Assembly: GCA_963746345.1 (NCBI GenBank)
Contig: CAVVAN010000004.1
Span: 582,063-646,062, forward strand
DNA length: 64,000 bases
Source: an uncultured Verrucomicrobiae bacterium
GTDB lineage: Bacteria > Verrucomicrobiota > Verrucomicrobiia > Limisphaerales > UBA11358
Reading direction: 5' to 3'
Part shown: piece by piece, positions 1 through 64,000 of the stretch
Position numbering within the stretch: position 1 is the stretch's first letter
Layout of the letters: the number at the start of each line of letters is the position of its first letter
The notes under the pieces: generated by a model
Told to the model about the DNA's origin: nothing
What the model saw: only the letters and a program-made list of their open reading frames with translations
The model's database searches: none
Position numbers and translations under genes: made by a program

Positions 1-17
1 ATTTTGCCACCGAACAA

Positions 18-2906
18 TTGGCGAAGGACTTGAAATTTCTTATTCCTGTTCTGCTGTGCTGCATCGTTGCAGCACCGGCTTGGGCTACCTCGTTTTACAC
101 GCAACGATTGGAAGATCCCAAGGCGGTTTATGTCTCCCCTTCTGGCAATAGCGATGACACCGCCACTTTGCAGCAAGCAGTGAATCAAGTTCAAGAAACC
201 ACCGGCCAAGGTATTGTTCTGCTAGCGCCCGGAAAATATCGCATCAGTGATACGCTTTATATTTGGCCGGGCATCCGGTTGATTGGTTATGGAGCGGAAC
301 GGCCAGTCATTGTTCTGCCAGCCAACACGCCAGATTTCGGCGATGCGTCGCATGAAAAACCCATGATATTTTTTGCCGGAAGGCGCCCGCAAAACGACAC
401 GGATACTGTCCCGGATGCCGACCCCGGCACTTTTTATTCCGCGCTTGCCAATATTGATATAGAAGTTGAGAAAGGCAATTCCGGGGCGGTTGGGGTTCGG
501 GCGCGCTACGCTCAACATTGTTTTCTTGCCCACATGGATTTTCGTCTCGGCCCGGCGCTGGCGGGCATCCACGAAGGCGGCAATGTGGTTGAGGATGTTC
601 ATTTCTTTGGCGGCACGCACGCGGTTTGGACATCAAAACCTTCGCCCGGCTGGCAGTTCACGTTCATTGACTGTTCATTTGAGGACCAACGCGAGGCCGC
701 CATTTTTGAACACGAAGCCGGACTCACGCTGATTCGTCCGCACTTTCGCCATGTTCCAACAGCCGTTGAAATCGAGCCTGAATGGGCGGACGAACTTTGG
801 GTCAAGGATGCGCGTCTTGAAAATATTTCCGGGCCGGCATTTATTTTTGGGATGGAGAAAAGTCCGCGCAACGAAATTAACATGGAAGGAGTCACTTGTC
901 GCAACGTGCCGGTCTTTGCAGCGTTGCGCGATAGTGGCAAACGTTTTAATGCTCCTGCTGAAATTTATTCGGTAACGAATTTCTTCCACGGCCTTCATTA
1001 TACTGATATTGGAGTAACACCCGAAATTGAAACCCATTTTGGTGCCGTTCCGTTGGCTACGATGCCAGATATTGTCGCTTCTGATTTGGCTCGGCTTCCC
1101 GCTTGCGATACTTGGGTGAATTTGCACGATCTGGGAGCTAAAGGTGACGGCCAAACCGATGACACTGAAGTGTTGCAGAAAGCAATTGCATCTCACCGCG
1201 CCATTTATCTGCCCTCCGGCTTTTACGTCGTGCATGAAACGTTGAAACTCCGGCCTGACTCGGTGTTGATCGGACTACATCCGGGCGCAACGCAGATTAT
1301 TTTGCCGGACGGCACTCCCGCTTATCAGGGCATTGGTGATCCCAAGGCTTTGCTGGAAGCGCCCAAAGGCGGCAGCAACATTGTGATCGGTGTAGGACTT
1401 TATACGGGCGGAAATAATCGCCGTGAGGTTACAGCTCTTTGGAAAGCCGGAACCAATTCAATGATGAATGACGTGCGATTCCTTGGCGGCCACGGGACAC
1501 CGCTACCGGACGGTTCCAGTCAAAATCCGTATAACAAAAGCCACACCGGTGATCCCGATCCAACACGTCATTGGGACAGCCAATATCCAAGTCTTTGGGT
1601 TACCGATGGCGGCGGCGGCACGTTTCTCGATATTTGGACTCCGTCAACTTTTGCGCAAGCGGGCATGGTCGTCTCCGATACTGAAACCGAAGGACGCGCT
1701 TATCAGATTTCGAGCGAGCATCATGTCCGTAATGAAATTCAAGTGCGCAACGCCGCAAACTGGAGTTTTTATGCGTTGCAAACCGAAGAAGAGCGTGGCG
1801 AAAGCGGTTTTGCTTTACCGATTGAAATTGATTCGTCGCACGATATTACTTTTGCCAATTTCCATAGTTACCGCGTCATCAGTTCCTTCCAGCCTTTTCC
1901 GTGGGCCGTCAAGGTATCAAACTCGCACGACATCCATTTCCGCAACTTCCATTGCGACAGCAACAGCAAAGTGAGTTTTGATTCTTCCGTTTATGACCAG
2001 ACACATAACGTTGAAATCCGCCAACATGAATTTGCGTGGTTGGACATCTCCGGTCGAATGTCGCGTCCAACGCCCGTCGCATCTTCGCCTGTCATTGCAT
2101 ATGGAGCCAAAATGAAGAAACTCGCGGGCGGATTTTTTAATATTTCCGGCGGCGCTGCCGGACCGCGCGGCGATTTCTATTTTGTGGATTCGCATTGGCA
2201 GCGAATCTATCGCTGGAATCCCTTGTCAAAACAACTTTCGACTGTCAGTGATTTTCCCTTGGAGCCCGTCAATCTGGCCGTTGACCAGTCGGACAACCTG
2301 ATGGTCATTTCTTACGCGGAAAATGGCGTTGTTTATTCCCTGACTCCAAACGGCACAGTCACGCTGTTGAAAACTGAACCTGTTGCCAATTGTTCCGGCA
2401 AAAATATATTTCTGCCCGTCAGCGATTGGTATTTAAATCGCGATTCACTTTCCCAGCCGGTTGCCGATTTTATTTCACCTGATGGGACAACGGTGCTGCC
2501 TATAGGCGATGACTTTCTAAATGGAGCGACCAGTTGGGGTGTCAAATCCAGCCCGCAAATCCGCTCCTTCGGCCTGGGCCGGGCCATTCCGGGCGAACCT
2601 TTTTATGTCACTGACGAATCCGAGTTGAGAACCTGGATGGCCAACGTCAATCCAGATGGAAGCCTGAAAAATTTCCGGCTGTTCGCGGAACAAGGCGGCG
2701 AAAGTGTGACTGCGGATTCGCACGGCAATGTGTATATTGCCGCCGGCCAGATTTACGTCTATGACCCGACTGGCAAATTGATTGACACCATCAAAGTTCC
2801 TGAACGTCCGATCCAATTGGCATTTGGCGGCGAAGATCACAAAACGCTCTTTATCGCCGCCCGGACTTCGCTTTATTCCCTGCGCACGCGCTATTGGGGA
2901 AAATGA
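18..2906 (+). CDS. secreted protein with two pectate-lyase-3/GH55-like beta-helix domains fused to a C-terminal SMP-30/gluconolactonase-like beta-propeller
   Basis: Intact 962-aa ORF with TTG start and signal peptide MAKDLKFLIPVLLCCIVAAPAWA. Two copies of the motif DDT..LQ.A...G.Y (aa ~46-75 and ~375-400). C-terminus GNVYIAAGQIYVYDPTGKLI...LAFGGEDHKTLFIAA is typical of SGL propellers. Confidence 0.6.
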   Translation: MAKDLKFLIPVLLCCIVAAPAWATSFYTQRLEDPKAVYVSPSGNSDDTATLQQAVNQVQETTGQGIVLLAPGKYRISDTLYIWPGIRLIGYGAERPVIVLPANTPDFGDASHEKPMIFFAGRRPQNDTDTVPDADPGTFYSALANIDIEVEKGNSGAVGVRARYAQHCFLAHMDFRLGPALAGIHEGGNVVEDVHFFGGTHAVWTSKPSPGWQFTFIDCSFEDQREAAIFEHEAGLTLIRPHFRHVPTAVEIEPEWADELWVKDARLENISGPAFIFGMEKSPRNEINMEGVTCRNVPVFAALRDSGKRFNAPAEIYSVTNFFHGLHYTDIGVTPEIETHFGAVPLATMPDIVASDLARLPACDTWVNLHDLGAKGDGQTDDTEVLQKAIASHRAIYLPSGFYVVHETLKLRPDSVLIGLHPGATQIILPDGTPAYQGIGDPKALLEAPKGGSNIVIGVGLYTGGNNRREVTALWKAGTNSMMNDVRFLGGHGTPLPDGSSQNPYNKSHTGDPDPTRHWDSQYPSLWVTDGGGGTFLDIWTPSTFAQAGMVVSDTETEGRAYQISSEHHVRNEIQVRNAANWSFYALQTEEERGESGFALPIEIDSSHDITFANFHSYRVISSFQPFPWAVKVSNSHDIHFRNFHCDSNSKVSFDSSVYDQTHNVEIRQHEFAWLDISGRMSRPTPVASSPVIAYGAKMKKLAGGFFNISGGAAGPRGDFYFVDSHWQRIYRWNPLSKQLSTVSDFPLEPVNLAVDQSDNLMVISYAENGVVYSLTPNGTVTLLKTEPVANCSGKNIFLPVSDWYLNRDSLSQPVADFISPDGTTVLPIGDDFLNGATSWGVKSSPQIRSFGLGRAIPGEPFYVTDESELRTWMANVNPDGSLKNFRLFAEQGGESVTADSHGNVYIAAGQIYVYDPTGKLIDTIKVPERPIQLAFGGEDHKTLFIAARTSLYSLRTRYWGK

Positions 2907-3115
2907 GCATTCGTTTGAACGGATTTCGCAAAAACTTCATTTAGAAAGTCTGTGACCTTGGATTCCATTTCCGGCGTCGAAAAAAGCGGACCATCATGAC
3001 CAGCGGCATCCACAATGATGAGCTGATTTTTTACCCCTGCCCGATCCAGCGCGTCATGCAAACGCGAATCGTCCGCTTGACATTCAACTCTCAACATTTG
3101 ACCCTTTGCCCACAG
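2891..3115 (-). pseudogene. C-terminal remnant of an alpha/beta hydrolase (dienelactone hydrolase/prolyl oligopeptidase-like)
   Basis: Only the last ~70 codons look protein-like (..DDSRLHDALDRAGVKNQLIIVDAAGHDGPLF..VTDFLNEVF*). The upstream part of the 150-aa ORF is antisense to the RelE-like gene. No N-terminal or nucleophile region is present. Confidence 0.4.
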
Positions 3116-3478
3116 ATGTTTCAAATCATTTTTACGCCGACCAGCGCCGCTGAAGTGGCGCGGATGCCGAAAGATTTGCAATTGCAAATTCTCGGCGAAT
3201 TTCGCGGGCTGCCCCAGAAAACCATCGGCACGGAACTGGACGCCTTCGGCAAACTGGAGATGGATGGACGCACGTTGCACCGCTTTCGCGTGGGCGATTA
3301 TCGCGTCTATTTCGAGCGCCATGAACTCGGCGTGCTGGTGCATCGGATTTTAAGCCGGCATACCTTGAAAGATTTTCTGTTCCGCTCCGGCTTGAAGACG
3401 GGCGAAGACGAAACACTCCAGGAAAATCCGAAATTCTGGGAATTAATCGAGTCGGCCAAAACCTCCGCCAAAACCTGA
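3116..3478 (+). CDS. RelE/ParE-family toxin-like protein with no recognisable cognate antitoxin
   Basis: Internal ATG at 3116 of ORF 2996..3478. Motif HRFRVGDYRVYFERHELGVLVHRILSRH matches the RelE/ParE core (R.GDYR.iy....v.v..i.hR). Confidence 0.55.
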   Translation: MFQIIFTPTSAAEVARMPKDLQLQILGEFRGLPQKTIGTELDAFGKLEMDGRTLHRFRVGDYRVYFERHELGVLVHRILSRHTLKDFLFRSGLKTGEDETLQENPKFWELIESAKTSAKT

Positions 3479-3585
3479 AAAATGAATCACGCATCAAAAA
3501 ACACGGCCATATTGACACGGTTCAAGCGCAACTAAATTTCCATTCCGGTGTTTGAGTTTATGCTGGCACACGGTATATTTGAAAT

Positions 3586-4350
3586 ATGAAGTGCGTGGGG
3601 AAAATTATGATTTGCCTCGCGGGCGGACTGGCATTGAATGCCAGTTTGTCCGCCGCCGAAGCTGTGTCGCCTAATAATCCTTATGTGCCCATCGTTACGC
3701 GAAATGTTTTTGGTCTGAACCCTCCGCAGCCTGCTGTTTTACAGACACCCGGCGAGCCGCCGCCTAAAATCACGCCCAATGGCATCATGACCATCTTTGG
3801 CAACCGGCAAGTGCTTTTCAAAGTCTCCATTCCCGCCAAACCGGGAATACCGGCCAAGGAAGATGATTACATTCTAGGCGAAGGCCAGCGACAGGACGAC
3901 ATTGAGGTGACGCAAATTGACGAAAAATCCGGCGTGGTAACATTCAACAACCACGGGACGGTGCAAGAAATTCCCCTGACCGTTGCTCCAACCATTGCCA
4001 TGACGGGTGCGGCAAATCAGAGCCCGCCTCCCGCCGTGCCAAACGCCGAAGGCGGCAGACGTTTTGGAGGCGGCGGTCGGTTTGGACGAAATTCTGCCGT
4101 GGGAATTGGCGGCAATAATTTCAACGGAGCAAACAATGGCGCGAACGACGGCTCGAATTTGCGAAGTATGCCAACGCGCCAGGAATTGCCGCAGATTGAT
4201 CCCGACCAACAGATCATCATGATTGAGGCACAACGACAGCAATTAAAAAATGCAGGCGATCCAACCGCTAATATTTTTCCGATCACCGAATTGACGCCGT
4301 CAGAAGATGCAGGACCAAATGGCAACTCCTTGGCGGCTCCCTCACCGTAA
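3586..4350 (+). CDS. secreted hypothetical protein with a Gly/Asn-rich low-complexity centre
   Basis: Intact 254-aa ORF with N-terminal signal peptide (..LALNASLSAAEA). No recognisable catalytic motif. Confidence 0.5.
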   Translation: MKCVGKIMICLAGGLALNASLSAAEAVSPNNPYVPIVTRNVFGLNPPQPAVLQTPGEPPPKITPNGIMTIFGNRQVLFKVSIPAKPGIPAKEDDYILGEGQRQDDIEVTQIDEKSGVVTFNNHGTVQEIPLTVAPTIAMTGAANQSPPPAVPNAEGGRRFGGGGRFGRNSAVGIGGNNFNGANNGANDGSNLRSMPTRQELPQIDPDQQIIMIEAQRQQLKNAGDPTANIFPITELTPSEDAGPNGNSLAAPSP

Positions 4351-4432
4351 TGACATCTCAAATGTGGCTTTTTTGCCACCAATTCCATCCACGGCGCTTA
4401 AGGGCGATTCAGAAAAATAGAATCGGGCACTC

Positions 4433-5984
4433 ATGAAACTTAAGCGGCAATCGTTGGTTTCCCAAGGTTCACTGCACCGCATATTTGAAGAGGTCAATAA
4501 GTCTTGGAAACAATTTGATTTTCAGGTGGCTATCGAGTTGATGGAACGCGCCAGTCGACTTGACCCGGCAAACGCCGGCCTCCTGTTGGATTTGGGTCGC
4601 ATGTATGGGCTGCGTTATGATTATGCCGCAGCCGGACATTGTTTTGATAAAGCCGTTCGTATCTCACCAAAAAAAATCGAAATGCTCGCCGCAGCCGGTT
4701 TGCAAAGCCGCGATTTTGGTAACTTTCCGATGTCCGAACGTTATTACTTGTTGGCGTCCGAACAAAAAGACGCCACGCCGGAAGTATTTGTTCAATTGGC
4801 AAAACTTTATGAACGTCTTCGCCGGATGGAAGACGCCGCCGATATGGTAGAACGGGCGTTGAAACTTAATAGCGCCTGTCCAGAGGCGTTGCTCACCCGC
4901 GCCCGATTGGAACGACAGAATGGCCGATTGGAAGAAGCTGAAAAACTTATCCGCTCGTTCGTCAATAAATCAAATCCCGATGTTTGGATACATGCCCAGA
5001 CCTGGTATGAACTCGGCGCGATTCTTGATCGTCAGGGGAAATACGACGATGCCTTTGCCGCTTTCGTGCAAGCCAAAGCGCTCTTGCGCCCGAATGCAGA
5101 ACGTCTTCTTGATGAATTAAAAATTGTCCGCAAACGTATCACGGACATGCAGGCCCATATTTCCGCCGAAGCATTGCAACGTTGGTTCGATTGCGCGGCG
5201 GCACTGCGACCGAGTAAGCGATTGGCACTTTTAGGCGGACATCCCCGCTCTGGAACGACCCTGCTGGAGCAAGTTTTGGACTCACATTCAGAACATTGTC
5301 TCGGTGGAAGAAACAACAATTTTTCACGACGAAGGCTATATGCCGCTAACCCGCAGTTTGCCGGACCAACCCATGTTGTCGGTTCTTGAAGGGGCGCAGA
5401 CAAATACATTGCAGCAATCGCGCGCGAACTATTTCCGTTCCGTAGAAAGATTTCTTGGCAAGCCGGTCGGTGAATGTCTGGTGATTGACAAAAATCCATC
5501 GCTGACTTTTTTGATTCCGCTTCTCATCCGAGTATTTCCTGAAATAAAATTTCTCATCGCAGTGCGAGACCCGCGCGATGTGGTTTTGAGTTGTTTCATG
5601 CAGTCTTTGCCGCTCGAACAAGGCAGTTCGGCCTATTTGAGCCTGGAAAGCACCGTTGATGAATACACCGCCATGATGAGTCTATGGCGGACGCTTGCGC
5701 CTTTGATAAAAAATCAATTCCTCGAAGTGCGTTACGAAGACATGGTGAATGATCTGGAATCCGTCGCGCGGCGGACGTTGGATTTTCTTGGCGTTCCGTG
5801 GGATGCGCGCGTGCTGGGATTTGACGAACATGCACGGCAAAAAGTTGTGCGCTCGCCGACCTACGCCGACGTGACCAAACCGGTCTATAAAGGCGCTGTT
5901 GGCCGCTGGCGCAATTACCAGAAATACCTCGAACCGCACTTGGAAAAATTGGCGCCGTTCGTCAAGACTTTCGGATATGAATAA
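4433..5984 (+). pseudogene. TPR-repeat sulfotransferase, paralogue 1 (one frameshift near 5292)
   Basis: ORFs 4433..5389 and 5304..5984 together are colinear with the 514-aa paralogues downstream. The frame switches inside LEQVLDSHSE|IVSVEETTIF, where an extra A is seen in gaac at ~5292. PAPS motifs GGHPRSGTTL and RDPRDVVLS are present. Confidence 0.8.
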
Positions 5985-6018
5985 CTGGCGGAGACGCCGC
6001 AGCGCGCCATTCGAATAA

Positions 6019-6348
6019 TCAATTCAATTCCAGCAGCCATGCGATTTTATCGCGCACGGCCAAAGTTATCCGGGCTTCAAATTGTCCGGCGCGACGTTCC
6101 AGCCGGTGATTTTCAACAGAGGTCAGTCCCTGAACATTTGCCACGCCTTCGTCCGCGCCGGGCAACCAGCGCACGCGCGGCAGCTTCACTTCATAATCAC
6201 CACTGCGAATCTGCGTCGTCAATGGCACGCACACGCATAAGGCGCGTTCCGCGTCCACATCTTCACGAGAGACCACCATCAGCGGACGAAGCTTGCCTTT
6301 CAGTCCCAAATCCACCCAATACACCTCACCAGGCTTTGGATTTGTCAT
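6019..6348 (-). CDS. mazF: MazF/PemK-family type II toxin (mRNA interferase)
   Basis: 109 aa. PGEVYWVDLG...RPLMVVS...VCVPLTT pattern is typical of PemK/MazF. It overlaps the upstream antitoxin gene by 23 nt. Confidence 0.8.
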   Translation of the reverse strand: MTNPKPGEVYWVDLGLKGKLRPLMVVSREDVDAERALCVCVPLTTQIRSGDYEVKLPRVRWLPGADEGVANVQGLTSVENHRLERRAGQFEARITLAVRDKIAWLLELN

Positions 6349-6544
6349 AAAAACTTTCCAGCGTGGCGGCGCGCAGTTCCCAAGCTTCGGCGGGCGATTC
6401 CGTCTTGTCCGGAACGGAGATTTTGGGCGCAGGCATGATCCACCAGCCGCCGCTCTCCATTGTCACCAAATACTTTGCGCCCTTGCGCGTGCCCCGGATG
6501 CAGACGCGGCCCTTGTCATCAGCTTTTACCAAAGTCGTTTCCAT
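6326..6544 (-). CDS. mazE: AbrB/MazE/SpoVT-family antitoxin
   Basis: 72 aa. N-terminal swapped-hairpin-like VKADDKGRVCIRG. Lies immediately upstream of and overlapping the MazF-like gene. Confidence 0.65.
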   Translation of the reverse strand: METTLVKADDKGRVCIRGTRKGAKYLVTMESGGWWIMPAPKISVPDKTESPAEAWELRAATLESFYDKSKAW

Positions 6545-6597
6545 GTGGGAACATTCCCACTTTCAGGAACCATTGTCAACGGCTTAATGATTGAAAA

Positions 6598-6648
6598 GGC
6601 CGGTTCAGCGCGCGGCGCTGACCGGACATCGCAGCGTGACGTCCCTGC
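6598..6648. repeat. REP-like palindromic element, same family as 9852-10075
   Basis: ggccggttcagcgcgcggcgctgaccggacatcgcagcgtgacgtccctgc closely matches unit 2 of the 9852-10075 cluster. Confidence 0.7.
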
Positions 6649-6706
6649 TTCCGGTTTCTTTGCAGAGACTGCTTGTGCAAAAAACATTGGCATCTAAAAT
6701 TACTCC

Positions 6707-8251
6707 ATGAGACGGCTACAGTTGGTTTCCCAAGGTTCTTTGAGCCGCATGATCAAGTCGGCGGATGAATCCTGGGAACGGGGCGACTCGCAGCAATGTT
6801 TTGAGACGTTGGAACGCGCCAGCCGTCTCGACCCGGGCAATCCCAAAATGCAGTTCTATTTGGCCCAGCGTTATGGATTGCATTACAACCACGCCGCAGC
6901 CGAACGTTGCTTTGAACAGGCCGTTCGCATTGCACTGCATAAAACGGAAGCCTTGGAATTTGCCGGACGGCTGTCCCTCGATTTTGGCCGTCATCAAATG
7001 GCCGAGGATTATTTCCGGCGCGCTTTAGAACAAAAAGACGCCTCCGCTGAAACCTTCGCCAGACTCGCGGAACTTTATGAGCGCCTTCATCGCACGGAAG
7101 ATGCCTCCAAACTCGTCGCTCAAGCCTTGCAGTTGGATGACAACTGCGCTTTGGCACAACTCACTCGCGCAAAATTATATCGCCGGGCGGGTCGCCTAGA
7201 AGAAGCAGAAAAAATTCTGCGGTTGTTTCCAACCATAACCGAACGCTATATCCAAGTGCGCCGATTTTACGAATTGGGCGCGAATCTTGATCTTCAAGGA
7301 CGTTATGACAATGCCATGAGCGCGTTTCTTGAAGGCAAGGCGCTATTGCAACCGGATGCGCCGCCATTGCTCGCGCAATTGAAATTGGTTCGCGAACGCT
7401 TGAAGCAGATGCAAAATGACATCACCCCTGAAATGCTTCAACGCTGGCATGATTGCGCCCCGGCGCTGGCACCCGGCCATCGTCTGGCATTTTTGGGTGG
7501 ACATCCCCGTTCCGGCACAACGTTGTTGGAACAAGTTCTGGACTCGCACCCCGACATCGTCTCGGCAGAAGAGACAACAATTTTTAATGATGAAGCCTAT
7601 ATGCCGCTCATGCGCGGCTTGCCACAAAACACATCCTTGCTGTCAGCGCTGGAGGCCGCGCAAACCGGAACATTGCGTCAGGCTCGTAAAAATTACTTTC
7701 GTTCGATGGAAATGCACTTGTGCAATCCCATCGGTCAACGTCTGTTGATTGACAAAAATCCCTCCATTCAATCTTTGATTCTTGCCTTTGTCCGAATCTT
7801 TCCCGAAATAAAACTTTTGGTGGCGTTGCGCGATCCGCGCGATGTGGTCTTAAGTTCGTTCATGCAGGTTTATTTGCCCATCAGCACCGGCAGCGTGTCC
7901 GCGCTGAACCTTGAAGTCGCCGTTGAAAATTATGCCGGCGTCATGGGAATCTGGCAAAAGCTCGCGCCATTGATAAAAAATCCATTTCTTGAAGTGCGTT
8001 ACGAGGACATGGTGAACGATTTGGAATCTGTAGCACGGCGGACATTGGATTTTCTTGGCGCACCGTGGGATGCTCATGTGCTCGGTTTTGACAAACACGC
8101 GCAGCAAAAACTGATGCGCTGCCCGACTTACGCTGACGTGACGCAGCCTGTCTATAAACGCGCCCACGGACGCTGGCACAATTACAAAAAATATCTCGAA
8201 CCACACTTGGCCAAACTGGAGCCATTTATCAAAGCGTTCGGTTATGAATAA
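6707..8251 (+). CDS. TPR-repeat sulfotransferase, paralogue 2
   Basis: Intact 514 aa. N-terminal TPRs, 5'-PSB motif GGHPRSGTTLLEQ, 3'-PB motif RDPRDVVLSSF. Confidence 0.8.
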   Translation: MRRLQLVSQGSLSRMIKSADESWERGDSQQCFETLERASRLDPGNPKMQFYLAQRYGLHYNHAAAERCFEQAVRIALHKTEALEFAGRLSLDFGRHQMAEDYFRRALEQKDASAETFARLAELYERLHRTEDASKLVAQALQLDDNCALAQLTRAKLYRRAGRLEEAEKILRLFPTITERYIQVRRFYELGANLDLQGRYDNAMSAFLEGKALLQPDAPPLLAQLKLVRERLKQMQNDITPEMLQRWHDCAPALAPGHRLAFLGGHPRSGTTLLEQVLDSHPDIVSAEETTIFNDEAYMPLMRGLPQNTSLLSALEAAQTGTLRQARKNYFRSMEMHLCNPIGQRLLIDKNPSIQSLILAFVRIFPEIKLLVALRDPRDVVLSSFMQVYLPISTGSVSALNLEVAVENYAGVMGIWQKLAPLIKNPFLEVRYEDMVNDLESVARRTLDFLGAPWDAHVLGFDKHAQQKLMRCPTYADVTQPVYKRAHGRWHNYKKYLEPHLAKLEPFIKAFGYE

Positions 8252-8281
8252 GGCACATCAAGCACCTAAAACTTTCAAACG

Positions 8282-9826
8282 ATGAAACGTCCACAAATAA
8301 TTTCTTCAGGGTCTCTAAATCGAATGTTGGAAACTGCCGCCAAATCCTGGGAGTCTTACGATTTTCAGCAATGCTTTGAAATAATGGAGCGCGCCAGCCG
8401 TTTGGACCCCGCCAATCCCGGAATCATGCTTCAGTCAGGACGATATTATGGATTGCGCTATGATTACGCCGCCGCGACACAGTGTTTTGACAAGGCGATT
8501 CGCGTTGCCTCAAATAAAACTGAAGTTCTGGCGACTGCTGGGCGGTTGTCCGCTGATTTTTCGAAACCAGAAATAGCACAGGGTTATTTTCAACATGCCT
8601 TGCAACAAAAAGACGCTTCCGCCGAAACCTTCGCCAGATTAGCGGAACTTTACGAACGTCTTCATCGTATGGAAGAGGCATACGGATTAATAAACCAGGC
8701 GTTACGACTGGACGGCAACTGCGCTTTGGCGTTGCTCACTCTTGCGAGATTAGACCGCCGAAAGGGACGACTGGAAGAATCTGAAAAAAATCTCCGTGCA
8801 TTTTTAACAAAGGCTGACAGGCACATCCAGATTCGCGGTTATTACGAATTGGGCGCAAATCTTGACCTTCAAGGACGCTACGATGAAGCTATGACAGCGT
8901 TTTTGGAGGCTAAGGCGATGTTACATTTTGAAGCTCAACCATTGCTAACCAAATTACAAATTGATCGCGTTGTTATAAGGGAGAGGCAAGCCGGATTCAC
9001 GGCCGAAACAATGCAACGCTGGTTTGACTTTGGGTGCCAACTCCAGCCTACCCAACGCCTGGCATTTCTTGGTGGTCATCCACGTTCGGGGACGACGCTT
9101 CTGGAACAAGTATTAGATTCCCACCATGACATTGTTTCAGCCGAGGAGACACGGGTCTTTGTGGACGAAGCGTTCATGCCCCTCAGATCCGGTCTGCCGG
9201 AAGACTCATCGATGTTAGCCATCTTGGAATCGGCACGGGGCAGTGCGTTGCAGCAGTCCCGGGCGAGGTATTTTCGTTTCATTGAAATGAACTTAGAAAA
9301 AGTAATTGGTGGCAGGTTGCTCATCGACAAGAATCCTGCTATAACCCTTTTCATTCCCGCTTTCATCCGAGTTTTCCCCGAAGTAAAAATTCTGATGGCG
9401 TTACGTGATCCGCGGGACGTGGTGGTGAGCTGCTTCATGCAATCCTATGTGCCGGTTGCGCCGGGCAATGTGTCCTATCTAACTCTAGAAAATGCTTGTG
9501 ATGGCTATACGTTTATGATGGGAGGTTGGAGAAAATTTGCGCCGCTGCTTAAAAATCCCTGCCTCGAGATACGCTACGAAGACATGGTCAATGATCTGGA
9601 ATCCGTGGCGCGGCGGACGTTGGAGTTTCTTGGTGTTCCGTGGGATGCGCGCGTGCTGGGATTTGACGAACATGCGCGGCAAAAAGTAGTGCGCTCGCCC
9701 ACATATGCCGACGTGACCAAGGCGGTCTATAAAGGCGCAATTGGCCGCTGGCGCAACTACCAGAAATATCTCGAACCGCATCTGGCCAGACTGGAGCCTT
9801 TTATCAAAGCATTTGGTTATGAATAA
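8282..9826 (+). CDS. TPR-repeat sulfotransferase, paralogue 3
   Basis: Intact 514 aa with the same architecture. The last ~85 aa are nearly identical to paralogue 1. Confidence 0.8.
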   Translation: MKRPQIISSGSLNRMLETAAKSWESYDFQQCFEIMERASRLDPANPGIMLQSGRYYGLRYDYAAATQCFDKAIRVASNKTEVLATAGRLSADFSKPEIAQGYFQHALQQKDASAETFARLAELYERLHRMEEAYGLINQALRLDGNCALALLTLARLDRRKGRLEESEKNLRAFLTKADRHIQIRGYYELGANLDLQGRYDEAMTAFLEAKAMLHFEAQPLLTKLQIDRVVIRERQAGFTAETMQRWFDFGCQLQPTQRLAFLGGHPRSGTTLLEQVLDSHHDIVSAEETRVFVDEAFMPLRSGLPEDSSMLAILESARGSALQQSRARYFRFIEMNLEKVIGGRLLIDKNPAITLFIPAFIRVFPEVKILMALRDPRDVVVSCFMQSYVPVAPGNVSYLTLENACDGYTFMMGGWRKFAPLLKNPCLEIRYEDMVNDLESVARRTLEFLGVPWDARVLGFDEHARQKVVRSPTYADVTKAVYKGAIGRWRNYQKYLEPHLARLEPFIKAFGYE

Positions 9827-9851
9827 CCGGTAGAGACTCGCGCTTTTCGTT

Positions 9852-10075
9852 GGTAGGGACGCCGCGCTGCGGCGTCCGGACATCGCAGCGCGATGTCCCT
9901 ACCTTTGTGTGCCGTCGGCGCATTGTTCCTTTTTTGGCAGGGTCAGCGCGCTGCACTGACCGGACATCCCAGCGGAATGTCCCTACCAAGTTTAACTCCG
10001 ATCCAGACATCGCAGCGCGATGTCCCTACCCGCACCCTGCCATTTGAAGGACGGCGCAGCGCGGCCATCCCTACC
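9852..10075. repeat. cluster of four REP-like palindromic units
   Basis: Units at 9852-9903, 9937-9987, 10003-10030 and 10049-10075 all end in (t/a)(g/t)(t/c)ccctacc. Unit 1 has outer stem ggtagggac/gtccctacc enclosing hairpins gccgc-gct-gcggc and ggacatcgc-agc-gcgatgtcc. Confidence 0.75.
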
Positions 10076-10076
10076 A

Positions 10077-10104
10077 ACAAAAAAGCCGCCCCGAAGGGCG
10101 GCTT
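10077..10104 (-). terminator. rho-independent terminator of the PEP-CTERM gene
   Basis: Perfect 9-bp stem aagccgccc/gggcggctt with loop cgaa, followed on the minus strand by a T-run. Confidence 0.75.
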
Positions 10105-10130
10105 GAAACCTAAAACTTTAACAAAGCCGA

Positions 10131-10769
10131 TCAGGCTTTGCGACGGCGCAAGGCCAAGAGGCCAGCGGCACCCAAACCAAGCAACGCCATCGTTGTCGGT
10201 TCCGGAACAGCAAGAGCAACTGTAAACGAGCTAAAGCCCGTTGCTCCACCTTCGGAAATACCACCGTTACCATCGGAAGTTCCTAGAGGCAAAAAGTCAT
10301 TGTATGATGGACTTGAAGTGCCTGAAACAAGCATCGTGAACGGACCTGACATGCCCGTAATCGTGCCAGCAAGATTACCACCAATTGTCGTATTATTAAA
10401 TGCGCCCCACTCAAGTGTGGCATTTCCACCGGTTACTCCATTCATAGGAATAACAGCATTTACTGACAACGTATAACCAGCACTGGTCGCGCCATCTGCA
10501 ACAGTGCCTCCAAGTGAACCAAACTGTGTTATGCTGGAAGGAATGGCAATATAGCTGGAACCAACAAGATAATACAGTTCAGCGCTAAAATCAGATCCAA
10601 CAGCTAAATCAGCTTTTCCAGCCGGCACGTTGGAACCTGCGTAGGTTACTGGTGATCCAATGTCAGCGGACGCATTGCTATAATTACCAAAGTAAACTCC
10701 TCCCTGACCAAACGAAGACAACGCTGCAACGCCGCTTCCCAATATTCCGATGATTAATTTCTTTTTCAT
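10131..10769 (-). CDS. PEP-CTERM sorting-domain secreted protein
   Basis: 212 aa with a signal peptide. C-terminal VPEPTTMALLGLGAAGLLALRRRKA gives PEP motif, TM helix and basic tail. Confidence 0.85.
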   Translation of the reverse strand: MKKKLIIGILGSGVAALSSFGQGGVYFGNYSNASADIGSPVTYAGSNVPAGKADLAVGSDFSAELYYLVGSSYIAIPSSITQFGSLGGTVADGATSAGYTLSVNAVIPMNGVTGGNATLEWGAFNNTTIGGNLAGTITGMSGPFTMLVSGTSSPSYNDFLPLGTSDGNGGISEGGATGFSSFTVALAVPEPTTMALLGLGAAGLLALRRRKA

Positions 10770-10840
10770 TTTATTTTTTTGTTTAGGTTTTAGGTTTTAG
10801 GTTTTTCAATTATCAGCATCATGTTTAATCGCTATACTGA

Positions 10841-11488
10841 TTACGGCAAAATCTGTTGCCAATTGGTTGCTGCGGCGCTTACAAAGAATCCTTGGCCCAC
10901 GCTAAGATTAAGATTTGTAGTCCAACCACTGGCCTTATATTTGGCCTGCACATAACCAGATCCGTTCCAAGTTTCAACTATGTTTCCAACTACTTGCAGT
11001 GACGGCCCAAGGTTTATACTTGTTCCCGTCAATGTGTCTGATATTGGAAATGGACTTCCAAGCAAAATAAATCCGGGTGTAATCGTAGTGTTATTTGTGC
11101 CAAGTCCATCAACTCCGTTCGGTTGTTGAACAACCACATTCCCGACAAAAGTGTTGGTTATTGATCCAGAGCCTGCGTAGTCAACAAAGAAACCTGTTCC
11201 CGGATACAGGAGCAAATTTGTAGTCCAACCACTGGCTTTATACTTGGCCTGCGTAAAACCGGCTCCGTTCCACGTTTCAACTATCGTGCCCACTGCAGGA
11301 CTTGGAAACAAATCTACCACCGTGTTTGTTCCATCATCCAATGGATTTGCTATCAAATTAAATGTCCCGGCGGTTGAAACAGTATTCACATAACCAACAA
11401 CGTTTTGTGAATAGACGTTTTGCGCTTCTGAAGAAATAACTCCCGCTGCGAGCGCTGCAACTGCGAGAAGTAGTGTTTTTGTTCTCAT
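10841..11488 (-). CDS. secreted hypothetical protein with an internal tandem domain duplication
   Basis: 215 aa with a signal peptide. Two copies of IVETWNG(A/S)G(F/Y).QAKYKASGWTTNL......G.GFFV. Confidence 0.55.
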   Translation of the reverse strand: MRTKTLLLAVAALAAGVISSEAQNVYSQNVVGYVNTVSTAGTFNLIANPLDDGTNTVVDLFPSPAVGTIVETWNGAGFTQAKYKASGWTTNLLLYPGTGFFVDYAGSGSITNTFVGNVVVQQPNGVDGLGTNNTTITPGFILLGSPFPISDTLTGTSINLGPSLQVVGNIVETWNGSGYVQAKYKASGWTTNLNLSVGQGFFVSAAATNWQQILP

Positions 11489-11849
11489 ATTTTTAGTTTT
11501 ATTGTTACCGTGTGTGCTGTGAATATCTCAAAAGCCGTGCCTACTGTCAACTTTTTTTTGAACGTTTTTGAGGCATTTTGCGTCCTGAAAAAGCCTGTTT
11601 TTCAACGGTTTTCAGCAATTCATGGCTTCAAGGGTCAAAAATGTTGCCGAACTGTGACATTATTTTTGCGATGTTATTCACATTTTCACGATGACTTTCA
11701 AGGATAGGAAACGCCGCGACAATCAGTTTAACCACCAAGACACCAAGACACAAAGAAAATTCCCTGTCGTTCCGGCGTTGAATTTTCAACGGCGCAGGTT
11801 GGTTGTTTGAAGTTGACGGGGATAGTTGACGGTTTTAATTTGGCTTGAA

Positions 11850-12089
11850 ATGATAACAGCGCAAAACATCCGCGAATTGTTGAATGAAAAACCGTTTCAT
11901 CCGTTCCGTCTCTATTTGTCGGACGGAACGACGCATGAGGTGCCGCATCCCGAATGGGCATGGCTTGTGGGCAACCGTGTTTTCGTCGCCGCGCCGCGCG
12001 GAAAGAAAACGGATGACTGGTCGGTAAAACAGCTTTCCATCCTGCACATCACACAGTTGGCGGAATCGAACGGAAAAGCCAAAGCCTGA
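11850..12089 (+). CDS. small conserved-looking hypothetical protein
   Basis: ATG at 11850 inside ORF 11826..12089. No recognisable motif. Coding status is uncertain. Confidence 0.35.
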   Translation: MITAQNIRELLNEKPFHPFRLYLSDGTTHEVPHPEWAWLVGNRVFVAAPRGKKTDDWSVKQLSILHITQLAESNGKAKA

Positions 12090-12102
12090 AGGCTGGAAGT
12101 TT

Positions 12103-13191
12103 TCACTGCGTCCCTGATTTTTTATCCGTCTGCACGACAATTTTCAGCGAATCTTCAGTCGAGCGCGAAGCGAGCGCAATGGCACTGGCGGTTTCAGCCA
12201 GCGGAAAGCGGTGGGAAATCAGCGGGCGCACGTCCAATCGGCGGGAAAAGACGAGCCGGGCGACTTCGGCTTGCAGGGTGAAATCAGATGAATAGCTACC
12301 AAGCAGGTCTTTTTCGTCCACGCAAATGGCGGCGGGATCAATGTCCAGCCGCGCGCCGCGCCTGGTGTGGGCAAAAAGAAGGATTTGTCCCGCGCCGCGA
12401 ACAAGTTGCATGGCTTGTTTCACGGCATCGTCGGACGGAACGGCGATGATGGCGGCGTCGAGCGAGATCAAACCCTCACCCGGCCTTCGGCCACCCTCTC
12501 CCATCGGATGGGCGAGGGAAATCCATTTCGCGCCGAATTTTTTTGCGAGCTTCAAACGTGATTCGAGCAAATCTGTGGCGAGGACTTTCATTCCGGCAAT
12601 TTGAAGCAGGCGCGTGAACATCAGGCCAATCGGTCCCTGCCCTGCCACAAGCACGGTGTCGCCGCGCTGCAAAGACAATCGGCGGATGGCTTTGAGCACG
12701 GTGTTGACGGGTTCGAGCATCGCGCCTTCTTCAAAGGAATTTTTTGCGGGAATTTTCACGACTCCGGGCAGAACGAAATCCATGACGCGGACGTATTCGG
12801 CATAACCGCCGCCCGCCGGCTCGAATCCGGCGGTGATGCCGGTGCGTTTGTATTGCGGACATTGCGCAAAAGCGCGGTGACGGCAGAAATGGCAGTCCAT
12901 GCATGGAACGTGATGGTGCAGCGCAACGCGGTCGCCAACGCGGAATTTTTTTATTCGCGCGCCGATTTTTACAATTGTGCCGGCGGTTTCGTGGCCGAAA
13001 ATGCGCGGTGGCGGCACGGTTCCGTATTGAATTTTTTTGATGTCGGTCGGGCAGACGCCGCAAACGGCGACTTTGACGAGAAGTTCGTTTGCGCTGATGC
13101 GCGGGACGGGCACGGTTTCGAGGCGCAGGTCGTTGACGCCGCGATAAACGACGGCGCGCATGGTTTTGGGGATGTCTAACACGGGAAACAT
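12103..13191 (-). CDS. zinc-dependent medium-chain alcohol/polyol dehydrogenase
   Basis: 362 aa. Catalytic-zinc motifs CGVCPTD and GHETAG, structural-zinc Cys cluster C..C..C.......C, Rossmann motif GQGPIG. Confidence 0.8.
   Translation of the reverse strand: MFPVLDIPKTMRAVVYRGVNDLRLETVPVPRISANELLVKVAVCGVCPTDIKKIQYGTVPPPRIFGHETAGTIVKIGARIKKFRVGDRVALHHHVPCMDCHFCRHRAFAQCPQYKRTGITAGFEPAGGGYAEYVRVMDFVLPGVVKIPAKNSFEEGAMLEPVNTVLKAIRRLSLQRGDTVLVAGQGPIGLMFTRLLQIAGMKVLATDLLESRLKLAKKFGAKWISLAHPMGEGGRRPGEGLISLDAAIIAVPSDDAVKQAMQLVRGAGQILLFAHTRRGARLDIDPAAICVDEKDLLGSYSSDFTLQAEVARLVFSRRLDVRPLISHRFPLAETASAIALASRSTEDSLKIVVQTDKKSGTQ
12472..12521. repeat. imperfect palindromic element lying in-frame inside the dehydrogenase CDS
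   Basis: ccctctcccatc g gatgggcgaggg gives a 12-bp arm with 1 mismatch, plus ggcc-ttc-ggcc. It encodes HPMGEGGRRPGEG between the Rossmann strands. Confidence 0.5.
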
Positions 13192-13194
13192 TTA

Positions 13195-13330
13195 GCCACG
13201 GATGGACACAGATGGACACAGATTTTTCAAAGTCATCCGCAGATGACGCAGAAAGCCGCAGATTTGAAGATGAAAATGTTTTATCTGCGTAAATCGGCGC
13301 AATCTGCGGACAAAAATTCTTTGAACCACG
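13195..13330. repeat. block of short intergenic repeat motifs (gatggacaca x2; ccgcagat/atctgcgg family)
   Basis: Direct gatggacaca-gatggacaca and several ccgcagat..atctgcg(g/t) inverted motifs. Related motifs occur at 31583-31615, 35374-35413, 55843-55870 and 56877-56942. Confidence 0.6.
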
Positions 13331-14048
13331 GTTCGGGTTCGCAGGAAAATTCAATTTGTTTTCCGCGCCAGAGAAATTTTATCGAGCGGGCATGGAGCTC
13401 ATGGTTTTCAAAAATCAATTTCGCGCGCTGTTCCGGCGTCAAACGATTTTGGACGAGCGCAAGATATAAATCCTCGTCGCCGCCGTAAAGTTTGTCGCCG
13501 ACGATGGGATGGCCGATGTGCGCGAGGTGGATGCGGATTTGATGTTTGCGACCAGTGCGCGGCAGAATACGCAGCAAAGAAAATTCGTCTCGCGAGGACG
13601 CTCGCCTCACCACAAATCTTTGCTCGACGAAAAATTCTGTTTGCGACGGCGAGCCGTCTTCGCGAACACAATCTTTGACGGCGACTATGCTGTGTTCGTC
13701 TTTGCCGAGCGGCGCGTCAATCGTCCCCTGCTCCGCCGCGACATGGCCGTGGACGATGGCGACATATTGTTTTTCGACGGCGCGACTTTCGAGAATTTTT
13801 CCGAGTTCGCCCGCGATTTCAGAATTTTTTGCGATGATGACAACGCCGCTGGTTTCGCGGTCGAGGCGGTTTATCAAATGTGGCTGCGCGGAATTTCCCA
13901 AATGCAACCGCGCGCGGCCAATCAAGCTGGATAGTTCGCCGTTTTTGGTCGGATGACAGACGAGTCCCGCCGGTTTGTTGATGACCAGCAGTTCATCGTC
14001 TTCAAAAATGATGTCAAAAAGTTTTTCCAAGCGCCGGAAAGCTGCCAC
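13281..14048 (-). CDS. RluA-family 23S rRNA/tRNA pseudouridine synthase
   Basis: 255 aa. Motifs VINKPAGLVCHP, RLDRETSGVV (catalytic Asp) and HQIRIHLAHIGHPIVGDKLYG. Confidence 0.85.
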   Translation of the reverse strand: MAAFRRLEKLFDIIFEDDELLVINKPAGLVCHPTKNGELSSLIGRARLHLGNSAQPHLINRLDRETSGVVIIAKNSEIAGELGKILESRAVEKQYVAIVHGHVAAEQGTIDAPLGKDEHSIVAVKDCVREDGSPSQTEFFVEQRFVVRRASSRDEFSLLRILPRTGRKHQIRIHLAHIGHPIVGDKLYGGDEDLYLALVQNRLTPEQRAKLIFENHELHARSIKFLWRGKQIEFSCEPEPWFKEFLSADCADLRR

Positions 14049-14110
14049 AGAGTCGCAGAGACGCGGAGAAAATTATTTTCGACGGCTTGTCCGTCTGAAA
14101 GTTTTGGACT

Positions 14111-14764
14111 ATGCTGCGCCGCGTGAAAGAAAAATGGAATCGCTGTCTGCCGTTTATTTTCGTGGCGCTGTTCGCCGTGTCGCGGATTCCCGGTTTGCTG
14201 CCGTTGAATTTCAGCGCGGCGTATGCATTCGCGTTTTGCGCGGGCGTTTATTTTTCCAAACGGTTCGCGTGGTGGCTGCCGCTTTTAGTTTTGGTCGCGA
14301 CGGACATCGGCCTGAATTTTTATTATTCGTCGCGCGGCATTGAAGTCTGGGATTCGGCAAACCTGAAAAATCTGCTCTTCAATTATGCCGCCTATGCGGT
14401 TTTGATCTGGTTGGGCCGACGATTCAAACCACAATCGTCGTTTCTCGCGCTGCTCGGCGGCGGAATTTTGGGCGCGATCCTGTTTTATCTCATCACGAAC
14501 ACGGCGTCGTGGTTCTTTAATCCGTTTCATAATCCCGAATATGTGAAAAGTTTTTCCGGCTGGCTGCTGGCATTGACCAAAGGCACGAATGGCTGGCCGA
14601 CGACGCTGGAATTTTTCCGCAACACGCTGTTGAGCGGCGGCATTTTCACCGCGCTGTTTGTCGCGGCGGCGAAATTGACCGCGACCGCCGAATCGCCCGC
14701 CGACAAAAAAGCCGGCGCGCGCGACGAAGAGCCTGAAGAAAAACCGGAGGAAGCCGGCGCGTGA
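14111..14764 (+). CDS. polytopic inner-membrane protein of unknown function
   Basis: 217 aa with ~6 predicted hydrophobic helices and an acidic/Pro-rich C-terminal tail. Confidence 0.5.
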   Translation: MLRRVKEKWNRCLPFIFVALFAVSRIPGLLPLNFSAAYAFAFCAGVYFSKRFAWWLPLLVLVATDIGLNFYYSSRGIEVWDSANLKNLLFNYAAYAVLIWLGRRFKPQSSFLALLGGGILGAILFYLITNTASWFFNPFHNPEYVKSFSGWLLALTKGTNGWPTTLEFFRNTLLSGGIFTALFVAAAKLTATAESPADKKAGARDEEPEEKPEEAGA

Positions 14765-15222
14765 AAATCGGCGTTATTTCCGACACGCACGGATTTCTCG
14801 ACCCGAAAATTCCCGGACTGTTTGCGGGCGTCGGGCATATTTTGCACGCAGGCGACCTCGGCGATGCGTTCATCCCGTTTGAACTGGAACAGATTGCGCC
14901 CGTCACCGCCGTGCTGGGAAATACGGATGCGAATTTACCTTTCAAAGAAACGGAGATCGTCAAACTCGCCGCGCGGAAATTTCTGCTCCATCATATTATT
15001 AATCCGCAATCACTTTCCGACAAAATCAAAAGCCGCATTGCCCGCGAACGCCCGGACGCCGTCGTCTTCGGCCACACGCACAAACCGTTTTGCGAGACGA
15101 TTGGCGGTATTTTATTTTTCAATCCCGGCTACGCGGGCAAACCGAAATTCGGCGCGGAACGCAGCGTGGCTGTCTTGCATTGCGACGAAAAGGAAATTCA
15201 CGCGGAATATCTCAAGCTTTGA
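14761..15222 (+). CDS. YfcE/MJ0936-family metallophosphoesterase
   Basis: 153 aa. GTG start overlaps the upstream stop. Motifs ISDTHG, HAGD, GNTD and GHTH are present. Confidence 0.8.
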   Translation: MKIGVISDTHGFLDPKIPGLFAGVGHILHAGDLGDAFIPFELEQIAPVTAVLGNTDANLPFKETEIVKLAARKFLLHHIINPQSLSDKIKSRIARERPDAVVFGHTHKPFCETIGGILFFNPGYAGKPKFGAERSVAVLHCDEKEIHAEYLKL

Positions 15223-15273
15223 TTGCGCCGGAATTTTCTTTCGCAATTCGATTCTATTTGTTAAAAAATTTCC

Positions 15274-16203
15274 GTGCACAAAACCTTTTGGACAATTTTG
15301 GCCTTCTGGCTTTGCGGGCTGCTCCTCGCGGCGCGCGCTGACACGTTTCAATTGACCGACGGCTCGTCGCTGACCGGCGACATCGTCACGTTCAACGACA
15401 ACGGCATCACTTTCCGCATGGCGGACGACAGTTACACAAATGTCATGTGGACAAAATTTTCGCAGGACGCGCTGAAGCAACTTGAGAAACATCCGAAAAT
15501 CAAGCCGCTCGTCGAGGCTTTCATCGAAATCCCCGCGTCGGAACGTCCGCACAAACCGGAGCCTAGAATTAGGGACGTGACGCGGCTGGAATTGCCGCCG
15601 AACCAATCCGTAATCGGCGCGTTATTCTCTTCATCGGTCGGACTTTTTGTGCTGTTCATAATTTATGCGGCGAATCTTTACGCAGGTTATGAAATCGCGG
15701 CCGTTCGCGCGCAGCCGATCGCACTCGTGATGGGCGTGGCGGCGGTGCTGCCGATTTTGGGGCCGATCATTTTTCTTTCGCTGCCCATGCGCGTGGCAGC
15801 CGCGCCGGTGACGGCGGAAGCGCCCGCCGAAGTGCAGGCTTTCACCGTGCCGGGACAATCTGATCCGGCAGTGGCCGCACCGGGTGGAGTTCACCTTGCG
15901 GAGTCCTCATGGCAAAAGGCGGGACATCCCGAACCGCAGATTTTTCAGCGCGGGCAATTCACGTTCAACCGCCGTTTTCTTGAGACGAAATTTTCCAATT
16001 TCTTCGGCATGACGCGGCGCGAGGCGGACCGCGACATGGTGCTCATCGTGAAAGCGGCGAGCGGCACGTTCGTCGTTCAGCGCATCTCGCGCATCGCCGC
16101 CAACGACGCGCATTTTGAAGTCGTTCAGGGCACGACGCGGCGGGAAATCATGATCCCGTTCGCGGACATTCAGGAAATCCAACTCAAACACAAAGACGCG
16201 TGA
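15274..16203 (+). CDS. membrane-anchored hypothetical protein
   Basis: 309 aa with a signal peptide and two central TM helices. No known motif. Confidence 0.5.
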   Translation: MHKTFWTILAFWLCGLLLAARADTFQLTDGSSLTGDIVTFNDNGITFRMADDSYTNVMWTKFSQDALKQLEKHPKIKPLVEAFIEIPASERPHKPEPRIRDVTRLELPPNQSVIGALFSSSVGLFVLFIIYAANLYAGYEIAAVRAQPIALVMGVAAVLPILGPIIFLSLPMRVAAAPVTAEAPAEVQAFTVPGQSDPAVAAPGGVHLAESSWQKAGHPEPQIFQRGQFTFNRRFLETKFSNFFGMTRREADRDMVLIVKAASGTFVVQRISRIAANDAHFEVVQGTTRREIMIPFADIQEIQLKHKDA

Positions 16204-16784
16204 AATACCGCACCATACTCATGTTCGGCGCGCCCGGTTCGGGCAAAGGCACGCACGGAAGAATTCTCGGCGCGATTCCGGGCTTCGTCCATTGCAGTTG
16301 CGGCGAAGTTTTCCGCAGTTTAAGTCCCGAGACGCCGCTGGGGAAAATTTTTCTTGAACATTCCAGCACCGGCGGACTTGTGCCAGACGAACCGACCATT
16401 GAGCTTTGGAAAAATTACACGCACGGCCTCGCCGCCGCCGGACGACTTGATCACAAGCGCAACACCCTCGTGCTCGACGGAATCCCGCGCAATGTCCATC
16501 AGGCGGAAATGCTCAAGGAATTTCTCAATGTCATCGCCGTGTTTTATATGTGCAGCGCGAATTTTGAAAATCTCGTCAAGCGCCTGCAACGCCGCGCGCT
16601 CAAGGACAATCGCCTCGACGATGCAAACATGGATGTGATTCGCGCGCGTCTGAAAACTTACGAAAAAGAAACCAAGCCCGTGCTGAATTTTTACGGCAAA
16701 AAAATCGTCCATAAAATCAACACTGACGGCACGCCGCCGCAGACCTTTCTCAAAGTCCTTCGCCAAATAGTCAAGCTCGGCTGA
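16200..16784 (+). CDS. adk: adenylate kinase-like nucleoside monophosphate kinase
   Basis: 194 aa. P-loop FGAPGSGKGT, short-LID architecture, GTG start overlapping the upstream stop. Confidence 0.7.
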   Translation: MKYRTILMFGAPGSGKGTHGRILGAIPGFVHCSCGEVFRSLSPETPLGKIFLEHSSTGGLVPDEPTIELWKNYTHGLAAAGRLDHKRNTLVLDGIPRNVHQAEMLKEFLNVIAVFYMCSANFENLVKRLQRRALKDNRLDDANMDVIRARLKTYEKETKPVLNFYGKKIVHKINTDGTPPQTFLKVLRQIVKLG

Positions 16785-16789
16785 ATTGG

Positions 16790-16867
16790 ATTTATGATTT
16801 ACGATTTATGATTTACGATTTGCCTACAGTTGCGCGCGGCAAAAATCATAAATCGTAAATCATAAAT
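16790..16867. repeat. 25-bp perfect inverted repeat (stem-loop) between adk and fmt
   Basis: Arm 16790-16814 (atttatgatttacgatttatgattt) is the exact reverse complement of 16843-16867. Loop is 28 nt. The right arm contains the A and T of the fmt ATG. Confidence 0.85.
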
Positions 16868-17841
16868 GAAGATTATTTTCATGGGCACGGCGGAATTGTC
16901 CTGCGCCAGTTTGGAAAAACTGGCGCGTGATAAAAAATTTCAAATCGCCGCCGTCGTCACGCAGCCAGACAAACCCAAAGGCCGCGAACTTAAATTGCAA
17001 TTTTCGCCGGTGAAAATTCTGGCGGAGAAATTGAAATCTGCCGGTTTTGCAGCCAACGCAGAGCGCGCGACGAAAAATTCATTTCCGAACTGCGCGAGAT
17101 TGAAGCCGGATTTGATCGTCGTCGTCGCTTACGGACAGATTTTGCCGCAAAGCATTTTGGATTTGCCGAAGTTCGGCTGCGTGAACGTCCACACGTCGCT
17201 GCTGCCGAAATATCGCGGCGCATCGCCGATTCAATGGGCGATTGCCAACGGCGAAACGGAAACCGGCGTGACGATCATGAAAATGGACGCGGGTTTGGAC
17301 ACGGGCGAAATCATTTCGCAGGCGCGCACGCCGATTTTGCCGGAAGACGATTCGCAAACGCTGCACGACCGGCTTGCACAACTTGGCGCGGAATTGTTGG
17401 TTGAAACGATTCCCGATTACGTCGCCGGAAAAATTTCGCCAAAACCGCAGCCAGTCGAAGGCGCGAGCTACGCGGCAAAAATTAAAAAAGAGGACGGCGA
17501 GATTGACTGGAACGAACCGGCGGAAAAGATTTTGAACCGACTCCGCGCTTTCACGCCGTGGCCGGGCGTGTTCACATTCCTGAACGGCAAATTGCTAAAA
17601 ATTTGTAAAGCAAGCCTTGCACAAGAAATTTGTTACGAAGGAATTCCGCTTCACAGCAAGGAGTTTAAAGCGGGAATAATTTTATCGGCTGACAAAAATG
17701 GAATTGTTGTTGCTGTGCGGCAAAGACTCGTTGAGGATTTTGGAATTGCAGCGCGAAGGCGGTCGAAGATTGACCGCGCAGGAATTTCTAGCCGGTCATC
17801 CGTTGAACCCCGGCGAGAAATTTGATGTGTCCCACGGATGA
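16866..17841 (+). pseudogene. fmt: methionyl-tRNA formyltransferase (frameshifted as sequenced)
   Basis: N-terminus MKIIFMGT and core VVVAYGQILP..NVH.SLLPKYRGA.PIQ. The conserved C-terminus LLLLCGKDSLRILELQREGGRRLTAQEFLAGHPL is in the +1 frame after the A-run near 17697. Motifs NLPVLQPT and RDEKFISELREI lie in alternative frames at 17028-17105. Confidence 0.85.
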
Positions 17842-17842
17842 T

Positions 17843-18527
17843 TTACACCGATCCCGGCGCAATTCCACTTTTCACTCCTGTGTGCCGGATGTCCTGCGCT
17901 TCGCAGAGATAAACGACGTCTTCGGCGACGTTCGTCGCGTGGTCGGCGATGCGTTCGAGGCTTTTGGCGGCGACGATCCAGTGGAGGCAGCGGCCGATCG
18001 TGCCGGGATTTTCCACCATGTGCTGCGCGAGCGCGGCGTGAATTTGTTTGTTGAGCGCGTCCACTTCCTTGTCGCGCGGGATGATGGCGCGCGCGGCGGC
18101 GGAATCGCGATTCACAAACGCGTCGAGCGCGTCCTTGAGCATGTCCAGCGCAAGGGCGGCCATGCGCGGCAAATCCAGGTTGATTTTAACTGGCGGTTCC
18201 TGCGAAAGGTCGCGCGCGCGCTTGGCGATTTTCGTCGCCTCGTCGCCGATGCGTTCGAGGTCCTGTGAAATTTTCATGGCGACGGTGACGAGGCGCAGGT
18301 TGCGTCGCGAGCGGCGCCTGGGTCAGAAGCTGGATGGCCAGGTCGTCAATCTCGACTTCAAACTGGTCAATGACGCGGTCGTCTTCCTTGACGCGGAGCG
18401 CGAGGTCAGTGTCGCGCTGGACTGAGCGCTTGCACGGCCTGGTTCACGGCGGTCTCGGCGTGGCTGGCCATCGTCAGAAGTTTTTGCTTCAACGCTTCGA
18501 GTCCCGCTTCAAAATGATTTTCCATAA
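17843..18527 (-). pseudogene. phoU: phosphate signalling regulator PhoU (2 frameshifts)
   Basis: N-terminus MENHFEAGLEALKQKLLTMASHAETAVNQAV starts at 18527, the middle DTDLALRVKEDDRVIDQFEVEIDD is in another frame, and the C-terminal 144-aa ORF carries two ERI(G/A)DHATN-type motifs. Confidence 0.85.
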
Positions 18528-18544
18528 ACTGTTTTCAAAATAGC

Positions 18545-19324
18545 TCAACCGAACCGTCCTGTCACATAATCTTCCGTCTGTTTCTTCGACGGGCTGGTGA
18601 AAATTTTTGCCGTCGCGTCGAATTCGACCAGTTCGCCGAGGTAAAAAAACGCGGTGAAATCCGAAACGCGCGCGGCCTGCTGCATGTTGTGCGTGACGAT
18701 GACGATGGTATAATCCTTTTTCAATTCCAGGATCAACTCCTCGATTTTCGACGTGGCCAGCGGGTCGAGCGCGGACGCGGGTTCGTCCATGAGCAGAACT
18801 TCCGGCTGCACGGCGAGCGCGCGCGCGATGCAAAGCCGCTGCTGCTGGCCGCCGGACAAACTGATCGCGGGCGCGTGCAGGCGGTCTTTCACTTCGTCCC
18901 AAAGCGCGGCCATGCGCAACGATTGTTCGGTGCGTTCGGTGAGAATTTTTTTCTCGCGCACGCCATTCAATCGCAACCCGACGGTGACATTTTCGGAAAT
19001 GGACATCGTCGGAAACGGGTTTGATTTTTGAAAAACCATCCCGACGCGGCGGCGGACGACGACCGGCTCGACGTTGCGCGAATAAATGTCGTCGCCGAAC
19101 AAATTGATTTCGCCTTCCATGCGCGCCTCAGGATTCAACTCGTGCATCCGGTTGAGCGCGCGAAGAAAAGTGGACTTGCCGCAGCCGCTCGGCCCGATGA
19201 TGGCGGTGACGGCCCTGGCTGTGATGTCGAGCGAAACATTTTTGACCGCCTTATTCGCGCCGAAAAAAACCGAAAGATTGCGGACAATCAGCGCGGCGTC
19301 GGAATTATTTTGGTTGGTGGCCAT
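18545..19324 (-). CDS. pstB: phosphate ABC transporter ATP-binding protein PstB
   Basis: Intact 259 aa. Walker [10 protein letters not shown], signature LSGGQQQRL, Walker B LLMDEP. Confidence 0.9.
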
Positions 19325-19328
19325 GAAA

Positions 19329-20179
19329 TCAGATTTTGCGTTGGAAACGGTCGCGTGTCAAAAAGCGCACGCCGACGTTGATGGCGAGCACGAGCAGCAG
19401 CAGCACGAGCGCGCCCGCCCACGCCTGCCGATGCCAGTCGTCGTAAGGCGAAATCGCGTAGGCAAAAATTTGCAGCGGCATCGCGGCGATGGGTTCGGTC
19501 AGATTGTGCGCCCAGAAACGGTTGCCGAGCGCGGTGAACAGCAGCGGCGCGGTTTCGCCCGCCACGCGTGCGAGCGCGAGCAGAACGCCGGTGACAATTC
19601 CCTTCAACGCGGTGCGAATCACAATTTGCACAATCGTTTTCCATTTTGAAATTCCCAGCGCGAGCGCTGCTTCGCGGTAGCCGCCCGGCACAAGTTGCAA
19701 AACTTCCTCGGTCGTCCGCATCACCAGTGGAATCATCATCATGCCGAGAACGACGCCGCCCGCGAGCGCGGAAAATCCGTGCATCGGCACAACCATCAGC
19801 GCATAAACGACGATGCCCCAGGTGATGGAAGGCACGCCGTTCAAAATGTCGGCGGCGAAACGGATCCCCAGTTCAATTTTGTCCCGCCGTATTCGGAAAG
19901 AAAAACGCCGCCAAGCACGCCAACCGGCACGCCGATGACTGCAGCCTGTCCGAGCAAAATAAATGTCCCGACAATGGCGTTGCCCATGCCGCCGCCAACT
20001 TCGCCGACGGGTTTTGGCAATTGCGTGAAGAACGCCAGATTGATCGAGCTGAAACCTTCCTTGATCAAATGATAAAACACGAGCAGCAGCGGCATGACGA
20101 CGAGAATCGCACATGCGAACGAGAGCGTTTGCATGAACACGTTCTTGAAATTGCGCCAGTTGTGGTTCGGTGCGGTCAT
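19329..20179 (-). pseudogene. pstA: phosphate ABC transporter permease PstA (1 frameshift near 19870)
   Basis: The N-terminal 112-aa ORF (20179..) and the C-terminal part of ORF 19329..20114 (EAALALGISKWKT.. EAA loop) join across the cccc run at ~19867. Confidence 0.85.
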
Positions 20180-20181
20180 TT

Positions 20182-21132
20182 TTAATGCTGGGGCTTCACG
20201 CTCGGCCCGGCGAAAGTTTTCAAAAGCAGTTGCGCGACGATGTTGACGAGCACGGTCACGCCGAGCAGCACGAGGCCGATTTCAAACAGCGCGCTCGGAT
20301 ACAAATCGCCGGTGGCTTCGTTGAATTCATTCGCGATGACGCTGGCGAGCGTGTAGCCGGGCGCAAAAAGTGATTTGACGATTTGCGGCGTATTGCCGAT
20401 GACCATCGTGACGGCCATCGTTTCGCCGAGCGCGCGGCCAAGGCCGAGAATCACCGCGCCGAACAAACCTTTTTTTGCGTAGCTCAAAACGGCGATGCGC
20501 GTGACTTCCCAGCGCGTCGCGCCGAGCGCGTAGGCGGCTTCGCGTTGCAGGCCGGGAACGGAACGCAAAATTTCGCGGGAGACGGACGTGATGATGGGAA
20601 TGATCATGATGGCGACGATGATTCCGCCCGCCAGCATGCTGACGCCGTAAATCGGGCCTTTGAAAAACGGCAGGAAGCCGAGGTATTTTTGCAGCAACGG
20701 AAAAAAGTGGTCGCGCAAGAACGGAACCATCACAAAAATTCCCCACAAACCGAGAATCACGCTCGGCACGGCGGCGAGGAGTTCGATGAACATGATGAGC
20801 GGCTGGCGCAGCCAGAGCGGCGCGAGTTCGGTGAGATAAACGGCGGTGGCGATGCTGATGGGCACGGCGATGATGAGCGCGATGGCCGACGAAACAAGCG
20901 TGCCGAAAATGAACGGCAGCGCGCCATAGACATCGTTGACCGGATCCCAGTCGCTGCGTGACCAGAAAATGCCAGCCGAATTTTTGGAGCGCGAGATTGC
21001 GAACCACGAAACAACTCAAAGCCGATGAGCGCAATCAACACAAAAATGGAAAACGCCATGGCCAGCGTCAGCCATTTGAAGGCGCGGTCGCCGAATTGGC
21101 CTCCGGCGTTTTTCTTGTGCGTTTCCGTTCAC
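20182..21132 (-). pseudogene. pstC: phosphate ABC transporter permease PstC (about 3 frameshifts)
   Basis: Proposed GTG start at 21132 after aggaa. Segments GDRAFKWLTLAMAFSIFVLIAL, LALQKFGWHFLVT and the 227-aa C-terminal ORF (EAAYALGATRWE EAA loop) lie in three frames. Confidence 0.8.
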
Positions 21133-21235
21133 AATTATTCCTTTGTTCCTAAAATCAAACGGACGAAGAGCGGGAGGAATTGCGCTCTTCGTCCGGCCCA
21201 CGCCCACAAATTATCGGGCGGCGCGGCGATGTCAT

Positions 21236-22310
21236 CATTTGATTGTGTCGAGCATTTTCAATTCACGTTGCTGGACTTCGTCCGGCAATGGCGCGTAGTC
21301 GAGCGTGGGCGAAATTTTCTGGCCTTCGGTGACCGCCCATTTCAAAAACGCGACGAGTTTTGCGCCGTTGGCTGCGTTCTTGGATTTTTGATAAACAAGC
21401 ACCCAGCTTGCGCCGGAAATCGGATACGCATTCGTCGCCGGGCGCGTTGACCATTGAGAAACGAAAGTCGTCGGGGATTTTCGCGGTGGCGAGCGCGGCG
21501 CTGACGGAATCGGGTGCGGGCGAAATGAAATTGCCGGAGGAATTTTTCATGTCGGCGAAGGGAATTTTGTTCTGGTCGGCGTAGGCGAGTTCCGCATAGC
21601 CGATGCCGCCAGGAAGTTGCTTGACCTGTCCGGCCACGCCTTCGCTGCCTTTGGCGGCAAGGCCGATGCCTGCCGGCCATTTCACGGACGAGCCTTTGCC
21701 GACGCTGTCAGCCCACGCGGGATTCACGCTGCTCAAGTAATCGGTGAAGATGAAACTTGTGCCGCTGCCGTCAGCGCGGTGAACCGGGATGATGCTCGTG
21801 TCCGGCAAATCAACGCCCGGATTGAGCGCGGCGATTTTCGGGTCGTTCCACTTGGTGATGTTGCCAAGATAAATATTGGCGAGCGTGTCGCCGTCCAGTT
21901 TCAATTTCGGGCTGCCGGGCAGATTGTAAATGACGGCCACGCCGCCGGCGACGATGGGGATGTGCAGGATTTTTCCCGGTGCAGCAGCCATCGCTTCGTC
22001 TTTCATCGGTGCGTCGGACGCGCCGAAATCCACGGTCTGGGTCGTGCAGGTTTTTTATTCCGCCGCCGGAGCCGATGGATTGGTAATTGAATTGCACGTT
22101 CGGATCCACCTTGGCATAAGCCTCGAACCATTTGGTGAAGGCCGGGTAATCAAACGTCGAACCCGCGCCGGTGATGGTCTGGGCGTTGGTTTGCGCCGCC
22201 AGCAAAACCGCAGTGCCGACGACTGCAATATGACGTTTCGCGTTTGAAATGGCCAAAATCACCGCAAGCAAACCACTGACGCCAAGAAGCGAGAGAATTG
22301 TTTTTTTCAT
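21236..22310 (-). pseudogene. pstS: phosphate-binding protein PstS (2 frameshifts)
   Basis: Signal peptide then [14 protein letters not shown] (N-terminal ORF). Middle ORF ..[20 protein letters not shown]... C-terminus NAYPISGASWVLVYQK...LPDEVQQRELKMLDTIK* is in a third frame. Confidence 0.85.
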
Positions 22311-22373
22311 TTATTAAAGTATTAAAGTAGTTAATCAGTTTTTCGTTTTTTAATCACGTTACATTCCGGTTAA

Positions 22374-23750
22374 TTAGAATTTCCACATCAGGTCGGCCAT
22401 GGCGTGAACCGCATCGGTTTTTGCAGTCGGAAAGCCCGTGTTATTGTTAATCAAATCATTGATGTAACAGGTGACCGTGAAGGTCAATGAATCAAGGATC
22501 GAATAGTTGAACTTAACCAAATGTCCCCTGATGTTCGTTCCTCCCGCTGCGGTGCCTGCTATCAAAGAAGCGGGAAAAACGGCGATATTGTCATCATCCA
22601 CAATTTGATCCCACCACGCATCGGCATCGAGTCGTTGATAACGGTAGGACAAGTCCCATGTGCCTTTCTTGCCGGATTTGCCAAACGTAACGCCGCCCCA
22701 CCAGCCTTCGTTGTTGCTTGCGGCGGCAGGATTGTTCATGTATTCGCCAGCGAACTTGATTGGAAATGCGCCCGTATAAAGTGGAAAGCTGTCCAGTGTA
22801 TATGTGAAACTGCCGCTGGCGACAATGGGATTAAAGTCGCTCGCAGGCAGGCCTGACAAGGCAATCGTATTGCCCAAATTCGAATCGTAAGAAGCTCCGG
22901 TTGGAAATGTGGCAACAAGGTGTGACTCATCCGCAATGTCGTAACCTGCAATGCCAAGAGAAGTGCCAATGTGGGAAGTCAATTTGGAATTCCAAATGAC
23001 TTGGCCGCCATAAAGAAACGGCCCGCGCGTATTTAACTGATCGAGCACAAATGCCGCGCCATTGAATGCGAGTGAGTTGTCAGTATTGAATTTGTAAGTC
23101 GCCTGCAATGCGCCTCCTTCCGGTGTGTAATCGGAATCAAACAGCATCGGCGACGCCTGAAACGGCTGATCCATTTTGCCGATGGTTCCAGCCACCACCC
23201 AAGTATCGTTGTTGATGGGCGTCCATCTGCCATAAGCCGCATCCACATAAATCATTTTTTTCGAACCATTGCCCTGAAGCGTGGAATTGTTCGACAATGG
23301 ATTGCCGCCTTTTGCCGCCGTTGTGCCCGCATCGTCCGTGCCCAAACGAAAACCGACCTGCATATCATCCTTCATATTGATCAACAACCCGACGCGCAGA
23401 CGATAACGCAAACGAATGTTGTTATCGTCTCCTCCGGCAGCAGTATGGATGTCGGTGCTCACATCATCGAACCGCCCGCGAAAATCACCGCTCAATTTAT
23501 AACTCGTCACCCAGTCCGGTATGGGAAATCTGGAGTTCATTGCCGCATTGAAGTCCGCCACGGTATTCGTTTCGTTTTCCGCTTTTAACTCCTTTGCTTC
23601 GTCCACCGTCAAAACGCCTTTCTGCTCCAGCTTGTTGAGCAATGCGTCCACAGACGATTGCGCGTGAATTTGAGGAGTAAGCGCCATCAGCGCCGCCGCG
23701 CCGGCGAACATTGCGATTTTGGTGGGATTCTGTTTCTTGAATTTTTTCAT
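22374..23750 (-). CDS. outer-membrane porin, probably phosphate-selective OprO/P-like
   Basis: Intact 458 aa. Signal peptide, N-terminal coiled segment SSVDALLNKLEQKGVLTVDEAKELK, beta-rich body ending in aromatic ..LMWKF. Lies directly upstream of pstS on the same strand. Confidence 0.6.
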   Translation of the reverse strand: MKKFKKQNPTKIAMFAGAAALMALTPQIHAQSSVDALLNKLEQKGVLTVDEAKELKAENETNTVADFNAAMNSRFPIPDWVTSYKLSGDFRGRFDDVSTDIHTAAGGDDNNIRLRYRLRVGLLINMKDDMQVGFRLGTDDAGTTAAKGGNPLSNNSTLQGNGSKKMIYVDAAYGRWTPINNDTWVVAGTIGKMDQPFQASPMLFDSDYTPEGGALQATYKFNTDNSLAFNGAAFVLDQLNTRGPFLYGGQVIWNSKLTSHIGTSLGIAGYDIADESHLVATFPTGASYDSNLGNTIALSGLPASDFNPIVASGSFTYTLDSFPLYTGAFPIKFAGEYMNNPAAASNNEGWWGGVTFGKSGKKGTWDLSYRYQRLDADAWWDQIVDDDNIAVFPASLIAGTAAGGTNIRGHLVKFNYSILDSLTFTVTCYINDLINNNTGFPTAKTDAVHAMADLMWKF

Positions 23751-23850
23751 TGTGGTTGTGGATTTCTAATGCGGCGACACGTTGAAACCTTTCCGTTACA
23801 ACCACGCGGCGGAACTGTTACGATTCAGTGACAAGTTTTCGTCGGACAAA

Positions 23851-24405
23851 CTACATCGCGCGAAAAACAGTCAGTCCGAGCAGCACAATGAAAAGGGCGA
23901 ACGACAGTCGAATCGCACTGCCGATTCTGACGCGACTTTCCGTCGCCGTGGCAAAATTCAAAAAGTCGCGCAATTTCCACGGTGTCACCGTGAACCAGAT
24001 TCCGGCGACGATTAAAATGTAAGCCCAGATTTGAATGACTAAAACCCACCGCGTTTCGCCCAGATGCAAGCGTCCCGTGTCCACCATCAGTTTTCCCAGC
24101 AACAGCGCCAAGACCGCAAGACCGCGCACCGCCAGAAAATCCTGCACAAAAACGCACGTCAACAAACCAATCGCTCCAAAAGCAACCATCATGTAAGTTT
24201 TGTAAGCCGAAAAATCCGCGAGCGACTCGCTGTTGACGTTCCACAAAAACCACGCCGTGCCGAGCAGCATCAGAAAAATGCCGGCGGGCAGGTTGCGCGG
24301 AAATTTGCGCGCGGCGGCGGCGAATTGCACGGGCTTCGTCAGCCCATAAATCTGCGGCACACTCATGCCGACACCGAGCAAGATGGACAAAAGCGACAGT
24401 TTCAT
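23851..24405 (-). CDS. polytopic membrane protein of unknown function
   Basis: 184 aa with ~5 hydrophobic helices. Confidence 0.5.
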   Translation of the reverse strand: MKLSLLSILLGVGMSVPQIYGLTKPVQFAAAARKFPRNLPAGIFLMLLGTAWFLWNVNSESLADFSAYKTYMMVAFGAIGLLTCVFVQDFLAVRGLAVLALLLGKLMVDTGRLHLGETRWVLVIQIWAYILIVAGIWFTVTPWKLRDFLNFATATESRVRIGSAIRLSFALFIVLLGLTVFRAM

Positions 24406-24454
24406 TTTAGAAAGCTAACCACGAATTGACACAAAAGGACATGAAAAATTCAAT

Positions 24455-25288
24455 ATGGACAATCTGTCACATTCAAATACCGTGACCTGCATGAAATCTG
24501 TCGCCGCTTGGAGCATTTCTTTTGCGCTGGTTCTTTTGCTGGCAGGCTGTGCAAGTAAGCCGCTGATTACCGTTAAGTTATTCAACCGCACTGGTGGCGC
24601 TTGTCAAAGTGTCAGCATCGAACTGAACGGCAAGTCGGAAGATTTAGCCGGAAATGTGCCAAACGGTGATTCGGACTTTACTTCCGATTATTGGCCAAAT
24701 CCAATGCCAGCGAATGCAACTCTCCGATGGGTAACACAAGATCAAAGCAGATATTCAATAACTTTGGGTCTTCCAAAATCTTCTGTTAGTCACGCGGAAT
24801 TTCTCGACTACGAATTCGTTATTTTACCAAGTGGTCGTGCCAGTTTGATTCTTCTTGCGTGGAGCGGTGAACCTACTGAAACAAAAGTTGAACACGACAT
24901 TGTGCTCGAAAATAAATTGTGTTGCGATGGGGGTCCGAACTATCGCGTAGCAGTAAAGGATATGACCGGCTTCATTATTGACGACTTGGACGTTCGATTT
25001 GGAACTTACGCCATCAATGCTGGCACACACTTGAGTAACATTGGGCAAAATTACAGCATCGCAACTGGCCTTCCTTATCCAGTCACAAAATTGGCTTCTC
25101 TGCATTGGATGACAAGCGACGGGCATTCATGGGACAAAGTTGTTGATTTAACAAATATTTTGCCTCCTGAACTTAACGACAAATGCTTTTGGTTTATACT
25201 TAAAGAACAAGGAAATGTGGAAGTAAAAATTGTCGGGTGGAATGATTTACGCGCTGGCAAATATCCTGATCTTTGCCACGGATTCTAA
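24455..25288 (+). CDS. lipoprotein of unknown function
   Basis: 277 aa with lipobox LLLAGC|A. An alternative start at 24491 (MKSVAAW..) gives a canonical signal peptide. Composition is lower in GC. Confidence 0.55.
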   Translation: MDNLSHSNTVTCMKSVAAWSISFALVLLLAGCASKPLITVKLFNRTGGACQSVSIELNGKSEDLAGNVPNGDSDFTSDYWPNPMPANATLRWVTQDQSRYSITLGLPKSSVSHAEFLDYEFVILPSGRASLILLAWSGEPTETKVEHDIVLENKLCCDGGPNYRVAVKDMTGFIIDDLDVRFGTYAINAGTHLSNIGQNYSIATGLPYPVTKLASLHWMTSDGHSWDKVVDLTNILPPELNDKCFWFILKEQGNVEVKIVGWNDLRAGKYPDLCHGF

Positions 25289-25292
25289 TTTT

Positions 25293-26649
25293 TCACAAAT
25301 TCACAATCGCCGGGTCGCCGTAAAGCGTGAATGAACCGGCACGCGTGATTTTCAAATCCATGAGCTGGCCGCGATGCCGTTCCGCGCCGTCGAACAAAAC
25401 AATCTTGTTGCAGCGCGTGCGGCCGGACATCCGCGCCGCGTTTTTCTTGCTCGGCCCTTCCACAAGAATCTGCGTCTGCCGCCCGATGAAATTTTCATAT
25501 TTGCGCGCGCCGATTTCGTTGACGGTTTCCAGCAATCGCTGGTTTCGTTCCTCGCGGATTAATTGCGGGACTTGATCGGGCATTTCGGCGGCGGGCGTGT
25601 CGCGGCGCGGCGAGTATTTGAAGATGTAGGCGTTGTCGAATTCCACTTCGCGCGCGAGCGAGAGCGTTTCTTCAAAATCATTTTCCGTCTCGCCGGGAAA
25701 TCCGACGATGATGTCCGTCGTGATTCCGATTCCTGGTTTTGCGGCGCGCAATTTTTTAATGATGCCGAGAAATTTTTCGCGCGTGTAGCCGCGGTGCATG
25801 AGTTTCAGAACGCGGTCGCTGCCGCTTTGGACGGGAATGTGCGCGCTCTCGCAAAGTTTCGGCAGGCGCGCGTAGGCTTCGATCAAATCGTCGCCGTAAC
25901 CTTTCGGGTGCGGCGAGGTGAAGCGAATGCGTTCGAGTCCGTCAATTTCGTGAACGGCTTCGAGCAATTGCACAAATGGCGATTTGCCATTTTGAATCGG
26001 AATGTCGCGCTTGCCGTAGCTCGTCACAATCTGGCCGAGCAAGGTGATTTCTTTCACGCCGCGCGAAACAAGTTCGCGGCATTCATCGACAATGTCGGGA
26101 ATCGTGCGGCTGCGTTCCTCGCCGCGCGTGTAAGGCACGATGCAAAAGGTGCAATATTGGTTGCAGCCTTGCATGATGCTGACAAATGCGCTGACGGAGT
26201 TTTGGCGCTGGAAGCCGTTAGAGCAGATGCTCGCGGATGGTCGCCTCGCTGTTTTTTTCCTCGGCGACGTCCACGATTTTTTCGCGCGCGCCGGAAATGA
26301 TTTCGTCGAGGTAATCCGCCGTGCGATGAAATTTCTGCGTGCCGATGACCAGATCCACGTCGGGCAGTTTATCAATCAATTCCTGCCCGCGACTTTGCGC
26401 CATGCAGCCCATGAAACCGAGGACGACGTTGGGGCGATTCTTGCGAACGTCCGCCGCGAGGTTTTGCATTTTGCCAATCGCTTTTTGCTCCGCAAAATCG
26501 CGCACGCTGCAAGTGTTCAGCAAAACCACATCCGCCGTTTCTTCCGACGGCGCGAGCGAATAACCTTTGGCGACGAGTTGCGCGGCGACGGCTTCGCTGT
26601 CGCGCTCGTTCATCTGGCAACCGTAAGTTTTTATGAAAACACTGGGCAT
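25293..26649 (-). pseudogene. miaB: tRNA-i6A37 methylthiotransferase MiaB (1 frameshift near 26230)
   Basis: N-terminus MPSVFIKTYGCQMNERDSE (UPF0004 domain). Radical-SAM motif CNQYCTFC and the TRAM domain are in the 360-aa ORF. Confidence 0.9.
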
Positions 26650-26806
26650 TTTTTTCAGCAGACAAAATACGCCTTCAAGTCGTTGCTTGAAAAGCGCAAT
26701 TCAATTTATGTGACGCAACTCGCTTGCAGGCGCGCGCCAAAGTTGTATTCTTTGCGCGGACGACAAAAGGATTTGGCGTCGCGTCGCAAAGCGAGCCGAT
26801 TGCATT

Positions 26807-28830
26807 ATGGAATCAGAATCATTGAAAGTTTTATTCATCGGGAGTGACGAGAATTTCGCGCGCGCCATCGCCGGAATGCTGCAGGAAGCGGGCGGAACGA
26901 TCAAAGCCGACTTCGTTCCGGCGCTTGAAGCCGGTTTTGCCACTCTCAAAAAAAATTCTTTTGACGCCATTTTGTTTGAACTGCCAACGGCGAACACCGC
27001 CGGTTTGTTTCAGGCCACTTCGCTCGCCATCAAAGCCCAGCGCGTGCCGGTGATTGTTTTTGGCTCGGCTACCGACGAGGCTTTTGCGGTCGAGGCCGTC
27101 CGCGCCGGCGCGCAGGATTATCTTGCGAAGGAACATCTCGACGCGCAGGCGTTGCAACGCGCCATCCGTTGCGCGATTGAACGCCAGCAGGAACGCATCG
27201 TCTTGATCAATGAAAAGGAAAATTATCACGGCATTTTTGACCATCTCGTGGAAGGCATTTTCCGCACGACGCCCGACGGACATTATCTGCTGGCGAACAT
27301 CGCGCTGGCGCGCATCTACGGCTACAATTCGCCGGTGGAATTGATGGCCAGCATCACGGACATCGGGCGCAATCTTTATGTCAAACCCGAACGGCGCGAG
27401 GAATTCGTCCGGTTGATGCAGACAAGATGACACGTTGACCGGTTTTGAATCGGAAATTTACCGCAAGGATGGCGACATGATCTGGATTTCAGAAAATTGC
27501 CGCGCCGTGCGCGACGCGCAGGGAAAATTGCTCCACTACGAGGGAACCGTTGAGGACATCACGCAAAAACGGCGGATGGGAGAAGCCTTGCAAAGGTCGG
27601 AATCTCTTTATCATTCGCTGGTCGAAACGATGCCGCAGGGTGTTTTTCGCCGCGATTCTCAAGGCCGCTTCACGTTCGCCAATCAGCCATATTGCAAGTA
27701 TCATCGCGTCAAACCCGAAGACATCATCGGAAAAACCGACTTTGATCTTTATCCCAAAGAAGCTGCGGAAAAATACTGGCGCGATGATTTGAACGTCATG
27801 GAAAAAGGCGAGACGGTGGAAATCCTCGAAGAAAGCCAGCCGGTCGGCAGCGAGGAAAAAAACTATCATCACGTCATCAAAACGCCGCTGCGCGACGAGG
27901 TGGGCCGAGTGATCGGCTTGCAAGGCATGTTTTGGGATGTCACCGAGAAAATTCGCGCGGAAGAACAAATCCGCAAAACGAGCGCCGAGCTCGCACGCAG
28001 CCGCGAGGAGTTGCGCGCAAAAAATCTGCGCGATGGAAGAAAATCTCCGCATGGCGCGCGAAATCCAGCTCGCAATGCTCCTGCAACAATATCCGACTTT
28101 TCCCCACAACGTGCCGCCGGAACAAAGCGCCTTTCAATTCGCGCACCGTTATCAGCCGGCGGAAACTATCAGCGGCGATTTTTTCAGCGTCTCGGCGCTT
28201 TCCGAAACGGAAGTCGGCGTGTTCATTTGCGACGTGACCGGCCACGGCGTGCGTGCCGCCTCGTCACCGCCATGATCCGCGCGCTCGTCGAGGAACTGAA
28301 ACCGCTCGCGCACGATCCCGGAATGTTTCTGCGCAAACTCAATTCCGACCTCTTCAACATCTTGAAAAACACCGGCTCGCCGATACTCACCACCGCATTT
28401 TATCTTGTCGCCAATTGCCAGACCGGCGTCATGCGTTTCGCCAACGCCGGACATCCAAAACCGTTGCATATCCGCCGCCGCGCGGATCAACGCGTCGAGC
28501 TGCTCGCCAACGCTGCCGGCAAAAGCCAGCCCGCGCTGGGTTTGTTCGATGACCCGCCATATCAAACCACGGAAACCAAACTTGAAGCCGGCGACTTCGT
28601 GATGCTTTTCACCGACGGCCTTTATGAAGTGCAAGGCCCGAATGAAGAATTGTATTCGCAGGAACGGCTGCTGTTGGATGTCAAAAGCCGCGCGCAAAAA
28701 TCCGCCGGCAGTTTTGTTCGACGAATTGCTGGAATCAATCCGCGCGTTTTCCATTGACCACGAATTTGAGGATGATGTCTGCCTCGTCGGCATGGAATAC
28801 GCCGACAAACCGTCGCAGAAAAAATCCTAA
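26807..28830 (+). pseudogene. receiver-PAS-PAS-PP2C (SpoIIE/RsbU-like) phosphatase (about 4 frameshifts)
   Basis: REC-like N-terminus, two PAS segments (..IFRTTPDGHYLLAN.. and ..GVFRRDSQGRFTFAN..), and PP2C motifs ETISGDFF, DVTGHGV, FTDGLYE spread over 4-5 frames. Ends ..DVCLVGMEYADKPSQKKS* at 28830. Confidence 0.8.
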
Positions 28831-28845
28831 ATTGCAGCGACAGGA

Positions 28846-30688
28846 TTATTCCTGCACGAATTTTATCACGCGGGATTTCTCGGAACGCTTGCGCTGGTTT
28901 TCGTCGAGCACTTTTTTGCGCAGGCGCAGGTTTTTCGGCGTGGCTTCCACGAATTCATCCACGTCAATGTATTCCAGCGCGCGTTCCAGCGAAAGTTTCA
29001 GCGGCGGCGCGAGCTGAGATGCCTTTGCCGTCGCCTTGCGAACGCATGTTCGTCAGGCGTTTTTCCTTCACGGGATTGACGGGAATGTCATTTTCGCGCG
29101 CGTTCTCGCCGACAATCATGCCGACGTAAACATTGTCGCCCGGTTCGACCATCAAACGGCCGCGTTCCTGCACCATGTTCAGCGCGTAGCTGGTGGCTTC
29201 GCCGGCATCCATGCGAGACGAGCGAACCGTTTTTGCGCGCGGCGATTTCGCCGCGTGTCCGGGCCGTATTCGTGGAACAGATGGCTCATCACGCCCATGC
29301 CCTTCGTCGAGTTGACCAGATCGGTTTCAAAACCAATCAGCCCGCGCATCGGCACGAGCGCCTCGACGGAAACCTGGTTGCCGACGTGGTTCATGTTCGT
29401 GATCTGCGCCTTGCGGGCGGCAAGATTTTCCATGATCGTGCCGAGGTTTTCGCTCGGGAATTTCCACGAACAATTTTTCAATCGGCTCGAGCAGGTTGCC
29501 GTCGGCGTCTTTTTTCCAAAGCACTTCGGGACGCGAAACCAAAACTTCGTAGCCTTCGCGGCGCATCTGTTCGACGAGAATGGCGATCTGCATTTCGCCG
29601 CGTCCGCTGACCGCGAAAACTTTCGGGTCGCTCGTCTGCGCGATGCGCAAGCGCGACGTTCGTGCGGATTTCCTTCACGAGCCGGTCCCAGATGTGGCGC
29701 GCGGTGACGAGTTTGCCGTCCTGTCCGGCGAGCGGGCCGTCGTTGACGGCGAATTCCATCTGGATCGTCGGCGGATCAATCGGGATGTACGGCAGCGTCG
29801 CGCGCGCCTCGGAATCGCAGATCGTTTCGCCGATGAACACGTCCTCAAAACCGGCGAGGCCGACGATGTCGCCCGCGTGCGCTTCCTGAATCTCGATGCG
29901 CTTCATGCCTTCGAAATGGTAGATCGCGGTGATCTTGCCCTTGGTGATTTTGCCGTTGCCGTGACGGCAGATGGCCGGGATCGCCGACTTTGACTTTGCC
30001 TTCGTACAATTTTGCCGAACGCGATGCGCCCGACGTAATCGTTGTAATCCAGATTCGCGACGAGCACTTGAAAACCATCGCCGGCCTTCGCGCGCGGCGA
30101 CGGAATGTGTTTCACGATCGCATCGAACAACGGCTCCATCGTGCCGCTGGCGTGTTCGAGTTCCACCTTGGCGTAGCCTTCCTTGCGCGGAGCATAAATG
30201 AACGGAAAATCCAACTGCTCGTCCGTCGCGTTGAGCGAGACGAACAATTCAAAAACCTGGTCGAGAACTTTTTTCGGGTTCGCGTTCTCGCGGTCAATCT
30301 TGTTGATGACCACGATCGGCTTCGCGCCGGCTTCGAGCGCCTTGCGCAGCACGAAGCGCGTCTGCGCCTGCGGACCTTCGGCGGAATCCACCACGAGCAG
30401 CACGCCGTCAATCATGTTCATGATGCGCTCGACTTCGCCGCCGAAATCCGCGTGTCCGGGCGTGTCCACGATGTTGATGTTGTAATCCTTGTATTTGAAC
30501 GCGGCGTTTTTGGCGCGGATGGTGATGCCCTTTTCCTTTTCCAGATCCATCGAATCCATCAGGCGTTCCTCCGACGACTCATGCTGGTTGGCGCGGAAGG
30601 TGCCGGACTGCTTGAGCAGGCAATCCACGAGCGTGGTCTTGCCGTGGTCAACGTGCGCGATAATGGCGATATTTCGAATGTGCTTCAT
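28846..30688 (-). pseudogene. typA: translational GTPase TypA/BipA (at least 5 frameshifts)
   Basis: Start [22 protein letters not shown] at 30688. [12 protein letters not shown] and NKID are present. Downstream domains are distributed over ORFs 29478-29906, 29327-29650, 29179-29481 and 28964-29212. Reconstructed end is ..RVIKFVQE*. Confidence 0.9.
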
Positions 30689-30808
30689 AGATTCCAAAAT
30701 AGTCGAACAGGATGCCTTTTGGGTGGAAAAGGTCAAGCCAAGCGTGATGGAAAAATGCGCTACCCATTTTCGTTTGAAAATAATTCCGTCGTCCGTTATG
30801 GTTTGGAC

Positions 30809-31027
30809 ATGACAGCGGTGGAAATAATTGAAGAAATAAAACGCTTGCCGAAAGTCGAGCAAAGTCGCGTCATCGAGTTTGCCCGAAGTGCGGGAAATCG
30901 AATGCTGACTGGCGATGAATTGGGCGCATTGGCGAAACGGATGGTTGATGCGAAAGACCCTGCCGAAGCCGATTGCCTGAAAGAAGAAATTGTGCGCGGA
31001 TTTTACGGCGACGAGCCTCATGCCTAA
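30809..31027 (+). CDS. small antitoxin-like protein (addiction-module-component-like N-terminus)
   Basis: ATG at 30809 within a longer shadow ORF. 72 aa, [24 protein letters not shown].. Its stop overlaps the next start (ATGCCTAA). Confidence 0.45.
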
Positions 31028-31265
31028 AATCCGCCGCCAGAAATTGCCCGAAGCGTTGCTGCGGCATCTTTTGACGCGGATGCGTCAACGAAACATTTCC
31101 TACGAACAAATCATTCTTCTCACCCGCTGGCTAGAAACCGAGCCTGAAGTGCCGGACGGAAAATGGTTCAAAAAATTCTCCGGCATGACCGTCTGCGGCG
31201 AAGGTGAACTCATCAAAACATTTTTACAACACGGACAAATTGCCACCGGCGAAGAATTGAATTAG
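31020..31265 (+). CDS. small hypothetical protein, translationally coupled partner of 30809-31027
   Basis: 81 aa from the ATG at 31020 ([18 protein letters not shown]..). Overlaps the upstream gene by 8 nt. Confidence 0.45.
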
Positions 31266-31287
31266 CCTAACGACGCATTTTCTAAAT

Positions 31288-31581
31288 ATGTCAGATGCGC
31301 GCGACAAAAGAGCAGCAGAAATTCAAGACGCCATTCGTCAAATTCTTCGTTACGATTGGAATCCAATTGGATTTGATGTCCCATTAGACGAATACGACAG
31401 TTACATCGCGCCTGTTTACAGAATTTTGACAGGCAGCCGTTCAGAAGAGGATTTAATCAAATACCTTGATTGGACGGCTTGCAATACTATTTTTGGAATG
31501 CCGGAAAAGTCATCAGATATTTCTCGTGAAAAACTACGACCACTTGCCAAAAAACTTTTGATGCTTGATGTTAAATTGTAA
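31288..31581 (+). CDS. small hypothetical protein with a W(D/N)PIG motif
   Basis: 97 aa. ..ILRYDWNPIGFDVPLDEYDSYIAPVY.. No catalytic motif. Confidence 0.45.
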   Translation: MSDARDKRAAEIQDAIRQILRYDWNPIGFDVPLDEYDSYIAPVYRILTGSRSEEDLIKYLDWTACNTIFGMPEKSSDISREKLRPLAKKLLMLDVKL

Positions 31582-31613
31582 AAAGCATCTGCGTTAATCC
31601 GCGAAATCTGCGG

Positions 31614-32748
31614 TTAAACCAACTTTTTCAACCGCGCATCCTCGCCCAGTTTCTTGACCAGCTCCTTGATTTTCTGCGCCTGACTTTTGTGCGCGAGCAA
31701 AACCGCGTCGTCCGTCTGCACCAGAATCGAATCGCGCAAACCGACCACGGCAATCGGCGTGCGGTTTTTCGTCCGCGCGTCGTAGATGATGTTCCGCGCC
31801 GCGTCCACGTGGATGAAATCCGCCACGGCGCAATTGCCTTCCGCGTCGGCCTTGAGATGCCGCGCCAGCGCGTTCCATGCGCCGAGGTCGTCCCATTCAA
31901 ACGCGCCGTCGGCCACGATGACATTTTGCGCGTGCTCCATCAGCGCGTAATCAATCGAGACTTTTTTTATCGCCGGATATTCCTTCGCCAGAACTTTCGC
32001 GAGCTTCGCCGGATTGTTCGCGACCTTGAACCAGCGCTGGCACGCGGCGAACATTTCCGGCTGATGCTTTTCCAAACCGTTCGTGACCGTGATGAAACTC
32101 CAGACGAACATCCCCGCGTTCCAGCGATACTGCCCGCTGTTGACGTATTCCAGCGCGCGTCTCGTAAATTCGGCTTCTCGACAAATTTTTCCGCCTTGAA
32201 AAAAACCGTCTTCGTTTTTTTCGCGCCCGGCGGCGTCGGCAATTCTGTTCCCGTGTGAATGTAACCGTAACCCGTCGCCGGTTCGGTCGGCTTGATGCCA
32301 ATCGTCACAATCGCCTGTCCCTGCGCGGCCACATCAAATGCGTCGCGACAAAACCTGCTGGAATTTTTTTGCATCGGGAATCACATGGTCGGCTGGCAAA
32401 ACCGCCATGACGCCCGTCGTCGAGCGCGCGCCGACGAGCGCCGCGCCGAGCGTGACGGCGGCGCAAGTGTCGCGGCCAACCGGCTCGGCGACCAGATTTC
32501 CTTTCGGGATTTTCGGCAACTGTTTCCGCACCTCCGGCCAATTGCGCCTCGTTGGTGATGACAAAAATATTTTTCGCCGGCACAAGCGGCAGCACGCGCT
32601 CGACGGCTTCCTGCAAAAAGGATTTTTTGCCGAGCAGCGCGAGCAATTGCTTGGGCATCTTCTCGCGGCTCAACGGCCAGAACCGCTCGCCGCGCCCGCC
32701 CGCCATGATGATGACGAAACGGTTTTTAGCATTCATTGGTGCTTTCAT
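31614..32748 (-). pseudogene. mannose-1-phosphate guanylyltransferase (about 3 frameshifts)
   Basis: N-terminus FVIIMAGGRGERFWPLSR, then EPVGRDTCAAV, TIGIKPTEPATGYGYI, and an intact 165-aa C-terminal ORF. Confidence 0.8.
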
Positions 32749-33008
32749 AATTCAGCAATAAGGGCAAAAATTGGAAATTAAAGCACGAACTTGTGCCTGC
32801 CCCAAACCAAGGCTAACACCTCGGAAAAGCCTATTGCAAGCCCTTGAAAGTGGAGCCTCAAAAAAGTCAAAAATTGTCATTATTGCCTGTTGACAAAATC
32901 ATCTGTCGCCCTAAGATTATTTCAAATTTAGCTTTTTGAGCTAAAGAGGAACAGTTCAACGGTAAAAAATTAACATAAAAAACCAAGTCATACAAAGAGA
33001 AGGTCACT

Positions 33009-33740
33009 ATGAAACTAACCAAAATATTATTCAGCACAACGGTGGCGGGAGTGATTGCCTTTGCTGCAAGCAAAGCTTCAGCCGTTCCTACTGCATTCCC
33101 GTGGGCAAAACTCAACATCAGCGGCACCGTCACTGCGAGCGCAGAAACCTCCACCACCAATGGAACGGCCATAAAAAGCTCAGCATTAAAGACAGTCAGC
33201 TTTAACACCCAGAAGCTCATAGATTTGTTGAACGCTTCTCCCACGTTCGTCGCTGCTCTCACAAACCAGTTTCACTCGACGAGTTCTAACAGTGTTCCAA
33301 AAGGTTCATACTTCATTTGGAATCCCGACGATTATCAATTAATCATAACCAACAAAAATGGTTTTTCGTTTACCCTTGATAATAATCTTTCAGATGATGA
33401 CTTCGGTTATTTGGAAATTGATGAGGATTTTCTCACGGGCACTTATACTGAAAATGATACCACTGATGCTGGAAGCGAAGAAGACTTGACCGGCGTCTAC
33501 TTTGAGTTCTATGACTACAATGGAGATGAAATTGAGGTTTATGGCGAAGGCAAATTGAATTGGCATTATGATGCCATGTCTGCCGGCAGCCAGAAGACGT
33601 CTTTGAGTGTTTCAATGAGTGGAAGCGGTTATTATGCCGAGGTGGACGGTAATGAAGCCGGTTCAACATTCAAAGCATCCGGAAGCGGCACAGGAACTGC
33701 CGATCCTGTCGGCCAAAATCCATTCTTCTTGTGGTATTGA
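33009..33740 (+). CDS. secreted hypothetical protein (low-GC)
   Basis: 243 aa with a signal peptide, acidic D/E-rich centre and AT-rich upstream region. Confidence 0.5.
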   Translation: MKLTKILFSTTVAGVIAFAASKASAVPTAFPWAKLNISGTVTASAETSTTNGTAIKSSALKTVSFNTQKLIDLLNASPTFVAALTNQFHSTSSNSVPKGSYFIWNPDDYQLIITNKNGFSFTLDNNLSDDDFGYLEIDEDFLTGTYTENDTTDAGSEEDLTGVYFEFYDYNGDEIEVYGEGKLNWHYDAMSAGSQKTSLSVSMSGSGYYAEVDGNEAGSTFKASGSGTGTADPVGQNPFFLWY

Positions 33741-33760
33741 TCTGACTTTGCCAATTCAAT

Positions 33761-33796
33761 CCAAGACAGGCGTTGCCTGTCTTGGATTTTTTATTT
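33761..33796 (+). terminator. rho-independent terminator
   Basis: Perfect 11-bp stem ccaagacaggc/gcctgtcttgg, 3-nt loop, followed by attttttattt. Confidence 0.8.
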
Positions 33797-33823
33797 ATAG
33801 TGGAGCTGTTCTGAAGCAAAATT

Positions 33824-34510
33824 ATGAGACCAAAATTTGTTTTTGCGCTGATATTGTCAACCGCACTGATATTGGGAGCCACTCTCTTTTTGAAACAACA
33901 TCTGCAGAATACAGCCACGCCATCTACCAAGGCTGAAATCAAAAACTTTGTCCCTGAATCCGACGCTTCGCCGCAACCTCCTTTTCCACCCGCCAAGGCT
34001 GAAGCACTTCCCGCTCCTGTAATGACTGATGTCGTAACAAGTGTTGCTGCGCCAGCATTCACCCCCCCTGCTTCTACGTCGGTTGCCACCAACGCTCAGA
34101 CGCCGGAGGAGCATCAGGCGGCCATTGATGCGGAGACCGACCGACTCCAGGAGTGGTCCACGAGCGACGATCCAGCTTCGCTGCCCAACATATTGAATGA
34201 TTTGACCAATGCCGATAAAGAGATTCGGGTTGCCGCGATTGAAGCTGCCAAGCAATTTGGCAGTGCCGACGCCATTCCTGCGTTAAAGGCCGACGCCGAA
34301 GCCACAGATGATATTCAGGAGAAAATTGATTATTTGGAAGCTGCTGATTTTCTCTCGTTGCCCGGCATTTCCGATAGCAGTGTGCAACTGCCACTGACTC
34401 CTGAACAGATTCAGGCCGATGCACAGCGAAGAGCCCAAAGATTGGCTAATGATGCAGCCGAAGCGCAACATCGCGTTCAGAACAATAATTCACACGGAAC
34501 AGGCCCTTAA
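33824..34510 (+). CDS. membrane-anchored hypothetical protein with a HEAT-like repeat
   Basis: 228 aa. N-terminal TM helix, Pro/Ala-rich linker, ..DKEIRVAAIEAAKQFGSADAIPAL.. Confidence 0.5.
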   Translation: MRPKFVFALILSTALILGATLFLKQHLQNTATPSTKAEIKNFVPESDASPQPPFPPAKAEALPAPVMTDVVTSVAAPAFTPPASTSVATNAQTPEEHQAAIDAETDRLQEWSTSDDPASLPNILNDLTNADKEIRVAAIEAAKQFGSADAIPALKADAEATDDIQEKIDYLEAADFLSLPGISDSSVQLPLTPEQIQADAQRRAQRLANDAAEAQHRVQNNNSHGTGP

Positions 34511-34518
34511 AAAAACTT

Positions 34519-35337
34519 TTATTTTTCGATTTTTACCGCTGAAACCAGCGATTTCACAAATTTGCCGACGCGCTTGACCAAATCTTTTGATTTTCCGTTT
34601 TCAGCAATTTGATTCACCACCGCGCTGCCGACGACAACGGCGTCCGCGTTTTGCGCGACGAGCTTGGCCTGTTCAGGATTTGAAACGCCAAAACCGACGG
34701 CCATCGGCAAATTCGTATGCGCGCGGATTTTGGCGACTTGCGACGCAAGATTCGACGCTACCTGCGACTGCATACCCGTCACGCCTTCGCGCGAGATGTA
34801 ATAAATAAATCCGCTGCCGCGTTTGACGATGAATTCCATGCGCTCTTCCGGCGTCGTCGGCGCGACGAGATAAATGTGGCAAAGGCCGGATTTTTTCATC
34901 AGCGCCTCGTAATTGTCCGATTCTTCCGGCGGCAAATCCAAAACGAGCAAACCGTCCACGCCAGCTTTCGCGGCGTCGGCGATAAATTTTTCCATGCCGA
35001 CTTTGTGAATGAGATTGAAATAAATGTAGAGGACGATTGGAATTTCCGATTTCTTGCGAATGGCGGCGACCGTTTCAAAAACTTTTGGCGGCGTGGTTTT
35101 GGATTCCAGACCGCGTTGCGCAGCGAGTTGGTTCACCAAGCCGTCGGCGAGCGGATCGCTGAACGGCACGCCGAGTTCCAAAATGTCCACGCCCGCCTTG
35201 TCGAACGCGAGCGCAAGTTCACGCGTGGCGGCAAGATTCGGATCGCCCGCGCCGATATAGACGATGAAGCCTTTTTTGCCGTCACGTTTCAGCGCAGCGA
35301 ATTTATCCACAATGCGATTCATTGCCGGGAGTTTCAA
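34519..35337 (-). CDS. trpA: tryptophan synthase alpha subunit
   Basis: Intact 272 aa. ..IVYIGAGDP.., ELGVPFSDPLADG, ..GFIYYISREGVTG.. Confidence 0.9.
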   Translation of the reverse strand: MKLPAMNRIVDKFAALKRDGKKGFIVYIGAGDPNLAATRELALAFDKAGVDILELGVPFSDPLADGLVNQLAAQRGLESKTTPPKVFETVAAIRKKSEIPIVLYIYFNLIHKVGMEKFIADAAKAGVDGLLVLDLPPEESDNYEALMKKSGLCHIYLVAPTTPEERMEFIVKRGSGFIYYISREGVTGMQSQVASNLASQVAKIRAHTNLPMAVGFGVSNPEQAKLVAQNADAVVVGSAVVNQIAENGKSKDLVKRVGKFVKSLVSAVKIEK

Positions 35338-35416
35338 GTTTCAGGTTGCAAGTTTCAAGTTAAACCGCTGATTACGCGGATTTCGCGGAAATTTGTTTAA
35401 TCCGCGAAATCCGTGG
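35331..35416. repeat. intergenic repeat block between divergent trpA and aroC
   Basis: The gtttcaagtttcaggttgcaagtttcaagtt motif is related to the reverse complement of the 48391 repeat leader. There is also a 13-bp stem cggatttcgcgga/tccgcgaaatccg at 35377-35389 and 35401-35413. Confidence 0.6.
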
Positions 35417-35457
35417 TTCAATTTGACCCAGCAATGATTTTTTAGCATCTTTCCAAC

Positions 35458-36540
35458 ATGGCAAGCACCTTCGGACAATTGTTCCGCATCACGACGTGGG
35501 GCGAATCTCATGGCGGCGGCGTGGGCGTGGTCGTGGACGGCTGCCCGCCGCGCCTGAAACTTGACCGAGGCGGACATCCAGCCGGATTTGGATCGCCGCC
35601 GTCCGGGGCAATCCAAAATCGTCACGCCGCGCAAGGAATCGGACACGGTGCAAATCCTTTCCGGCACGTTCGGCGGCAAAACGCTCGGCACGCCGATTTG
35701 TCTCTGGGTCAAAAACGAGGACGCGCGGCCCGAAGCGTATTCGGAAATGAAGGACCAAATTCCGCCCGTCGCACGCGGACTTCACTTATTTCGCCAAATA
35801 CGGCATCCGCGCCTGGCAGGGCGGCGGACGCGCCAGCGCGCGCGAAACAGTTGGCCGCGTCGCCGCCGGCGCGATCGCCAAAAAAATTTTGCGCGAAAGA
35901 TTCGGCGTCGAGACTCTGGCCTACGTCAAGCAAGTCCAAAAGATTTCCGCCGAAATAAATCCCGACAAGGTAAAATTTTCCGAAGTCGAATCCAACATCG
36001 TTCGTTGTCCCGACGCAAACGCGGCCGATCAAAATGATCCGGCTCATCGAAAAAATGCGGCGCGAGGGCAACACCGTCGGCGGCATCGTCGAAGGCATTG
36101 CGCGCGGCGTTCCCGCCGGCTGGGGCGAACCGGTTTTTGACAAGCTCGAAGCGGACTTGGCAAAGGCGATGTTGAGCCTGCCCGCGTCGAAGGCGTTTGA
36201 AATCGGCTCCGGTTTCGGCGGCATTTTGCTGACGGGCCGCGAGCACAACGACGCCTTTCGCGCGCGGAACAAAAAAGTTTTCACGACGACGAACCGTTCC
36301 GGCGGCATCCAGGGCGGCATTTCAAACGGCGAGACGATTTTTTTCCGCGTCGCGTTCAAGCCCGTCGCCACCGTCATGCACGAGCAGGACACGGTTGACG
36401 AAAAATTTGAAAACACGACGCTTAAAGGCCGCGGCCGCCATGATCCGTGCGTGCTGCCGCGCGCGGTGCCGATGGTCGAGGCGATGACCGCGCTCGTTTT
36501 GGTTGACCATGCGCTGCGCCAAAAAGCGCAATGCGGTTGA
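35458..36540 (+). pseudogene. aroC: chorismate synthase (about 3 frameshifts)
   Basis: [23 protein letters not shown], ..[20 protein letters not shown].., [28 protein letters not shown], ..GRHDPCV.PRA.. read sequentially in different frames. Confidence 0.9.
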
Positions 36541-36584
36541 TTTTTTCCATCAGCCGTTGCATTTTTATCAAACATAGAAACAAC

Positions 36585-38003
36585 ATGGCTGAAAAAAACA
36601 TCAACGAAATTTCGCGCGACGCGCGACTGCTATTACACCAAGGCCAACGAAGCCGCGCAGCGGGAAAATGCGGATTACGCCATCGCGCTGTTCAACCAGG
36701 TGCTGGAAAAGGAGCCGGCGTTTTTTGAAGGCCGCAAGGCGTTGCGCGCGGCGCAATTCAAAAAGGCCGGCAGCGAGCGGCGGCGGATTTTTCAAAAAAA
36801 TGTTGAGCGGCGCCGGTTCCTCGCCGCAAGTGGCCAAGGCTAAAATGGCGTTGGGCAAAAATCCCGGCCGAAGCCATGGCCATCGCCGAGCAGATTTTGA
36901 ACGGCGACCCGAACAATTCCGCCGCGCATCGCATCATCGTGGACGCGGCGAGTGCGCTGGAATTGCCGCACACGGCGGTTTTGTCCTACGAAACGCTTGT
37001 CGAACAATTCGCCGAAGGACAGAAATCTGGCGATTGAATTTGCCCACGCGCTCGCGGCGGCTGGCGATGTCAGCGCGGGCGAAAATAATCGCGGCGAAAA
37101 AATCCTGATGGACCTGTTGCGCGACAACCCCAACGACGGCGAATTGAACCAGGCGTTGAAAAATTTGTCCGCGCGCAAGACGCTCGATGAAGGCGGCTAC
37201 GGCGCGCTCGAAGGCGGCAAGGGTTCTTTCCGCGACATTTTGAAGAACAAGGCCGAGGCCGTTTCGCTTGAACAGGAAAAGCGCGTCGTCAAAACCGAGG
37301 ACGTCACCGAACGGCTCATCGGCGAATACGAAACGCGCCTGCAAACCGAGCCGAACAATCTCAAGCTCGTGCGCTCGCTCGCGGAACTTTACACGCAGAA
37401 AAAACAGTTCGACCAGGCGCTGGAGCTTTACGACCGCATCAAAAATTCCGAGATGGGCAACGACCCGTCGCTCGAACGCGCGATGGCCGAGACGATGGTG
37501 CGCCAGTTCGATTTTCAACTGGAGCAACTTGAATCCGTTCGCGCCGGACCACGCCGAACAGGTGGCGAAAATCAAGGCGGAGAAATTGGATTATCAACTG
37601 GCCGAATGCCAGAAGCGCGTCGAAAAATATCCCACGGATTTGACCATCCGGTTTGAAATGGGCGCGCTTTATTTTCAGGCGGGCAAATTCAGCGAAGCCA
37701 TCCAGGAATTTCAAAAGGCGCAGAAACAATCCGCACAAACGTCTCGCCGCGATGAGTTATCTCGCGCAGTGCTACGCAAAAAGAAAGATGTTCGATCTCG
37801 CCGCACGCACGTTGCAGAACGCCATCAAGGAAAAACCCGCGTTTGACGACGAGAAGAAAGACCTGATTTACAATCTCGGCTGCGTGTTCGAAAACATGGG
37901 CAAAAAAGAGGAAGCCATCGAACAGTTCAAACTCATTTACGAAATGGACGCGAGCTACAAAGATGTCACTGCCAAGGTGGAAGCGTTTTACGCGGGGCAG
38001 TGA
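36585..38003 (+). pseudogene. TPR-repeat protein (at least 6 frameshifts)
   Basis: Start MAEKNINEISRDAR. TPR-like segments continue through ORFs 36668.., 36952.., 37268.. and 37653..38003 (..FKLIYEMDASYKDVTAKVEAFYAGQ*). Confidence 0.6.
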
Positions 38004-38082
38004 ATGAAATAATTTGCCACCTTTGTCGACGCATGACTAATTTTAATTCACATGCGTTCTGCATGCGCGATTATCTGAAGAT

Positions 38083-38574
38083 ATGAAGAATTGGATTCAG
38101 TTTGCGGGACTCACAATGTTATTGTATTTCAGCTTTAGTATGTTGACCGGTTGCGAGTCATTGCAGGATACATCATTTGCCCCACTCGACGCCAAACTTG
38201 AACCCATCCCCGGTGGAGGCGCACAATACTTTGTGGTCGTCAATGCCAGCAGACAGACATTGCATAACTTCCGCTTCTCGGTCGATATGTGGGACGATCA
38301 CGCCATCACCTTTATCGGAAATGACCCCACCACTATTCCGATTCATCTTCCAGCAATGACATACAGATTCACAAGTTCCGGCTCCGAATTGAAACCCGGT
38401 GAAGTGGTGCATTTTAGAAAAGATCAAGGGATGGGCGCCGAAGGTCCGGTTCTCAATCCGGCATCCAGAGTGCAGATTGCCGGCAGTTGTGATGAGGGGC
38501 GTTTCCGCGAAGATTGGCAGGTCAACGGATCTGGCCAGTTACAGCCGATTGGTACCGGCCCACATGGAGAATGA
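38083..38574 (+). CDS. lipoprotein of unknown function
   Basis: 163 aa with lipobox MLTGC|E. Lower GC. Confidence 0.5.
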   Translation: MKNWIQFAGLTMLLYFSFSMLTGCESLQDTSFAPLDAKLEPIPGGGAQYFVVVNASRQTLHNFRFSVDMWDDHAITFIGNDPTTIPIHLPAMTYRFTSSGSELKPGEVVHFRKDQGMGAEGPVLNPASRVQIAGSCDEGRFREDWQVNGSGQLQPIGTGPHGE

Positions 38575-38593
38575 CTTGTGCAGCTTTGGATCG

Positions 38594-39451
38594 TCAGCCG
38601 GAGATTTTAACGCTGAACATTTCCGCGTTCATTGTGCCCTCAAAAACTTTCGTCACCGCGCCGGTCATGCGAATCGCATAATCGTCGCCGATCTCAATCT
38701 CAATGATTCCGCCGGGCATGTGGACGGAAATCTCATTGTCGCATCGGCCAAGTTTGTGCGCCACCGCCGCCGCCGCGCTGCTGCTGCTGCCGCTGGCCAG
38801 CGTGTAGCCCGCGCCGCGCTCCCAGATTTCAATCTGGATGTTTTTCCGATCGAGGATTTTCATGAGCTGCACGTTGGTGCGATTTGGAAAACGCAAATGC
38901 GTTTCGAGCATGGGACCGATTTGCTTCGCCAGCTCGGCGCTGATATTAGGCAGCGGAAGCACGCAATGCGGATTGCCTATGGTGGCGCCGCAAAAATTAA
39001 ACCGCTGGCCGCGCAAATAAATCGGTTCGTTGATGACTTCGCGGCGCGGGCCGGCCACGGGAATTTCATCGCTCCAAAAACTGACTTTGCCCATTTCAAC
39101 GCGCACGATTTTGCCGCGTTCCATGACGGTGGCTTGCACCAGACCGCCGCGCGTCTCTATGGCAAAATCGTCTTTGCGGACAAGTTTTCGATCCCACAAG
39201 TAACGCGAAAAAATCCGCAGGCCGTTGCCACTTTTTTCCGCCTCGCTGCCGTTGGGATTGAAAATGCGCAGCGCGAACTTCGCTTTCTTCGACGGCAACG
39301 GGCCGAGCAGAATTCCATCCGAGCCGACGCCGAAATTTCTGTGGCAGATAATTTTGATTTGCTCCGGCGTCAGCGGCGACGGCAGATTTTTCGGGTCAAT
39401 GACAATGTAGTCGTTGCCCAGCGCATGATATTTTGTGAACGCCCAAACCAT
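38594..39451 (-). CDS. diaminopimelate epimerase homologue with Ser at both catalytic Cys positions
   Basis: Intact 285 aa, colinear with DapF (HALGNDY.V.D, FNPNGSEAEK-S-GNG, GNPHCV, ERGAGYTLA-S-GSS). Ser74 codon AGT is at 39230-39232 and Ser220 codon AGC at 38792-38794. Confidence 0.75.
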   Translation of the reverse strand: MVWAFTKYHALGNDYIVIDPKNLPSPLTPEQIKIICHRNFGVGSDGILLGPLPSKKAKFALRIFNPNGSEAEKSGNGLRIFSRYLWDRKLVRKDDFAIETRGGLVQATVMERGKIVRVEMGKVSFWSDEIPVAGPRREVINEPIYLRGQRFNFCGATIGNPHCVLPLPNISAELAKQIGPMLETHLRFPNRTNVQLMKILDRKNIQIEIWERGAGYTLASGSSSSAAAAVAHKLGRCDNEISVHMPGGIIEIEIGDDYAIRMTGAVTKVFEGTMNAEMFSVKISG

Positions 39452-39543
39452 GAACGAAAGGATACTGCTTTGCGTCCAAAGAGCAAAACGAGAATGTGCG
39501 CGGGATTAAAAAACTTTTCAACCGGCTGAAAAACTTGCAAAGT

Positions 39544-41551
39544 ATGCGCGTGTTGACTGAAAGTGGAACAAAGGTTTTGCCGGCCCAATCGTCCGCGCAA
39601 CTCCAATTTCAAACCGAATTTGCAAGGGAATTGGAAGCCGCCATTTTGCGGTCGCAGAAATTTCTTCTCGGCGAACAAAAGCCGGAAGGCTACTGGATCG
39701 GCGAATTGATGGTGGATTCCACGCTCGTTTCGGACATGGTCGCGTATCATCACTGGAACGGCAAAGTGGACCAGCGAATGGCAGCGCAAGGCGGTCAACC
39801 ACATCTTCTCCATGCAATTGCCCGACGGCGGCTGGAACATTTATTACGGCGGCCCGTCGGAAGTCAACGCGACCATCAAGGCCTATCTGGCGCTGAAACT
39901 GGCCGGGGTGTCCGGTGACCGATCCGCGCATGTTGCAGCGCGCGCGAAGTCGCGCTGCAGTCTCGGCGGCGTGCCGCGCATGAACACATTTTCCAAATTG
40001 TATCTCGCGCTGCTCGGACTTGTTTCCGTGGGAATATGTGCCGACCATTCCCTGCGAAGTGATGCTGCATCGGCAAATGGTTTCACGTGAATTTCTGGGA
40101 CATGAGCAACTGGTCGCGCGGCGATGCTCGTGCCGCTGGCCATCATCAACCATTTCAAGCCGACGCGCCCGGTGAAAGTGAATCTGGACGAACTTTATCC
40201 CGACGGCATCCACGAACGCGACCTTGCGCTCGCGCCCGACCCGGAAAAAATTTCGCTGGCGCAATTTTTTCCTGTGGCTGGACCGTCTGCACAAATTCGC
40301 CGAATGGTTCGCCGAGCATAAAATCCATCCGTTCCGCAAAATCGCGCTGAAAAAATGCGAGAACTGGATGCTCGAACGCTTTGAAGGCACCGACGGCCTG
40401 GCCGCGATTTTCCCGGCGATGCTCAATTCGCTCATCGCGTTGAAAGCGCTGGGTTATCCCGACGACCATCCGCAAGTCGTCCGCGCCGCGCATGAGTTGA
40501 AAAAACTGGAGCACGAGACGGAAGATAACGTCCGCATCGAGCCGTGTTTTTCGCCGGTCTGGGACACGGCCATCGTCGCGATTTGCCTGCACGAATCCGG
40601 CATTTCCGAAGACCATCCGCGACTGAAAAAGGCCGCCGAATGGCTGATGGAAAAGGAAATCCGTTTTCGCGGCGACTGGCATTACAAAAATCCGGCGAAC
40701 GTCGAGCCGAGCGGCTGGGTTTTTGAATTCAACAACAAATGGAATCCGGACGTGGACGACACGGCGATGGTGCTGCTCGCGTTGCGGAAAATTCCGACGG
40801 ACAATCCGCAAAAGCGCGACGAATGTTTCCAGCGCGGCTTGAAATGGATGATGACATTTCAATGCAAGGACGGCGGCTGGGCGTCGTTCGACAAGGATTG
40901 CACGAAAAACATTTTGGAAAAAGTTCCGTTCGCCGACCACAACGCCATGCTCGATCCCGAATGCGCCGACATCACCGCGCGCATTCTGGAATTGCTCGGC
41001 TACGAAGATTGGAGCAACGGCCATCCGCAGGTCGAAGAGGCGCTTGCAATTCATCCGCGACGCATCAGGAAGACGACGGCTCGTGGTATGGCCGCTGGGG
41101 CGTGAATTACATTTACGGCACCTGGCAGGTTTTGCGCGGAATGCGCGCGCTGAACCTGGACATGAACGAAGCCTGGCTTCAACGCGGCCGCGCGTGGCTG
41201 GAAAGCGTCCAGCACGAAGACGGCGGCTGGGGCGAACGCTGCAACACTTACGACGATCCGGTTTTCAAAGGCCAGGGGCCCAGCACCGCCTCGCAAACCG
41301 CGTGGGCCGTCATGGGCCTGTGCGCGTTCGACGATCCGGAAAATCCCGCGCTCAAACGCGGCATCGAATATCTTGATGCGCACGCAAAATCCCGACGGCT
41401 CGTGGACGGAACACGAAACGACCGGCACGGGTTTCCCGAAAGTGTTTTATTTGAAATACGACATGTACCGCAACGCCTGGCCGCTGCTCGCGCTGGCGAC
41501 TTATAAAAAAATCTGCGAACGCGCGGCGGCGAAAAACGGCGCGCATCCTTA
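39544..41551 (+). pseudogene. shc: squalene-hopene cyclase (about 8 frameshifts)
   Basis: QW-type repeats (..Q.PDGGWNIYYGG.., QCKDGGWASF, QHEDGGWGE), DxDD motif PDVDDTAMV, C-terminus ..TGTGFPKVFYLKYDMYRNAWPLLALA.. spread over many frames. Confidence 0.9.
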
Positions 41552-41558
41552 AAATCAA

Positions 41559-42656
41559 ATGGGCTGGCCGTATAAAAAACTCGTCCGCCCGCTGTTCTTC
41601 GCGCAAGACGCGGAACGTGCGCACGATTTCACGCTGAAAATTCTCGCGCGCGCCAGCCGAGACGAATTCATCTGCAATGCAATCGGAAAAATTTTCTCCG
41701 CGCCGGAATTGCCCGTTGAACTTTTTGGCCTGAAATTTCCAAATCCAGTCGGCCTCGCCGCCGGCATGGACAAATTTGCCGCCGCCGTTCCGGTCTGGGA
41801 AAAATTCGGTTTCGGTTTCTGCGAACTCGGCGGCGTGACGTGGCACGCGCAGGACGGAAATCCGCAGCCGCGAATGTTCCGCGCCGTCGCTGACGAGGCG
41901 ATTGTCAACCGCATGGGCTTCAATAATCCCGGCGCGGAAGCTTTCGCGCAAAAACTTTCCGAATGGAAAAATCTCGGACGCTGGCCAAAGCATCCTGTCG
42001 GCATCAATCTCGGCAAATCCAAAATCACGCCGTTGGAAAAAGCCGCCGAAGATTATGCAAATTCATTTCGCGCGTTGCGCGACCTCGCGGATTTTTTTGT
42101 CATCAACGTCAGTTCGCCGAACACGCCGAATTTGCGCCAGCTTCAGGACAAAACCGCGCTCGACGAAATTCTCGCGGCGATTCAGGAACAAAACAAAATT
42201 CAGAAGCCGGTTTTGGTCAAAGTCGCGCCCGATCTTTCATTTGAAGCGCTTGACGAAATTTTGGAATTGGTTTCGTCGCGGCAAATCGCCGGAATCGTCG
42301 CGACGAACACAACCATTTCGCGTCCGCAAACAAATGATTCGCGTTTGCAAAAAATTTATTCCGAAACCGGCGGCTTGAGCGGCAAACCGTTGCGCGCGCG
42401 CAGCACGGAAATCATCCGCCACATTTTCAAGCAGACGAACGGCAAATTGCCAATCATCGGCGTCGGCGGAATTTTCAACGCGGATGACGCCTGGGAAAAA
42501 ATCACGGCAGGCGCTTCGCTCGTGCAAATTTACACCGGCCTTGTTTTTGAGGGGCCGGGCATCACAAAAAAAATAGTGAACGGCCTGCGTAAAAAACAGG
42601 GAGAGGCCGGAATGAAAAATTTGCGCGAGGCCATCGGGTCGGTTTTTCAAAAATGA
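41559..42656 (+). CDS. pyrD: dihydroorotate dehydrogenase (quinone), class 2
   Basis: Intact 365 aa. N-terminal membrane-association helix region, ..GLAAGMDK.., NVSSPNTP.LR, ..GVGGI...DA.EKI.AGASLVQIYTG.. Confidence 0.9.
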   Translation: MGWPYKKLVRPLFFAQDAERAHDFTLKILARASRDEFICNAIGKIFSAPELPVELFGLKFPNPVGLAAGMDKFAAAVPVWEKFGFGFCELGGVTWHAQDGNPQPRMFRAVADEAIVNRMGFNNPGAEAFAQKLSEWKNLGRWPKHPVGINLGKSKITPLEKAAEDYANSFRALRDLADFFVINVSSPNTPNLRQLQDKTALDEILAAIQEQNKIQKPVLVKVAPDLSFEALDEILELVSSRQIAGIVATNTTISRPQTNDSRLQKIYSETGGLSGKPLRARSTEIIRHIFKQTNGKLPIIGVGGIFNADDAWEKITAGASLVQIYTGLVFEGPGITKKIVNGLRKKQGEAGMKNLREAIGSVFQK

Positions 42657-42699
42657 TTTTTATGTGGACACTTTTTTCCGGCTTTGATACTACAAGATT

Positions 42700-43464
42700 A
42701 TGAGCTTCAAAATTTCCCGCTACGGCTGGATTCCAGACTTGCCGGATCATCGCGACCATCTTTATGCTGCACCTCCTGAAGTTGCCGGCGTGATTCCTGC
42801 CAGCGCCGATTTGCGCGCACAGTGTCCGCCGGTTTATGACCAAGGTCAGCTTGGAAGTTGCACGGCGAATGCCATTGCTGGTGCGATCCAGTTCGACCAG
42901 ATGAAACAAAAGCTCGCGCAAATTTTCACGCCCGCGCGGCTTTTCATTTATTACAACGAGCGTGTCATTGAACACACGGTTGATTCCGACAGTGGCGCGC
43001 AAATCCGCGACGGCATCAAAAGCGTCGGCAAACAGGGTGATTGCCCTGAATCCGAATGGCCGTATGTCATTTCAAAATTCAAAACCAAGCCACCCGCAAA
43101 ATGCTATTCCGACGCGGTGAAATACAAAGCTATTTTGTATCAGCGCCTGACTCCGGTGTTGAGCCAGTTGAAAGGCTGTCTCGCTTCCGGCTATCCGTTT
43201 GTTTTTGGCTTCACCGTTTATGAAAGTTTTGAAAGCGCGCAGGTCGCCAAGACCGGCCACGCTTCGCTGCCGAAGTCGAGCGAACAATCCATCGGCGGGC
43301 ACGCCGTCATGTGCGTTGGTTACGATGATTCAAAACAATGGTTCATCGTCCGAAATTCCTGGGGCGACAAATGGGGCATGAAAGGTTATTTCACCCTGCC
43401 CTATTCGTATTTGATTTCCTCAAACCTCGCCAGCGACTTCTGGACAATTCGAGTTGTTGCGTGA
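42700..43464 (+). CDS. papain-family (C1) cysteine peptidase with no signal peptide or prodomain
   Basis: 254 aa. Catalytic Cys in DQGQLGSCTANA, His in GGHAVMCVGYDD, Asn/Trp in VRNSWGDKWG. Confidence 0.8.
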   Translation: MSFKISRYGWIPDLPDHRDHLYAAPPEVAGVIPASADLRAQCPPVYDQGQLGSCTANAIAGAIQFDQMKQKLAQIFTPARLFIYYNERVIEHTVDSDSGAQIRDGIKSVGKQGDCPESEWPYVISKFKTKPPAKCYSDAVKYKAILYQRLTPVLSQLKGCLASGYPFVFGFTVYESFESAQVAKTGHASLPKSSEQSIGGHAVMCVGYDDSKQWFIVRNSWGDKWGMKGYFTLPYSYLISSNLASDFWTIRVVA

Positions 43465-43500
43465 TTATCATTATTTATCGAGTCGATCTCCAAAAAAATT

Positions 43501-43799
43501 ATGACTCTCACAAAACGCGATCTCGTCACCGCATCAGCGATGAAATGGGACTCGGCCAGAAGCAGGTTTTTGACGTCGTGCAAAAAACGCTCGACTACAT
43601 CACCGAAGCGCTCGCCAAAGGTGATAAGGTGGAACTTCGCAAGTTTGGCGTATTCGAAGTCAAAGTCCGCAAGGCGCGCGTCGGGCGCAATCCAAACAAG
43701 CCGGAGACCGACGTGCCGATTCCCGCGCGCTCGATGGTCAAATTCAAATCCGGCAAGGAAATGCGCGCGCAAGTTTTGAAACTGCCGGCCAAATCGTGA
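43501..43799 (+). pseudogene. HU/IHF-family DNA-binding protein (1 frameshift near 43530)
   Basis: MTLTKRDLVT in one frame, then RISDEMGLGQKQVFDVV...ELRKFGVFEVKVRKARVGRNPNKPE..VPIPAR in the next. The shift is consistent with a missing C in a C-run. Confidence 0.85.
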
Positions 43800-43802
43800 T
43801 TC

Positions 43803-43866
43803 GTTGAATTGTTAAATCGGCTTTTTCACGATTCAACAATTTAACTGTTTAACGATTCAACAAATT
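43803..43866. repeat. imperfect hairpin repeat of the cgattcaacaatttaac family
   Basis: Arms at 43803-43819 and 43829-43845 match 15/17, with a third direct partial copy at 43851-43866. The same family occurs at 47274-47320. Confidence 0.6.
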
Positions 43867-43882
43867 CCTTTAATTTCCGCGC

Positions 43883-45124
43883 ATGGAACGATTGCCCGGA
43901 TTCAGAGATTTTTATCCCGAACCGCTCCCGCACAGCCGACACTTGGAGCGCCGACGCGCGCCAATTCATTTTTGACAAATGGCGCGAAACGGCCCGGCGT
44001 TACAATTTCCGCGAATACGACGGCCCGCCGCTCGAACCGCTGGAACTTTTCACCACCAAAAGCGGCGAGGAAATTGTCGGCCAGCTCTACAATTTCACGG
44101 ACAAGGGTGAACGCGCCGTTTCGCTGCGGCCGGAAATGACCCCTACCCTTGCGCGCATGGTCGCCGCGCACGAACGCAATTACAAAAAGCCCATCAAATG
44201 GTTCGCGCTGCCGCAATTGTTCCGCTACGAACGCCAGCAGAAAGGCCGTCTGCGCGAACATTTTCAGTTCAACGCCGATATCATCGGCGAGAGCGATCCG
44301 GCGGCGGACGCGGAACTGATCGCGCTGCTCATTGACACGCTGCGCGCGTTTGGTTTGACTGAACAGGATTTTGTCATCCGCTTGAGCAGCCGCAATGCGT
44401 GGCAGGAATTTTATAAGAGCAAAGCTGCAAGCAGAACTTGGTCGAATACGACTTTTACCAGATCATTGACAAGTTGGAACGCACACCGCCCGCAGAATCT
44501 GGGAAAAAATTATCCGCGCTCGGATTTTCGCTGACGGAGGTAAACGCGTTCATTGAATCGGGCAAGCCGACGGCAGAATTGCAGAGTATTTTAGACAATC
44601 TCGCCGCGCGCGGCCTCGGCGGTTTTGTCAAGATCGATTATCGCGTCATTCGCGGCCTCGCGTATTACACCGGCGTCGTGTTCGAGGCGTTCGATGCGAA
44701 AGGCGAGTTCCGCGCCATCGCGGGCGGCGGACGCTACGACAATCTCGTCAAGCTCATCAGCGGCGGCAAGGTGAACCTGCCCGCGCTCGGCTTCGGCATG
44801 GGCGACGTGGTGCTGCTGGAGATTTTGAAAGCGCGCGGCCTGTTGCCGAAATTCGACGCGAACGTGGACGTTTTTGTTTTGATCGAGGACGAAACCCTCC
44901 GCGCGCCGTCGTTGAAACTCATCCAGGAATTGCGCGCCGCCGGATTTGCCGTCGAGTATCCGCTCACGCCCGCCAAGCCGGACAAACAATTCAAGCGCGC
45001 GCAGGAATTGAAGGCGGCGTTCACGGCCAAAGTGGAAAGCGAATCCTACGTGCGCATCCGCAACTTGAAGACGCGCGATGAAATCGTCGCCGGCTTTGCC
45101 GACGCGGCGAATCATTTGAGGTGA
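43883..45124 (+). pseudogene. hisS: histidyl-tRNA synthetase (at least 2 frameshifts)
   Basis: MERLPGFRDFYPE, ..RPEMTP..AR.., ..FRYERPQ-like FRYERQQKGR.REF.Q.., GGGRYD motif, and the anticodon-binding C-terminus intact in ORF 44438..45124. Confidence 0.9.
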
Positions 45125-45133
45125 AATGTTTTT

Positions 45134-46147
45134 ATGAAAAGCTTCACGAAGCTTGTTTGGGCGATTTTAACATTCGGGATTTTTGTCTTTTCTGTTCACG
45201 GACAAGACAACGCCACAAATTTTTACAATCGCGCGATGAGCGAACGAGAAAAAGGAAACTACGACGCTGCCATCACCAATTTCTCGCAAGCCATTAAGCT
45301 GAATCCAAAATTCGCGGCTGCCTACGACGACCGAGGCTATACAAAAGATTTGAAAGGCGATTACGACGGTGCAATTGCCGACTCGACTCAAGCTATTCAA
45401 ATAGATCCAAAATACGCACCGGCTTACAATGACCGTGGCCTCGCCAAAAAAGATAAAGGCGACTTTGCAGGAGCTATGGACGACTTCAATCGTTCAATAG
45501 AAGCTGACCCGCAACATGGAAACGCTTACCACAATAGAGCCATTGCCAAGTTAGATAAGAAAGATTACGACGGAGCAATCGCTGACTTCAATCTGGCCAT
45601 TAAGTTTAAGCCAAAGGAAAATGAATCAAAATCATTGCCAGACTCTTATTATGGTCGCGCCATCGCCAAAGTAAAAAAAGGAAATTTAGATGATGCAATT
45701 GCTGATTTCAGTCAAGTGATTAAGCTAAATTCAAAATATGCGAACGCCTACAACGGCAGAGGCAATGCCGAGAAATCCAAAGGTGATTACGATGATGCCA
45801 TTACCGATTATAGTCGTGCTATTGAGTTAAATCCAAAATTTGTCTTTGCCTATGTTGGCCGAGGTAGCGCGAAAGCAGGCAAATATGATGACGACGGAGC
45901 AATTGATGATTATACAAAAGCCATCGAAATTGATCCGAAACATATGTCAGCTTATTACAATCGTGGCATCGTGAAAAAACATATGTCCAATTACGACGGT
46001 GCAATTGTTGATTTTACAAAGGCAATTGAACTAGATCCAAAAAACGCGGAGATTTATCGCGAACGAAGCGAACTCCGGCGTCTCACCCATGATTACGACG
46101 GTGCGATGTCCGACTTAAACAAAGCCGCGAGCCTTGGAGAAAATTAA
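45134..46147 (+). CDS. secreted TPR-repeat protein with about nine near-consensus 34-aa units
   Basis: Intact 337 aa with a signal peptide. Repeating unit GDYDGAIADF..AI.L.PK.A.AY..RG.AK... Low-GC. Confidence 0.75.
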   Translation: MKSFTKLVWAILTFGIFVFSVHGQDNATNFYNRAMSEREKGNYDAAITNFSQAIKLNPKFAAAYDDRGYTKDLKGDYDGAIADSTQAIQIDPKYAPAYNDRGLAKKDKGDFAGAMDDFNRSIEADPQHGNAYHNRAIAKLDKKDYDGAIADFNLAIKFKPKENESKSLPDSYYGRAIAKVKKGNLDDAIADFSQVIKLNSKYANAYNGRGNAEKSKGDYDDAITDYSRAIELNPKFVFAYVGRGSAKAGKYDDDGAIDDYTKAIEIDPKHMSAYYNRGIVKKHMSNYDGAIVDFTKAIELDPKNAEIYRERSELRRLTHDYDGAMSDLNKAASLGEN

Positions 46148-46172
46148 AAAGGCGAGGCTTTCGCCCCGCCTT
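46146..46172 (-). terminator. stem-loop terminator between convergent TPR gene and rplS
   Basis: 10-bp stem aaggcgaggc/gccccgcctt with 1 mismatch, loop tttc, and a T-run on the minus strand. Confidence 0.6.
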
Positions 46173-46193
46173 CGTGAAATTTTGTTCGCGGAA

Positions 46194-46571
46194 TTACTTC
46201 GCCGGTGAGGCCACGGCTTTTTCCTGTTTTTCGTTCACCAGCGTCGCGCCCTTGCCGAGGCGTTTGCGGAGGTAGGTGAGTTTCGCGCGGCGCACCTGGC
46301 CGTGGCGCTCGACTTCAATCTTGTCCACGCGCGGCGAGTGCAGCGGGAACACGCGCTCGACGCCTTCGCCGTAGCTGATGCGGCGCACGGTGAACGTCTC
46401 GTTCAGGCCGGTGCCGCGTTTGCCGATGACGACGCCCGCAAAAATCTGGATGCGTTCCTTGTCGCCTTCGACGACTTTGGTGTGCACTTTCACCGAATCG
46501 CCGACGGCGAATTTCGCGTCGTCTTTGCGATATTGTTCCGATTCAATTTTTTCTTGTAATATCTGGTTCAT
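46194..46571 (-). CDS. rplS: 50S ribosomal protein L19
   Basis: Intact 125 aa. ..[24 protein letters not shown]...G.G...TFTVR.. Confidence 0.9.
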
Positions 46572-46586
46572 AAATTTTCTTAAATT

Positions 46587-47256
46587 TTATTTCAACAAAT
46601 CCGGTCGCTGCTTTTCCGTCCGCAACTTCGCCTGTTCGCGCCGCCATTTTTCGATCTCGGCGTGGTTGCCGGACAGCAACACTTCGGGAACTTTCATCCC
46701 GCGAAATTCCGCCGGCCGCGTGTATTGCGGATATTCCAGCAATCCGGCGCTGAACGATTCGTCGCGCGAACTTTCGTCGTCGCCCAAAACTCCGGGCAGC
46801 AGCCGCGTGACCGCGTCAATCACCACCATCGCCGGCAGCGCGCCGTTCGTCAGCACATAATCGCCGATGGACAATTCGTCGTCGGCCAGCGCCTCGCGCA
46901 CGCGCTCGTCAAAACCTTCGTAACTGCCGCAGACCAGCAGCAAATCTTTTTCCTGCGCCAGTTCGCGCGCAATTTCCTGCGTAAAATTTTCGTCCGCTGG
47001 GCGAAAGCAAAATCACTTTCGTCTTTTCGCGCTGCAAACTTTCAATCGCTTCAAAGAGCGGCTCGACTTTCAGCAACATTCCCGGCCCGCCGCCGAACGG
47101 CCGGTCATCCACGGTCTTGTGCCGGTCGTGCGTCCAGTCGCGCAGGTTGTGGATTTTCAGATCCAGCAACCTGGCCTCGCGCGCGCGCTTGACGATGCTT
47201 TCATCGAGCGGCCCGGCGAACATCGCCGGAAACAAAGTGAGCACGTCAATTTTCAT
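46587..47256 (-). pseudogene. trmD: tRNA (guanine37-N1)-methyltransferase TrmD (1 frameshift near 46985)
   Basis: MKIDVLTLFP.MF.GPL..SI..RA, ..VDDRPFGGGPGM.., then [15 protein letters not shown]...[10 protein letters not shown] in the second ORF. Confidence 0.9.
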
Positions 47257-47273
47257 TTGTTGAAGCGTGATTT

Positions 47274-47320
47274 GTTAAATGGTTGAATCGTTCAGGAATT
47301 TTCCGATTCAACCATTCAAC
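47274..47320. repeat. imperfect hairpin repeat of the cgattcaac(c/a)att(t/c)aac family
   Basis: Arms at 47274-47290 and 47304-47320 match 16/17. Lies between the trmD start and the KH-protein stop. Confidence 0.6.
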
Positions 47321-47331
47321 GATTTAACCCT

Positions 47332-47569
47332 TCAACTTTCTTCCACAATTTCCACCGAGCAACGCAAACCTTTTTTCGCGCTGCCGGCCAAAAGCAAAGA
47401 CCGGATCGCGTTAATCGTCATGCCCTGCCGTCCGATAATTTTGCCCACGTCGCTGCGGATCCAGCCGCAATTCATAAACCGTCATGCCCGCGCGTTCCAC
47501 CGGCGTGACCGTCACCGCGCCGGGATTTTGCACGAGTCCTTTGACGACGTATTCCAGGAACTCCTGCAT
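47332..47569 (-). pseudogene. KH-domain RNA-binding protein, YlqC-like (1 frameshift near 47455)
   Basis: [38 protein letters not shown], then ..VGKIIGRQGMTINAIRSLL..LRCSVEIVEES* in another frame. Confidence 0.8.
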
Positions 47570-47584
47570 GACGCGAAAAAGTTT

Positions 47585-47846
47585 TAAGCCGCCGCCGGAG
47601 CGGGCGCCGCTTTGCCCAATTTCTTGATGAAGCTGGCGACGGTGTCGCTCGGCTGCGCGCCTTTGCTGATCCAGTATTGGGCGCGGTCCAGCTTGAGCGA
47701 GAAATTTCGCCCTTTTTGAGCGGATTGTAAGTGCCGATTTCCTCAATGAACTTGCCATCGCGGGGACTGCGGCCATCGGCCACGACAATGCGGAATGCCG
47801 GCGTGTTTTTCGTGCCGACCCGTTTCATGCGAATTTTTACAGACAT
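47585..47846 (-). pseudogene. rpsP: 30S ribosomal protein S16 (1 frameshift near 47700)
   Basis: [43 protein letters not shown], then [21 protein letters not shown].. in the next frame. Confidence 0.9.
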
Positions 47847-47940
47847 AAATTTTTCAAAAGGACGCGGAGAATAGCAGTTGCGGTTTGTTTTGCAAGTGTT
47901 GAATTAAAAAAGAAAGCTACGCTTGTGTTAAGCGGCATGG

Positions 47941-48411
47941 TCACAATCTTACAGGCAACTTTTCTTTCCTGCGGTAAAAGTAACTTGCCAATCTAACAAA
48001 ACCAACGGATGCGAGCAAAATCATAGGCAACGTATAAACCACGACAACCATGGGCAAAAGATAAAGTATTTCGGCTGCATCTTGTGATGACGCTACATCC
48101 CTAAATGACAATAAGACAAACAGCATTTCCGTAACAATAATAGTGGCAACAACAGCAAATAATTTACTTCGGACAATTCTTGCAAGGATAAACGACACCA
48201 CACCGATAATAATTGCGCCAACACTCATTTGCGCCATGACTGGAACGGGATTCTGACCATTTCCATCTGTGGACACAAAAAGCACACTCAACGCCGTGCC
48301 CACAAAAATGAGTGTCGCATCTAATAAGATTTCTTTCAGACGAGTCACAGCCGATTCGTATATCAAGTTTGACAAATGCACAACAGCAAATTGAAAACTT
48401 GCAACTTTCAA
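47941..48411 (-). CDS. small polytopic membrane protein of unknown function (start uncertain)
   Basis: 156-aa ORF with ~4 hydrophobic helices, low GC. The annotated TTG start lies inside repeat copy A, so the true start is probably further downstream. Confidence 0.45.
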   Translation of the reverse strand: MKVASFQFAVVHLSNLIYESAVTRLKEILLDATLIFVGTALSVLFVSTDGNGQNPVPVMAQMSVGAIIIGVVSFILARIVRSKLFAVVATIIVTEMLFVLLSFRDVASSQDAAEILYLLPMVVVVYTLPMILLASVGFVRLASYFYRRKEKLPVRL

Positions 48412-48492
48412 CCTTCAACTTGAAACTAAATCCATGAGCAAGCCGTATGAGGAAATCCTCGAAGGCGCGTCGCTGCCGCGTTCCGCGCCGGA
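48391..48492. repeat. direct repeat copy A (102 nt): leader plus first 59 nt of the Uma2 gene
   Basis: Matches 49723-49824 at 101/102 positions. It heads only a 24-codon stub ORF (48434-48508). Confidence 0.95.
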
Positions 48493-48532
48493 TTTAGTTT
48501 GCAAATGATTTAAGCACGCCTATTTTACTTGC

Positions 48533-48721
48533 ATGAGTTCGGTTCAAGAAATTGAAGCTGTCATTCCAAAGCTGTCACGCGCTGAAGTTGAAGAAGTCCG
48601 CGCGTGGATTGATGATTTTCTCGAAGACCAGCTTGAACTCACCGATGAAGTGAAGGCCAGACTCGACCAATCCCGCCGCGAAATTGCCGACGGCAATTAC
48701 ACGACTCGCCAGCCGAAATAA
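48533..48721 (+). CDS. small antitoxin-like protein (addiction-module-component type)
   Basis: 62 aa, acidic. ..IPKLSRAEVEEVRAWIDDFLED.. The stop is 2 nt before the RelE/ParE gene. Confidence 0.6.
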   Translation: MSSVQEIEAVIPKLSRAEVEEVRAWIDDFLEDQLELTDEVKARLDQSRREIADGNYTTRQPK

Positions 48722-48723
48722 TC

Positions 48724-48987
48724 GTGGCTGCCGCGCTCCAAATCTGGTCGCACACCTTTTCAAAATCATTTGACGACTTGCCGTCCGGCGTTCGCGAAAC
48801 CGTGCGGCGCAAGATTGATGAAATGGGGATGCGATTGGAAAATTTTTCGCACCAGCGATTGCAAGGCCGTCCCGAGTTCAAGCTGCGTGTTGGCGATTAT
48901 CGGGTGCTTTACGAATTCGATGCGAAGCTTGGCCGGATTTATCTGCATTACGTCGGCAACCGGCGCGAAATTTACAAACGGGTTTAG
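48724..48987 (+). CDS. RelE/ParE-family toxin
   Basis: 87 aa with GTG start. ..FKLRVGDYRVLYEFDAKLGRIYLHYVGNRREIY. Confidence 0.8.
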   Translation: MAAALQIWSHTFSKSFDDLPSGVRETVRRKIDEMGMRLENFSHQRLQGRPEFKLRVGDYRVLYEFDAKLGRIYLHYVGNRREIYKRV

Positions 48988-48990
48988 TCA

Positions 48991-49040
48991 TTGAAAACTT
49001 GCAACTTTCAACCTTCAACTCGAAACTAAATCCGTGAGCA
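48991..49040. repeat. direct repeat copy B (first 50 nt only)
   Basis: Matches copy A positions 1-50 at 48/50. Lies immediately after the RelE/ParE stop. Confidence 0.9.
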
Positions 49041-49079
49041 ATTTCCTACTTGCCCAAGTCCAATTTGCGGCGAGAATGA

Positions 49080-49358
49080 TTGTTAGTGAAAGCGAACACT
49101 CAAAAACATTTGACCCGCGAGGAATTGCTTCAGCGCATCTGGATTGATCCGGCGCGTTGCTTCGGCAAGCCGTGCATTCGCGGCCATCGCATCTGGGTTT
49201 CGCTGATTTTGGATTTGCTGGCTTCGGGCATGACCGGGCGCGAAATTCTCAAGGATTATCCGCAGCTTGAGCCGGAAGACATCCAGGCCTGCATCGCTTA
49301 CGGCGCGGAAATGTCGCGCGAACGTTACGTGGACGTGCCGCTCGAAGCGCACGCATGA
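49080..49358 (+). CDS. DUF433-family antitoxin-like protein
   Basis: 92 aa. ..IDPARCFGKPCIRGHRIWVSLILDLLASGMT..ILKDYPQLEPEDIQACIAYG. The start could be the GTG at 49086. Confidence 0.75.
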   Translation: MLVKANTQKHLTREELLQRIWIDPARCFGKPCIRGHRIWVSLILDLLASGMTGREILKDYPQLEPEDIQACIAYGAEMSRERYVDVPLEAHA

Positions 49359-49726
49359 ATCTCAAGCTGGATGAAAATCTCGGCGAGCGCGGGCGTCAAA
49401 TTCTTTCTGCCGCCGGCCATGATGTTGAAACAATCGTCAGCCAATCTCTCGAACGCGCCGAAGATTCAAAGCTCATCGAATGTTGCCGTCGCGAAAAGCG
49501 CGCGTTGATTTCGCTCGATTTGGATTTTGCAAATTCGCTGCGCTTTCGTCCGAGCAAATATTCTGGAATCGCAGTGCTGCGTCTGCCGCGCAAACCGTCG
49601 CATGAAGATTTGTTGAACGCCGTCCGCACGCTCGCCGCCGGATTGGAACGCGAAGAATTGGCCGGAAAACTTTGGGTTATTGAATCCGGGAGAATCCGCG
49701 TGTTTCAGGAACAGGAGCGCGATTGA
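49355..49726 (+). CDS. DUF5615-family (PIN-like) putative toxin
   Basis: 123 aa. MNLKLDENLG......L...GHDV.T......AED..L......E.RALISLDLDF. Overlaps the DUF433 gene by 4 nt. Confidence 0.7.
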   Translation: MNLKLDENLGERGRQILSAAGHDVETIVSQSLERAEDSKLIECCRREKRALISLDLDFANSLRFRPSKYSGIAVLRLPRKPSHEDLLNAVRTLAAGLEREELAGKLWVIESGRIRVFQEQERD

Positions 49727-49824
49727 AAACTTGCAACTTTCAACCTTCAACTTGAAACTGAATCCATGAGCAAGCCGTATGAGGAAATCCTCGAAGGCGC
49801 GTCGCTGCCGCGTTCCGCGCCGGA
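49723..49824. repeat. direct repeat copy C (102 nt), heading the intact Uma2 gene
   Basis: See copy A. Starts inside the stop codon of the DUF5615 gene. Confidence 0.95.
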
Positions 49825-50239
49825 CGTGCGGCACGAAATCATCTGCGCCCGGCTGCACGCGGCGATGACGGCGAGCGTGGCAAATCTTTCCACGACGCAA
49901 TTGCTCGCGCCGCGCACCAAAATCCAGGTCTCGCGCTCGACGGCGATCTGCCCCGACCTCGCGCTCGTCACGACGGCAACGCAGAAAATTTTTCTGGCGG
50001 TGGAAATCGTCAATCGCGGCGACCAGCACACCGACACGGTGGTGAAAAAAGAATTCTACGAAAAAATCCGCGTGCCGCGTTTGTGGATGGTTGATCCGCG
50101 CTACGACAACGTGGAGATTTATCACAGCATGGAATTCGGGCTGGCGCTGAAAAATATCCTGGCCGGAAGTGAAGTTCTATCGGAAAAGTTGATTCCAGAA
50201 TTTCAATTTGTCATCGCGGAACTTTTTGCCGCCGGTTGA
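49766..50239 (+). CDS. Uma2-family (DUF820) putative endonuclease
   Basis: 157 aa. ..LAVEIVNRGDQHTDTVVKKEFYEKIRVPRLWMVDPRYDNVEIY.. matches the E..S......D...K...Y...G..E.W.VDP pattern. Confidence 0.7.
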   Translation: MSKPYEEILEGASLPRSAPDVRHEIICARLHAAMTASVANLSTTQLLAPRTKIQVSRSTAICPDLALVTTATQKIFLAVEIVNRGDQHTDTVVKKEFYEKIRVPRLWMVDPRYDNVEIYHSMEFGLALKNILAGSEVLSEKLIPEFQFVIAELFAAG

Positions 50240-50975
50240 ACGCGACCACATCGGCGTATTTCACGTCGCTGCCGCCAAAGATGTCCAGCGCCGAGCCGAT
50301 TGTCAGATTAACTTTCCCCTGCCCCAACTTTGTGACGGTTTCCAAATCCAAAATGGAATTGGCGCCGCCGGCGTAAGTCGTCGGAATCGGCGTCCACTGG
50401 CCGAGTTTTTCTACCAGCTCGCGGTCAATGCCTTTGCACAGACCTTCGACATCCACGGCGTGAATTAAAAACTCCGCACAGAATTCCGAAAATCTTTTCA
50501 GCGTCTCTTCATTCACGACGAGTTCCGTGAATTTCTGCCAGCGATCGGTGACGACGAAATAATTTTCCCCGCGCTTACGACAGCTCAAATCAAGAACCAA
50601 TTTGTCTTTGCCAATCGCTTTGACAAGTTCGCCGAGCCGTTCCCAATTCACACGGCCTTCGCGAAAAACCCAGCTCGTGACGATGACGTGCGACGCGCCA
50701 GCATCAAGCCAATCGCGCGCATTCGCAGAATTGATACCACCGCCGATTTGCAATCCATTTGGAAATGCTGCGAGCGCCGAACGCGCTTCATTTTCATTTC
50801 CCGCGCCGAGCATGATGACGTGGCCGCCAAAAAGTCCGTCGCGTTTGTAAAGTTCCGCGAACCACGCCGCCGGTTTTTCCGAAATAAAATTCGTCCGCAA
50901 AGCCGAATCGCCGAGCGTGCCGCCGACGATTTGCTTCACTTTGCCTTCATGCAAGTCAATGCAGGGACGAAACAT
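50211..50975 (-). CDS. hisA: ProFAR isomerase HisA, eukaryotic His6-type subfamily
   Basis: Intact 254 aa. FRPCIDLHEGKVKQIVGGTL, VIVTSWVF, LVLDLSCRK, EFLIHAVDVEGLCKGID, TYAGGA, GKVNLTIGSALDIFGG, colinear with yeast His6 as I recall it. Confidence 0.8.
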   Translation of the reverse strand: MFRPCIDLHEGKVKQIVGGTLGDSALRTNFISEKPAAWFAELYKRDGLFGGHVIMLGAGNENEARSALAAFPNGLQIGGGINSANARDWLDAGASHVIVTSWVFREGRVNWERLGELVKAIGKDKLVLDLSCRKRGENYFVVTDRWQKFTELVVNEETLKRFSEFCAEFLIHAVDVEGLCKGIDRELVEKLGQWTPIPTTYAGGANSILDLETVTKLGQGKVNLTIGSALDIFGGSDVKYADVVAFNRRQKVPR

Positions 50976-51084
50976 GCCTCAAGCTAATTTCATGTGACAA
51001 AAGTTCAAAGGCAAAACTGTGCAAACAATTTGCTTAAAAAATTGACGAGACAAGCGGAACCAAGAATCTTGTGCGGGTTTTATA

Positions 51085-53997
51085 ATGCAAATGTCGTTTT
51101 TAAAAAACCGCCGATGGCTGCCAGCGCTCGCGTTGCTGGGCGGTCTCATTTTTTCCGCCGGAGCAAAACCTTATGGATTGAATTCGCGTCCGCAAGCCGG
51201 CGCATTTTTGAACGGCGCGATGCCGGAAACCGCGCCGGCCATTTCCGGCAACTGGTCGGCCGTAGTCGCTTTTCCAAATCTGCTGTTCACCAATTCCGTC
51301 GGCCTCACGTTTGTTCCTGAATCCACAATCAGTTCCAATCAACTTTGCGTCTGGGAACGCGAAGGCCGAATCTGGACGTTTGAAAATTCTTCCAACGCCG
51401 CGCAAAAAAAACTTGTTCTCGATTTGCAGCAATCAATGCCAGGGCTGGGACGATTCCGGTTTGCTTGGCGTCGCGTTTCATCCCGGTTTTGCGACGAACC
51501 ATTTCATGTTTGTGTTATTACACCTGGGTCAAGCCCGGCACAGTCGCCGGCTCGCCAACGACGCGGCCAAATCCGACGTTGCCGAACACTTATCACGACC
51601 GCCTCGAACGCTACACTCTCGATGAAAACGGCGTCGCGCATTCCAGACTCCCGAACATTTTGATTGACCAGACTGATCAAACCGTCTGGCATCACGGCGG
51701 CGGGATGTTTTTCCATCCGCAAAATGGATTTCTTTATCTGACCATCGGCGACAATTCCGTTGCCGACAACGACCAGATCATCAACAAAAGCCTTTACTCG
51801 GCGGCGTTTTCCGGATCGATGTGGATTGCCGCGGCGGAAATATCAGCCATCCGATTCCGCGCCAGCCGGTCAACGGGTGTCACGGCAAATTATTTTATTC
51901 CGAACGACAATCCGTTCGTCGGCCAATCGAATGTGCTGGAAGAATTTTTTTGTCTCGGCCTGCGCAGCCCGCATCGCATGACCATTGACCCGCCGACCGG
52001 CAGGATTTTCATCGGCGACGTCGGCGAAAGTTCGCGCGAGGAAATTGATGTGATTGAGCCCGGCGAAAGCGGCCTTGAATTTTCAATGGCCTTATTGCGA
52101 AGGCAATCTCGGCAAAATGAAATCGCCCTACATCGGCATCAGCCGCGGGCCGGTTTTGGATTATCCGCACACCGATGGTCGCGCGGTCATCGGCGGCTAT
52201 GTTTATCGCGGCAAAAAATTCGCGCGCGATCTCGGCGGCAAATATATTTTCGGCGACAACGTTTTTCGCACGGTCTGGGCGATGGACGAAACCGCCACGC
52301 CCGCCAAAAAAAATCTGCTCTGCGTCATGCCCAAAGGCGACGGGCCGAATTCCGGCTCCGATTACACCGGCCTTTCGTCGTTCGGCACGGACGCCGACGG
52401 CGAAATTTATTTCTGCCAGATGAGCAGCATCGGCGGACGAATTTTTACGCTTGCAGCGCGGCGGTCCGCCGCCGCCGAAGTCATCCGATGCCAAAATTGC
52501 TTTCGCAAACCGGCGCGTTCACCGATTTGAAGAATCTTGCGCCGGCAGAAATTTTTGATTCCATACACCGTCAATTCGCCGCTGTGGTCGGACGGCGCGG
52601 TGAAAACGCGCTGGATGGCATTGCCGGCAAATTCAAAAATTAATTTTTCCGCGACCGGCGAATGGAAATTTCCCGACGGCACCGTTTTCGTGAAAAATTT
52701 TTCGCTGCCCGTGGACGACACCAATCCGAAAATTCTGCGCCGCCTCGAAACACGCCTGCTCGTGCGCGACGCGGACGGAAATGTTTATGGCGCGAGCTAC
52801 AAATGGCGCGACGGATATTGAGCGACGCCGATTTGGTCAATGCGGGAATCACCGATGCCGATCAAAATCAAAACCGCCACAGGCACGCGCACGCAAAATT
52901 GGTTTTTTCCCGGACGACAGGATTGTCTGACCTGCCACACGCCGCAATCCGGCGGCGTCCTCGGCGTCAACACCCGCCAGCTCAACGGCGATTTCAAATA
53001 TCCCGACGGCGTCACCGACAATCAATTGCGCGCGCTCAATCACATCCACGTTTTCGATTCGCAACTCGACGAAAATGAAATCCCGCAATTTGAAAAACTC
53101 GTTTCCGTCACGAACACTTCCGCGCCGCTTGAACTGCGCGCGCGTTCTTATTTCGATTCCAACTGCGCGCAATGCCATCGTCCCGGCGGCGTTGAGGCAT
53201 TTTTCGATGCGCGATTTGAAACGCCGTTGAGCCATCAAGGCATCATCAACGGCCCGGTCGAAAATCCGCTCGGCATGGACGGCGCGAAAATTATCGTGCC
53301 CGCCGATTTGACCCGCTCCGTTTTATTTCATCGCATCAACATCGTCGGCGATTTGCAGATGCCGCCGATTGCGCGAAATGTCACCGACCGCGCCGCCGTC
53401 GGCACAATCGCCGCATGGATTAATTCGTTGCCGCCCGCCAATTCGTCGTTGCCGGAAAATTGGACGAACATGGACATCGGCAACGTCGGCGTGAAAGGCG
53501 ACGCCAGTTTTGTGGGCGACAAATTCAACGTCGTCGCCAGCGGCTCGGACATTTGGGAAAACGCCGATTCATTTCATTTTGCCAGCACGACGCTCGACGG
53601 CGACGGCCAAATCGTCGCGCACGTCGCGTCCATGCAATACACCGACCCGTGGGCCAAAGCCGGCGTCATGTTCCGCGAAGACAATTCCGCCGGCGCGAAA
53701 TATGTTTTCATGGCGCTCACCGCGCAAAACGGTTCCATCTATCAATGGCGACCGGCGGCGAACCTCGGCAGCCACAACACCGACGGCGAGTCCGGCATCA
53801 TTCCCAAATGGGTGCGGCTCACGCGCGCGGGCGATTTTTTCACCGGCGAAATTTCCGTGGACGGCGTCAATTGGGAGCGCGTGGATAAAATCTCCGTGCC
53901 GATGAATAAAAAAATTTCCGTCGGCCTCGCCGTTTGCGCGCACAACAACACCGAGTTGAACTCGACGCTGTTTGATAATGTTTCTGTGTCGCCGTGA
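51085..53997 (+). pseudogene. secreted PQQ/sorbosone-dehydrogenase-like beta-propeller, two CxxCH motifs and a ConA-like C-terminal domain (at least 8 frameshifts)
   Basis: Signal peptide, LLGVAFHPGF, HHGGGMFF..DG.LY...GD, GLRSPHRM, GDVG....EEID, CLTCH and CAQCH haem-c motifs. The 385-aa C-terminal ORF is intact. Confidence 0.65.
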
Positions 53998-54002
53998 TTT
54001 TT

Positions 54003-54080
54003 CACCACCAAGACACAAAGTCACCAAGGAAAACCAAACAACTCTGTGGCAAATGCTTGGTGTCTTTGTGCCTTGGTGGT
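54003..54080. repeat. long imperfect inverted repeat of the accaccaag(a/g)cacaaag family
   Basis: Arms at 54003-54028 and 54055-54080 match 23/26, with a 26-nt loop. A half copy is at 11731-11760. Confidence 0.7.
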
Positions 54081-54130
54081 TCATTTCTTCGCGCCTCGAC
54101 AAACCGGCAAAATTTTCTAAATTGTCTGCA

Positions 54131-54920
54131 ATGTTGCTTTCAAACCAGCCATTGGTCATCGCGGGAAGAATTTTTCGGTCGCGCCTGATTTTGGGCACGG
54201 GAAAATTCTCGTCGCCGGAAGCCATGCGCGACGCGCTGGACGCCAGCGGCGCGGAAATGGTCACCGTCGCCCTGCGCCGCGCGGATTTGTCCGGCAAAGG
54301 CGACCCGTTCGCGAACATTCTGGAGTTCATTGACCCGAAAAAATATCTCCTGCTGCCCAACACCAGCGGCGCGATGAACGCCGAGGAAGCCGTCCGCCTC
54401 GCGCGCCTTGCCGTCGCCGCCGGTTTGCCGCAGATGGGTGAAGCTCGAAATCCATCCCGACCCGCGCTATCTGCTGCCCGACCCGATTGAAACTTTCAAG
54501 GCAGCGGAAATTTTGGTGAAGGAAGGTTTCACCGTTTTGCCGTATATCAACGCCGATCCGGTTTTGGCGAAACGATTGCAGGACATCGGCGTCGCGACGG
54601 TGATGCCGCTCGGCTCGCCCATCGGCTCGAATCGCGGCGTCCAAACGCGCGACCAAATCCGCATCATCATTGAACAGGCCACCGTGCCCGTTGTCGTAGA
54701 TGCGGGACTCGGCGCGCCAAGCCACGCGGCAGAGGCGATGGAATTGGGCGCGGACGCCGTGCTCGTGAACACCGCCATCGCCGTGGCGAGGGATCCGAAT
54801 AAAATGGCCGTCGCATTCAAAATGGCCGTCGAAGCCGGGCGCGCGGCATTCGAATCCGGTTTGGCATCGCAAAATGAAACCGCCAGCGCGACGAGTCCGT
54901 TGACGGCGTTTTTGGATTAA
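54131..54920 (+). pseudogene. thiG: thiazole synthase ThiG (1 frameshift near 54430)
   Basis: ..LILGTGKF.S......AL.ASGAE.VTVALRR.. then [36 protein letters not shown]...[13 protein letters not shown]. Confidence 0.9.
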
Positions 54921-54941
54921 AATTTTAACCACAGATAAGAA

Positions 54942-55841
54942 TTGATGCCAAATTGCTCAACAAAGAAAAAACTTAATCGTGCTTGTTTCTTTCCAAAGCA
55001 CTTGAAGTGGTTTTTTCTGTTTGCTGCTCTCGCGGCGCGGGCTGCGAAGGCTGATAATATTGAGCCAAGTTATCAGGGACATTCATTTTCGGAATGGGCC
55101 AGTCAAATTGATTTCACTGTGCCAATAATGAATGGAGATGAACCTCCAGCAATAATAGCCATTCAGCATATGGGAACTAATGCCATACCAATTCTTCTCG
55201 ATTGGATTTCCGATAAAAAGTCATCAACCCACGACTATAAACCACCGCTTTTGTATAGCCCATCTCGCGTTGAAGCGGCGGCAATGATTTTCAATTACCT
55301 TGGTGCTGAAGCGCGTCCGGCGATTCCTCAACTTACCAAGTTTGCGCTTACCTTTCGCGACTACAAACGCTACGACGAATGTGTCAGGGCACTGGCTTAT
55401 ATTGGAGATGACTCACTTCCTGCATTTAACACCTTGCTGACCAAAGGTCACTCTGGAGCGCAGTTTTCCGCGCTCGAATGGCTGCCGACATTTCACTCGA
55501 ACGCGGTTGTGGTCATGCCAGCAGTCTTAAAACTTTTGATTCGCAACGATGGAGAAGTTGGAGATAAGGCAATGTCGTATTTCGTGGACAATGACATTCC
55601 ACACTCACTCTCCATTCCTGCTCTTACCAACGCACTGCCACATGCTTCCGCAAAAGCGCGCGTCCGAATTTGTAGCTGTTTCTTTTTTATGAGTGCCTAC
55701 AAGCCCTTATCAGAACAGCCATTTGATGCTGTGCCAGCGTTGCGGTTGGCACTGAAGGATAAGAACACGGAAGTTTCTAATATGGCTAGCAACGCACTTG
55801 CTTCGATTGAATCCTCTCGAAGTGTCGTTCCAAATCGGTAG
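54942..55841 (+). CDS. secreted HEAT-repeat hypothetical protein
   Basis: Intact 299 aa with a signal-like N-terminus and several ..A.PAL...L.. HEAT-like units. Low-GC. Confidence 0.5.
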   Translation: MMPNCSTKKKLNRACFFPKHLKWFFLFAALAARAAKADNIEPSYQGHSFSEWASQIDFTVPIMNGDEPPAIIAIQHMGTNAIPILLDWISDKKSSTHDYKPPLLYSPSRVEAAAMIFNYLGAEARPAIPQLTKFALTFRDYKRYDECVRALAYIGDDSLPAFNTLLTKGHSGAQFSALEWLPTFHSNAVVVMPAVLKLLIRNDGEVGDKAMSYFVDNDIPHSLSIPALTNALPHASAKARVRICSCFFFMSAYKPLSEQPFDAVPALRLALKDKNTEVSNMASNALASIESSRSVVPNR

Positions 55842-55870
55842 TTTATCCGTGTCCATCCGTGGTTAAAAAT

Positions 55871-56878
55871 ATGAGTGCAAACAAATTATCCGCTTCCCGC
55901 GCGAAACAGATTTTGTCCGCCGCGACAAAAACCCGCGTGCTCGTCCTCGGCGACGTGATGCTCGACCAGTTCATCTGGGGCGGCGTCTCGCGCATTTCGC
56001 CGGAAGCGCCCGTGCCCGTCGTGGATTTCGAGCGCGAAAGTTTCATGCCCGGCGGTGCGGCCAACGTCGCGCGCAATTTAATTTCATTGAATGTTTCCAC
56101 GGAAATTTTTGGCGCGATTGGAAATGATCCGGCGGCGCAGCAATTGAAAAAACTTTTGGCCGAGCAAAAAATCGGCTGCGCCGGATTGGTGGCAAATCCC
56201 TCGCGGCACACGAGCGTCAAGACGCGCATCGTCGCGCATAAGCAGCAGGTCGTGCGCATTGACCGCGAAACGCGCGACGGTTTGGATGCAAAATTGACGG
56301 GACAATTATTGAGTGCGTTGAAATCAAAATTGAAAACTGCCGACGCGATCATCGTCGGCGATTACGGCAAAGGCGTCGTGACGCAGCCGTTGTTGAACGA
56401 AATCAAATCGCTGTGCCGCGCGCGCGGCGTGTGGTTGAGCCTTGATCCAAAGCCGGTGCATCATCTGAATTTGTCCAATCTTTCGCTCATCACGCCGAAT
56501 CGCAAGGAGGCTTTTGAACTGGCGGATTTGCCGGACGAAACGAAAAATGAAAATCCGTTCGCGGACAAAAATCTCATGCTCGTCGCGGAACGGTTGCTGA
56601 ACGAACTGCGTCCGGCAGTCTTGCTCATCACGCTCGGCGAATTCGGAATGTTACTTTGCCAGCGCGGACAAAAACCATTTCACATTCCGACCGTCGCGCA
56701 GGAAGTGTTCGACGTTTCCGGCGCAGGCGACACGGTGATTGCGAGTTTCACGCTGGCGATTGCGGCGGGCGCGTCGCCGATTGAAGCGGCGATTCTTTCA
56801 AATCACGCCGCCGGAATTGTCGTCGGCAAAGTCGGCACGGCGACGACGACGCCGGAGGAATTGCTTAAAAGTTTTTAA
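55871..56878 (+). CDS. D-glycero-beta-D-manno-heptose-7-phosphate kinase (RfaE domain I/HldA-like, PfkB family)
   Basis: VLVLGDVMLDQFIWGGVSRISPEAPVPVV plus C-terminal DVSGAGDTV. The ORF track start at 55859 (GTG) lies in a repeat, so the ATG at 55871 is preferred. Confidence 0.8.
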   Translation: MSANKLSASRAKQILSAATKTRVLVLGDVMLDQFIWGGVSRISPEAPVPVVDFERESFMPGGAANVARNLISLNVSTEIFGAIGNDPAAQQLKKLLAEQKIGCAGLVANPSRHTSVKTRIVAHKQQVVRIDRETRDGLDAKLTGQLLSALKSKLKTADAIIVGDYGKGVVTQPLLNEIKSLCRARGVWLSLDPKPVHHLNLSNLSLITPNRKEAFELADLPDETKNENPFADKNLMLVAERLLNELRPAVLLITLGEFGMLLCQRGQKPFHIPTVAQEVFDVSGAGDTVIASFTLAIAAGASPIEAAILSNHAAGIVVGKVGTATTTPEELLKSF

Positions 56879-56942
56879 CCGCAGATTAGGCGGATTAAAA
56901 CAAAATCGCATTTATAAAATCCGCGTAATCCGCGGTTTCAAA

Positions 56943-57723
56943 ATGAATTCTAAAATTACTGTTGAAAGCATTCGCGCCATGAAAAGTCGCGGCGAAAAAA
57001 TCGCCGCGCTCACGGCTTACGATTTTCCGATGGCGAAGTTGCTTGATGAAATGGGCATGCCACTTTTGCTCGTCGGCGATTCGCTCGGCATGGTGGTGCT
57101 CGGTTATCCTGACACGACTCATGTGACGATGGCGGAAATGGAGCATCACGTCCGCGCCGCCGCGCGCGCGAAACCAAACGCGTTGCTCGGCGCGGATTTG
57201 CCGTTCAAAAGCTATGACACGGTTTCGGACGCGCTGGTCAACGCAAAAAAACTCGTCGCCGCCGGCGCGGAATTTGTGAAGGCGGAAGGCGGACGAGAAA
57301 TTTTGCCGCAAATCCGCGCGATTGTTGCAGCAGGAATTCCATTCATGCGGTCATCTGGGAATGTTGCCGCAGCACGTTTTCGAAGAAGGCGGTTACCAAA
57401 TCAAAGGCAAGCAGGAAGCGGAGCATCAGAGATTGATCGATGATGCCAAGGCTTTGAACGATGCGGGCGCGTTTGCGATTGTGCTGGAACTCGTGACGCC
57501 GCCGGTGGCGAAGGAAATTTCCGAAAGTATTTCCATTCCCACCATCGGCATCGGCAGCGGCGCGGATTGCGACGGGCAGATTCTGGTGACGCACGATTTG
57601 ATCGGGACATTTCCGTGGTTCACGCCGCGATTCGTGAAGCCGCGAGCCAATTGCGCGGCGGAAATCAAATCGGCGGTTGCAGCGTGGAAAAAATCTGTGG
57701 AATCTTCGGACGAAGGAATTTAA
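56943..57723 (+). pseudogene. panB: 3-methyl-2-oxobutanoate hydroxymethyltransferase PanB (1 frameshift near 57345)
   Basis: ..KIAALTAYD.PMAKL.DE.G...LLVGDSLGMV.LGY..T..VT..EM..H.. then ..GHLG.LPQ......GY...GK.. in the next frame. Confidence 0.9.
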
Positions 57724-57739
57724 TTTTTGCGAAGCATTG

Positions 57740-58105
57740 ATGAAATTATTTTTCACAGCCCTTTTGATTTTGGCGGCGGTTGCGAGCGGTTGCACGACGC
57801 GTTCACAGGCCAAAGCCGACGCGCGTGCGGCTTATCTGGCCGGTCAGAAGGATGCGTATGCCAGCATGGCCAGATCACAACGCACGAGCATTGTCGTCAT
57901 CGGGCAGGTGCAAAATCGCGAAATTCCGTGGGCGGACGGCATGACGCTGGCGCAGGCCATCGTCGCGGCGAATTACACCGGCCACGGAAATCCCACGGAA
58001 ATCATTTTGTTGCGCCGTGGCGAAACCGCGAGTATTGACCCGGCGGATTTGTTGCGCGGCCACGATGTGCCGCTGGAGCCGGGCGACACGATTACGTTGC
58101 GGTGA
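57740..58105 (+). CDS. lipoprotein with an SLBB (polysaccharide-export-like beta-grasp) domain
   Basis: 121 aa from the ATG at 57740. Lipobox VASGC|T. ..IVVIGQVQN.EIPW.DGMTLAQAI..A........I.L.R.GE......DLL.G.DVPLEPGD.I.L. Confidence 0.6.
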   Translation: MKLFFTALLILAAVASGCTTRSQAKADARAAYLAGQKDAYASMARSQRTSIVVIGQVQNREIPWADGMTLAQAIVAANYTGHGNPTEIILLRRGETASIDPADLLRGHDVPLEPGDTITLR

Positions 58106-58133
58106 ATTGCGCCTTAATTGGACAGGAACATTC

Positions 58134-58322
58134 ATGCCGATTATAGATTCAATAGGAAAAACTTTATTTCCGCGACACAATCGGAGTGAACGCAGGCAAA
58201 AAGTTAAAGTGCTCCTTGTTGCCGTGCTGGTTGCCTTCATTGTGATTGCTCTCTTGGTTGTGGTCATGGTTGTTTTGATTGGTTCAGTCCATATTATTAA
58301 GCTCGAAGACTTGCTGCAATAA
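58134..58322 (+). CDS. small single-pass membrane protein
   Basis: 62 aa from the ATG at 58134. Basic stretch then 25-aa hydrophobic helix. Coding status is uncertain. Confidence 0.35.
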   Translation: MPIIDSIGKTLFPRHNRSERRQKVKVLLVAVLVAFIVIALLVVVMVVLIGSVHIIKLEDLLQ

Positions 58323-58356
58323 GTTTTCCCCGATTCATTCGTTTTCCGCAATTCCT

Positions 58357-58509
58357 CGGGAGTATGTAGATAACGCAAATTGGAGATGTCTGCAAAATGG
58401 TTTGTCTTTGAAATCGGGCAATCGTGTTGATTGATGCGCCGGCAAAAGGGACAATCAGTTAAAGCCAGTTGCCGCTTTTGACCTGATTTGCGTTATCTAC
58501 ATACTCCCG
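58357..58509. mobile_element. 153-bp MITE-like element with perfect 24-bp terminal inverted repeats and an 8-bp target-site duplication
   Basis: TIR-L 58357-58380 cgggagtatgtagataacgcaaat is the exact reverse complement of TIR-R 58486-58509. It is flanked by the direct repeat caattcct at 58349-58356 and 58510-58517. No ORF inside. Confidence 0.85.
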
Positions 58510-58578
58510 CAATTCCTTTTGCTTGGACAGCATTTGTCCAACCCTACCTGTCAGAATGTCGCGCAAGAAAGGTTCATT

Positions 58579-58800
58579 ATGACGACAACAAATGCGACAG
58601 ACAGACAACTGGAACTTGGCTTCAACGGCATCAAACCGCGCGCGCTGGCGGCGCGACGCGAAGGCCGCATCGCCCGCGCCAACTGGTGGTTTTCAAAAAT
58701 GCGCGAAGCCGTGGCGAGCGCGATGGATTGGGAAACCGCCGGTCAACCGCGCCCAGAGCAAATCTGGATGCCCGGCGCGAATCGCGAAGTGAAGGTTTGA
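58579..58800 (+). CDS. small arginine-rich hypothetical protein
   Basis: 73 aa from the ATG at 58579, preceded by aaagg. ..RQLELGFNG...RREGRIARANWWFSKMREAV...RPEQIW.. Confidence 0.4.
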   Translation: MTTTNATDRQLELGFNGIKPRALAARREGRIARANWWFSKMREAVASAMDWETAGQPRPEQIWMPGANREVKV

Positions 58801-58844
58801 GCTTCCCAAGTCCGCGCGCTTGCGCGGCATCACCGACGCGCCGG

Positions 58845-59474
58845 TTATCCGCCCACAACCGGATAACCGGCGCGCACAAATTCGCGGATGACGGCGAGTT
58901 CAATTTCGCCGTGAATGGTGTGCGCCTTGGGAAATTCGCGCCATTCGACATTGATGCCGGCGGCTTTGAGCAGTGGAATCTGCGTGCGCACTTTTTCGAT
59001 TGGAATAATCGGGTCGCTCGCGCCGTGCGTCATGAGCAATCGTTGTTGCAATGCGACGGGCGAAAGTTCTTTCAGCAATTTCGCCGGTTCAAACACCCAG
59101 CCGCTGATGCCGACGAGTCCGGCAAAGCGATGCGGATAACGCAAGCCGACCTCAATCGCCATCAGGCAGCCTTGCGAAAATCCGCCGAGCGTGGTTTGCT
59201 CGGTCTGGAAATTTTTTCGCGCGCAAATCATCGAGCAGTTCAAAAAGCAATTTCCGGCTGCGCTGAACTCCGGGCGTGATGTCGTTCGGAAATCGAACCA
59301 CGAACAGCCGCCGTAATATTCGTCCGGCGCGTTGACGAATAAATAATTCAGCCACGGCAAATTCATGGCTTCGGGCAACCAGCGGTAGCCTTCGATGCTG
59401 TCGCCCAAACCGTGCAGCATCACCATGAGCCGTGAATTTTTTTCGGCGGCGGGAATCAATTCGCTGTGCAACAT
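58845..59474 (-). CDS. phospholipase/carboxylesterase-family alpha/beta hydrolase (contains a compensated double frameshift)
   Basis: 209-aa ORF. MVMLHGLGD, nucleophile elbow GFSQG, C-terminal ..HG..D..IP. About 25-30 codons at 59212-59290 read better in the -1 frame (PNDITPGVQRSRKLLFELLDDLRAK). Confidence 0.75.
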   Translation of the reverse strand: MLHSELIPAAEKNSRLMVMLHGLGDSIEGYRWLPEAMNLPWLNYLFVNAPDEYYGGCSWFDFRTTSRPEFSAAGNCFLNCSMICARKNFQTEQTTLGGFSQGCLMAIEVGLRYPHRFAGLVGISGWVFEPAKLLKELSPVALQQRLLMTHGASDPIIPIEKVRTQIPLLKAAGINVEWREFPKAHTIHGEIELAVIREFVRAGYPVVGG

Positions 59475-59478
59475 GAAG

Positions 59479-59949
59479 TTATTTTGCCGTTGCCGCCAAA
59501 GATTTCAATCGCGCAGCTTCCGCGTCGAGCCAATCCGTCAATTCCTTGCGCTGGCTTTCAGTCAGCCGCGCGTCCGTGTGGATCACCGTGTATTTCTTCA
59601 GAGGCATTTCGCCATAACTGATTTTCTCGCTCATGTCCTCCAGCCTTCTCGACGCGCGCTTCGGATCATTTGGCCAGTCGGAAAGATTCAAATTCTCGCG
59701 GCCTCCGTTCACGTCATTCACGATCATCCACGACATCGGCGCGATGTGGGAATACCACGGCCAGCGCGTTTCGTAGGAATGGCAATCGTAACACGCCGCA
59801 TGCAACATCGCGGCGATTTTCGGCGGCGGTGGATTCGTCGCCATCAAATCACTCACGACCGGCGGATTCGTGCGTGCGGGATTTGTCAGTTGCAAACAAA
59901 CGAACGCCACGACAAGCGCAACAAGAATCCATTTCAAAGTTTTCTTCAT
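59479..59949 (-). CDS. haem-binding-domain protein with a CxxCH motif
   Basis: 156 aa from MKKTLKW. Signal/anchor, AACYDCHSYETRWPWYSHIAPMSW, ..EMPLKKY..H...LT.. Confidence 0.7.
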   Translation of the reverse strand: MKKTLKWILVALVVAFVCLQLTNPARTNPPVVSDLMATNPPPPKIAAMLHAACYDCHSYETRWPWYSHIAPMSWMIVNDVNGGRENLNLSDWPNDPKRASRRLEDMSEKISYGEMPLKKYTVIHTDARLTESQRKELTDWLDAEAARLKSLAATAK

Positions 59950-60007
59950 TTGACTATGACGTTTTAAGCAATGAAAAGTTCCTTCGCAAAACAAACTGAC
60001 ATTTCAA

Positions 60008-60475
60008 TCAGTAATAAATTTTGTCCGGTTTGCTTTTCCATTCCGCAAAAACTTTCAGCGCTTCGTTGCGCAGCAATTGTTTCATCGGAATTGTCCGGCG
60101 CGAAATTGGCAGCGCGACTTCGCGATAAATCAAATCGTCGTCAAACTTGATTTGCGCGGCGTCCTTGCGCGTGCTGGCATAATAAATTTTGCGCAACCGC
60201 GCCCAATAAATCGCCGCCAGACACATCGGGCACGGCTCGCAACTCGTGTAAAGTTCGCAATCATCGAGCCGGAACTTTTTCAATTTTTTGCACGCGTCAC
60301 GGATCGCCGAGATTTCCGCGTGCGCCGTCGGGTCGTTTGCGGACGTGACGCGATTCCAGCCGCGCCCGATAATCTTATTTTTGCGAACGACCACCGCGCC
60401 GAACGGCCCGCCGCAATTTTCGCGCATTTTTTCGAACGAAAGCCGGATAGCTTCGCGCATGAATTTGGATTTCAT
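60008..60475 (-). CDS. CMP/dCMP-type zinc deaminase (guanine deaminase/TadA-like)
   Basis: 155 aa from MKSKFMREA. HAE and PCPMC zinc motifs, GGPFGAVVV. Confidence 0.75.
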   Translation of the reverse strand: MKSKFMREAIRLSFEKMRENCGGPFGAVVVRKNKIIGRGWNRVTSANDPTAHAEISAIRDACKKLKKFRLDDCELYTSCEPCPMCLAAIYWARLRKIYYASTRKDAAQIKFDDDLIYREVALPISRRTIPMKQLLRNEALKVFAEWKSKPDKIYY

Positions 60476-60482
60476 GAAAAAT

Positions 60483-62838
60483 TCAAGCGCGTTTGTTCCC
60501 GCCAAACAACAGCCGCAAACTGTTCATCACCACGACGACCGTGCTGCCTTCGTGGCCGACGACGCCGATCGTCAGCGGAATTTTTCCGAGCATCGCAAAT
60601 GAAACCAGCACGACGACCGTGCCGAGCGAAATGACCAGATTCTGGCGGATGATGCGGCGCGCGCGCTGGCTCAAGCGGAACGCGGCGAGAAAATTTTCCA
60701 GTCTGTCGTGCATCAAAACTACGTCGGCCTGTTCCAGCGCGGCGTCCGAACCGCGCGCGCCCATCGCCACGCCGATGTGCGCCGCCGCCAGGCTCGGCGC
60801 GTCGTTCACGCCGTCGCCAACCATCGCGACTTTTTTACCCTGCCCGCTCAATTCGCGGATGGCGGCGACTTTTTGTTCCGGCTTCAATTCCGCGCGCACG
60901 TCGTCCAGTTTCAATTCGGCGCGCAAATGTTCGGCGGTCGGCCTTGCGGTCGCCGGTCAGAACAACGGAGCGCAAACCTTCGTGGCGCAATTCGTCAATG
61001 ACCGACGCGGCCTGCGGGCGGATGTCGTCGCGCAAAATAATCCGCCCCAGCAAATCGCCGTGGGCAATCCAGATCTCCGAAACGCCGGAATCTGTCTGCG
61101 TAGCAGCCGACGTGAGTCGGCTCTGATCAATTTTGGCATGAGTGGACTCGCTTCGATCAATGATCCATTCGCGTCTGCCGAGCAAACATTTCCGTCGCCG
61201 TCGTGTTTCGCCGCAAGCCCTGGCCGGTAACGGATTCAAAATGATCCAGCGCGAGCGGCTCAATTTCTTGTTGTTTGCCGTGGCGCGTGATGGCGCGGGC
61301 GAGCGGATGCGTGGAAAGTTTTTCCAGCGAATAGGCGAGCCGCGCGATTTCATTTTCGCGTCCGGGCGGAAAACTTTCAATTTTTTCCACGCGCAATTCG
61401 CCGGTCGTCAGCGTGCCGGTTTTGTCGAGCGCAACGATGTTGACTTCCGCCAATTTTTCCACCGCCGCGCCGCCGCGAAACAAAATGCCGTGCCGCGCGC
61501 CCCACGCGATGGCCGCCAGCACCGCCGACGGAATGGAAAGCACCAGCGCGCACGGCGAGGAGACGACGAGCAACGTCATCGTGCGATAAAACGCGCTGTG
61601 TGATCGCGGCATTGGAAATGAACGGCGCAAGGCCGAAACCAAGCCACCAGACAAAAAACATCGCCAACGAAAGCGCGAGCACGAAATAAGTGTAGACCGT
61701 GCTGAACTTGTCGGTGAATTGTTGCGCGGGCGCTTTTTGCTGCTGCGCTTCGCGGATGAGCGTGATGATTTTTTGCAGCGAACTTTCGGCGGCGGGTTTC
61801 GTGACCGACGATTTCGACCGCGCCCCACAAGATTGATGGTTCCGGCAAGAACCGTGTCGCCGACATTTTTTTCCACGGGCGTGGCTTCGCCGGTGAGATT
61901 GGATTCGTCGGCGGCGGTCGCGCCTTTGGCAGATTTCCGCGTCCACGGGAAATTGCGCGCCGGGTTTGATGAGCAGCCTCATCCCTGCGCGAAGATTTTC
62001 CACGGGCACTTCGCGTTCGCGGCCTTGATCGTCGAGCACCGTGGCGGTTTTCGGCGCGTCGCGGAACAGCGAGCGGATTTCCTTTTGCGTGCGGCCCAGC
62101 GCGTAATGTTCCAGCGCGCCGGACAAGTGAAAATAGAAACAGCAGCGTCGCGCCTTCCGCCCACGCGCCGATGCAGGCCGCGCCGACGGCGACGGCAATC
62201 ATCAGAAAATGCACGTCAATGGCGCGCTTTTGCAGTCGTTCCCAGACTTCTTCCGCCGTGATAAAATCCGCCGGCGAGATACGCGGCGACAAAGAAAATG
62301 ATCTTTGAATGGCGCGGGCGAAAAAAGTCGCCAGCCAGCCCGAAAATGCCGCACAAAATCGCGGCGGCCAATTGCAGCCTTCCATTCGTCAATGTGCGTG
62401 GTCGTCGTCGTGGATTTCGATTTCGCGCGGGACGATTTTGGGAAGCGGAAAATCGCGCCAGCGCCAGAATTTCGGCGCGGTCGGGCAGGTCACGCGCGCG
62501 ATGGTCGTGCTTGCGCCGTCGTGCTGGATCGTGATTTTTTTCCGTTCGGCCTCGGAAAACGGCGAGCCGCAGACGGCGCAATCGCTTTTGCCGCTCAACA
62601 AAGAGCAGGCGTGGGCTGCATCGGCAGTCTGCGCGGATTGAAATTTCTCCGTGAGGCGCTGCGTGAGTTTTTCTGCGTCGGTGCGGCCGAGCGTGGCGAC
62701 GGAAATTTTCTGGCGCGCGGGATCAATCGTCACCGCTTCGAGCGTCGGCTCCTCGGCGAGCGTGTCAGCGACGGAGCGCGCGAGGCATTTTTCGGCCTCG
62801 GCGCGGCGGTCGGCAATTTTGTCGGGCGATGAATTCAC
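60483..62838 (-). pseudogene. P1B-4-type heavy-metal P-type ATPase (at least 6 frameshifts)
   Basis: SPC in TM6 (VVSSPCALVLS), DKTGTLT, GDGVNDAP, HEGSTVVVVMNS in the last TM. The N-terminus lacks a GMTCxxC HMA domain but has C..C and a HDDDHAH segment. Proposed GTG start at 62838. Confidence 0.8.
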
Positions 62839-62960
62839 AACGATATTATTTGTAGCACATCGGCGGGCGCGACGCACGCAAAAGGCGCGATTTGAGGCCG
62901 GATTTTTGAACTCGACTTTGAAAAAGTTCCCGGCATTGTTCAAACAACAACTCACTCTTT

Positions 62961-63716
62961 ATGAAAAAACTTTCGTTGATTCTGGCGGCGATTCTAGCTT
63001 TTGGTTTTGCGCCCGCATATTCGCTGTTCGGTCAAATGCCAAACGCCCCGCAATTCGGCAACGGCATGGAAAAATTGTTCGGCGACAACCAGACATTTTC
63101 CGCCACGCTCGAAATGCAAGTGAGCAACAACGGCAGCCCGATGACCATGTCCGGCAAAATGTCGTTCGACAAAGGCAGTTCGAGGACCGAGATGAACATG
63201 GCGGACATGAAGGGCGGCATTCCGCCCGAGGCCATGGCGCAAATGAAATCCATGGGGCTGGATCGCATGGTGACGATTTCGCAATCCGATAAAAAATATA
63301 TTTTTATCATTTATCCAAACGCCCAAGCCTACACTGAAATGACGCCATCTGTTGCCGATGCGAACACTACAAACGCAGATTCCAAGGTTGAAATCACCAA
63401 GTTGGGCGAGGAAGCCGTGGCCGGCCATCCGTGTGTGAAAAATAAAGCCGTCGTCACCGACAATGCGGGGGCCAAACATGAGTTCACAGTCTGGAACGCG
63501 ACCGACTTGAAAAATTTTCCGATCAAAATCGAAATGAATGAACAGGGCAGCGCGATCACCACTTCATACACAGACATCAGCTTCTCCAAGCCCGACGCGA
63601 GCCTGTTCACTCCGCCGACCGGCTTCACAAAATACGACAGCGTGCAGGAAATGATGCAGTCAGTGATGATGAAAAAAATGGGCGGCGGAATGGGATTCCC
63701 GCCAGCGCAGCAATAA
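62961..63716 (+). CDS. secreted DUF4412-like protein
   Basis: Intact 251 aa with a signal peptide, Met-rich, LolA-like beta pattern. The family call is from memory. Confidence 0.5.
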   Translation: MKKLSLILAAILAFGFAPAYSLFGQMPNAPQFGNGMEKLFGDNQTFSATLEMQVSNNGSPMTMSGKMSFDKGSSRTEMNMADMKGGIPPEAMAQMKSMGLDRMVTISQSDKKYIFIIYPNAQAYTEMTPSVADANTTNADSKVEITKLGEEAVAGHPCVKNKAVVTDNAGAKHEFTVWNATDLKNFPIKIEMNEQGSAITTSYTDISFSKPDASLFTPPTGFTKYDSVQEMMQSVMMKKMGGGMGFPPAQQ

Positions 63717-63718
63717 AA

Positions 63719-64000
63719 TCATCCGAGCAAGCTCTTCGCTTTTGCCAGCGCTTCGTCCAGTTTGCTGGCATCTTTGCCGCCGCCGCGGGCGTTGTCCGGT
63801 TTGCCGCCGCCTTTGCCGCCGACAATCGGCGCGATGGTCTGGATGATTTTTCCGGCCTGAATCTTTGCCGTGAAATCCGCTGAAACAGTTGCCACGAGCG
63901 AAACCGCGCCGTTCGCTGCGCCGCCCAGAACGATCACGCCTTTGAATCGTGCCTTTCAGCGCGTCCGCAACGGCCTGCAAATAATCCGCGTCCGACGTCG
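63719..64000 (-). pseudogene. alaS: alanyl-tRNA synthetase, C-terminal end (partial at window edge, frameshift near 63945)
   Basis: ..VIVLGGAANGAVSLVATVS.D...KIQAGKII..IAPIVGGKGGGKPD.A.GGGKD..KLDEAL..A..LL*. Confidence 0.8.

Follow-up and report, generated by a model that had tools for sequence, protein, structure and literature searches.

The textbook thiol/thiolate two-base racemase is diaminopimelate epimerase (DapF). It is a validated antibacterial target, and its best inhibitors (aziridino-DAP) act by alkylating the catalytic cysteines. Serine has been placed at the catalytic cysteine positions of the DapF fold by engineering, in H. influenzae DapF C73S and C217S (PDB 2Q9H and 2Q9J) and in HisR C67S and C209S. 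These are single substitutions, used to trap the open form of the racemases, and catalysis was hindered or greatly reduced. A natural threonine replaces one catalytic cysteine in the E. coli Asp/Glu racemase EcL-DER and in the trans-3-hydroxy-L-proline dehydratases, and these enzymes set a precedent for replacement by an oxygen nucleophile or base; however, only one cysteine is replaced in them, the reaction is altered (one-way or elimination) and they belong to other superfamilies or subfamilies (13–16% identity). The bifunctional chlamydial DapF/glutamate racemase (NF038284), another DapF from the PVC superphylum and one for which unusual chemistry has been proposed, keeps and needs both cysteines, while the staphylococcal DapF2 solves the same pathway step otherwise, being a PLP-dependent protein of the Alr fold that is unrelated to DapF. 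We found no earlier description of a natural DapF with serine at both catalytic positions (Ser/Ser) in the open-access literature searched.

A Ser/Ser Homolog of DapF

A gene for such a protein is present in a 64-kb stretch of DNA from an uncultured Verrucomicrobiae bacterium (hereafter, the window):

38594..39451, minus strand: Ser/Ser-type diaminopimelate epimerase homolog, complete CDS, 285 amino acids plus stop

The first-pass annotation of the window had described this ORF as intact and colinear with DapF, and profile and pairwise searches agree. The protein matches PF01678 (DAP_epimerase) in two stretches (200.8 bits versus a cut-off of 34.7, E 7.5e-60), with no match to any other Pfam family, and the TIGR00652 DapF model over residues 4–274 (237.9 bits versus a cut-off of 114.65). 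Solved DapFs (9mro, 8qzy, and 3ejx) match it in phmmer at E 3e-57, and its identity to the canonical enzymes of E. coli (b3809), H. influenzae (1GQZ/2GKE), Anabaena (9MRO), and A. thaliana (3EJX) is 34–36%. Against the chlamydial model NF038284 it scores 62.9 bits versus a cut-off of 350, and it lacks the cysteines of that family.

Alignment to the solved DapFs places serines at both catalytic positions, as the first-pass annotation had claimed:

39230..39232, minus strand: codon 74, AGT (Ser), aligned with catalytic Cys73 of E. coli/H. influenzae and Cys75 of Anabaena
38792..38794, minus strand: codon 220, AGC (Ser), aligned with catalytic Cys217 of E. coli/H. influenzae and Cys224 of Anabaena

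In the phmmer alignment, Ser74 lies in the context SEAEK-S-GNG, versus SEPEM-C-GNG in a solved DapF, and Ser220 in TLA-S-GS, versus TLA-C-GT, so that the catalytic thiol/thiolate pair of DapF (Cys73 and Cys217) is absent from the window protein. Both codons, as read from the sequence, are indeed one transversion from TGT/TGC. It had also been stated that engineered Cys-to-Ser mutants lose epimerase activity; the reduction stands but the complete loss does not, as the papers describe catalysis in such mutants of DapF-fold racemases as "greatly reduced" or "hindered." Unlike those laboratory mutants, the window protein is a natural double Ser, is under strong purifying selection and has accompanying substitutions.

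The window contains errors, which were earlier attributed to indels. This agrees with the state of the adjacent genes, in which frameshifts spread a squalene-hopene cyclase across three frames and split the chorismate synthase and TPR genes around the intact dapF homolog. These frameshift-riddled neighbors could suggest that Ser/Ser is a sequencing or assembly artifact, or that the gene is a decaying pseudogene, as could an unusual substitution of the window copy:

39251..39253, minus strand: codon 67, AAC (Asn), D67N, peculiar to the window copy, in the N-x-D-G-S motif

Position 67 is Asp in 56 of 57 members of the Ser/Ser clade described below and in both of the 95%-identical homologs. We reject the artifact or pseudogene explanation, to which we attach a negligible probability, because the homologs conserve Ser/Ser, the dN/dS of Ser/Ser genes is low (0.10–0.20) and the alignment is gap-free: two homologs (P0001 and P0002), both Ser/Ser, are 95% identical to the full-length ORF from end to end without a gap. 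In addition, Ser/Ser is carried by hundreds of independent assemblies, among them that of the isolate Opitutus sp. GAS368 (WP_091059749.1). The earlier view that the two serines are no artifact is supported on each of these counts.

Fold and Substrate-Binding Site

The AF2 model of the window protein (pLDDT 96.4) is matched in Foldseek by eight DapF structures at TM 0.84–0.91. It has the DapF fold of two pseudo-symmetric alpha/beta domains, with the two serines at the N-termini of both central helices; Ser74 and Ser220 are the last residues before helices 75–87 and 221–233, respectively. The only Ser-containing DapF structures among the fold matches were the C73S and C217S mutants, and we found no natural Ser/Ser member among the solved structures matched or the characterized proteins in the literature searched.

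Other enzymes with related folds were considered as possible identities for the protein. In the PhzF family the catalytic residue is Glu/Asp, and in the proline racemase family the pair is Cys/Cys or Cys/Thr. The PhzF/YddE isomerases and the proline racemase/hydroxyproline epimerase/dehydratase group were rejected, having no Pfam match, TM values of about 0.62–0.78 and 12–17% identity; structures of trans-3-hydroxy-L-proline dehydratase do appear among the fold matches. The O-ureidoserine racemase DcsC (7vdy), a Cys/Cys enzyme with an O-ureidoserine pocket from a D-cycloserine gene cluster, is a weaker sequence match than the DapFs (E 4e-36 versus 3e-57), although its TM is 0.91. The intact DAP distal-site residues and a gene context with no cycloserine genes also speak against this identity.

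The substrate-binding site is conserved. Ligand contacts in Anabaena DapF are made by Asn13, Asn66, Gly76, Asn77, Asn164, Asn197, Glu215, Arg216, Gly225, and Thr226, whose equivalents in the window protein, in order and by alignment to 9mro, are N13, N65, G75, N76, N160, N193, E211, R212, G221, and S222. In H. influenzae numbering the DAP-binding residues are Asn11/64/157/190, Glu208, Arg209, Gly74, Asn75, Gly218, and Ser/Thr219, and the equivalents of all are kept. In the Ser/Ser clade, conservation of each DAP-contact residue is either complete or at least 96%, with position 222 being Ser or Thr. His162 is conserved in 93% of the clade, and Glu211 is conserved as well.

Extent of the Ser/Ser Clade and Selection on the Serines

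We scored both catalytic sites in ~360 close homologs of the window protein. Among the first matches, 119/120 and 120/120 were Ser/Ser, as were 105/120 of the Opitutaceae-type matches, the remaining 15 having Ser at site 220 and a site 74 that was not scorable. Of the 150 nearest cluster representatives at 50% identity, 125 were Ser/Ser. These frequencies are far beyond chance. The nearest homologs are from Limisphaerales and Verrucomicrobiia MAGs, which fits the Verrucomicrobiota affiliation supposed in the first-pass annotation, and Ser/Ser members occur in the Verrucomicrobiota, Planctomycetota, Chloroflexota, Desulfobacterota, Myxococcota, and other phyla. The alignment with relatives that had been recommended to determine if Ser/Ser is lineage-wide therefore indicates a state that is wider still, and not a quirk of one Verrucomicrobiota lineage. 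Neither the published DapF of Lacunisphaera limnophila, WP_069963382.1, nor that of V. spinosum was among the matches listed or the cluster members.

In a tree with the catalytic columns masked, the Ser/Ser sequences form essentially one clade, separate from the canonical DapFs. All 57 of the diverse clade members examined have Ser at both sites, and each site is encoded by AGY codons in some clade members and by TCN codons in others. Judged from these sequence comparisons, serine at both sites is under clade-wide selection.

Clade-specific positions were found by comparing Ser/Ser with Cys/Cys sequences:

39233..39235, minus strand: codon 73, AAA (Lys), K/R in 88% of the clade versus Met/Gln/Ser in canonical DapFs
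39212..39214, minus strand: codon 80, ATT (Ile), Ile in 95% of the clade, the third Cys (CGNGxRC) in canonical DapFs
38867..38869, minus strand: codon 195, CAG (Gln), Gln in 89% of the clade, mostly Glu in canonical DapFs
38804..38806, minus strand: codon 216, TAC (Tyr), Tyr in 81% of the clade, mostly Glu (ERGAG-E-T) in canonical DapFs
38783..38785, minus strand: codon 223, AGC (Ser), Ser in 89% of the clade, Gly (C-G-T-G) in canonical DapFs

Further clade-specific residues are M245 and V266. The substitutions concentrate at both half-sites: position 73 (Lys in 75%, Arg in 12%, and non-basic residues in a further 12%) sits in the loop that curves round the substrate, which in Anabaena DapF is Pro-Glu-Met, Gln195 is two residues past the DAP-binding Asn193, and Ser223 is in the first turn of the modeled helix 221–233. 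Tyr15 is near-fixed in the clade (55/57), whereas 6 of 9 canonical sequences have Phe, and Gly46 is invariant.

The comparison of Ser/Ser with canonical sequences revealed no clade-specific substitute cysteine. Cys36 and Cys163 are conserved, yet they are common to canonical DapFs also; position 225 is Ser in the window protein; and Cys154 and Cys237 are not conserved in the clade. Conserved cysteines elsewhere in the protein had been named as possible bearers of the catalytic roles, and the alignment shows no such replacement. A PLP cofactor on Lys73, modeled on chlamydial DapF and alanine racemase, is also unlikely because the clade has Arg (12%) or non-basic residues (12%) at this position.

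Several of these residues raise the prospect that the protein is an LL/meso-DAP epimerase in which the protons are moved by groups such as Lys/Arg73, Tyr15/Tyr216, His162-Glu211, or waters, with the serines only positioning the substrate. The clade-specific K/R73, Y216, and Q195, the near-fixed Tyr15 and the conserved His162 and Glu211 are consistent with this, as is the invariant Gly46, a residue also found in the Anabaena and plant enzymes, in which two waters occupy the active site. However, such helper residues make a weak case because Lys73 (75%; K/R 88%) and Tyr216 (81%) vary within the clade, in contrast to the two serines, which are present in 100% of members. Around the catalytic sulfurs of canonical DapF, moreover, there is no basic residue within 4 Å, and the loop residues do not touch the substrate. 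We therefore consider this account unlikely.

Genomic Context

The neighbors of the gene in the window encode a lipoprotein, a squalene-hopene cyclase and a DHODH, with no DAP-pathway genes adjoining, and there is no second dapF within the 64 kb. In clade relatives, the Ser/Ser gene [dapF(SS)] is linked to the pathway. The order dapF(SS)-dapA-dapB occurs at three loci (L012, L019, and L021) and dapB-dapA-dapF(SS) at another (L032), while two loci (L030 and L080) have the order dapF(SS)-dapL-lysA-like, with DapL proteins that score 546 and 551 bits, respectively, with TIGR03542 (cut-off 365). In addition, lysA overlaps a dapF(SS)::murE fusion by 4 bp, and both LysA-DapF(SS) and Alr-DapF(SS) fusions score above NCBIfam cut-offs. 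A Burkholderiales MAG carries the Ser/Ser gene in the E. coli-type dapF-yigA-xerC slot. Clustering of the neighborhoods of 81 loci gave only lineage-specific housekeeping neighbors (an Opitutaceae block, and squalene-hopene cyclase plus DHODH near the relatives of the window gene) and no functional clue. Opitutaceae, whose DapFs were Ser/Ser wherever both sites could be scored, have DAP in their cell walls, and the listing for Lacunisphaera shows one DapF. In V. spinosum, dapF is present once, DapL is the sole route and Ddh activity is lacking.

These contexts bear on whether the protein might be a pseudoenzyme, that is, a protein that binds DAP without turning it over and is kept as a scaffold, a regulator or a channel for LysA/MurE, with meso-DAP made by another enzyme. 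Both catalytic thiols are lost, serine mutants made by engineering perform poorly, RppH is a structural partner of DapF in E. coli (PDB 6d13), and E. coli without dapF survives and grows by means of another racemase. A DAP epimerase of an unrelated, PLP-dependent kind is known (DapF2), and some Ser/Ser domains are fused to Alr-fold racemases; the fused Alr domains, however, score as ordinary alanine racemase (TIGR00492). Against a dead protein are also the absolute conservation of the serines across codon classes and the retention of the substrate contacts and of the helix N-terminal geometry, which exceed what a binding role needs, and the fact that the gene occupies the place of dapF in biosynthetic operons, including the canonical proteobacterial slot. 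A pseudoenzyme is, in our estimation, improbable.

Other members of the clade have settings that could point to a different reaction or substrate, such as elimination, isomerization or one-way inversion of a DAP-like diamino-dicarboxylate or a lysine-derived amino acid. A Micromonospora Ser/Ser member, 38% identical to the window protein, lies in a secondary-metabolite-like operon with oxygenase, reductase, and aminotransferase genes, and the Ser/Ser scaffold can therefore serve other roles. There are also fusions to GGACT, GNAT, and methyltransferase domains, and Cys-to-Thr swaps are known to change the outcome in related superfamilies (the one-way Asp racemase and the 3-hydroxyproline dehydratases). 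In contrast, none of the distal-site residues that recognize the L-amino-acid end of DAP has been lost, and the genes linked to the core clade are dapA, dapB, dapL, lysA, and murE rather than catabolic or secondary-metabolite genes. With both bases changed, moreover, no obvious single-base chemistry remains. We regard a different reaction as quite unlikely for the window protein.

Proposed Function of the Ser/Ser DapF

Ser/Ser had been read in three ways at the outset: an inactive protein, a different mechanism or another substrate. The evidence leans towards the same pathway and substrate with a different catalytic chemistry. Building on the homology, the DapF fold, the retained binding site, the selection for Ser across the clade and the pathway linkage in relatives demonstrated above, we think it somewhat probable that the window gene encodes the working LL-DAP to meso-DAP epimerase of this organism, serving lysine and peptidoglycan synthesis, and that it represents an ancient and distinct Ser/Ser subfamily of DapF with thiol-free chemistry. 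The window copy would then be the only DapF of the genome.

The DapF fold, the two-helix active-site layout and every DAP-contacting residue are retained in the protein, with the thiol/thiolate pair swapped for two serines at the equivalent helix N-termini. Ser74 and Ser220 may act as the acid/base pair in hydroxyl/alkoxide form, possibly with a bound water. The gain of Lys/Arg73 and the loss of acidic residues at 195 and 216 would make the active-site shell more electropositive and so aid the serines. Three cysteines of the active-site region (73, 79/80, and 217 in canonical numbering) have been purged, and the enzyme would therefore be insensitive to oxidation and to thiol reagents.

Against this explanation, the hydroxyl of serine is far less acidic than a thiol. 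The low turnover of the engineered Ser mutants, the absence of DAP-pathway neighbors in the window, D67N and the Micromonospora operon likewise count against an epimerase. A slow enzyme can suffice for the role of DAP epimerase; M. tuberculosis DapF has a reported kcat of 0.15 s-1, and the growth of E. coli without dapF was noted above.

A broader proposal, which we advance tentatively and would stop short of calling probable, is that the Ser/Ser proteins are the sole and fully competent DAP epimerases of the Verrucomicrobiota, Planctomycetota, Chloroflexota, and other lineages. They might then be the first natural cofactor-independent amino-acid epimerases with an oxygen-only two-base 1,1-proton transfer. 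They may have had a single origin, with later spread due in part to gene transfer in which canonical dapF was displaced in situ, and they may be inherently unaffected by inhibitors that target the DapF thiols or by oxidative inactivation.

The Ser/Ser branch is large and previously unremarked, and from their sequences and surroundings its genes appear to behave like those of a working housekeeping enzyme of several phyla. If the clade does the same job as canonical DapF, the thiol requirement for DapF chemistry would be challenged, and enzymologists could study oxygen-based C-alpha deprotonation in a natural system. Whole phyla would probably escape DapF inhibitors directed at thiols. The proposal that a promiscuous, Cys-dependent DapF provides D-glutamate in PVC bacteria that lack MurI cannot hold unchanged for Ser/Ser DapFs. 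There is also a blind spot in annotation: TIGR00652, PGAP, and IMG label the Ser/Ser proteins "diaminopimelate epimerase" and the missing active site goes unflagged.

An intact DapF with serine at both catalytic positions

In sequence, fold and binding site, and in genomic role as seen in its relatives, the window protein is a DapF, but it lacks the thiol/thiolate pair that is the defining mechanistic feature of characterized DapFs. It has two Pfam DAP_epimerase matches (E 7.5e-60), scores 237.9 bits against the NCBIfam equivalog TIGR00652 'DapF' (cut-off 114.65), and every one of its top-scoring solved structures is a DapF (E 3e-57 to 1e-46). In these alignments Ser74 and Ser220 stand opposite the catalytic cysteines ('SEAEK-S-GNG' in the query versus 'SEPEM-C-GNG', and 'YTLA-S-GS' versus 'ITLA-C-GT'). 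The first-pass annotation had described an intact 285-aa ORF, colinear with DapF and with serine at both catalytic positions, and all of its details proved correct:

38594-39451, minus strand: dapF-like ORF, intact, 285 aa
39232-39230, minus strand: Ser74 codon AGT, read from the sequence
38794-38792, minus strand: Ser220 codon AGC, read from the sequence

It had also argued that the serines are no artefact, which is upheld by the two closest homologs (95% identity, no gaps, substitutions only), both Ser/Ser, and by the same form across relatives. Annotation pipelines label all Ser/Ser proteins simply 'diaminopimelate epimerase'. The chlamydial bifunctional type (62.9 bits, below the cut-off of 350), DcsC and DapF2, the PLP-dependent Alr-fold DAP epimerase, were each rejected as the identity of the window protein. 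An antisense ORF of 376 aa (38399-39529, plus strand) spans the entire gene and has related ORFs in 51 of 81 loci; these are most likely a side effect of conservation in the sense frame.

Distribution of the Ser/Ser form

Serine occupies site 220 in all 120 best hits and site 74 in 119 of them. With an Opitutaceae member as query, 105 of 120 hits were Ser/Ser, including the isolate Opitutus sp. GAS368 (WP_091059749.1), and the other 15 were unscorable at site 74 with serine at site 220. When 1.84 billion cluster representatives were searched exhaustively, 125 of the best 150 (36-70% identity) proved to be Ser/Ser, only four were Cys/Cys, and a few were mixed (S/C, C/S, T/C, S/T). A scan of one genome per GTDB species yielded at least 592 confirmed relatives, and among the best 80 of these every locus with a readable motif carries the Ser form. 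These 80 loci are from Verrucomicrobiota (Limisphaerales, Opitutaceae, Methylacidimicrobium), Planctomycetota (Pirellulales, Brocadiaceae, Sedimentisphaerales), Chloroflexota, Desulfobacterota and Myxococcota, with a few from MAGs labeled, fallibly as MAG labels are, Armatimonadota, Cyanobacteria, Gammaproteobacteria and Burkholderiales. The first-pass annotation had left it open whether Ser/Ser extends beyond this genome; homolog alignments and loci place it in relatives from several phyla.

In a neighbor-joining tree with both catalytic columns masked, essentially all Ser/Ser sequences form one clade with canonical DapFs outside, the exception being the Ser/Ser representative P0243, which clusters with a canonical DapF. 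Mixed forms occur as singletons dispersed within the clade; representatives P0151, P0174, P0249 and P0133 (T/C, S/C, C/S and S/T combinations) could be evolutionary intermediates or sequencing errors.

Selection on the serines

Serine codons in 81 loci
Site 74: AGC 44, AGT 10, TCC 17, TCG 3, TCA 3, TCT 0
Site 220: AGC 19, AGT 1, TCC 27, TCG 25, TCA 4, TCT 5

AGY and TCN codons are two steps apart, via Cys (TGY) or Thr (ACN). Because both classes are used, the clade has retained serine through repeated codon-class changes, and this codon usage shows selection for serine itself at the two sites. Rare natural forms with Cys or Thr would be exactly the expected one-step intermediates between the classes. 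Gene-wide dN/dS between the window gene and its relatives is 0.10-0.20.

Conserved binding site and altered active-site shell

Ligand contacts in Anabaena DapF structures comprise Asn13, Asn66, Gly76, Asn77, Asn164, Asn197, Glu215, Arg216, Gly225 and Thr226 together with the two cysteines. By alignment to the Anabaena structure 9mro, the non-cysteine contacts correspond to N13, N65, G75, N76, N160, N193, E211, R212, G221 and S222, each of which is either invariant or conserved in at least 96% of 57 diverse clade members (Ser or Thr at position 222). A confident AlphaFold2 model built on an alignment of clade members (pLDDT 96.4, pTM 0.92) gave Foldseek TM values of 0.84-0.91 to DapFs of eight organisms; PhzF and proline racemase relatives, rejected as identities, reached only about 0.62-0.78. 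In the model, Ser74 directly precedes helix 75-87 and Ser220 helix 221-233, and the modeled serines take the place of the catalytic cysteines at the N-termini of the two central helices.

Other residues changed along with the cysteines, as judged against a small canonical sample of nine sequences (five PDB entries and four Cys/Cys cluster representatives).

Residues in the Ser/Ser clade (57 sequences) versus canonical DapFs
Position 15: Tyr (55/57); Phe (6/9)
Position 73: K/R (88%); M/Q/S
Position 80: I (95%); third conserved Cys, 'GNGxRC'
Position 195: Q (89%); E
Position 216: Y (81%); mostly E
Position 223: S (89%); G
Position 245: M; L
Position 266: V; A

With these substitutions the active-site shell carries one more basic residue and two fewer acidic ones than in canonical DapFs, which would favor an alkoxide. 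Separately, codon 67 (39251-39253, minus strand) encodes Asn in the N-x-D-G-S motif of the window protein, where 56 of 57 clade members and both 95%-identical homologs have Asp; the Asn is either a genuine variant or an error in the base call.

Proposed function

The simplest account is that Ser/Ser DapF would be the functional LL/meso-DAP epimerase of its carriers. Since the geometry is unchanged and both serines are absolutely conserved, the two would probably form the acid/base pair, perhaps together with bound water, and the changed electrostatics would assist. Gly46 is invariant in the clade, as in Anabaena and plant DapF, whose active sites contain water. Alternatively, residues other than the serines may perform the same reaction. 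His162 (93%) and Glu211 are conserved among the 57 members; the first-pass annotation had considered that cysteines elsewhere might take the catalytic role, but we found no new conserved cysteine in these members relative to the nine canonical sequences, Cys36 and Cys163 being common to both groups and Cys225 being Ser in the window protein.

Single Cys-to-Ser mutants are poor catalysts, which counts against a functional Ser/Ser epimerase, and the protein might instead be a DAP-binding pseudoenzyme or catalyze a different reaction. A slower epimerase may nevertheless be enough for the carriers: M. tuberculosis DapF has been reported at 0.15 s-1, and loss of dapF does not stop E. coli from growing. 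The closest parallels are C73S/C217S mutants made in the laboratory and, in other racemase superfamilies, natural variants in which Thr replaces a single Cys; our full-text search of open-access papers turned up no account of a natural Ser/Ser DapF.

Genomic associations

Within the window the gene is isolated, flanked by a lipoprotein gene on one side and a frameshifted squalene-hopene cyclase gene on the other, a relative's loosely syntenic contig is equally uninformative on its role, and neighborhood clustering of 81 loci gave lineage-specific housekeeping blocks only. Targeted searches of relatives were decisive. The order dapF(SS)-dapA-dapB occurs in three Verrucomicrobia MAGs and dapB-dapA-dapF(SS), the order of the V. 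spinosum locus tags, in a fourth. Two Polyangiaceae MAGs have dapF(SS)-dapL-lysA-like, with DapL at 546 and 551 bits on TIGR03542 (cut-off 365) and a decarboxylase whose top match is lysA (236-256 bits, under the 298 cut-off). LysA-DapF(SS) fusions pass the TIGR01048 cut-off with 360 and 410 bits; a DapF(SS)-MurE fusion, with eight cluster members on independent contigs, exceeds the meso-DAP-ligase cut-off and its gene is overlapped by lysA by 4 bp; and there are two Alr-DapF(SS) fusions. One Burkholderiales MAG has the Ser/Ser gene in the canonical proteobacterial slot: next come a YigA-like DUF484 gene and xerC (51% identity to E. coli XerC), as in the E. coli dapF-yigA-xerC arrangement. For V. 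spinosum, published work describes DapL as the sole route, with one dapF and no Ddh activity; Opitutaceae walls contain DAP, and one DapF is listed for Lacunisphaera.

One LysA-DapF(Ser/Ser) fusion (locus L084, 8001-10211) has oligopeptide transporters, an NlpC/P60+SH3 peptidase and an amidohydrolase as its neighbors, a cluster that looks like salvage of peptidoglycan peptides. That a Ser/Ser protein catalyzes a different reaction is suggested for a distant homolog (38% identity) in Micromonospora sp. (locus L082, JBEXIL010000007.1, 8016-15162), which probably has a different function: its operon partners are a haem-oxygenase-like protein, a 2OG-Fe oxygenase, a molybdopterin oxidoreductase, an aldo-keto reductase and an aminotransferase, a set that resembles nitro- or aminocyclopropyl-alanine pathways.

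A Burkholderiales MAG (locus L078) carries a decayed partial Ser/Ser dapF copy (5598-6358), which is interrupted by a stop codon and a frameshift and lies 4 kb upstream of the intact one, with glycosyl- and methyltransferase genes between; this suggests an insertion that duplicated part of dapF(SS).

Other features of the window

35561-36540 and 36531-38003, plus strand: chorismate-synthase-like ORFs, broken into two frames, and a TPR-repeat gene, broken into four overlapping ORFs
39496-41534, plus strand: squalene-hopene cyclase gene adjoining dapF
6707-8251 and 8282-9826, plus strand: adjacent 514-aa paralogs

The cyclase gene occupies three reading frames relative to an intact ortholog, which indicates several indels, whether these arose in assembly or by decay of the gene. 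The broken chorismate-synthase-like and TPR-repeat genes, on the opposite flank of the dapF-like gene, show the same indel problem. Each of the 514-aa paralogs combines TPR repeats with a sulfotransferase domain.

Follow-up and report, generated by a model that had tools for sequence, protein, structure and literature searches.

Organization of the locus

The stretch of DNA analyzed here (the window) comprises 64 kb from an uncultured Verrucomicrobiae bacterium. In part of it, the gene of a Uma2-family protein is preceded by two small gene pairs, here called TA1 and TA2, and by further copies of its own leader and 5′ end. The features are listed by position in the window.

47941-48411, minus strand: left-flank open reading frame (ORF), 156-aa hydrophobic protein, divergent from the leader; no Pfam match
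48390-48492, plus strand: copy A, native Uma2 leader (48390-48433) and initial 59 nt of Uma2 coding sequence
48493-48532, plus strand: 5′ end of TA1, putative promoter (TTGCAA, 16 nt, TATTTT) ending just before the start codon
48533-48721, plus strand: putative antitoxin of TA1, 62 aa; 2-nt gap to the toxin gene
48724-48987, plus strand: toxin of TA1, 87 aa, ParE/RelE superfamily (ParE_toxin PF05016, E 6.6e-6)
48990-49040, plus strand: copy B, leader and 8 nt of coding sequence; right duplicate for TA1 and left duplicate for TA2
49041-49085, plus strand: 5′ end of TA2, putative promoter (TTGCCC ... GAGAAT)
49080-49358, plus strand: putative antitoxin of TA2, DUF433 (PF04255, E 4.6e-26)
49355-49726, plus strand: putative toxin of TA2, 123 aa, DUF5615 (PF18480, PIN-like; E 4.5e-20)
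49722-49824, plus strand: copy C, leader and initial 59 nt of intact Uma2
49766-50239, plus strand: intact Uma2 (PF05685, E 8.3e-14), 157 aa, PD-(D/E)XK-like putative endonuclease
50211-50975, minus strand: hisA (TIGR02129, E 1.6e-115), convergent with Uma2 and overlapping its end

Repeat search and three-way alignment showed the Uma2 leader and 5′ end to be present in three direct copies, with the ParE/RelE pair lying between A and B and the DUF433-DUF5615 pair between B and C. Copies A and C differ at a single position (A/G at 49760). Copy B consists of the 51 nt common to A and C, with complete divergence past GAGCAA, and differs from A at two positions (T>C at 49021 and ATG>GTG at 49034). 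The 64 kb contain exactly three occurrences of a 37-nt core of the repeat, against an expectation of 0 from 100 shuffles. Copy B starts 2 nt past the ParE stop codon and copy C overlaps the stop codon of DUF5615; copy C leads into the intact Uma2 gene and copy A into a dead stub ORF of 24 codons (48434-48508). An earlier note on this DNA had described three direct copies at these positions, with two mismatches of B and one of C to A, a 24-codon stub behind A and the intact gene behind C (start at 49766), a single toxin-antitoxin (TA) pair in each interval, and copies B and C beginning within 3 nt of a toxin stop codon; alignment and Pfam matches (ParE_toxin, DUF433, and DUF5615) agree with this description throughout. 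Several housekeeping genes in the window appear to be frameshifted, such as trmD, split into 46909-47256 and 46587-46943, and single-base differences among the copies could therefore be sequencing errors.

The leader contains five phased CAACYTT-type heptamers. Among orthologues whose proteins are 70 to 83% identical, it shows 0 to 2 mismatches in 40 nt. The 21-nt heptamer core matched 34 loci in the GTDB species representatives, and at many of them, in Verrucomicrobiota, Acidobacteriota, and Chloroflexota, it belongs to an inverted pair as one of the arms. The complete leader of 40 nt with (A/G)TGAGC after it was found in these representatives only at Uma2 orthologues, and three times in the window. 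Dispersal of the whole unit over unrelated loci, the outcome that the earlier note had named as contrary to its reading, was not found, and we consider it improbable, the heptamer core alone being widespread. The Uma2 protein of the window is 95.5% identical to that of a related locus, L035 (related loci are designated by L numbers), relative to which the gene is a mosaic, and 70 to 83% identical to its other orthologues; an exact-sequence look-up of the protein retrieved no record. The mechanically assigned start of the left-flank ORF overlaps copy A, and weak homologues of this ORF occupy the same place in L019 and L040, which also match the 35 nt upstream of copy A.

The two gene pairs

Both pairs consist of two small, adjacent, co-directional genes, one of them from a known toxin family; the pairing is kept across many contigs, and both pairs are full length compared with their homologues (insert sizes of ~0.5 kb for TA1 and ~0.68 kb for TA2). 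As judged from sequence, TA1 and TA2 fit putative type II TA systems. The 62-aa ORF of TA1 gave no Pfam family match and is called an antitoxin solely because of its position and its conserved pairing with the toxin (L058, L068, and L079). The TA1 gene pair is conserved in L058 to L067, L068 to L072, and L079 to L081, and its toxin has 942 homologues at E≤1e-10, the best 120 of the 942 being 79 to 92% identical. For the TA2 toxin, 1192 homologues were found. When a viral contig collection was scanned with both toxins, no close relative was detected, the sole match being one fragment of 41% identity, and phage carriage was rejected on this basis.

The 40 nt preceding TA1 are also found before TA1 in L058, and TTTGCAA and a TTATCTT-like box are kept upstream of TA1 at two other loci, L068 and L079. 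These boxes may act as a promoter; a strict consensus scan for TA1 promoters returned none. We had read the stub behind copy A as the remnant of an L040-type Uma2 gene reaching ~48528 (16/19 identity), a reading that is mostly withdrawn, since L058 has the same 40 nt attached to TA1 and other loci retain the −35 box. The 5′ end of TA2 is homologous to the sequence upstream of TA2 in L045, with a comparable layout at other loci, and its boxes would likewise function as a promoter. Alignment of homologue 5′ ends indicates that the true start of DUF433 is likely the GTG at 49086. The stop codon of DUF5615 lies inside ATTGA, which also begins copy C, and its native C-terminus ...SD* (GATTGA) recurs at the unrelated loci L051 and L054.

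Empty and differently filled orthologous sites

A comparison of the orthologous Uma2 locus in relatives, as proposed in the earlier note, revealed both empty sites and sites with other cassettes. Eight to ten orthologous Verrucomicrobiota loci, none of them from the same species as the window, are empty and carry a single leader and an intact Uma2 gene between rpsP and hisA (L006, L014, L019, L033, L035, L037, L038, and L040), and hisA is syntenic in all orthologous loci. L040 matches the 102-nt unit at 48391-48492 except for its last base, together with the upstream flank (96.3% to 48355-48490 by BLAST), and L035 is identical to the region of copy C from 49728 to ~49880.

Occupied sites differ from one another. 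In L058 to L067 (10 contigs with both repeats), TA1 alone is present, flanked by a 104-nt duplication (2161-2264 and 2760-2863 in L058, 88%) and with the same left junction as in the window. L036 carries TA2 (95 to 98% at the amino acid level), then the leader, then a diverged Uma2 (79% identical), and L045 to L047 carry a different array composed of another small gene pair, TA2, and Uma2. The cassettes are more conserved than their flanks: between the window and L058, nucleotide identity is 90.5% for TA1 versus 79.6% for hisA and 74.1% for Uma2, and between the window and L036 it is 92.6% for TA2 versus 78.5% for Uma2. An identical, fixed arrangement in the relatives, which the earlier note had held to contradict its reading, was not encountered. 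The variation among relatives supports the view that the cassettes are insertions rather than a fixed ancestral arrangement.

The same cassettes at other genes

Both cassettes also occur next to genes unrelated to Uma2, where they are flanked by duplications of local sequence. TA2 follows a miaB-like gene with an 85-nt duplication (L041 to L044), an aminotransferase gene with a 60-nt duplication (L048 to L050), and a Phd antitoxin gene with duplications of 116 nt (L054 to L057) and 50 to 66 nt (L051 to L053). TA1 lies at the 5′ end of ispF with a 65-nt duplication (L068 to L072), and an unrelated YafQ-type pair lies after purM with a 104-nt duplication (L079). Overall, duplication length ranges from about 20 to 33 nt (L045) to 116 nt. 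Flanking-repeat scores were 17.5 to 75.5 in 9 of the 12 TA1 or TA2 contexts scored and 51.5 for the YafQ pair, compared with a mean of 9.7 and a 99th percentile of 14 at 396 random positions. No flanking repeat was found in three examined contexts (TA2 in L075 and TA1 upstream of purM in L079 and L073); duplication may therefore not always accompany insertion, or may be lost afterward. Since cassettes elsewhere are flanked by duplicated local gene ends, the Uma2 leader is not a dedicated attachment site.

Search for recombinases, attachment sites, and mobile elements

Six Pfam scans of the 64 kb, covering ~58 ORFs of at least 145 aa, gave no match to integrase or transposase families, which bears out the statement of the earlier note that neither is present in the window, and the gene tables of 11 related locus sets contain no recombinase within 2.5 to 4 kb of the cassettes. 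DNA folds of A (both strands), B, and C yielded no consistent attC-like hairpin (z between −1.62 and +0.46), the repeat had no Rfam match to a structured RNA at E≤1, and no inverted repeats were detected at the cassette ends in the window.

As to the known classes of element, an integron is contradicted by the lack of an adjacent intI or attI in the window and the related loci and of attC hairpins. There is no common att core either, TA2 being flanked, depending on the locus, by miaB-like, aminotransferase, Phd, or Uma2-leader sequence and TA1 by ispF or Uma2 sequence. Nor did we find the terminal inverted repeats, the short target duplication of fixed length, or the transposase of a transposon, insertion sequence, or miniature inverted-repeat element. 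RNA-mediated (retro) insertion was considered in view of ragged 3′ ends and of the first cassette of L045, which starts 5 nt before the start codon, and was rejected because TA1 and TA2 bring conserved promoter boxes from locus to locus.

The earlier note had proposed serial site-specific insertion. Insertions did take place, each with its own leader duplication, but the dedicated att site or integron-like system is not supported, given the local duplications elsewhere, the variable lengths and ends, and the failure to find a hairpin or a recombinase.

Cassette ends and differences between repeat copies

The cassette ends are not fixed and lie from 5 to ~90 nt upstream of the start codon and 0 to 340 nt past the stop codon, with no conserved sequence found on comparing loci. 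The TA2 insert in L054 contains a 26-nt relic of an earlier junction, and in L045 the first cassette is followed by a leader fragment. Short microhomologies are present at right junctions, namely, ATTGA (window and L045), TAG(C) (L068), CAA.AG (L048), and GATTGA / GATTCTGA (L054). In seven scored contexts (TA1 and TA2 of the window, L045, L041, L048, L058, and L068), the right repeat begins within ~6 nt of the toxin stop codon.

Repeat copies differ from each other as coding sequences do. Differences by codon position number 14/18/32, with enrichment of the third position (p = 0.015); 26 of the differing codons are synonymous and 26 nonsynonymous, and none of the right-hand copies contains a frameshift. 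This pattern weakens a scenario in which the target was duplicated in place and the dead copy then decayed neutrally, and import of one copy from another lineage seems to fit better. In the window, the variants of copy B (C at 49021 and the GTG start) are those of the L036/L039 lineage, and copies A and C carry the local variants.

Proposed origin of the array

The explanation that we favor, with a probability of about 0.58, is illegitimate insertion filtered by selection, followed by spread and stacking through homologous recombination between leader copies. The ancestral locus would have consisted of rpsP (with the membrane protein gene) facing leftward, the leader running into Uma2, and hisA in the convergent orientation. 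Two independent type II TA operons would have entered the leader or 5′ end of Uma2, each as a minimal unit that begins shortly before its own promoter and ends with the toxin stop codon, with target duplications of 102 to 104 nt for TA1 (leader and 59 nt of coding sequence) and 51 nt for TA2 (leader and 8 nt). Because such an insertion duplicates its target, a full leader and gene start would be regenerated downstream and a dead stub left upstream. We infer that no recombinase was involved and that the primary event was the illegitimate joining of a linear piece of DNA at short microhomologies, either when foreign DNA was taken up or when replication switched templates. Overlapping joins would survive because the target is duplicated and the host gene remains intact, and joins deleting gene ends would be lost.

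Once in place, the leader copy on a cassette could serve as portable homology, by which ordinary homologous recombination would move cassettes between lineages and stack them; the array in the window might have been formed in this way, when one allele with TA1 and another with TA2 were joined inside copy B. Selection may also account for the cargo, since loss of a cassette by recombination between its direct repeats would release the toxin, so that TA operons would be kept between such repeats and other cargo would disappear.

Several observations sit poorly with this explanation, among them the contexts without a flanking repeat and the coding-like differences between repeat copies. The tightness of the right boundary exceeds what random illegitimate joins would predict and counts against it. 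In addition, insertion points within the leader region are distinct (+59 for TA1, +8 for TA2, and about leader nt 21 for TA2 in L045), and at least three separate events in one 100-nt region point to some site preference beyond the proposed model.

The strongest competitor, which we nevertheless consider rather unlikely, is Campbell-type integration only, where a cassette already carrying a copy of 50 to 100 nt of a host gene end, on a small circle or fragment, would enter a related genome by a single RecA-dependent crossover, the direct repeat being the segment of homology and not a product of insertion. Repeats of 50 to 116 nt are long enough for homologous recombination, and their copies differ like orthologues of separate lineages, with the third-position bias described above, no frameshifts, and stop codons in place. 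The L036-type variants in copy B, the greater similarity of cassettes than of flanks between genomes, and the right copy of L058, which begins with TTGAAAAC, foreign to the GTCAAAAC leader of its own lineage, agree with such a crossover as well. However, this process could not give rise to the initial repeat when a cassette reaches a new locus, and yet the same cassette is found at no fewer than four to five unrelated gene ends. Furthermore, the L045 repeat of about 20 to 33 nt is marginal for RecA, the 3′-side relics of earlier junctions point to ragged linear pieces rather than circles, and a 0.8-kb circle has no known route of transfer.

Less probable still is site-specific recombination in trans, by an integrase or an integron-like or Xer-like enzyme encoded elsewhere and acting on an att site in the Uma2 leader. 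The clustering of several independent cassettes in the same 100 nt, the unusual conservation of the leader, and the right junctions pressed against the toxin stop codon would all be expected of it, and the recombinase search of the source genome covered 64 kb. Against it, insertion points and duplication lengths (about 20 to 33, 51, and 102 to 104 nt) differ, the same cassettes bear repeats of unrelated local sequence elsewhere, the cassette ends share no conserved sequence, the repeat shows neither a hairpin nor attC-like symmetry, the cassettes are not bounded by inverted repeats, and searches of the 64 kb and of the cassette surroundings in the 11 related locus sets gave no recombinase.

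A one-off local rearrangement, or an assembly chimera of TA1 and TA2 strain variants threaded through the shared leader, is very hard to credit. In its favor, some contigs of relatives are interrupted at the repeat (L039 opens 3 nt ahead of the leader, and the right copy contains the ends of L061 and L062), and the window has apparent frameshift errors. Against it, TA1 with both repeats is present in 10 contigs and the TA2-leader-Uma2 junction in L036, from other assemblies and other samples, and a different two-cassette array was recovered both from an NCBI genome and from a contig of JGI (L045 and L046). In addition, the repeat within the TA1-B-TA2 junction is only 51 nt long, a distance that ordinary reads would bridge, and a simple duplication would not explain two different gene pairs between the copies.

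Relation to known systems

The earlier note had regarded the arrangement as not a standard described one. Its kind has in fact been described, as it matches insertion with long target duplication, known for restriction-modification genes with long, variable duplications and without mobility genes (Nobusato et al. 2000, Gene 259:99; Furuta, Abe & Kobayashi 2010, PMC2853133; PMC3874152). Repeat lengths of 46 to ~420 bp were reported there, and the criteria of Furuta et al. (2010, PMC2853133) were a complete module of <20 kb without any other mobile-element gene, direct repeats of >30 bp, and a single copy at the empty site. The loci studied here have all of these features, with complete TA modules, repeats of 102 to 103 nt (A/C), 51 nt (B/C), and 104 nt (L058), and single-copy empty sites; across loci, the repeats measure 51 to 116 nt, except in L045, where about 20 to 33 nt (19/20 core) falls below the 30-bp criterion. 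The resemblance extends to a small addiction-type unit, to the lack of a linked mobility gene, and to long, variable direct repeats that align to a single empty-site copy and often overlap a host gene end. Unlike the restriction-modification insertions, the cargo here consists of type II TA operons of three unrelated families, two cassettes are stacked at one site, and the hosts are uncultured Verrucomicrobiota. DNA double-strand breakage was proposed as the common property of restriction enzymes and has no obvious counterpart in RelE/ParE-type or PIN-like toxins. A 2014 review spanning both kinds of system reports long target duplication only for restriction-modification genes (PMC3874152), and we found no description of it for TA operons in the literature searched, Pandey & Gerdes 2005 lying outside that search.

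TA insertion hot spots are also known on the E. coli chromosome, one example being the folA-apaH interval with ccdO157; a review states the mechanism of integration to be unknown (PMC7167474, PMC3184786). As in our case, a TA operon lies there in a short, repeat-rich intergenic region between housekeeping genes that is empty or differently filled in relatives; these sources do not describe long target duplications or arrays for such loci.

Two further comparisons concern systems that depend on recombinases. Chromosomal integron arrays, for instance, the Vibrio superintegron, often carry TA cassettes. They share with the present locus co-directional small cassettes separated by a repeat, TA cargo, and boundaries near ORF ends. 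Here, however, no intI or attI was found, the repeat is the leader and coding start of the target gene rather than an attC hairpin and changes with the locus, and the cassettes bring their own putative promoters. Islands that target tRNA genes or gene ends and integrase-less cis-mobilizable elements require a fixed attP together with a recombinase of the tyrosine or serine type. The gene-end direct repeats, the intact gene on one side and the stub on the other, and the possibility of tandem accretion recall such elements, whereas the same cargo is here associated with different gene ends depending on the locus, and no recombinase was found.

Implications for the spread of toxin-antitoxin operons

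A wider proposal, which we put forward tentatively and hold to be possible but doubtful, is that TA operons of several unrelated families share a dedicated entry route with restriction-modification genes. Without a cassette recombinase, the operon would be placed at the end or start of a host gene with duplication of 25 to 120 nt, and leaders with phased heptamers, such as that of Uma2, would be preferred, so that integrase-free, integron-like arrays of addiction modules could build up. The shared geometry itself suggests a common entry route or a common selective filter for addiction modules.

For the biology of these modules, the locus illustrates how an array may form without an integrase, and the long local duplications hint at how TA operons enter genomes without a recombinase of their own. 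Long, variable duplications of a local gene end around minimal promoter-to-stop cassettes, seen with three toxin families, constitute a searchable signature, and comparisons can draw on empty sites as well as on sites with other occupants. If this signature holds in a systematic survey, the question of how TA operons enter genomes would become testable.

Repeat copies and gene content of the window

The repeat unit in the window consists of a 44-nt leader, built of about five phased heptamers (AAACTTG, CAACTTT, CAACCTT, CAACTTG, AAACTAA), joined to the 5'-terminal 59 nt of a Uma2-family gene.

Repeat copies and the reading frames that they head

48390-48492, copy A: direct repeat, leader plus first 59 nt of the Uma2-family gene
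48990-49040, copy B: direct repeat, first 51 nt of the unit, divergent afterwards
49722-49824, copy C: direct repeat, leader plus first 59 nt of the intact Uma2 gene
48434-48508: stub ORF of 24 codons, headed by copy A
49766-50239: intact Uma2-family gene, headed by copy C

Copies A and C differ by 1 base, copy B shows two changes relative to copy A over their common 51 nt, and a 37-nt core is found at three places in the 64 kb and in none of 100 shuffles. According to Pfam, the A-B interval carries a 62-aa ORF and a ParE/RelE-family toxin gene (the ParE pair, TA1), while the B-C interval carries a DUF433 gene and a DUF5615 (PIN-like) gene (the DUF433 pair). The 62-aa protein matched no family and is deemed a putative antitoxin from its position and conserved pairing with the toxin. 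Copy B starts 2 nt past the stop of the ParE/RelE toxin, and copy C overlaps the stop codon of the DUF5615 toxin. The structure is real and non-trivial: the three direct copies, the gene pairs between them, and the stub are located where the earlier note had put them, and its report that the 64 kb holds no integrase or transposase agrees with our Pfam scans, which found neither these nor a resolvase among the ~58 window ORFs of at least 145 aa.

Elsewhere in the window, several housekeeping genes look split or truncated (46587-47256, 47472-47846, 40224-41105, 44438-45124, and 51465-52643): trmD falls into two overlapping ORFs, rpsP continues in other frames when compared with some relatives, and squalene-hopene cyclase, hisS, and GSDH occur as fragments. 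This pattern is typical of long-read indel errors or of pseudogenes. Three tandem paralogous genes at 4433-9826 encode TPR and sulfotransferase-domain proteins (~78 to 82% identity over 300-nt blocks). Downstream of them, two adjacent 54-nt GC-rich palindromic units at 9850-9903 and 9934-9987 (TTGGTAGGGACGCCGCGCTGCGGCGTCC...GGACATCGCAGCGCGATGTCCCTACC; 80% identity, 84 nt apart) look like a pair of hairpin elements.

Occupancy of the Uma2 site among relatives

Scanning species-representative genomes with a 21-nt core of the repeat yielded 34 loci. At four of them (L006, L014, L019, and L033, all Verrucomicrobiota), the full leader precedes an intact Uma2 gene (70 to 81% aa identity) in the order hisA-Uma2-rpsP-trmD-rplS, and the window's four toxin-antitoxin genes are absent. 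The 21-nt-core matches outside Uma2 sites are heptamer repeats of similar general type, distinct from the Uma2 leader, and many are one arm of an intergenic inverted pair (Verrucomicrobiota, Acidobacteriota, Chloroflexota); the full unit does not appear to be the ordinary dispersed repeat that the earlier note had named as a reading that would undo its own. The long inverted heptamer pairs, such as caggttgcaggttgcaggttgcg ... caacTTGCAACTTTCAACCTTCAACttgcaacc (L001, L004, L012, L018, L025, L027, L031, L034, and others), are intergenic, extend to some Bacteroidota, and look like a widespread REP-like or terminator-like class of elements made of 7-nt units.

A scan of metagenomes with a 34-nt leader pattern added 6 loci. 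L035 (Uma2 95.5% aa) and L040 are empty sites, that is, a single leader with intact Uma2, and the sequence upstream of copy A is also common to L040. L036 carries the DUF433-DUF5615 pair (95 to 98% aa), then the leader, then a Uma2 gene at only 79% identity. The genomic context of close homologues of both toxins revealed two more arrangements. On 10 contigs from different samples (L058-L067), the ParE pair alone precedes Uma2, with leader and coding start duplicated over 104 nt on its two sides and with the same left junction as in the window. In L045-L047, an NCBI genome assembly among them, the order between rpsP and hisA is a different small gene pair, the DUF433 pair, and Uma2. The Uma2 site is thus empty, singly occupied, or differently occupied among relatives, which excludes a fixed one-off duplication, the other reading that the earlier note had set against its own.

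Some metagenome contigs end at or inside the leader repeat (L039 at its start, L061 and L062 at their ends), as would happen where assemblers are confused by the repeat or by strain variants, so that such arrays may be under-represented in short-read assemblies. The leader (48390-48433, 48990-49033, and 49722-49765 in the window; about five phased CAACYTT-type heptamers) shows 0 to 2 mismatches per 40 nt across orthologues with proteins 70 to 83% identical (L006, L014, L019, L033, and L035-L040), and is much better conserved than its own downstream gene. This suggests a strongly constrained protein-binding or promoter array, and such conservation may be a reason why the Uma2 site is a hot spot.

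Recurrence of the cassettes at other genes

The window's cassettes, each a gene pair with its own upstream region, recur at unrelated genes, mostly between direct repeats of local sequence.

Local sequence duplicated around toxin-antitoxin cassettes

DUF433 pair: 3' end of a miaB-like radical-SAM gene, 85 nt, 85% identity (L041-44)
DUF433 pair: 3' end of an aminotransferase gene, 60 nt, 87% (L048-50)
DUF433 pair: 3' end of a Phd-type antitoxin gene, 116 nt (L054-57) or 50-66 nt (L051-53)
ParE pair: first 23 nt of ispF plus 42 nt upstream, 65 nt, 88% (L068-72)
YafQ-type pair (unrelated third family): 3' end of purM, 104 nt (L079)

The repeat score, defined as the best ungapped match between both flanks of a cassette, was 17.5 to 75.5 in 9 of 12 contexts of the ParE and DUF433 cassettes and 51.5 for the YafQ pair, against a mean of 9.7 and a 99th percentile of 14 at 396 random control positions. 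No flanking repeat was seen in three contexts, namely L075 and, in L079 and L073, the ParE pair that precedes purM. The Uma2 leader does not appear to be a dedicated attachment site. What stands of the earlier interpretation is the serial acquisition of mobile cassettes with target duplication, in view of the empty and variant sites; its attachment-site or integron-like mechanism is not supported, given the local repeats elsewhere. Two defining features of integrons, when tested, were absent (intI/attI and attC hairpins), and the cassettes do not belong with the att-site integrative elements, as the att core is not constant between loci.

A second toxin-antitoxin hot spot lies between a DUF2127 gene and mnmE (L051-L057), with a PIN-Phd pair, a lone Phd-type gene, the DUF433-DUF5615 pair, an 82-aa/ParE-like pair, gene remnants, and direct repeats of 116 nt and 49 nt that are nested. 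In L079 (3900-4664), the YafQ-type pair sits directly 3' of purM and is bracketed by the 104-nt duplication of the purM 3' end, the second copy of which preserves reading frame and stop position; the 18 nt from the toxin stop to the right copy (actgaaatccttttccac) are faintly like the 3' part of the Uma2 leader.

Cassette ends and junctions

Between loci, copies of a cassette become similar a few nucleotides before a -35-like box (such as TTGCAA-16/17 nt-TATTTT in the ParE pair and TTGACA, TTGCAA, TTGCCT, or TTGCCC in the DUF433 pair), and the right-hand repeat starts at, or at most ~6 nt from, the toxin stop codon in 7 scored contexts. The ends are variable: the left repeat ends 5 to ~90 nt before the start codon, the L054 insert continues 287 nt past the toxin and includes a 26-nt relic of another antitoxin/toxin junction, and the first cassette of L045 has a leader fragment on its 3' side and 53 nt upstream that resemble the DUF433 promoter region. 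Several right-hand junctions lie in short microhomologies that take in the toxin stop codon.

Microhomologies at right-hand junctions

ATTGA: native DUF5615 end (GATTGA, also at unrelated loci) and native leader start (ATTGAAAAC, empty sites)
TAG(C): ispF
CAA.AG: aminotransferase gene
GATTGA / GATTCTGA: L054

As single-stranded DNA, the repeat has no significant fold (z -1.6 to +0.5); it has no Rfam match, and no inverted repeats were found flanking the cassettes. The variable ends and microhomologies, together with the lack of a fold and of inverted repeats, argue against recognition of defined cassette ends or of an attC/att core.

The spacer of the putative TA1 promoter (48506-48524, AAATGATTTAAGCACGCCT) matches Uma2 codons 25-31 of L040 (AAATGATTTGCGAACGCCT) at 16 of 19 positions and at a nearly corresponding offset, and 40 nt containing it also accompany TA1 in L058; the likeness may be due to chance or may be left over from the first junction.

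Probable exchange between lineages

Cassettes are more alike between genomes than their flanking genes: 90.5% nt identity for the ParE pair between the window and L058 (hisA 79.6%, Uma2 74.1%) and 92.6% for the DUF433 pair between the window and L036 (Uma2 78.5%). The two variants of copy B, C at 49021 and a GTG start, are typical of L036/L039 and their lineage, copies A and C carry local ones, and the L058 right-hand copy begins TTGAAAAC where its lineage's native leader and its own left copy begin GTCAAAAC. Compared with L035, the window's Uma2 is 100% identical from 49728 to ~49880 and 90 to 96% up to 50147, after which identity falls to ~80%, the hisA level; the gene (49728-50239) is a mosaic, with what looks like a recent recombination tract starting in the leader. 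The rpsP-side flank is ~91% identical to L035. Differences between paired copies of four coding repeats number 14, 18, and 32 by codon position (p = 0.015), with 26 synonymous and 26 non-synonymous among the differing codons and no frameshift or early stop in the right-hand copies. Taken together, these patterns suggest homologous recombination, in the repeats and around them, as the route by which repeat-flanked cassettes pass between related genomes. A leader crossover of a ParE-bearing with a DUF433-bearing allele may have built the window's array, the alternative being two de novo insertions in its lineage.

Proposed mechanism and relation to known systems

The insertions have long, variable local duplications, empty sites, ragged ends with relics, junction microhomology, and no nearby recombinase. 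Homologous recombination alone, as in a Campbell-type route, explains the spread of a cassette at one locus but cannot explain the first repeat at a new one, and we consider it unlikely. The primary event would instead be the illegitimate joining of a linear DNA piece at two microhomologies, during DNA uptake or through template switching in replication. Overlapping joins would duplicate the intervening target and leave the host gene end or leader intact; non-overlapping joins would delete host sequence and be counter-selected in gene-dense regions, so that survivors would show duplications. The duplicated segment could then serve as portable homology for spread and stacking. Repeat-repeat deletion of a cassette would yield cells with stable toxin and no antitoxin, and that cost would explain why it is addiction modules that are kept between direct repeats. 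Illegitimate joining accounts neither for the closeness of the right boundary to the toxin stop in most contexts nor for the repeated use of the Uma2 leader.

Of known phenomena, "insertion with long target duplication" comes closest. It was described for every type of restriction-modification gene, its repeats measure 46 to ~420 bp and often overlap gene ends, and it is seen mostly in naturally competent species and by an unknown mechanism (PMC2853133). Its published definition comprises a complete addiction module, <20 kb without mobility genes, and repeats of >30 bp aligning to a single copy in an empty-site genome, and the geometry of the cassettes here conforms to it. A 2014 review of restriction-modification and toxin-antitoxin systems mentions it only for restriction-modification genes (PMC3874152), a 2020 review regards the integration mode of toxin-antitoxin systems as unelucidated (PMC7167474), and the literature searched, of incomplete coverage, contained no description for toxin-antitoxin operons. 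What appears to be new is that long target duplication extends to three toxin-antitoxin families, that it recurs at gene ends in many Verrucomicrobiota loci, and that two cassettes are stacked at one leader to form an array.

Follow-up and report, generated by a model that had tools for sequence, protein, structure and literature searches.

The 153-bp sequence at positions 58357-58509 of the window, a 64,000-nt stretch of DNA (G000:C4:582063-646062) from the 2.9-Mb, four-contig assembly of an uncultured Limisphaerales bacterium of the Verrucomicrobiota, is a real and recently moved MITE, a non-autonomous derivative of an IS1595-family insertion sequence (IS), which is its full-length parent and is found at another place in this genome. 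We identified both the MITE and this parent, found the orthologous site empty in relatives, and observed the same fixed geometry across many independent insertions. In our judgment, this identity, together with landmark-directed insertion exactly 6 nt upstream of a host promoter motif, very probably explains the locus. The initial annotation, whose reading of the sequence as a MITE is borne out by the copies, their own duplications, the parent IS and an empty site, overlooked this fixed position beside a promoter/operator motif. The insertion site is not arbitrary.

The element is bounded by a 24-nt left terminal inverted repeat (TIR), CGGGAGTATGTAGATAACGCAAAT (58357-58380, plus strand), which is identical to both ends of the parent IS, and by a right TIR (58486-58509, minus strand) that is its exact reverse complement. 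The two arms are 100% complementary over 24 nt and are separated by 105 nt. They are flanked by the two copies of the 8-bp target-site duplication CAATTCCT, at 58349-58356 and 58510-58517. Both the perfect TIRs and the duplication had been described before, and sequence and repeat finder agree on them. The repeat finder calls the direct repeat as 11 nt, CCGCAATTCCT, because the final three bases of the right arm match by chance the bases preceding the left copy. No match to the 24-nt TIR, at up to three mismatches, was found in 100 shuffles of the window. The interior has no ORF of note, only chance ORFs crossing it, in keeping with the lack of coding capacity first ascribed to the 153 bp. An outward-facing sigma-70-like match, TTGACC-16 nt-CATACT (58478-58505, plus strand), spans part of the interior and the right end; it rests on consensus and is weak, one match having been found where shuffles give 0.4. 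The initial annotation proposed that the element could lend promoter or terminator activity to either adjacent ORF; no terminator-like site was found in the MITE.

G000 carries four copies of the MITE, each with a different 8-bp duplication (CAATTCCT, AAAATGTT, AAAAAATC and ATAAAAAA). Three of them, at C4:640419 (the window copy), C4:777346 and C1:150446, are 100% identical, and the fourth, at C4:131369, shows 96% identity. As for the source of the transposase, it had been stated that the window contains none, which is correct, and that the cognate IS is unknown, which no longer holds, since a 1117-bp IS (G000:C4:949729-950845), with its own 8-bp duplication AAAATTTT, lies ~309 kb away on the same contig. 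The search suggested at the time, for further TIR copies and a full-length IS with identical ends, thus succeeded within G000 itself. The ends of IS and MITE are identical at 24 of 24 nt on both sides, and the perfect IS ends span 24-27 nt. The IS encodes one long ORF of 335-345 aa, the product of which matches the full profile of DDE_Tnp_IS1595 (PF12762, E = 1.2e-32) and, over residues 33-85, that of Zn_ribbon_IS1595 (Zn_Tnp_IS1595, PF12760, E = 2.3e-13), with CPHC..CRAC visible. It also scores over the curated cut-off of the NCBIfam model NF033547, "IS1595 family transposase" (E = 1.1e-45).

Members of the IS1595 family have a single transposase gene, a length of about 0.7-1.2 kb, TIRs and, in all groups except IS1016, an N-terminal Zn-ribbon. 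Published traits of the family include one transposase gene, an N-terminal zinc finger, a DDE_Tnp_IS1595 domain and 8-bp duplications that are often A/T-rich, and ISfinder divides it into the groups ISPna2, ISH4, IS1016, IS1595, ISSod11, ISNwi1 and ISNha5 (PMC8101967). With its catalytic domain, Zn-ribbon, one gene, size of ~1.1 kb, TIRs and 8-bp duplication, the parent IS is an IS1595-family member. It stands apart from annotated members in sequence: the best annotated relatives in a plasmid collection show no more than 37% identity and bear only the label "IS1595 family transposase," and we therefore regard it as an unnamed IS. Judged by its DDE..K spacing and Zn finger, it may be ISNwi1-like. 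Copies of the IS protein at 92-96% identity are present in other metagenome bins of Verrucomicrobiota/Limisphaerales.

MITE and IS share only ~24-28 nt per end and are otherwise unrelated, so we rejected the possibility that the MITE interior is a deletion derivative of the IS. Homologues of the MITE, also 153 bp long, are found elsewhere in the genus, in genomes G068 (89.5% identity) and G053 (86.5%), and the non-autonomous elements of this family have, across genomes, common ends and many different interiors (108-154 bp). Well-known bacterial MITEs include Correia elements, RUP and MITEAba12 (PMC6382973). Like these, the element is short (below ~300 bp), noncoding and multicopy, has the ends of an autonomous IS and a duplication of the same length, differing from copy to copy, and would be mobilized in trans; an empty site is also found. 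Unlike them, it has an interior that does not derive from its IS by deletion, and it shows strongly landmark-directed insertion. One copy, M3 (C1:150446-150598), disrupts a tyrosine-recombinase gene at its 5' end; two further recombinase genes lie alongside (G000:C1:149645-152698), and the locus looks like a recombinase-in-trio element.

The MITE in the window lies, as first described, between a small membrane-protein ORF (58134-58322, plus strand), which is a neighbor and no part of the element, and an Arg-rich ORF of 73 aa (58579-58800, plus strand). The comparison with relatives that had been proposed for this region found the empty site. In G002, the closest relative (92% identity over the region), the corresponding intergenic stretch lacks the MITE, has a single, related target copy, gAATTCCg, and is bordered by the same neighbors, the small membrane-protein ORF upstream and the Arg-rich ORF downstream. 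No TIR copy was found anywhere in the G002 genome. The element is likewise missing from the orthologous site of G019, G022, G011 and G003, and the motif is kept at the empty sites of all five genomes. Identical sequence in three copies and an empty site in the closest relative show that the window MITE arrived recently. Its insertion moved an A/T-rich upstream block 161 bp away from the promoter of the Arg-rich ORF.

These comparisons also bear on the scenario that would have overturned the original reading, namely that the 153 bp are a conserved regulatory hairpin or structured RNA. We considered it as a part of the Arg-rich ORF leader and give it practically no credence. The sequence does have a strong predicted fold (-66.8 kcal/mol, z = -7.6), but this consists solely of the two arms pairing with each other, and the element is absent from the orthologous sites of relatives. 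In addition, the identical copies have different duplications and unrelated surroundings, and Rfam covariance models gave no match to the MITE at E up to 1. The MITE also lies upstream of the promoter and hence outside the leader. These results exclude a conserved structured RNA.

Between the right copy of the duplication and the Arg-rich ORF stands the second component of the locus. A 6-nt spacer, TTTGCT (58518-58523, plus strand), leads to a palindromic 16-nt promoter/operator motif, TGGACAGCnnnTGTCC (58524-58539, plus strand; also written TGGACAGCATTTGTCC), which is a host feature, being present at orthologous empty sites, and the apparent insertion landmark. A -10-like hexamer, CAGAAT (58552-58557, plus strand), follows 12 nt after it, consistent with the architecture of 62 sampled sites, and CCTGyCAGAATG is kept in the orthologues of this promoter. 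The core motif, TGGACAGCNNNTGTCC, is found in 56 of the 61 genomes of the genus, typically in 1-6 copies each, and some of these genomes have no TIR at all; a reversed control pattern had no match in the 61 genomes. At the level of the order, its distribution is patchy (38 of 151 genomes, versus about 7 control hits). The 62 sampled sites have a common layout: an A/T-rich block, 2-3 bases, TGGACAGC-NNN-TGTCC and, at most of them, a TAAAcT-like -10 hexamer 11-12 nt past the motif. An ATG often stands just 6-7 nt beyond this hexamer, which implies leaderless mRNAs. Covariation is seen at the outermost positions of the palindrome (TTGGACA..TGTCCAA versus ATGGACA..TGTCCAT). Since it occurs in 56 of 61 genomes, including TIR-free ones, and has a -10 box at a fixed distance, the motif can be considered a host promoter element on sequence grounds. 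Because of the arrangement of motif and -10 hexamer and the covarying outer bases, it looks like a dimer-binding operator that overlaps the -35/spacer region of the promoter. We found nothing relevant in the literature on this palindrome as a known operator.

The distance between this motif and the inserted elements is fixed. In the window, exactly 6 nt separate the MITE with its duplication from the motif downstream, which corresponds to a motif-to-TIR distance of 14 nt. In G000 as a whole, three of the five insertions (the window MITE, the full IS and the MITE copy with 96% identity) sit exactly 3 nt from the 19-mer GCTTGGACAGCATTTGTCC, and these three are its only copies, at up to one mismatch, in 2.9 Mb. 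Two independent censuses, of the TIR and of the motif, covered the 61 genus genomes and took in the flanks of all TIR hits and of close IS homologues; all genomes are metagenome bins. The TIR is present in 25 of the 61 genomes, and the reversed control gave no hits. When the motif (up to 2 of 13 mismatches) was sought within 60 nt of the 88 TIR ends, it was found at 14 nt in 28 cases, at 13 nt in two and nowhere else. All 30 of these ends have one orientation and stand on one side of the motif, none on the downstream side, and the 28 ends at 14 nt, in which the 6-nt spacing of the window recurs, have 26 distinct flanks.

Adding order-level loci brought the census to 67 elements or solo ends from more than 30 genomes and at least four families of the order. 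One end is in exact register in 31 of the 67, and the side of the motif never changes. This holds for 22 of 35 paired elements (108-2884 bp), for 9 of 32 solo ends, and for 13 of the 22 paired elements with a perfect 8-bp duplication. By chance, exact register is expected at about 2e-6 per element. Three further families of the order, represented by G168, G203 and G035, have insertions in this register as well. Several in-register cases share one orthologous promoter and may have a common ancestry, so that the number of independent events is below 31; still, no fewer than 13 complete elements with perfect duplications are left, and these lie at varied loci. The orientation of the element itself is free, since either end of a full-length IS copy can point toward the motif and the two MITE copies of G000 that are in register are oppositely oriented relative to it. 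In G016, an older resident end is separated from the motif by a full IS, which is flanked on both sides by the same 8 bp, AAGAAATC; the position was thus hit a second time. A 109-bp MITE at locus L140 (DATNHM010000064.1, 2657-2765) has mirrored motifs on both sides, at 14 nt and 13 nt, so that two operators aim at one 8-bp target.

The preference is strong and not exclusive, as 36 of the 67 elements, including the G000 copies M2 and M3, do not stand beside the motif. It follows that a general, A/T-biased insertion pathway also exists. Could this pathway account for the insertions at motifs too, without any active targeting? The element would then prefer A/T-rich 8-mers, promoters would offer them in their A/T-rich upstream block, and harmless insertions would survive. 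The A/T-rich duplications of the off-motif insertions fit such an account, as do the intactness of the promoter after insertion and the composition of 62 empty motif sites, which have an A/T-rich block (74-90% A/T) at -5 to -13. The exact register does not. In the empty sites, the most A/T-rich 8-mer is spread over offsets 2-39, with a mode at 4-5 and only about 8% at offset 6, whereas offset 6 is the one used by 28 of the 30 insertions beside a motif, and the other two use the adjacent one; under a model with A/T content only, this has a log10 P of -28. Some in-register targets are G+C-rich (CGTTGAGA, CCAAAGCG and GGATCGCT), and four of the 13 in-register duplications have just 3-4 A/T bases. 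Moreover, A/T-rich intergenic 8-mers number in the thousands per genome, and yet the ~1-6 motif copies take about half of the insertions. A/T-richness as the sole determinant is therefore rejected quantitatively, and we consider an origin of the pattern without targeting very unlikely.

The IS has a version of the same promoter of its own. In all IS copies, the transposase gene is preceded by GGTT-ACCC-AGCCAATGTCCAACC..GTCATGGAAGAT-N6-ATG, which is the motif promoter type with its left half-site, GGAC, changed to ACCC or GCCC (hereafter half-operator). The start of the transposase, at MNDKKHPE, is probably leaderless. A second IS1595-type IS, which we call IS-B and which has the end GGGCTTGTATATTTWACAAACGCA, is present in 19 copies in G168 (L250-L269) and in one in G010:C51 (L205/L217/L251). 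Directly inside its 24-nt end, IS-B has an intact TGGACAGCnnnTGTCC motif as transposase promoter. Its copies in G168 lie mostly at contig ends, and their outer flanks are unrelated, always end in T, and contain no host motif. We therefore rejected the idea that related IS generally target in this way; landmark-directed insertion is confined to the CGGGAG-ended family. The promoter class itself is common to host stress genes and the transposases of these IS.

The intact motif just inside the IS-B end raises the question of whether the motif beside the window MITE is itself part of the element or carried along with it, in which case the association would be structural and no matter of target choice. 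TIR, 14 nt and motif do recur as a unit in many genomes, and solo ends stand beside the motif with unrelated DNA beyond them. Even so, we find this highly improbable. The 8-bp duplication sits between the TIR end and the motif and is repeated at the far side of the element, and the TIR faces the motif with its tip and not with its inner side. Furthermore, empty orthologous sites retain the motif, it is found in genomes without any TIR, and both the motif variants and the 6+8-nt spacers vary from site to site.

Solo ends are a feature of the census in their own right. In nine genomes, a single 23-24-nt TIR stands in exact register at the promoter orthologous to window positions 58524-58539 (L040 in G016:C5, L087 in G004, L082 in G045, L090 in G050, L091 in G056, L102 in G065, L050 in G023, L225 in G203 and L227 in G035). 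No partner TIR was found within up to 14 kb, at up to seven mismatches, except for a 541-bp element in G054. We therefore rejected the idea that the single TIRs are ends of larger transposons and regard them as true solo ends. The DNA beyond them is unrelated between genomes, and the TIR is better conserved than the adjoining 14 nt. Solo ends could result from repeated hits followed by truncation, or could be an exapted end.

We propose the following mechanism for the landmark-directed insertion of the MITE. Two 24-nt IS ends around 105 nt of unrelated noncoding DNA would be moved in trans by the Zn-ribbon and DDE transposase of the IS, which would make 8-bp staggered cuts in the target. The host palindrome would serve the transposition machinery as a landmark: the motif, or a protein bound there, would be recognized at target capture, and the integration site would be set by distance on one helix face. 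Judging from the positions of the hexamers, the 8-bp target would occupy roughly -54 to -47, in the A/T-rich upstream block, and its center would be ~20 bp, about two helical turns, from that of the palindrome. Core promoter and operator would stay intact after insertion, and in the window this promoter would go on driving the 73-aa Arg-rich ORF. The motif might be read by the transposase itself, for which the half-operator of its own promoter may also be a binding site, or else by RNA polymerase or a regulator of the host. The one-sidedness might reflect recognition or, in part, the loss of promoter-destroying insertions. A bolder version, which we offer as a tentative and rather doubtful possibility, is that a one-gene DDE IS picks its targets via a transcription-factor operator, most provocatively by docking on a bound host regulator or RNA polymerase at a LexA-independent DNA-damage and mobile-element regulon; this would bring the IS and its many MITEs with base-pair accuracy to the upstream border of the promoters, and its own half-operator would avert repression or self-targeting.

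The genes behind the motif suggest what kind of promoter is being used. They encode Y-family polymerases (IMS, 3.8e-40), an SRAP protein, DUF5131, AAA_25, DUF3631 and DUF3892 proteins, a Cas3 and an MmeI-like methylase, together with mobile-element and defense genes. Two small families without a Pfam match are also found there, an 84-aa protein preceding the polymerases and the Arg-rich family of 69-79 aa. Y-family polymerases and SRAP proteins are classic SOS members, and their presence downstream of the motif could mean that the landmark is the LexA SOS box of this lineage and that the IS targets SOS promoters. We consider this unlikely. A search for lexA in 27 genomes did not find it in roughly half of those that are nearly complete, and it is undetectable in many nearly complete genus genomes that bear the motif. 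Where the start of lexA could be read (G004 and G014 in the genus; G029, G030 and G033 in the order), its upstream region has other palindromes (AGTGTCT-AAAT-AGACACT; TACTACTC-ATAC-GAGTAGTA) and no motif, so we rejected the motif as the lexA autoregulatory box. In addition, much of the motif regulon consists of mobile-element and defense genes. The motif class is rather a probable LexA-independent stress regulon, as far as its gene content indicates. The palindromes upstream of lexA differ between genomes of the order (AGTGTCTAAATAGACACT; ATACTACTCATACGAGTAGTAT; TACTGTACATATGAACAGTA; loci L057, L062, L056 and L061), and in several genomes a Y-family polymerase gene directly follows lexA.

On its own, a MITE or an IS1595 member is routine; operator-directed, base-precise target choice by a one-gene IS is unusual. 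Simple IS are generally thought to choose their targets by loose sequence or structural preferences, and base-precise, landmark-directed integration is known mainly from Tn7, CAST and promoter-tethered eukaryotic retroelements. We found no report in the literature of sequence-directed target choice in the IS1595 family. Tn7 inserts at attTn7 via TnsD, at a fixed distance on one side of the recognized sequence, which is left intact; it requires target-selector and adaptor proteins (TnsD/TniQ and TnsC), and its landmark is the end of a single conserved gene. Fixed distance, one side and an intact landmark are what the insertions described here have in common with Tn7 and CAST. They differ in that the IS has no TnsD/TniQ selector or TnsC-like ATPase, its sole ORF being the DDE transposase, in that the landmark is a multicopy promoter/operator, and in that targeting is not exclusive. 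A Tn7-like/CAST variant has been described recently (PMC11837452).

The palindrome-targeting IS and the res-hunters resemble our IS in preferring a short host palindrome or protein-bound site. IS1397 and ISKpn1 (in REP/BIME loops), IS30 and IS231 (at hot-spot palindromes) and the "res-hunter" transposons Tn5053/Tn402 all insert inside the palindrome or res site, whereas the insertions described here spare the palindrome and keep a fixed 6-nt offset from it on one side, and the palindrome is a promoter operator, not a REP. The retroelements Ty3, at Pol III start sites, and Tf1, at Sap1-bound promoters, insert upstream at a position set by a bound factor and spare the gene. Insertion upstream of promoters with the gene spared is thus shared with them, but they use other enzymes in another kingdom, and tethering of the IS is only a hypothesis. 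If the landmark reading is right, the system would be a minimal and tractable one in which to study how a transposase, alone or via a host DNA-binding protein, gauges its distance from a landmark. Landmark targeting would also explain a recurrent "safe harbor" beside promoters in an uncultured soil lineage. The analysis further brings out a previously undescribed class of Limisphaerales promoters/operators, which appears to govern Y-family polymerases, SRAP, mobile-element replication and defense genes, and transposases.

Several further observations concern the motif promoters. A 6-kb stretch of G000 (C3:33748-39030) holds three unoccupied ones: the first is followed by an 85-aa ORF and a Y-family polymerase split into two frames, the second by an SRAP gene with an MCGRY start that is out of frame with the remainder, and the third by an 83-aa paralogue, behind which lies a gene for a type I methylase. 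A split is also seen in the Y-family polymerase adjoining the IS, at C4:950908. In G052:C45 (L162), a Cas3 gene (HD + DEAD helicase) begins 25 nt past a motif promoter, an arrangement that suggests coregulation of CRISPR interference with the motif regulon in that genome. G057 (L206-L216) has 64 copies of the motif, in the form of an extended palindrome, GACCCTGGACAGCnnnTGTCCAGGGTC, followed by CTAAAyT, N7 and ATGAAAGTG; they precede diverged GC-rich, short, low-complexity ORFs and then repeats of the TTTAACMATTTAAC type. We rejected an IS-borne motif as the reason for these 64 copies, as they are a bare promoter module with no IS. G127 and G190, of another family, have 20-23 copies of the core motif.

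Lastly, the Arg-rich ORF downstream of the window MITE belongs to a conserved family (QLELGF..R..R..WWF..MR..PEQIW.PG), of which we found 28 distinct sequences (L018-L028 and L148-L204). An alignment of 21 homologues has 14 invariant columns, among them QLELG and R..R..WWF..MR..V..A. The ORF has no match in Pfam. We considered its product as a candidate for the regulator that binds the motif; the AF2 model, a single helix (residues 24-53, pLDDT 65), shows no DNA-binding fold and speaks neither for nor against such a role. Between the Arg-rich ORF and a convergent carboxylesterase gene lies a perfect 15-bp inverted repeat, CGCGCCGGTTATCCG / CGGATAACCGGCGCG, with an 8-nt loop (58837-58874), which from its position and structure is probably a bidirectional terminator; the sole Rfam hit there, to Ms1, was dismissed as noise (20.9 bits versus a threshold of 162). 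Sometimes the Arg-rich ORF is duplicated in tandem, and both copies then have a motif promoter of their own (L148).
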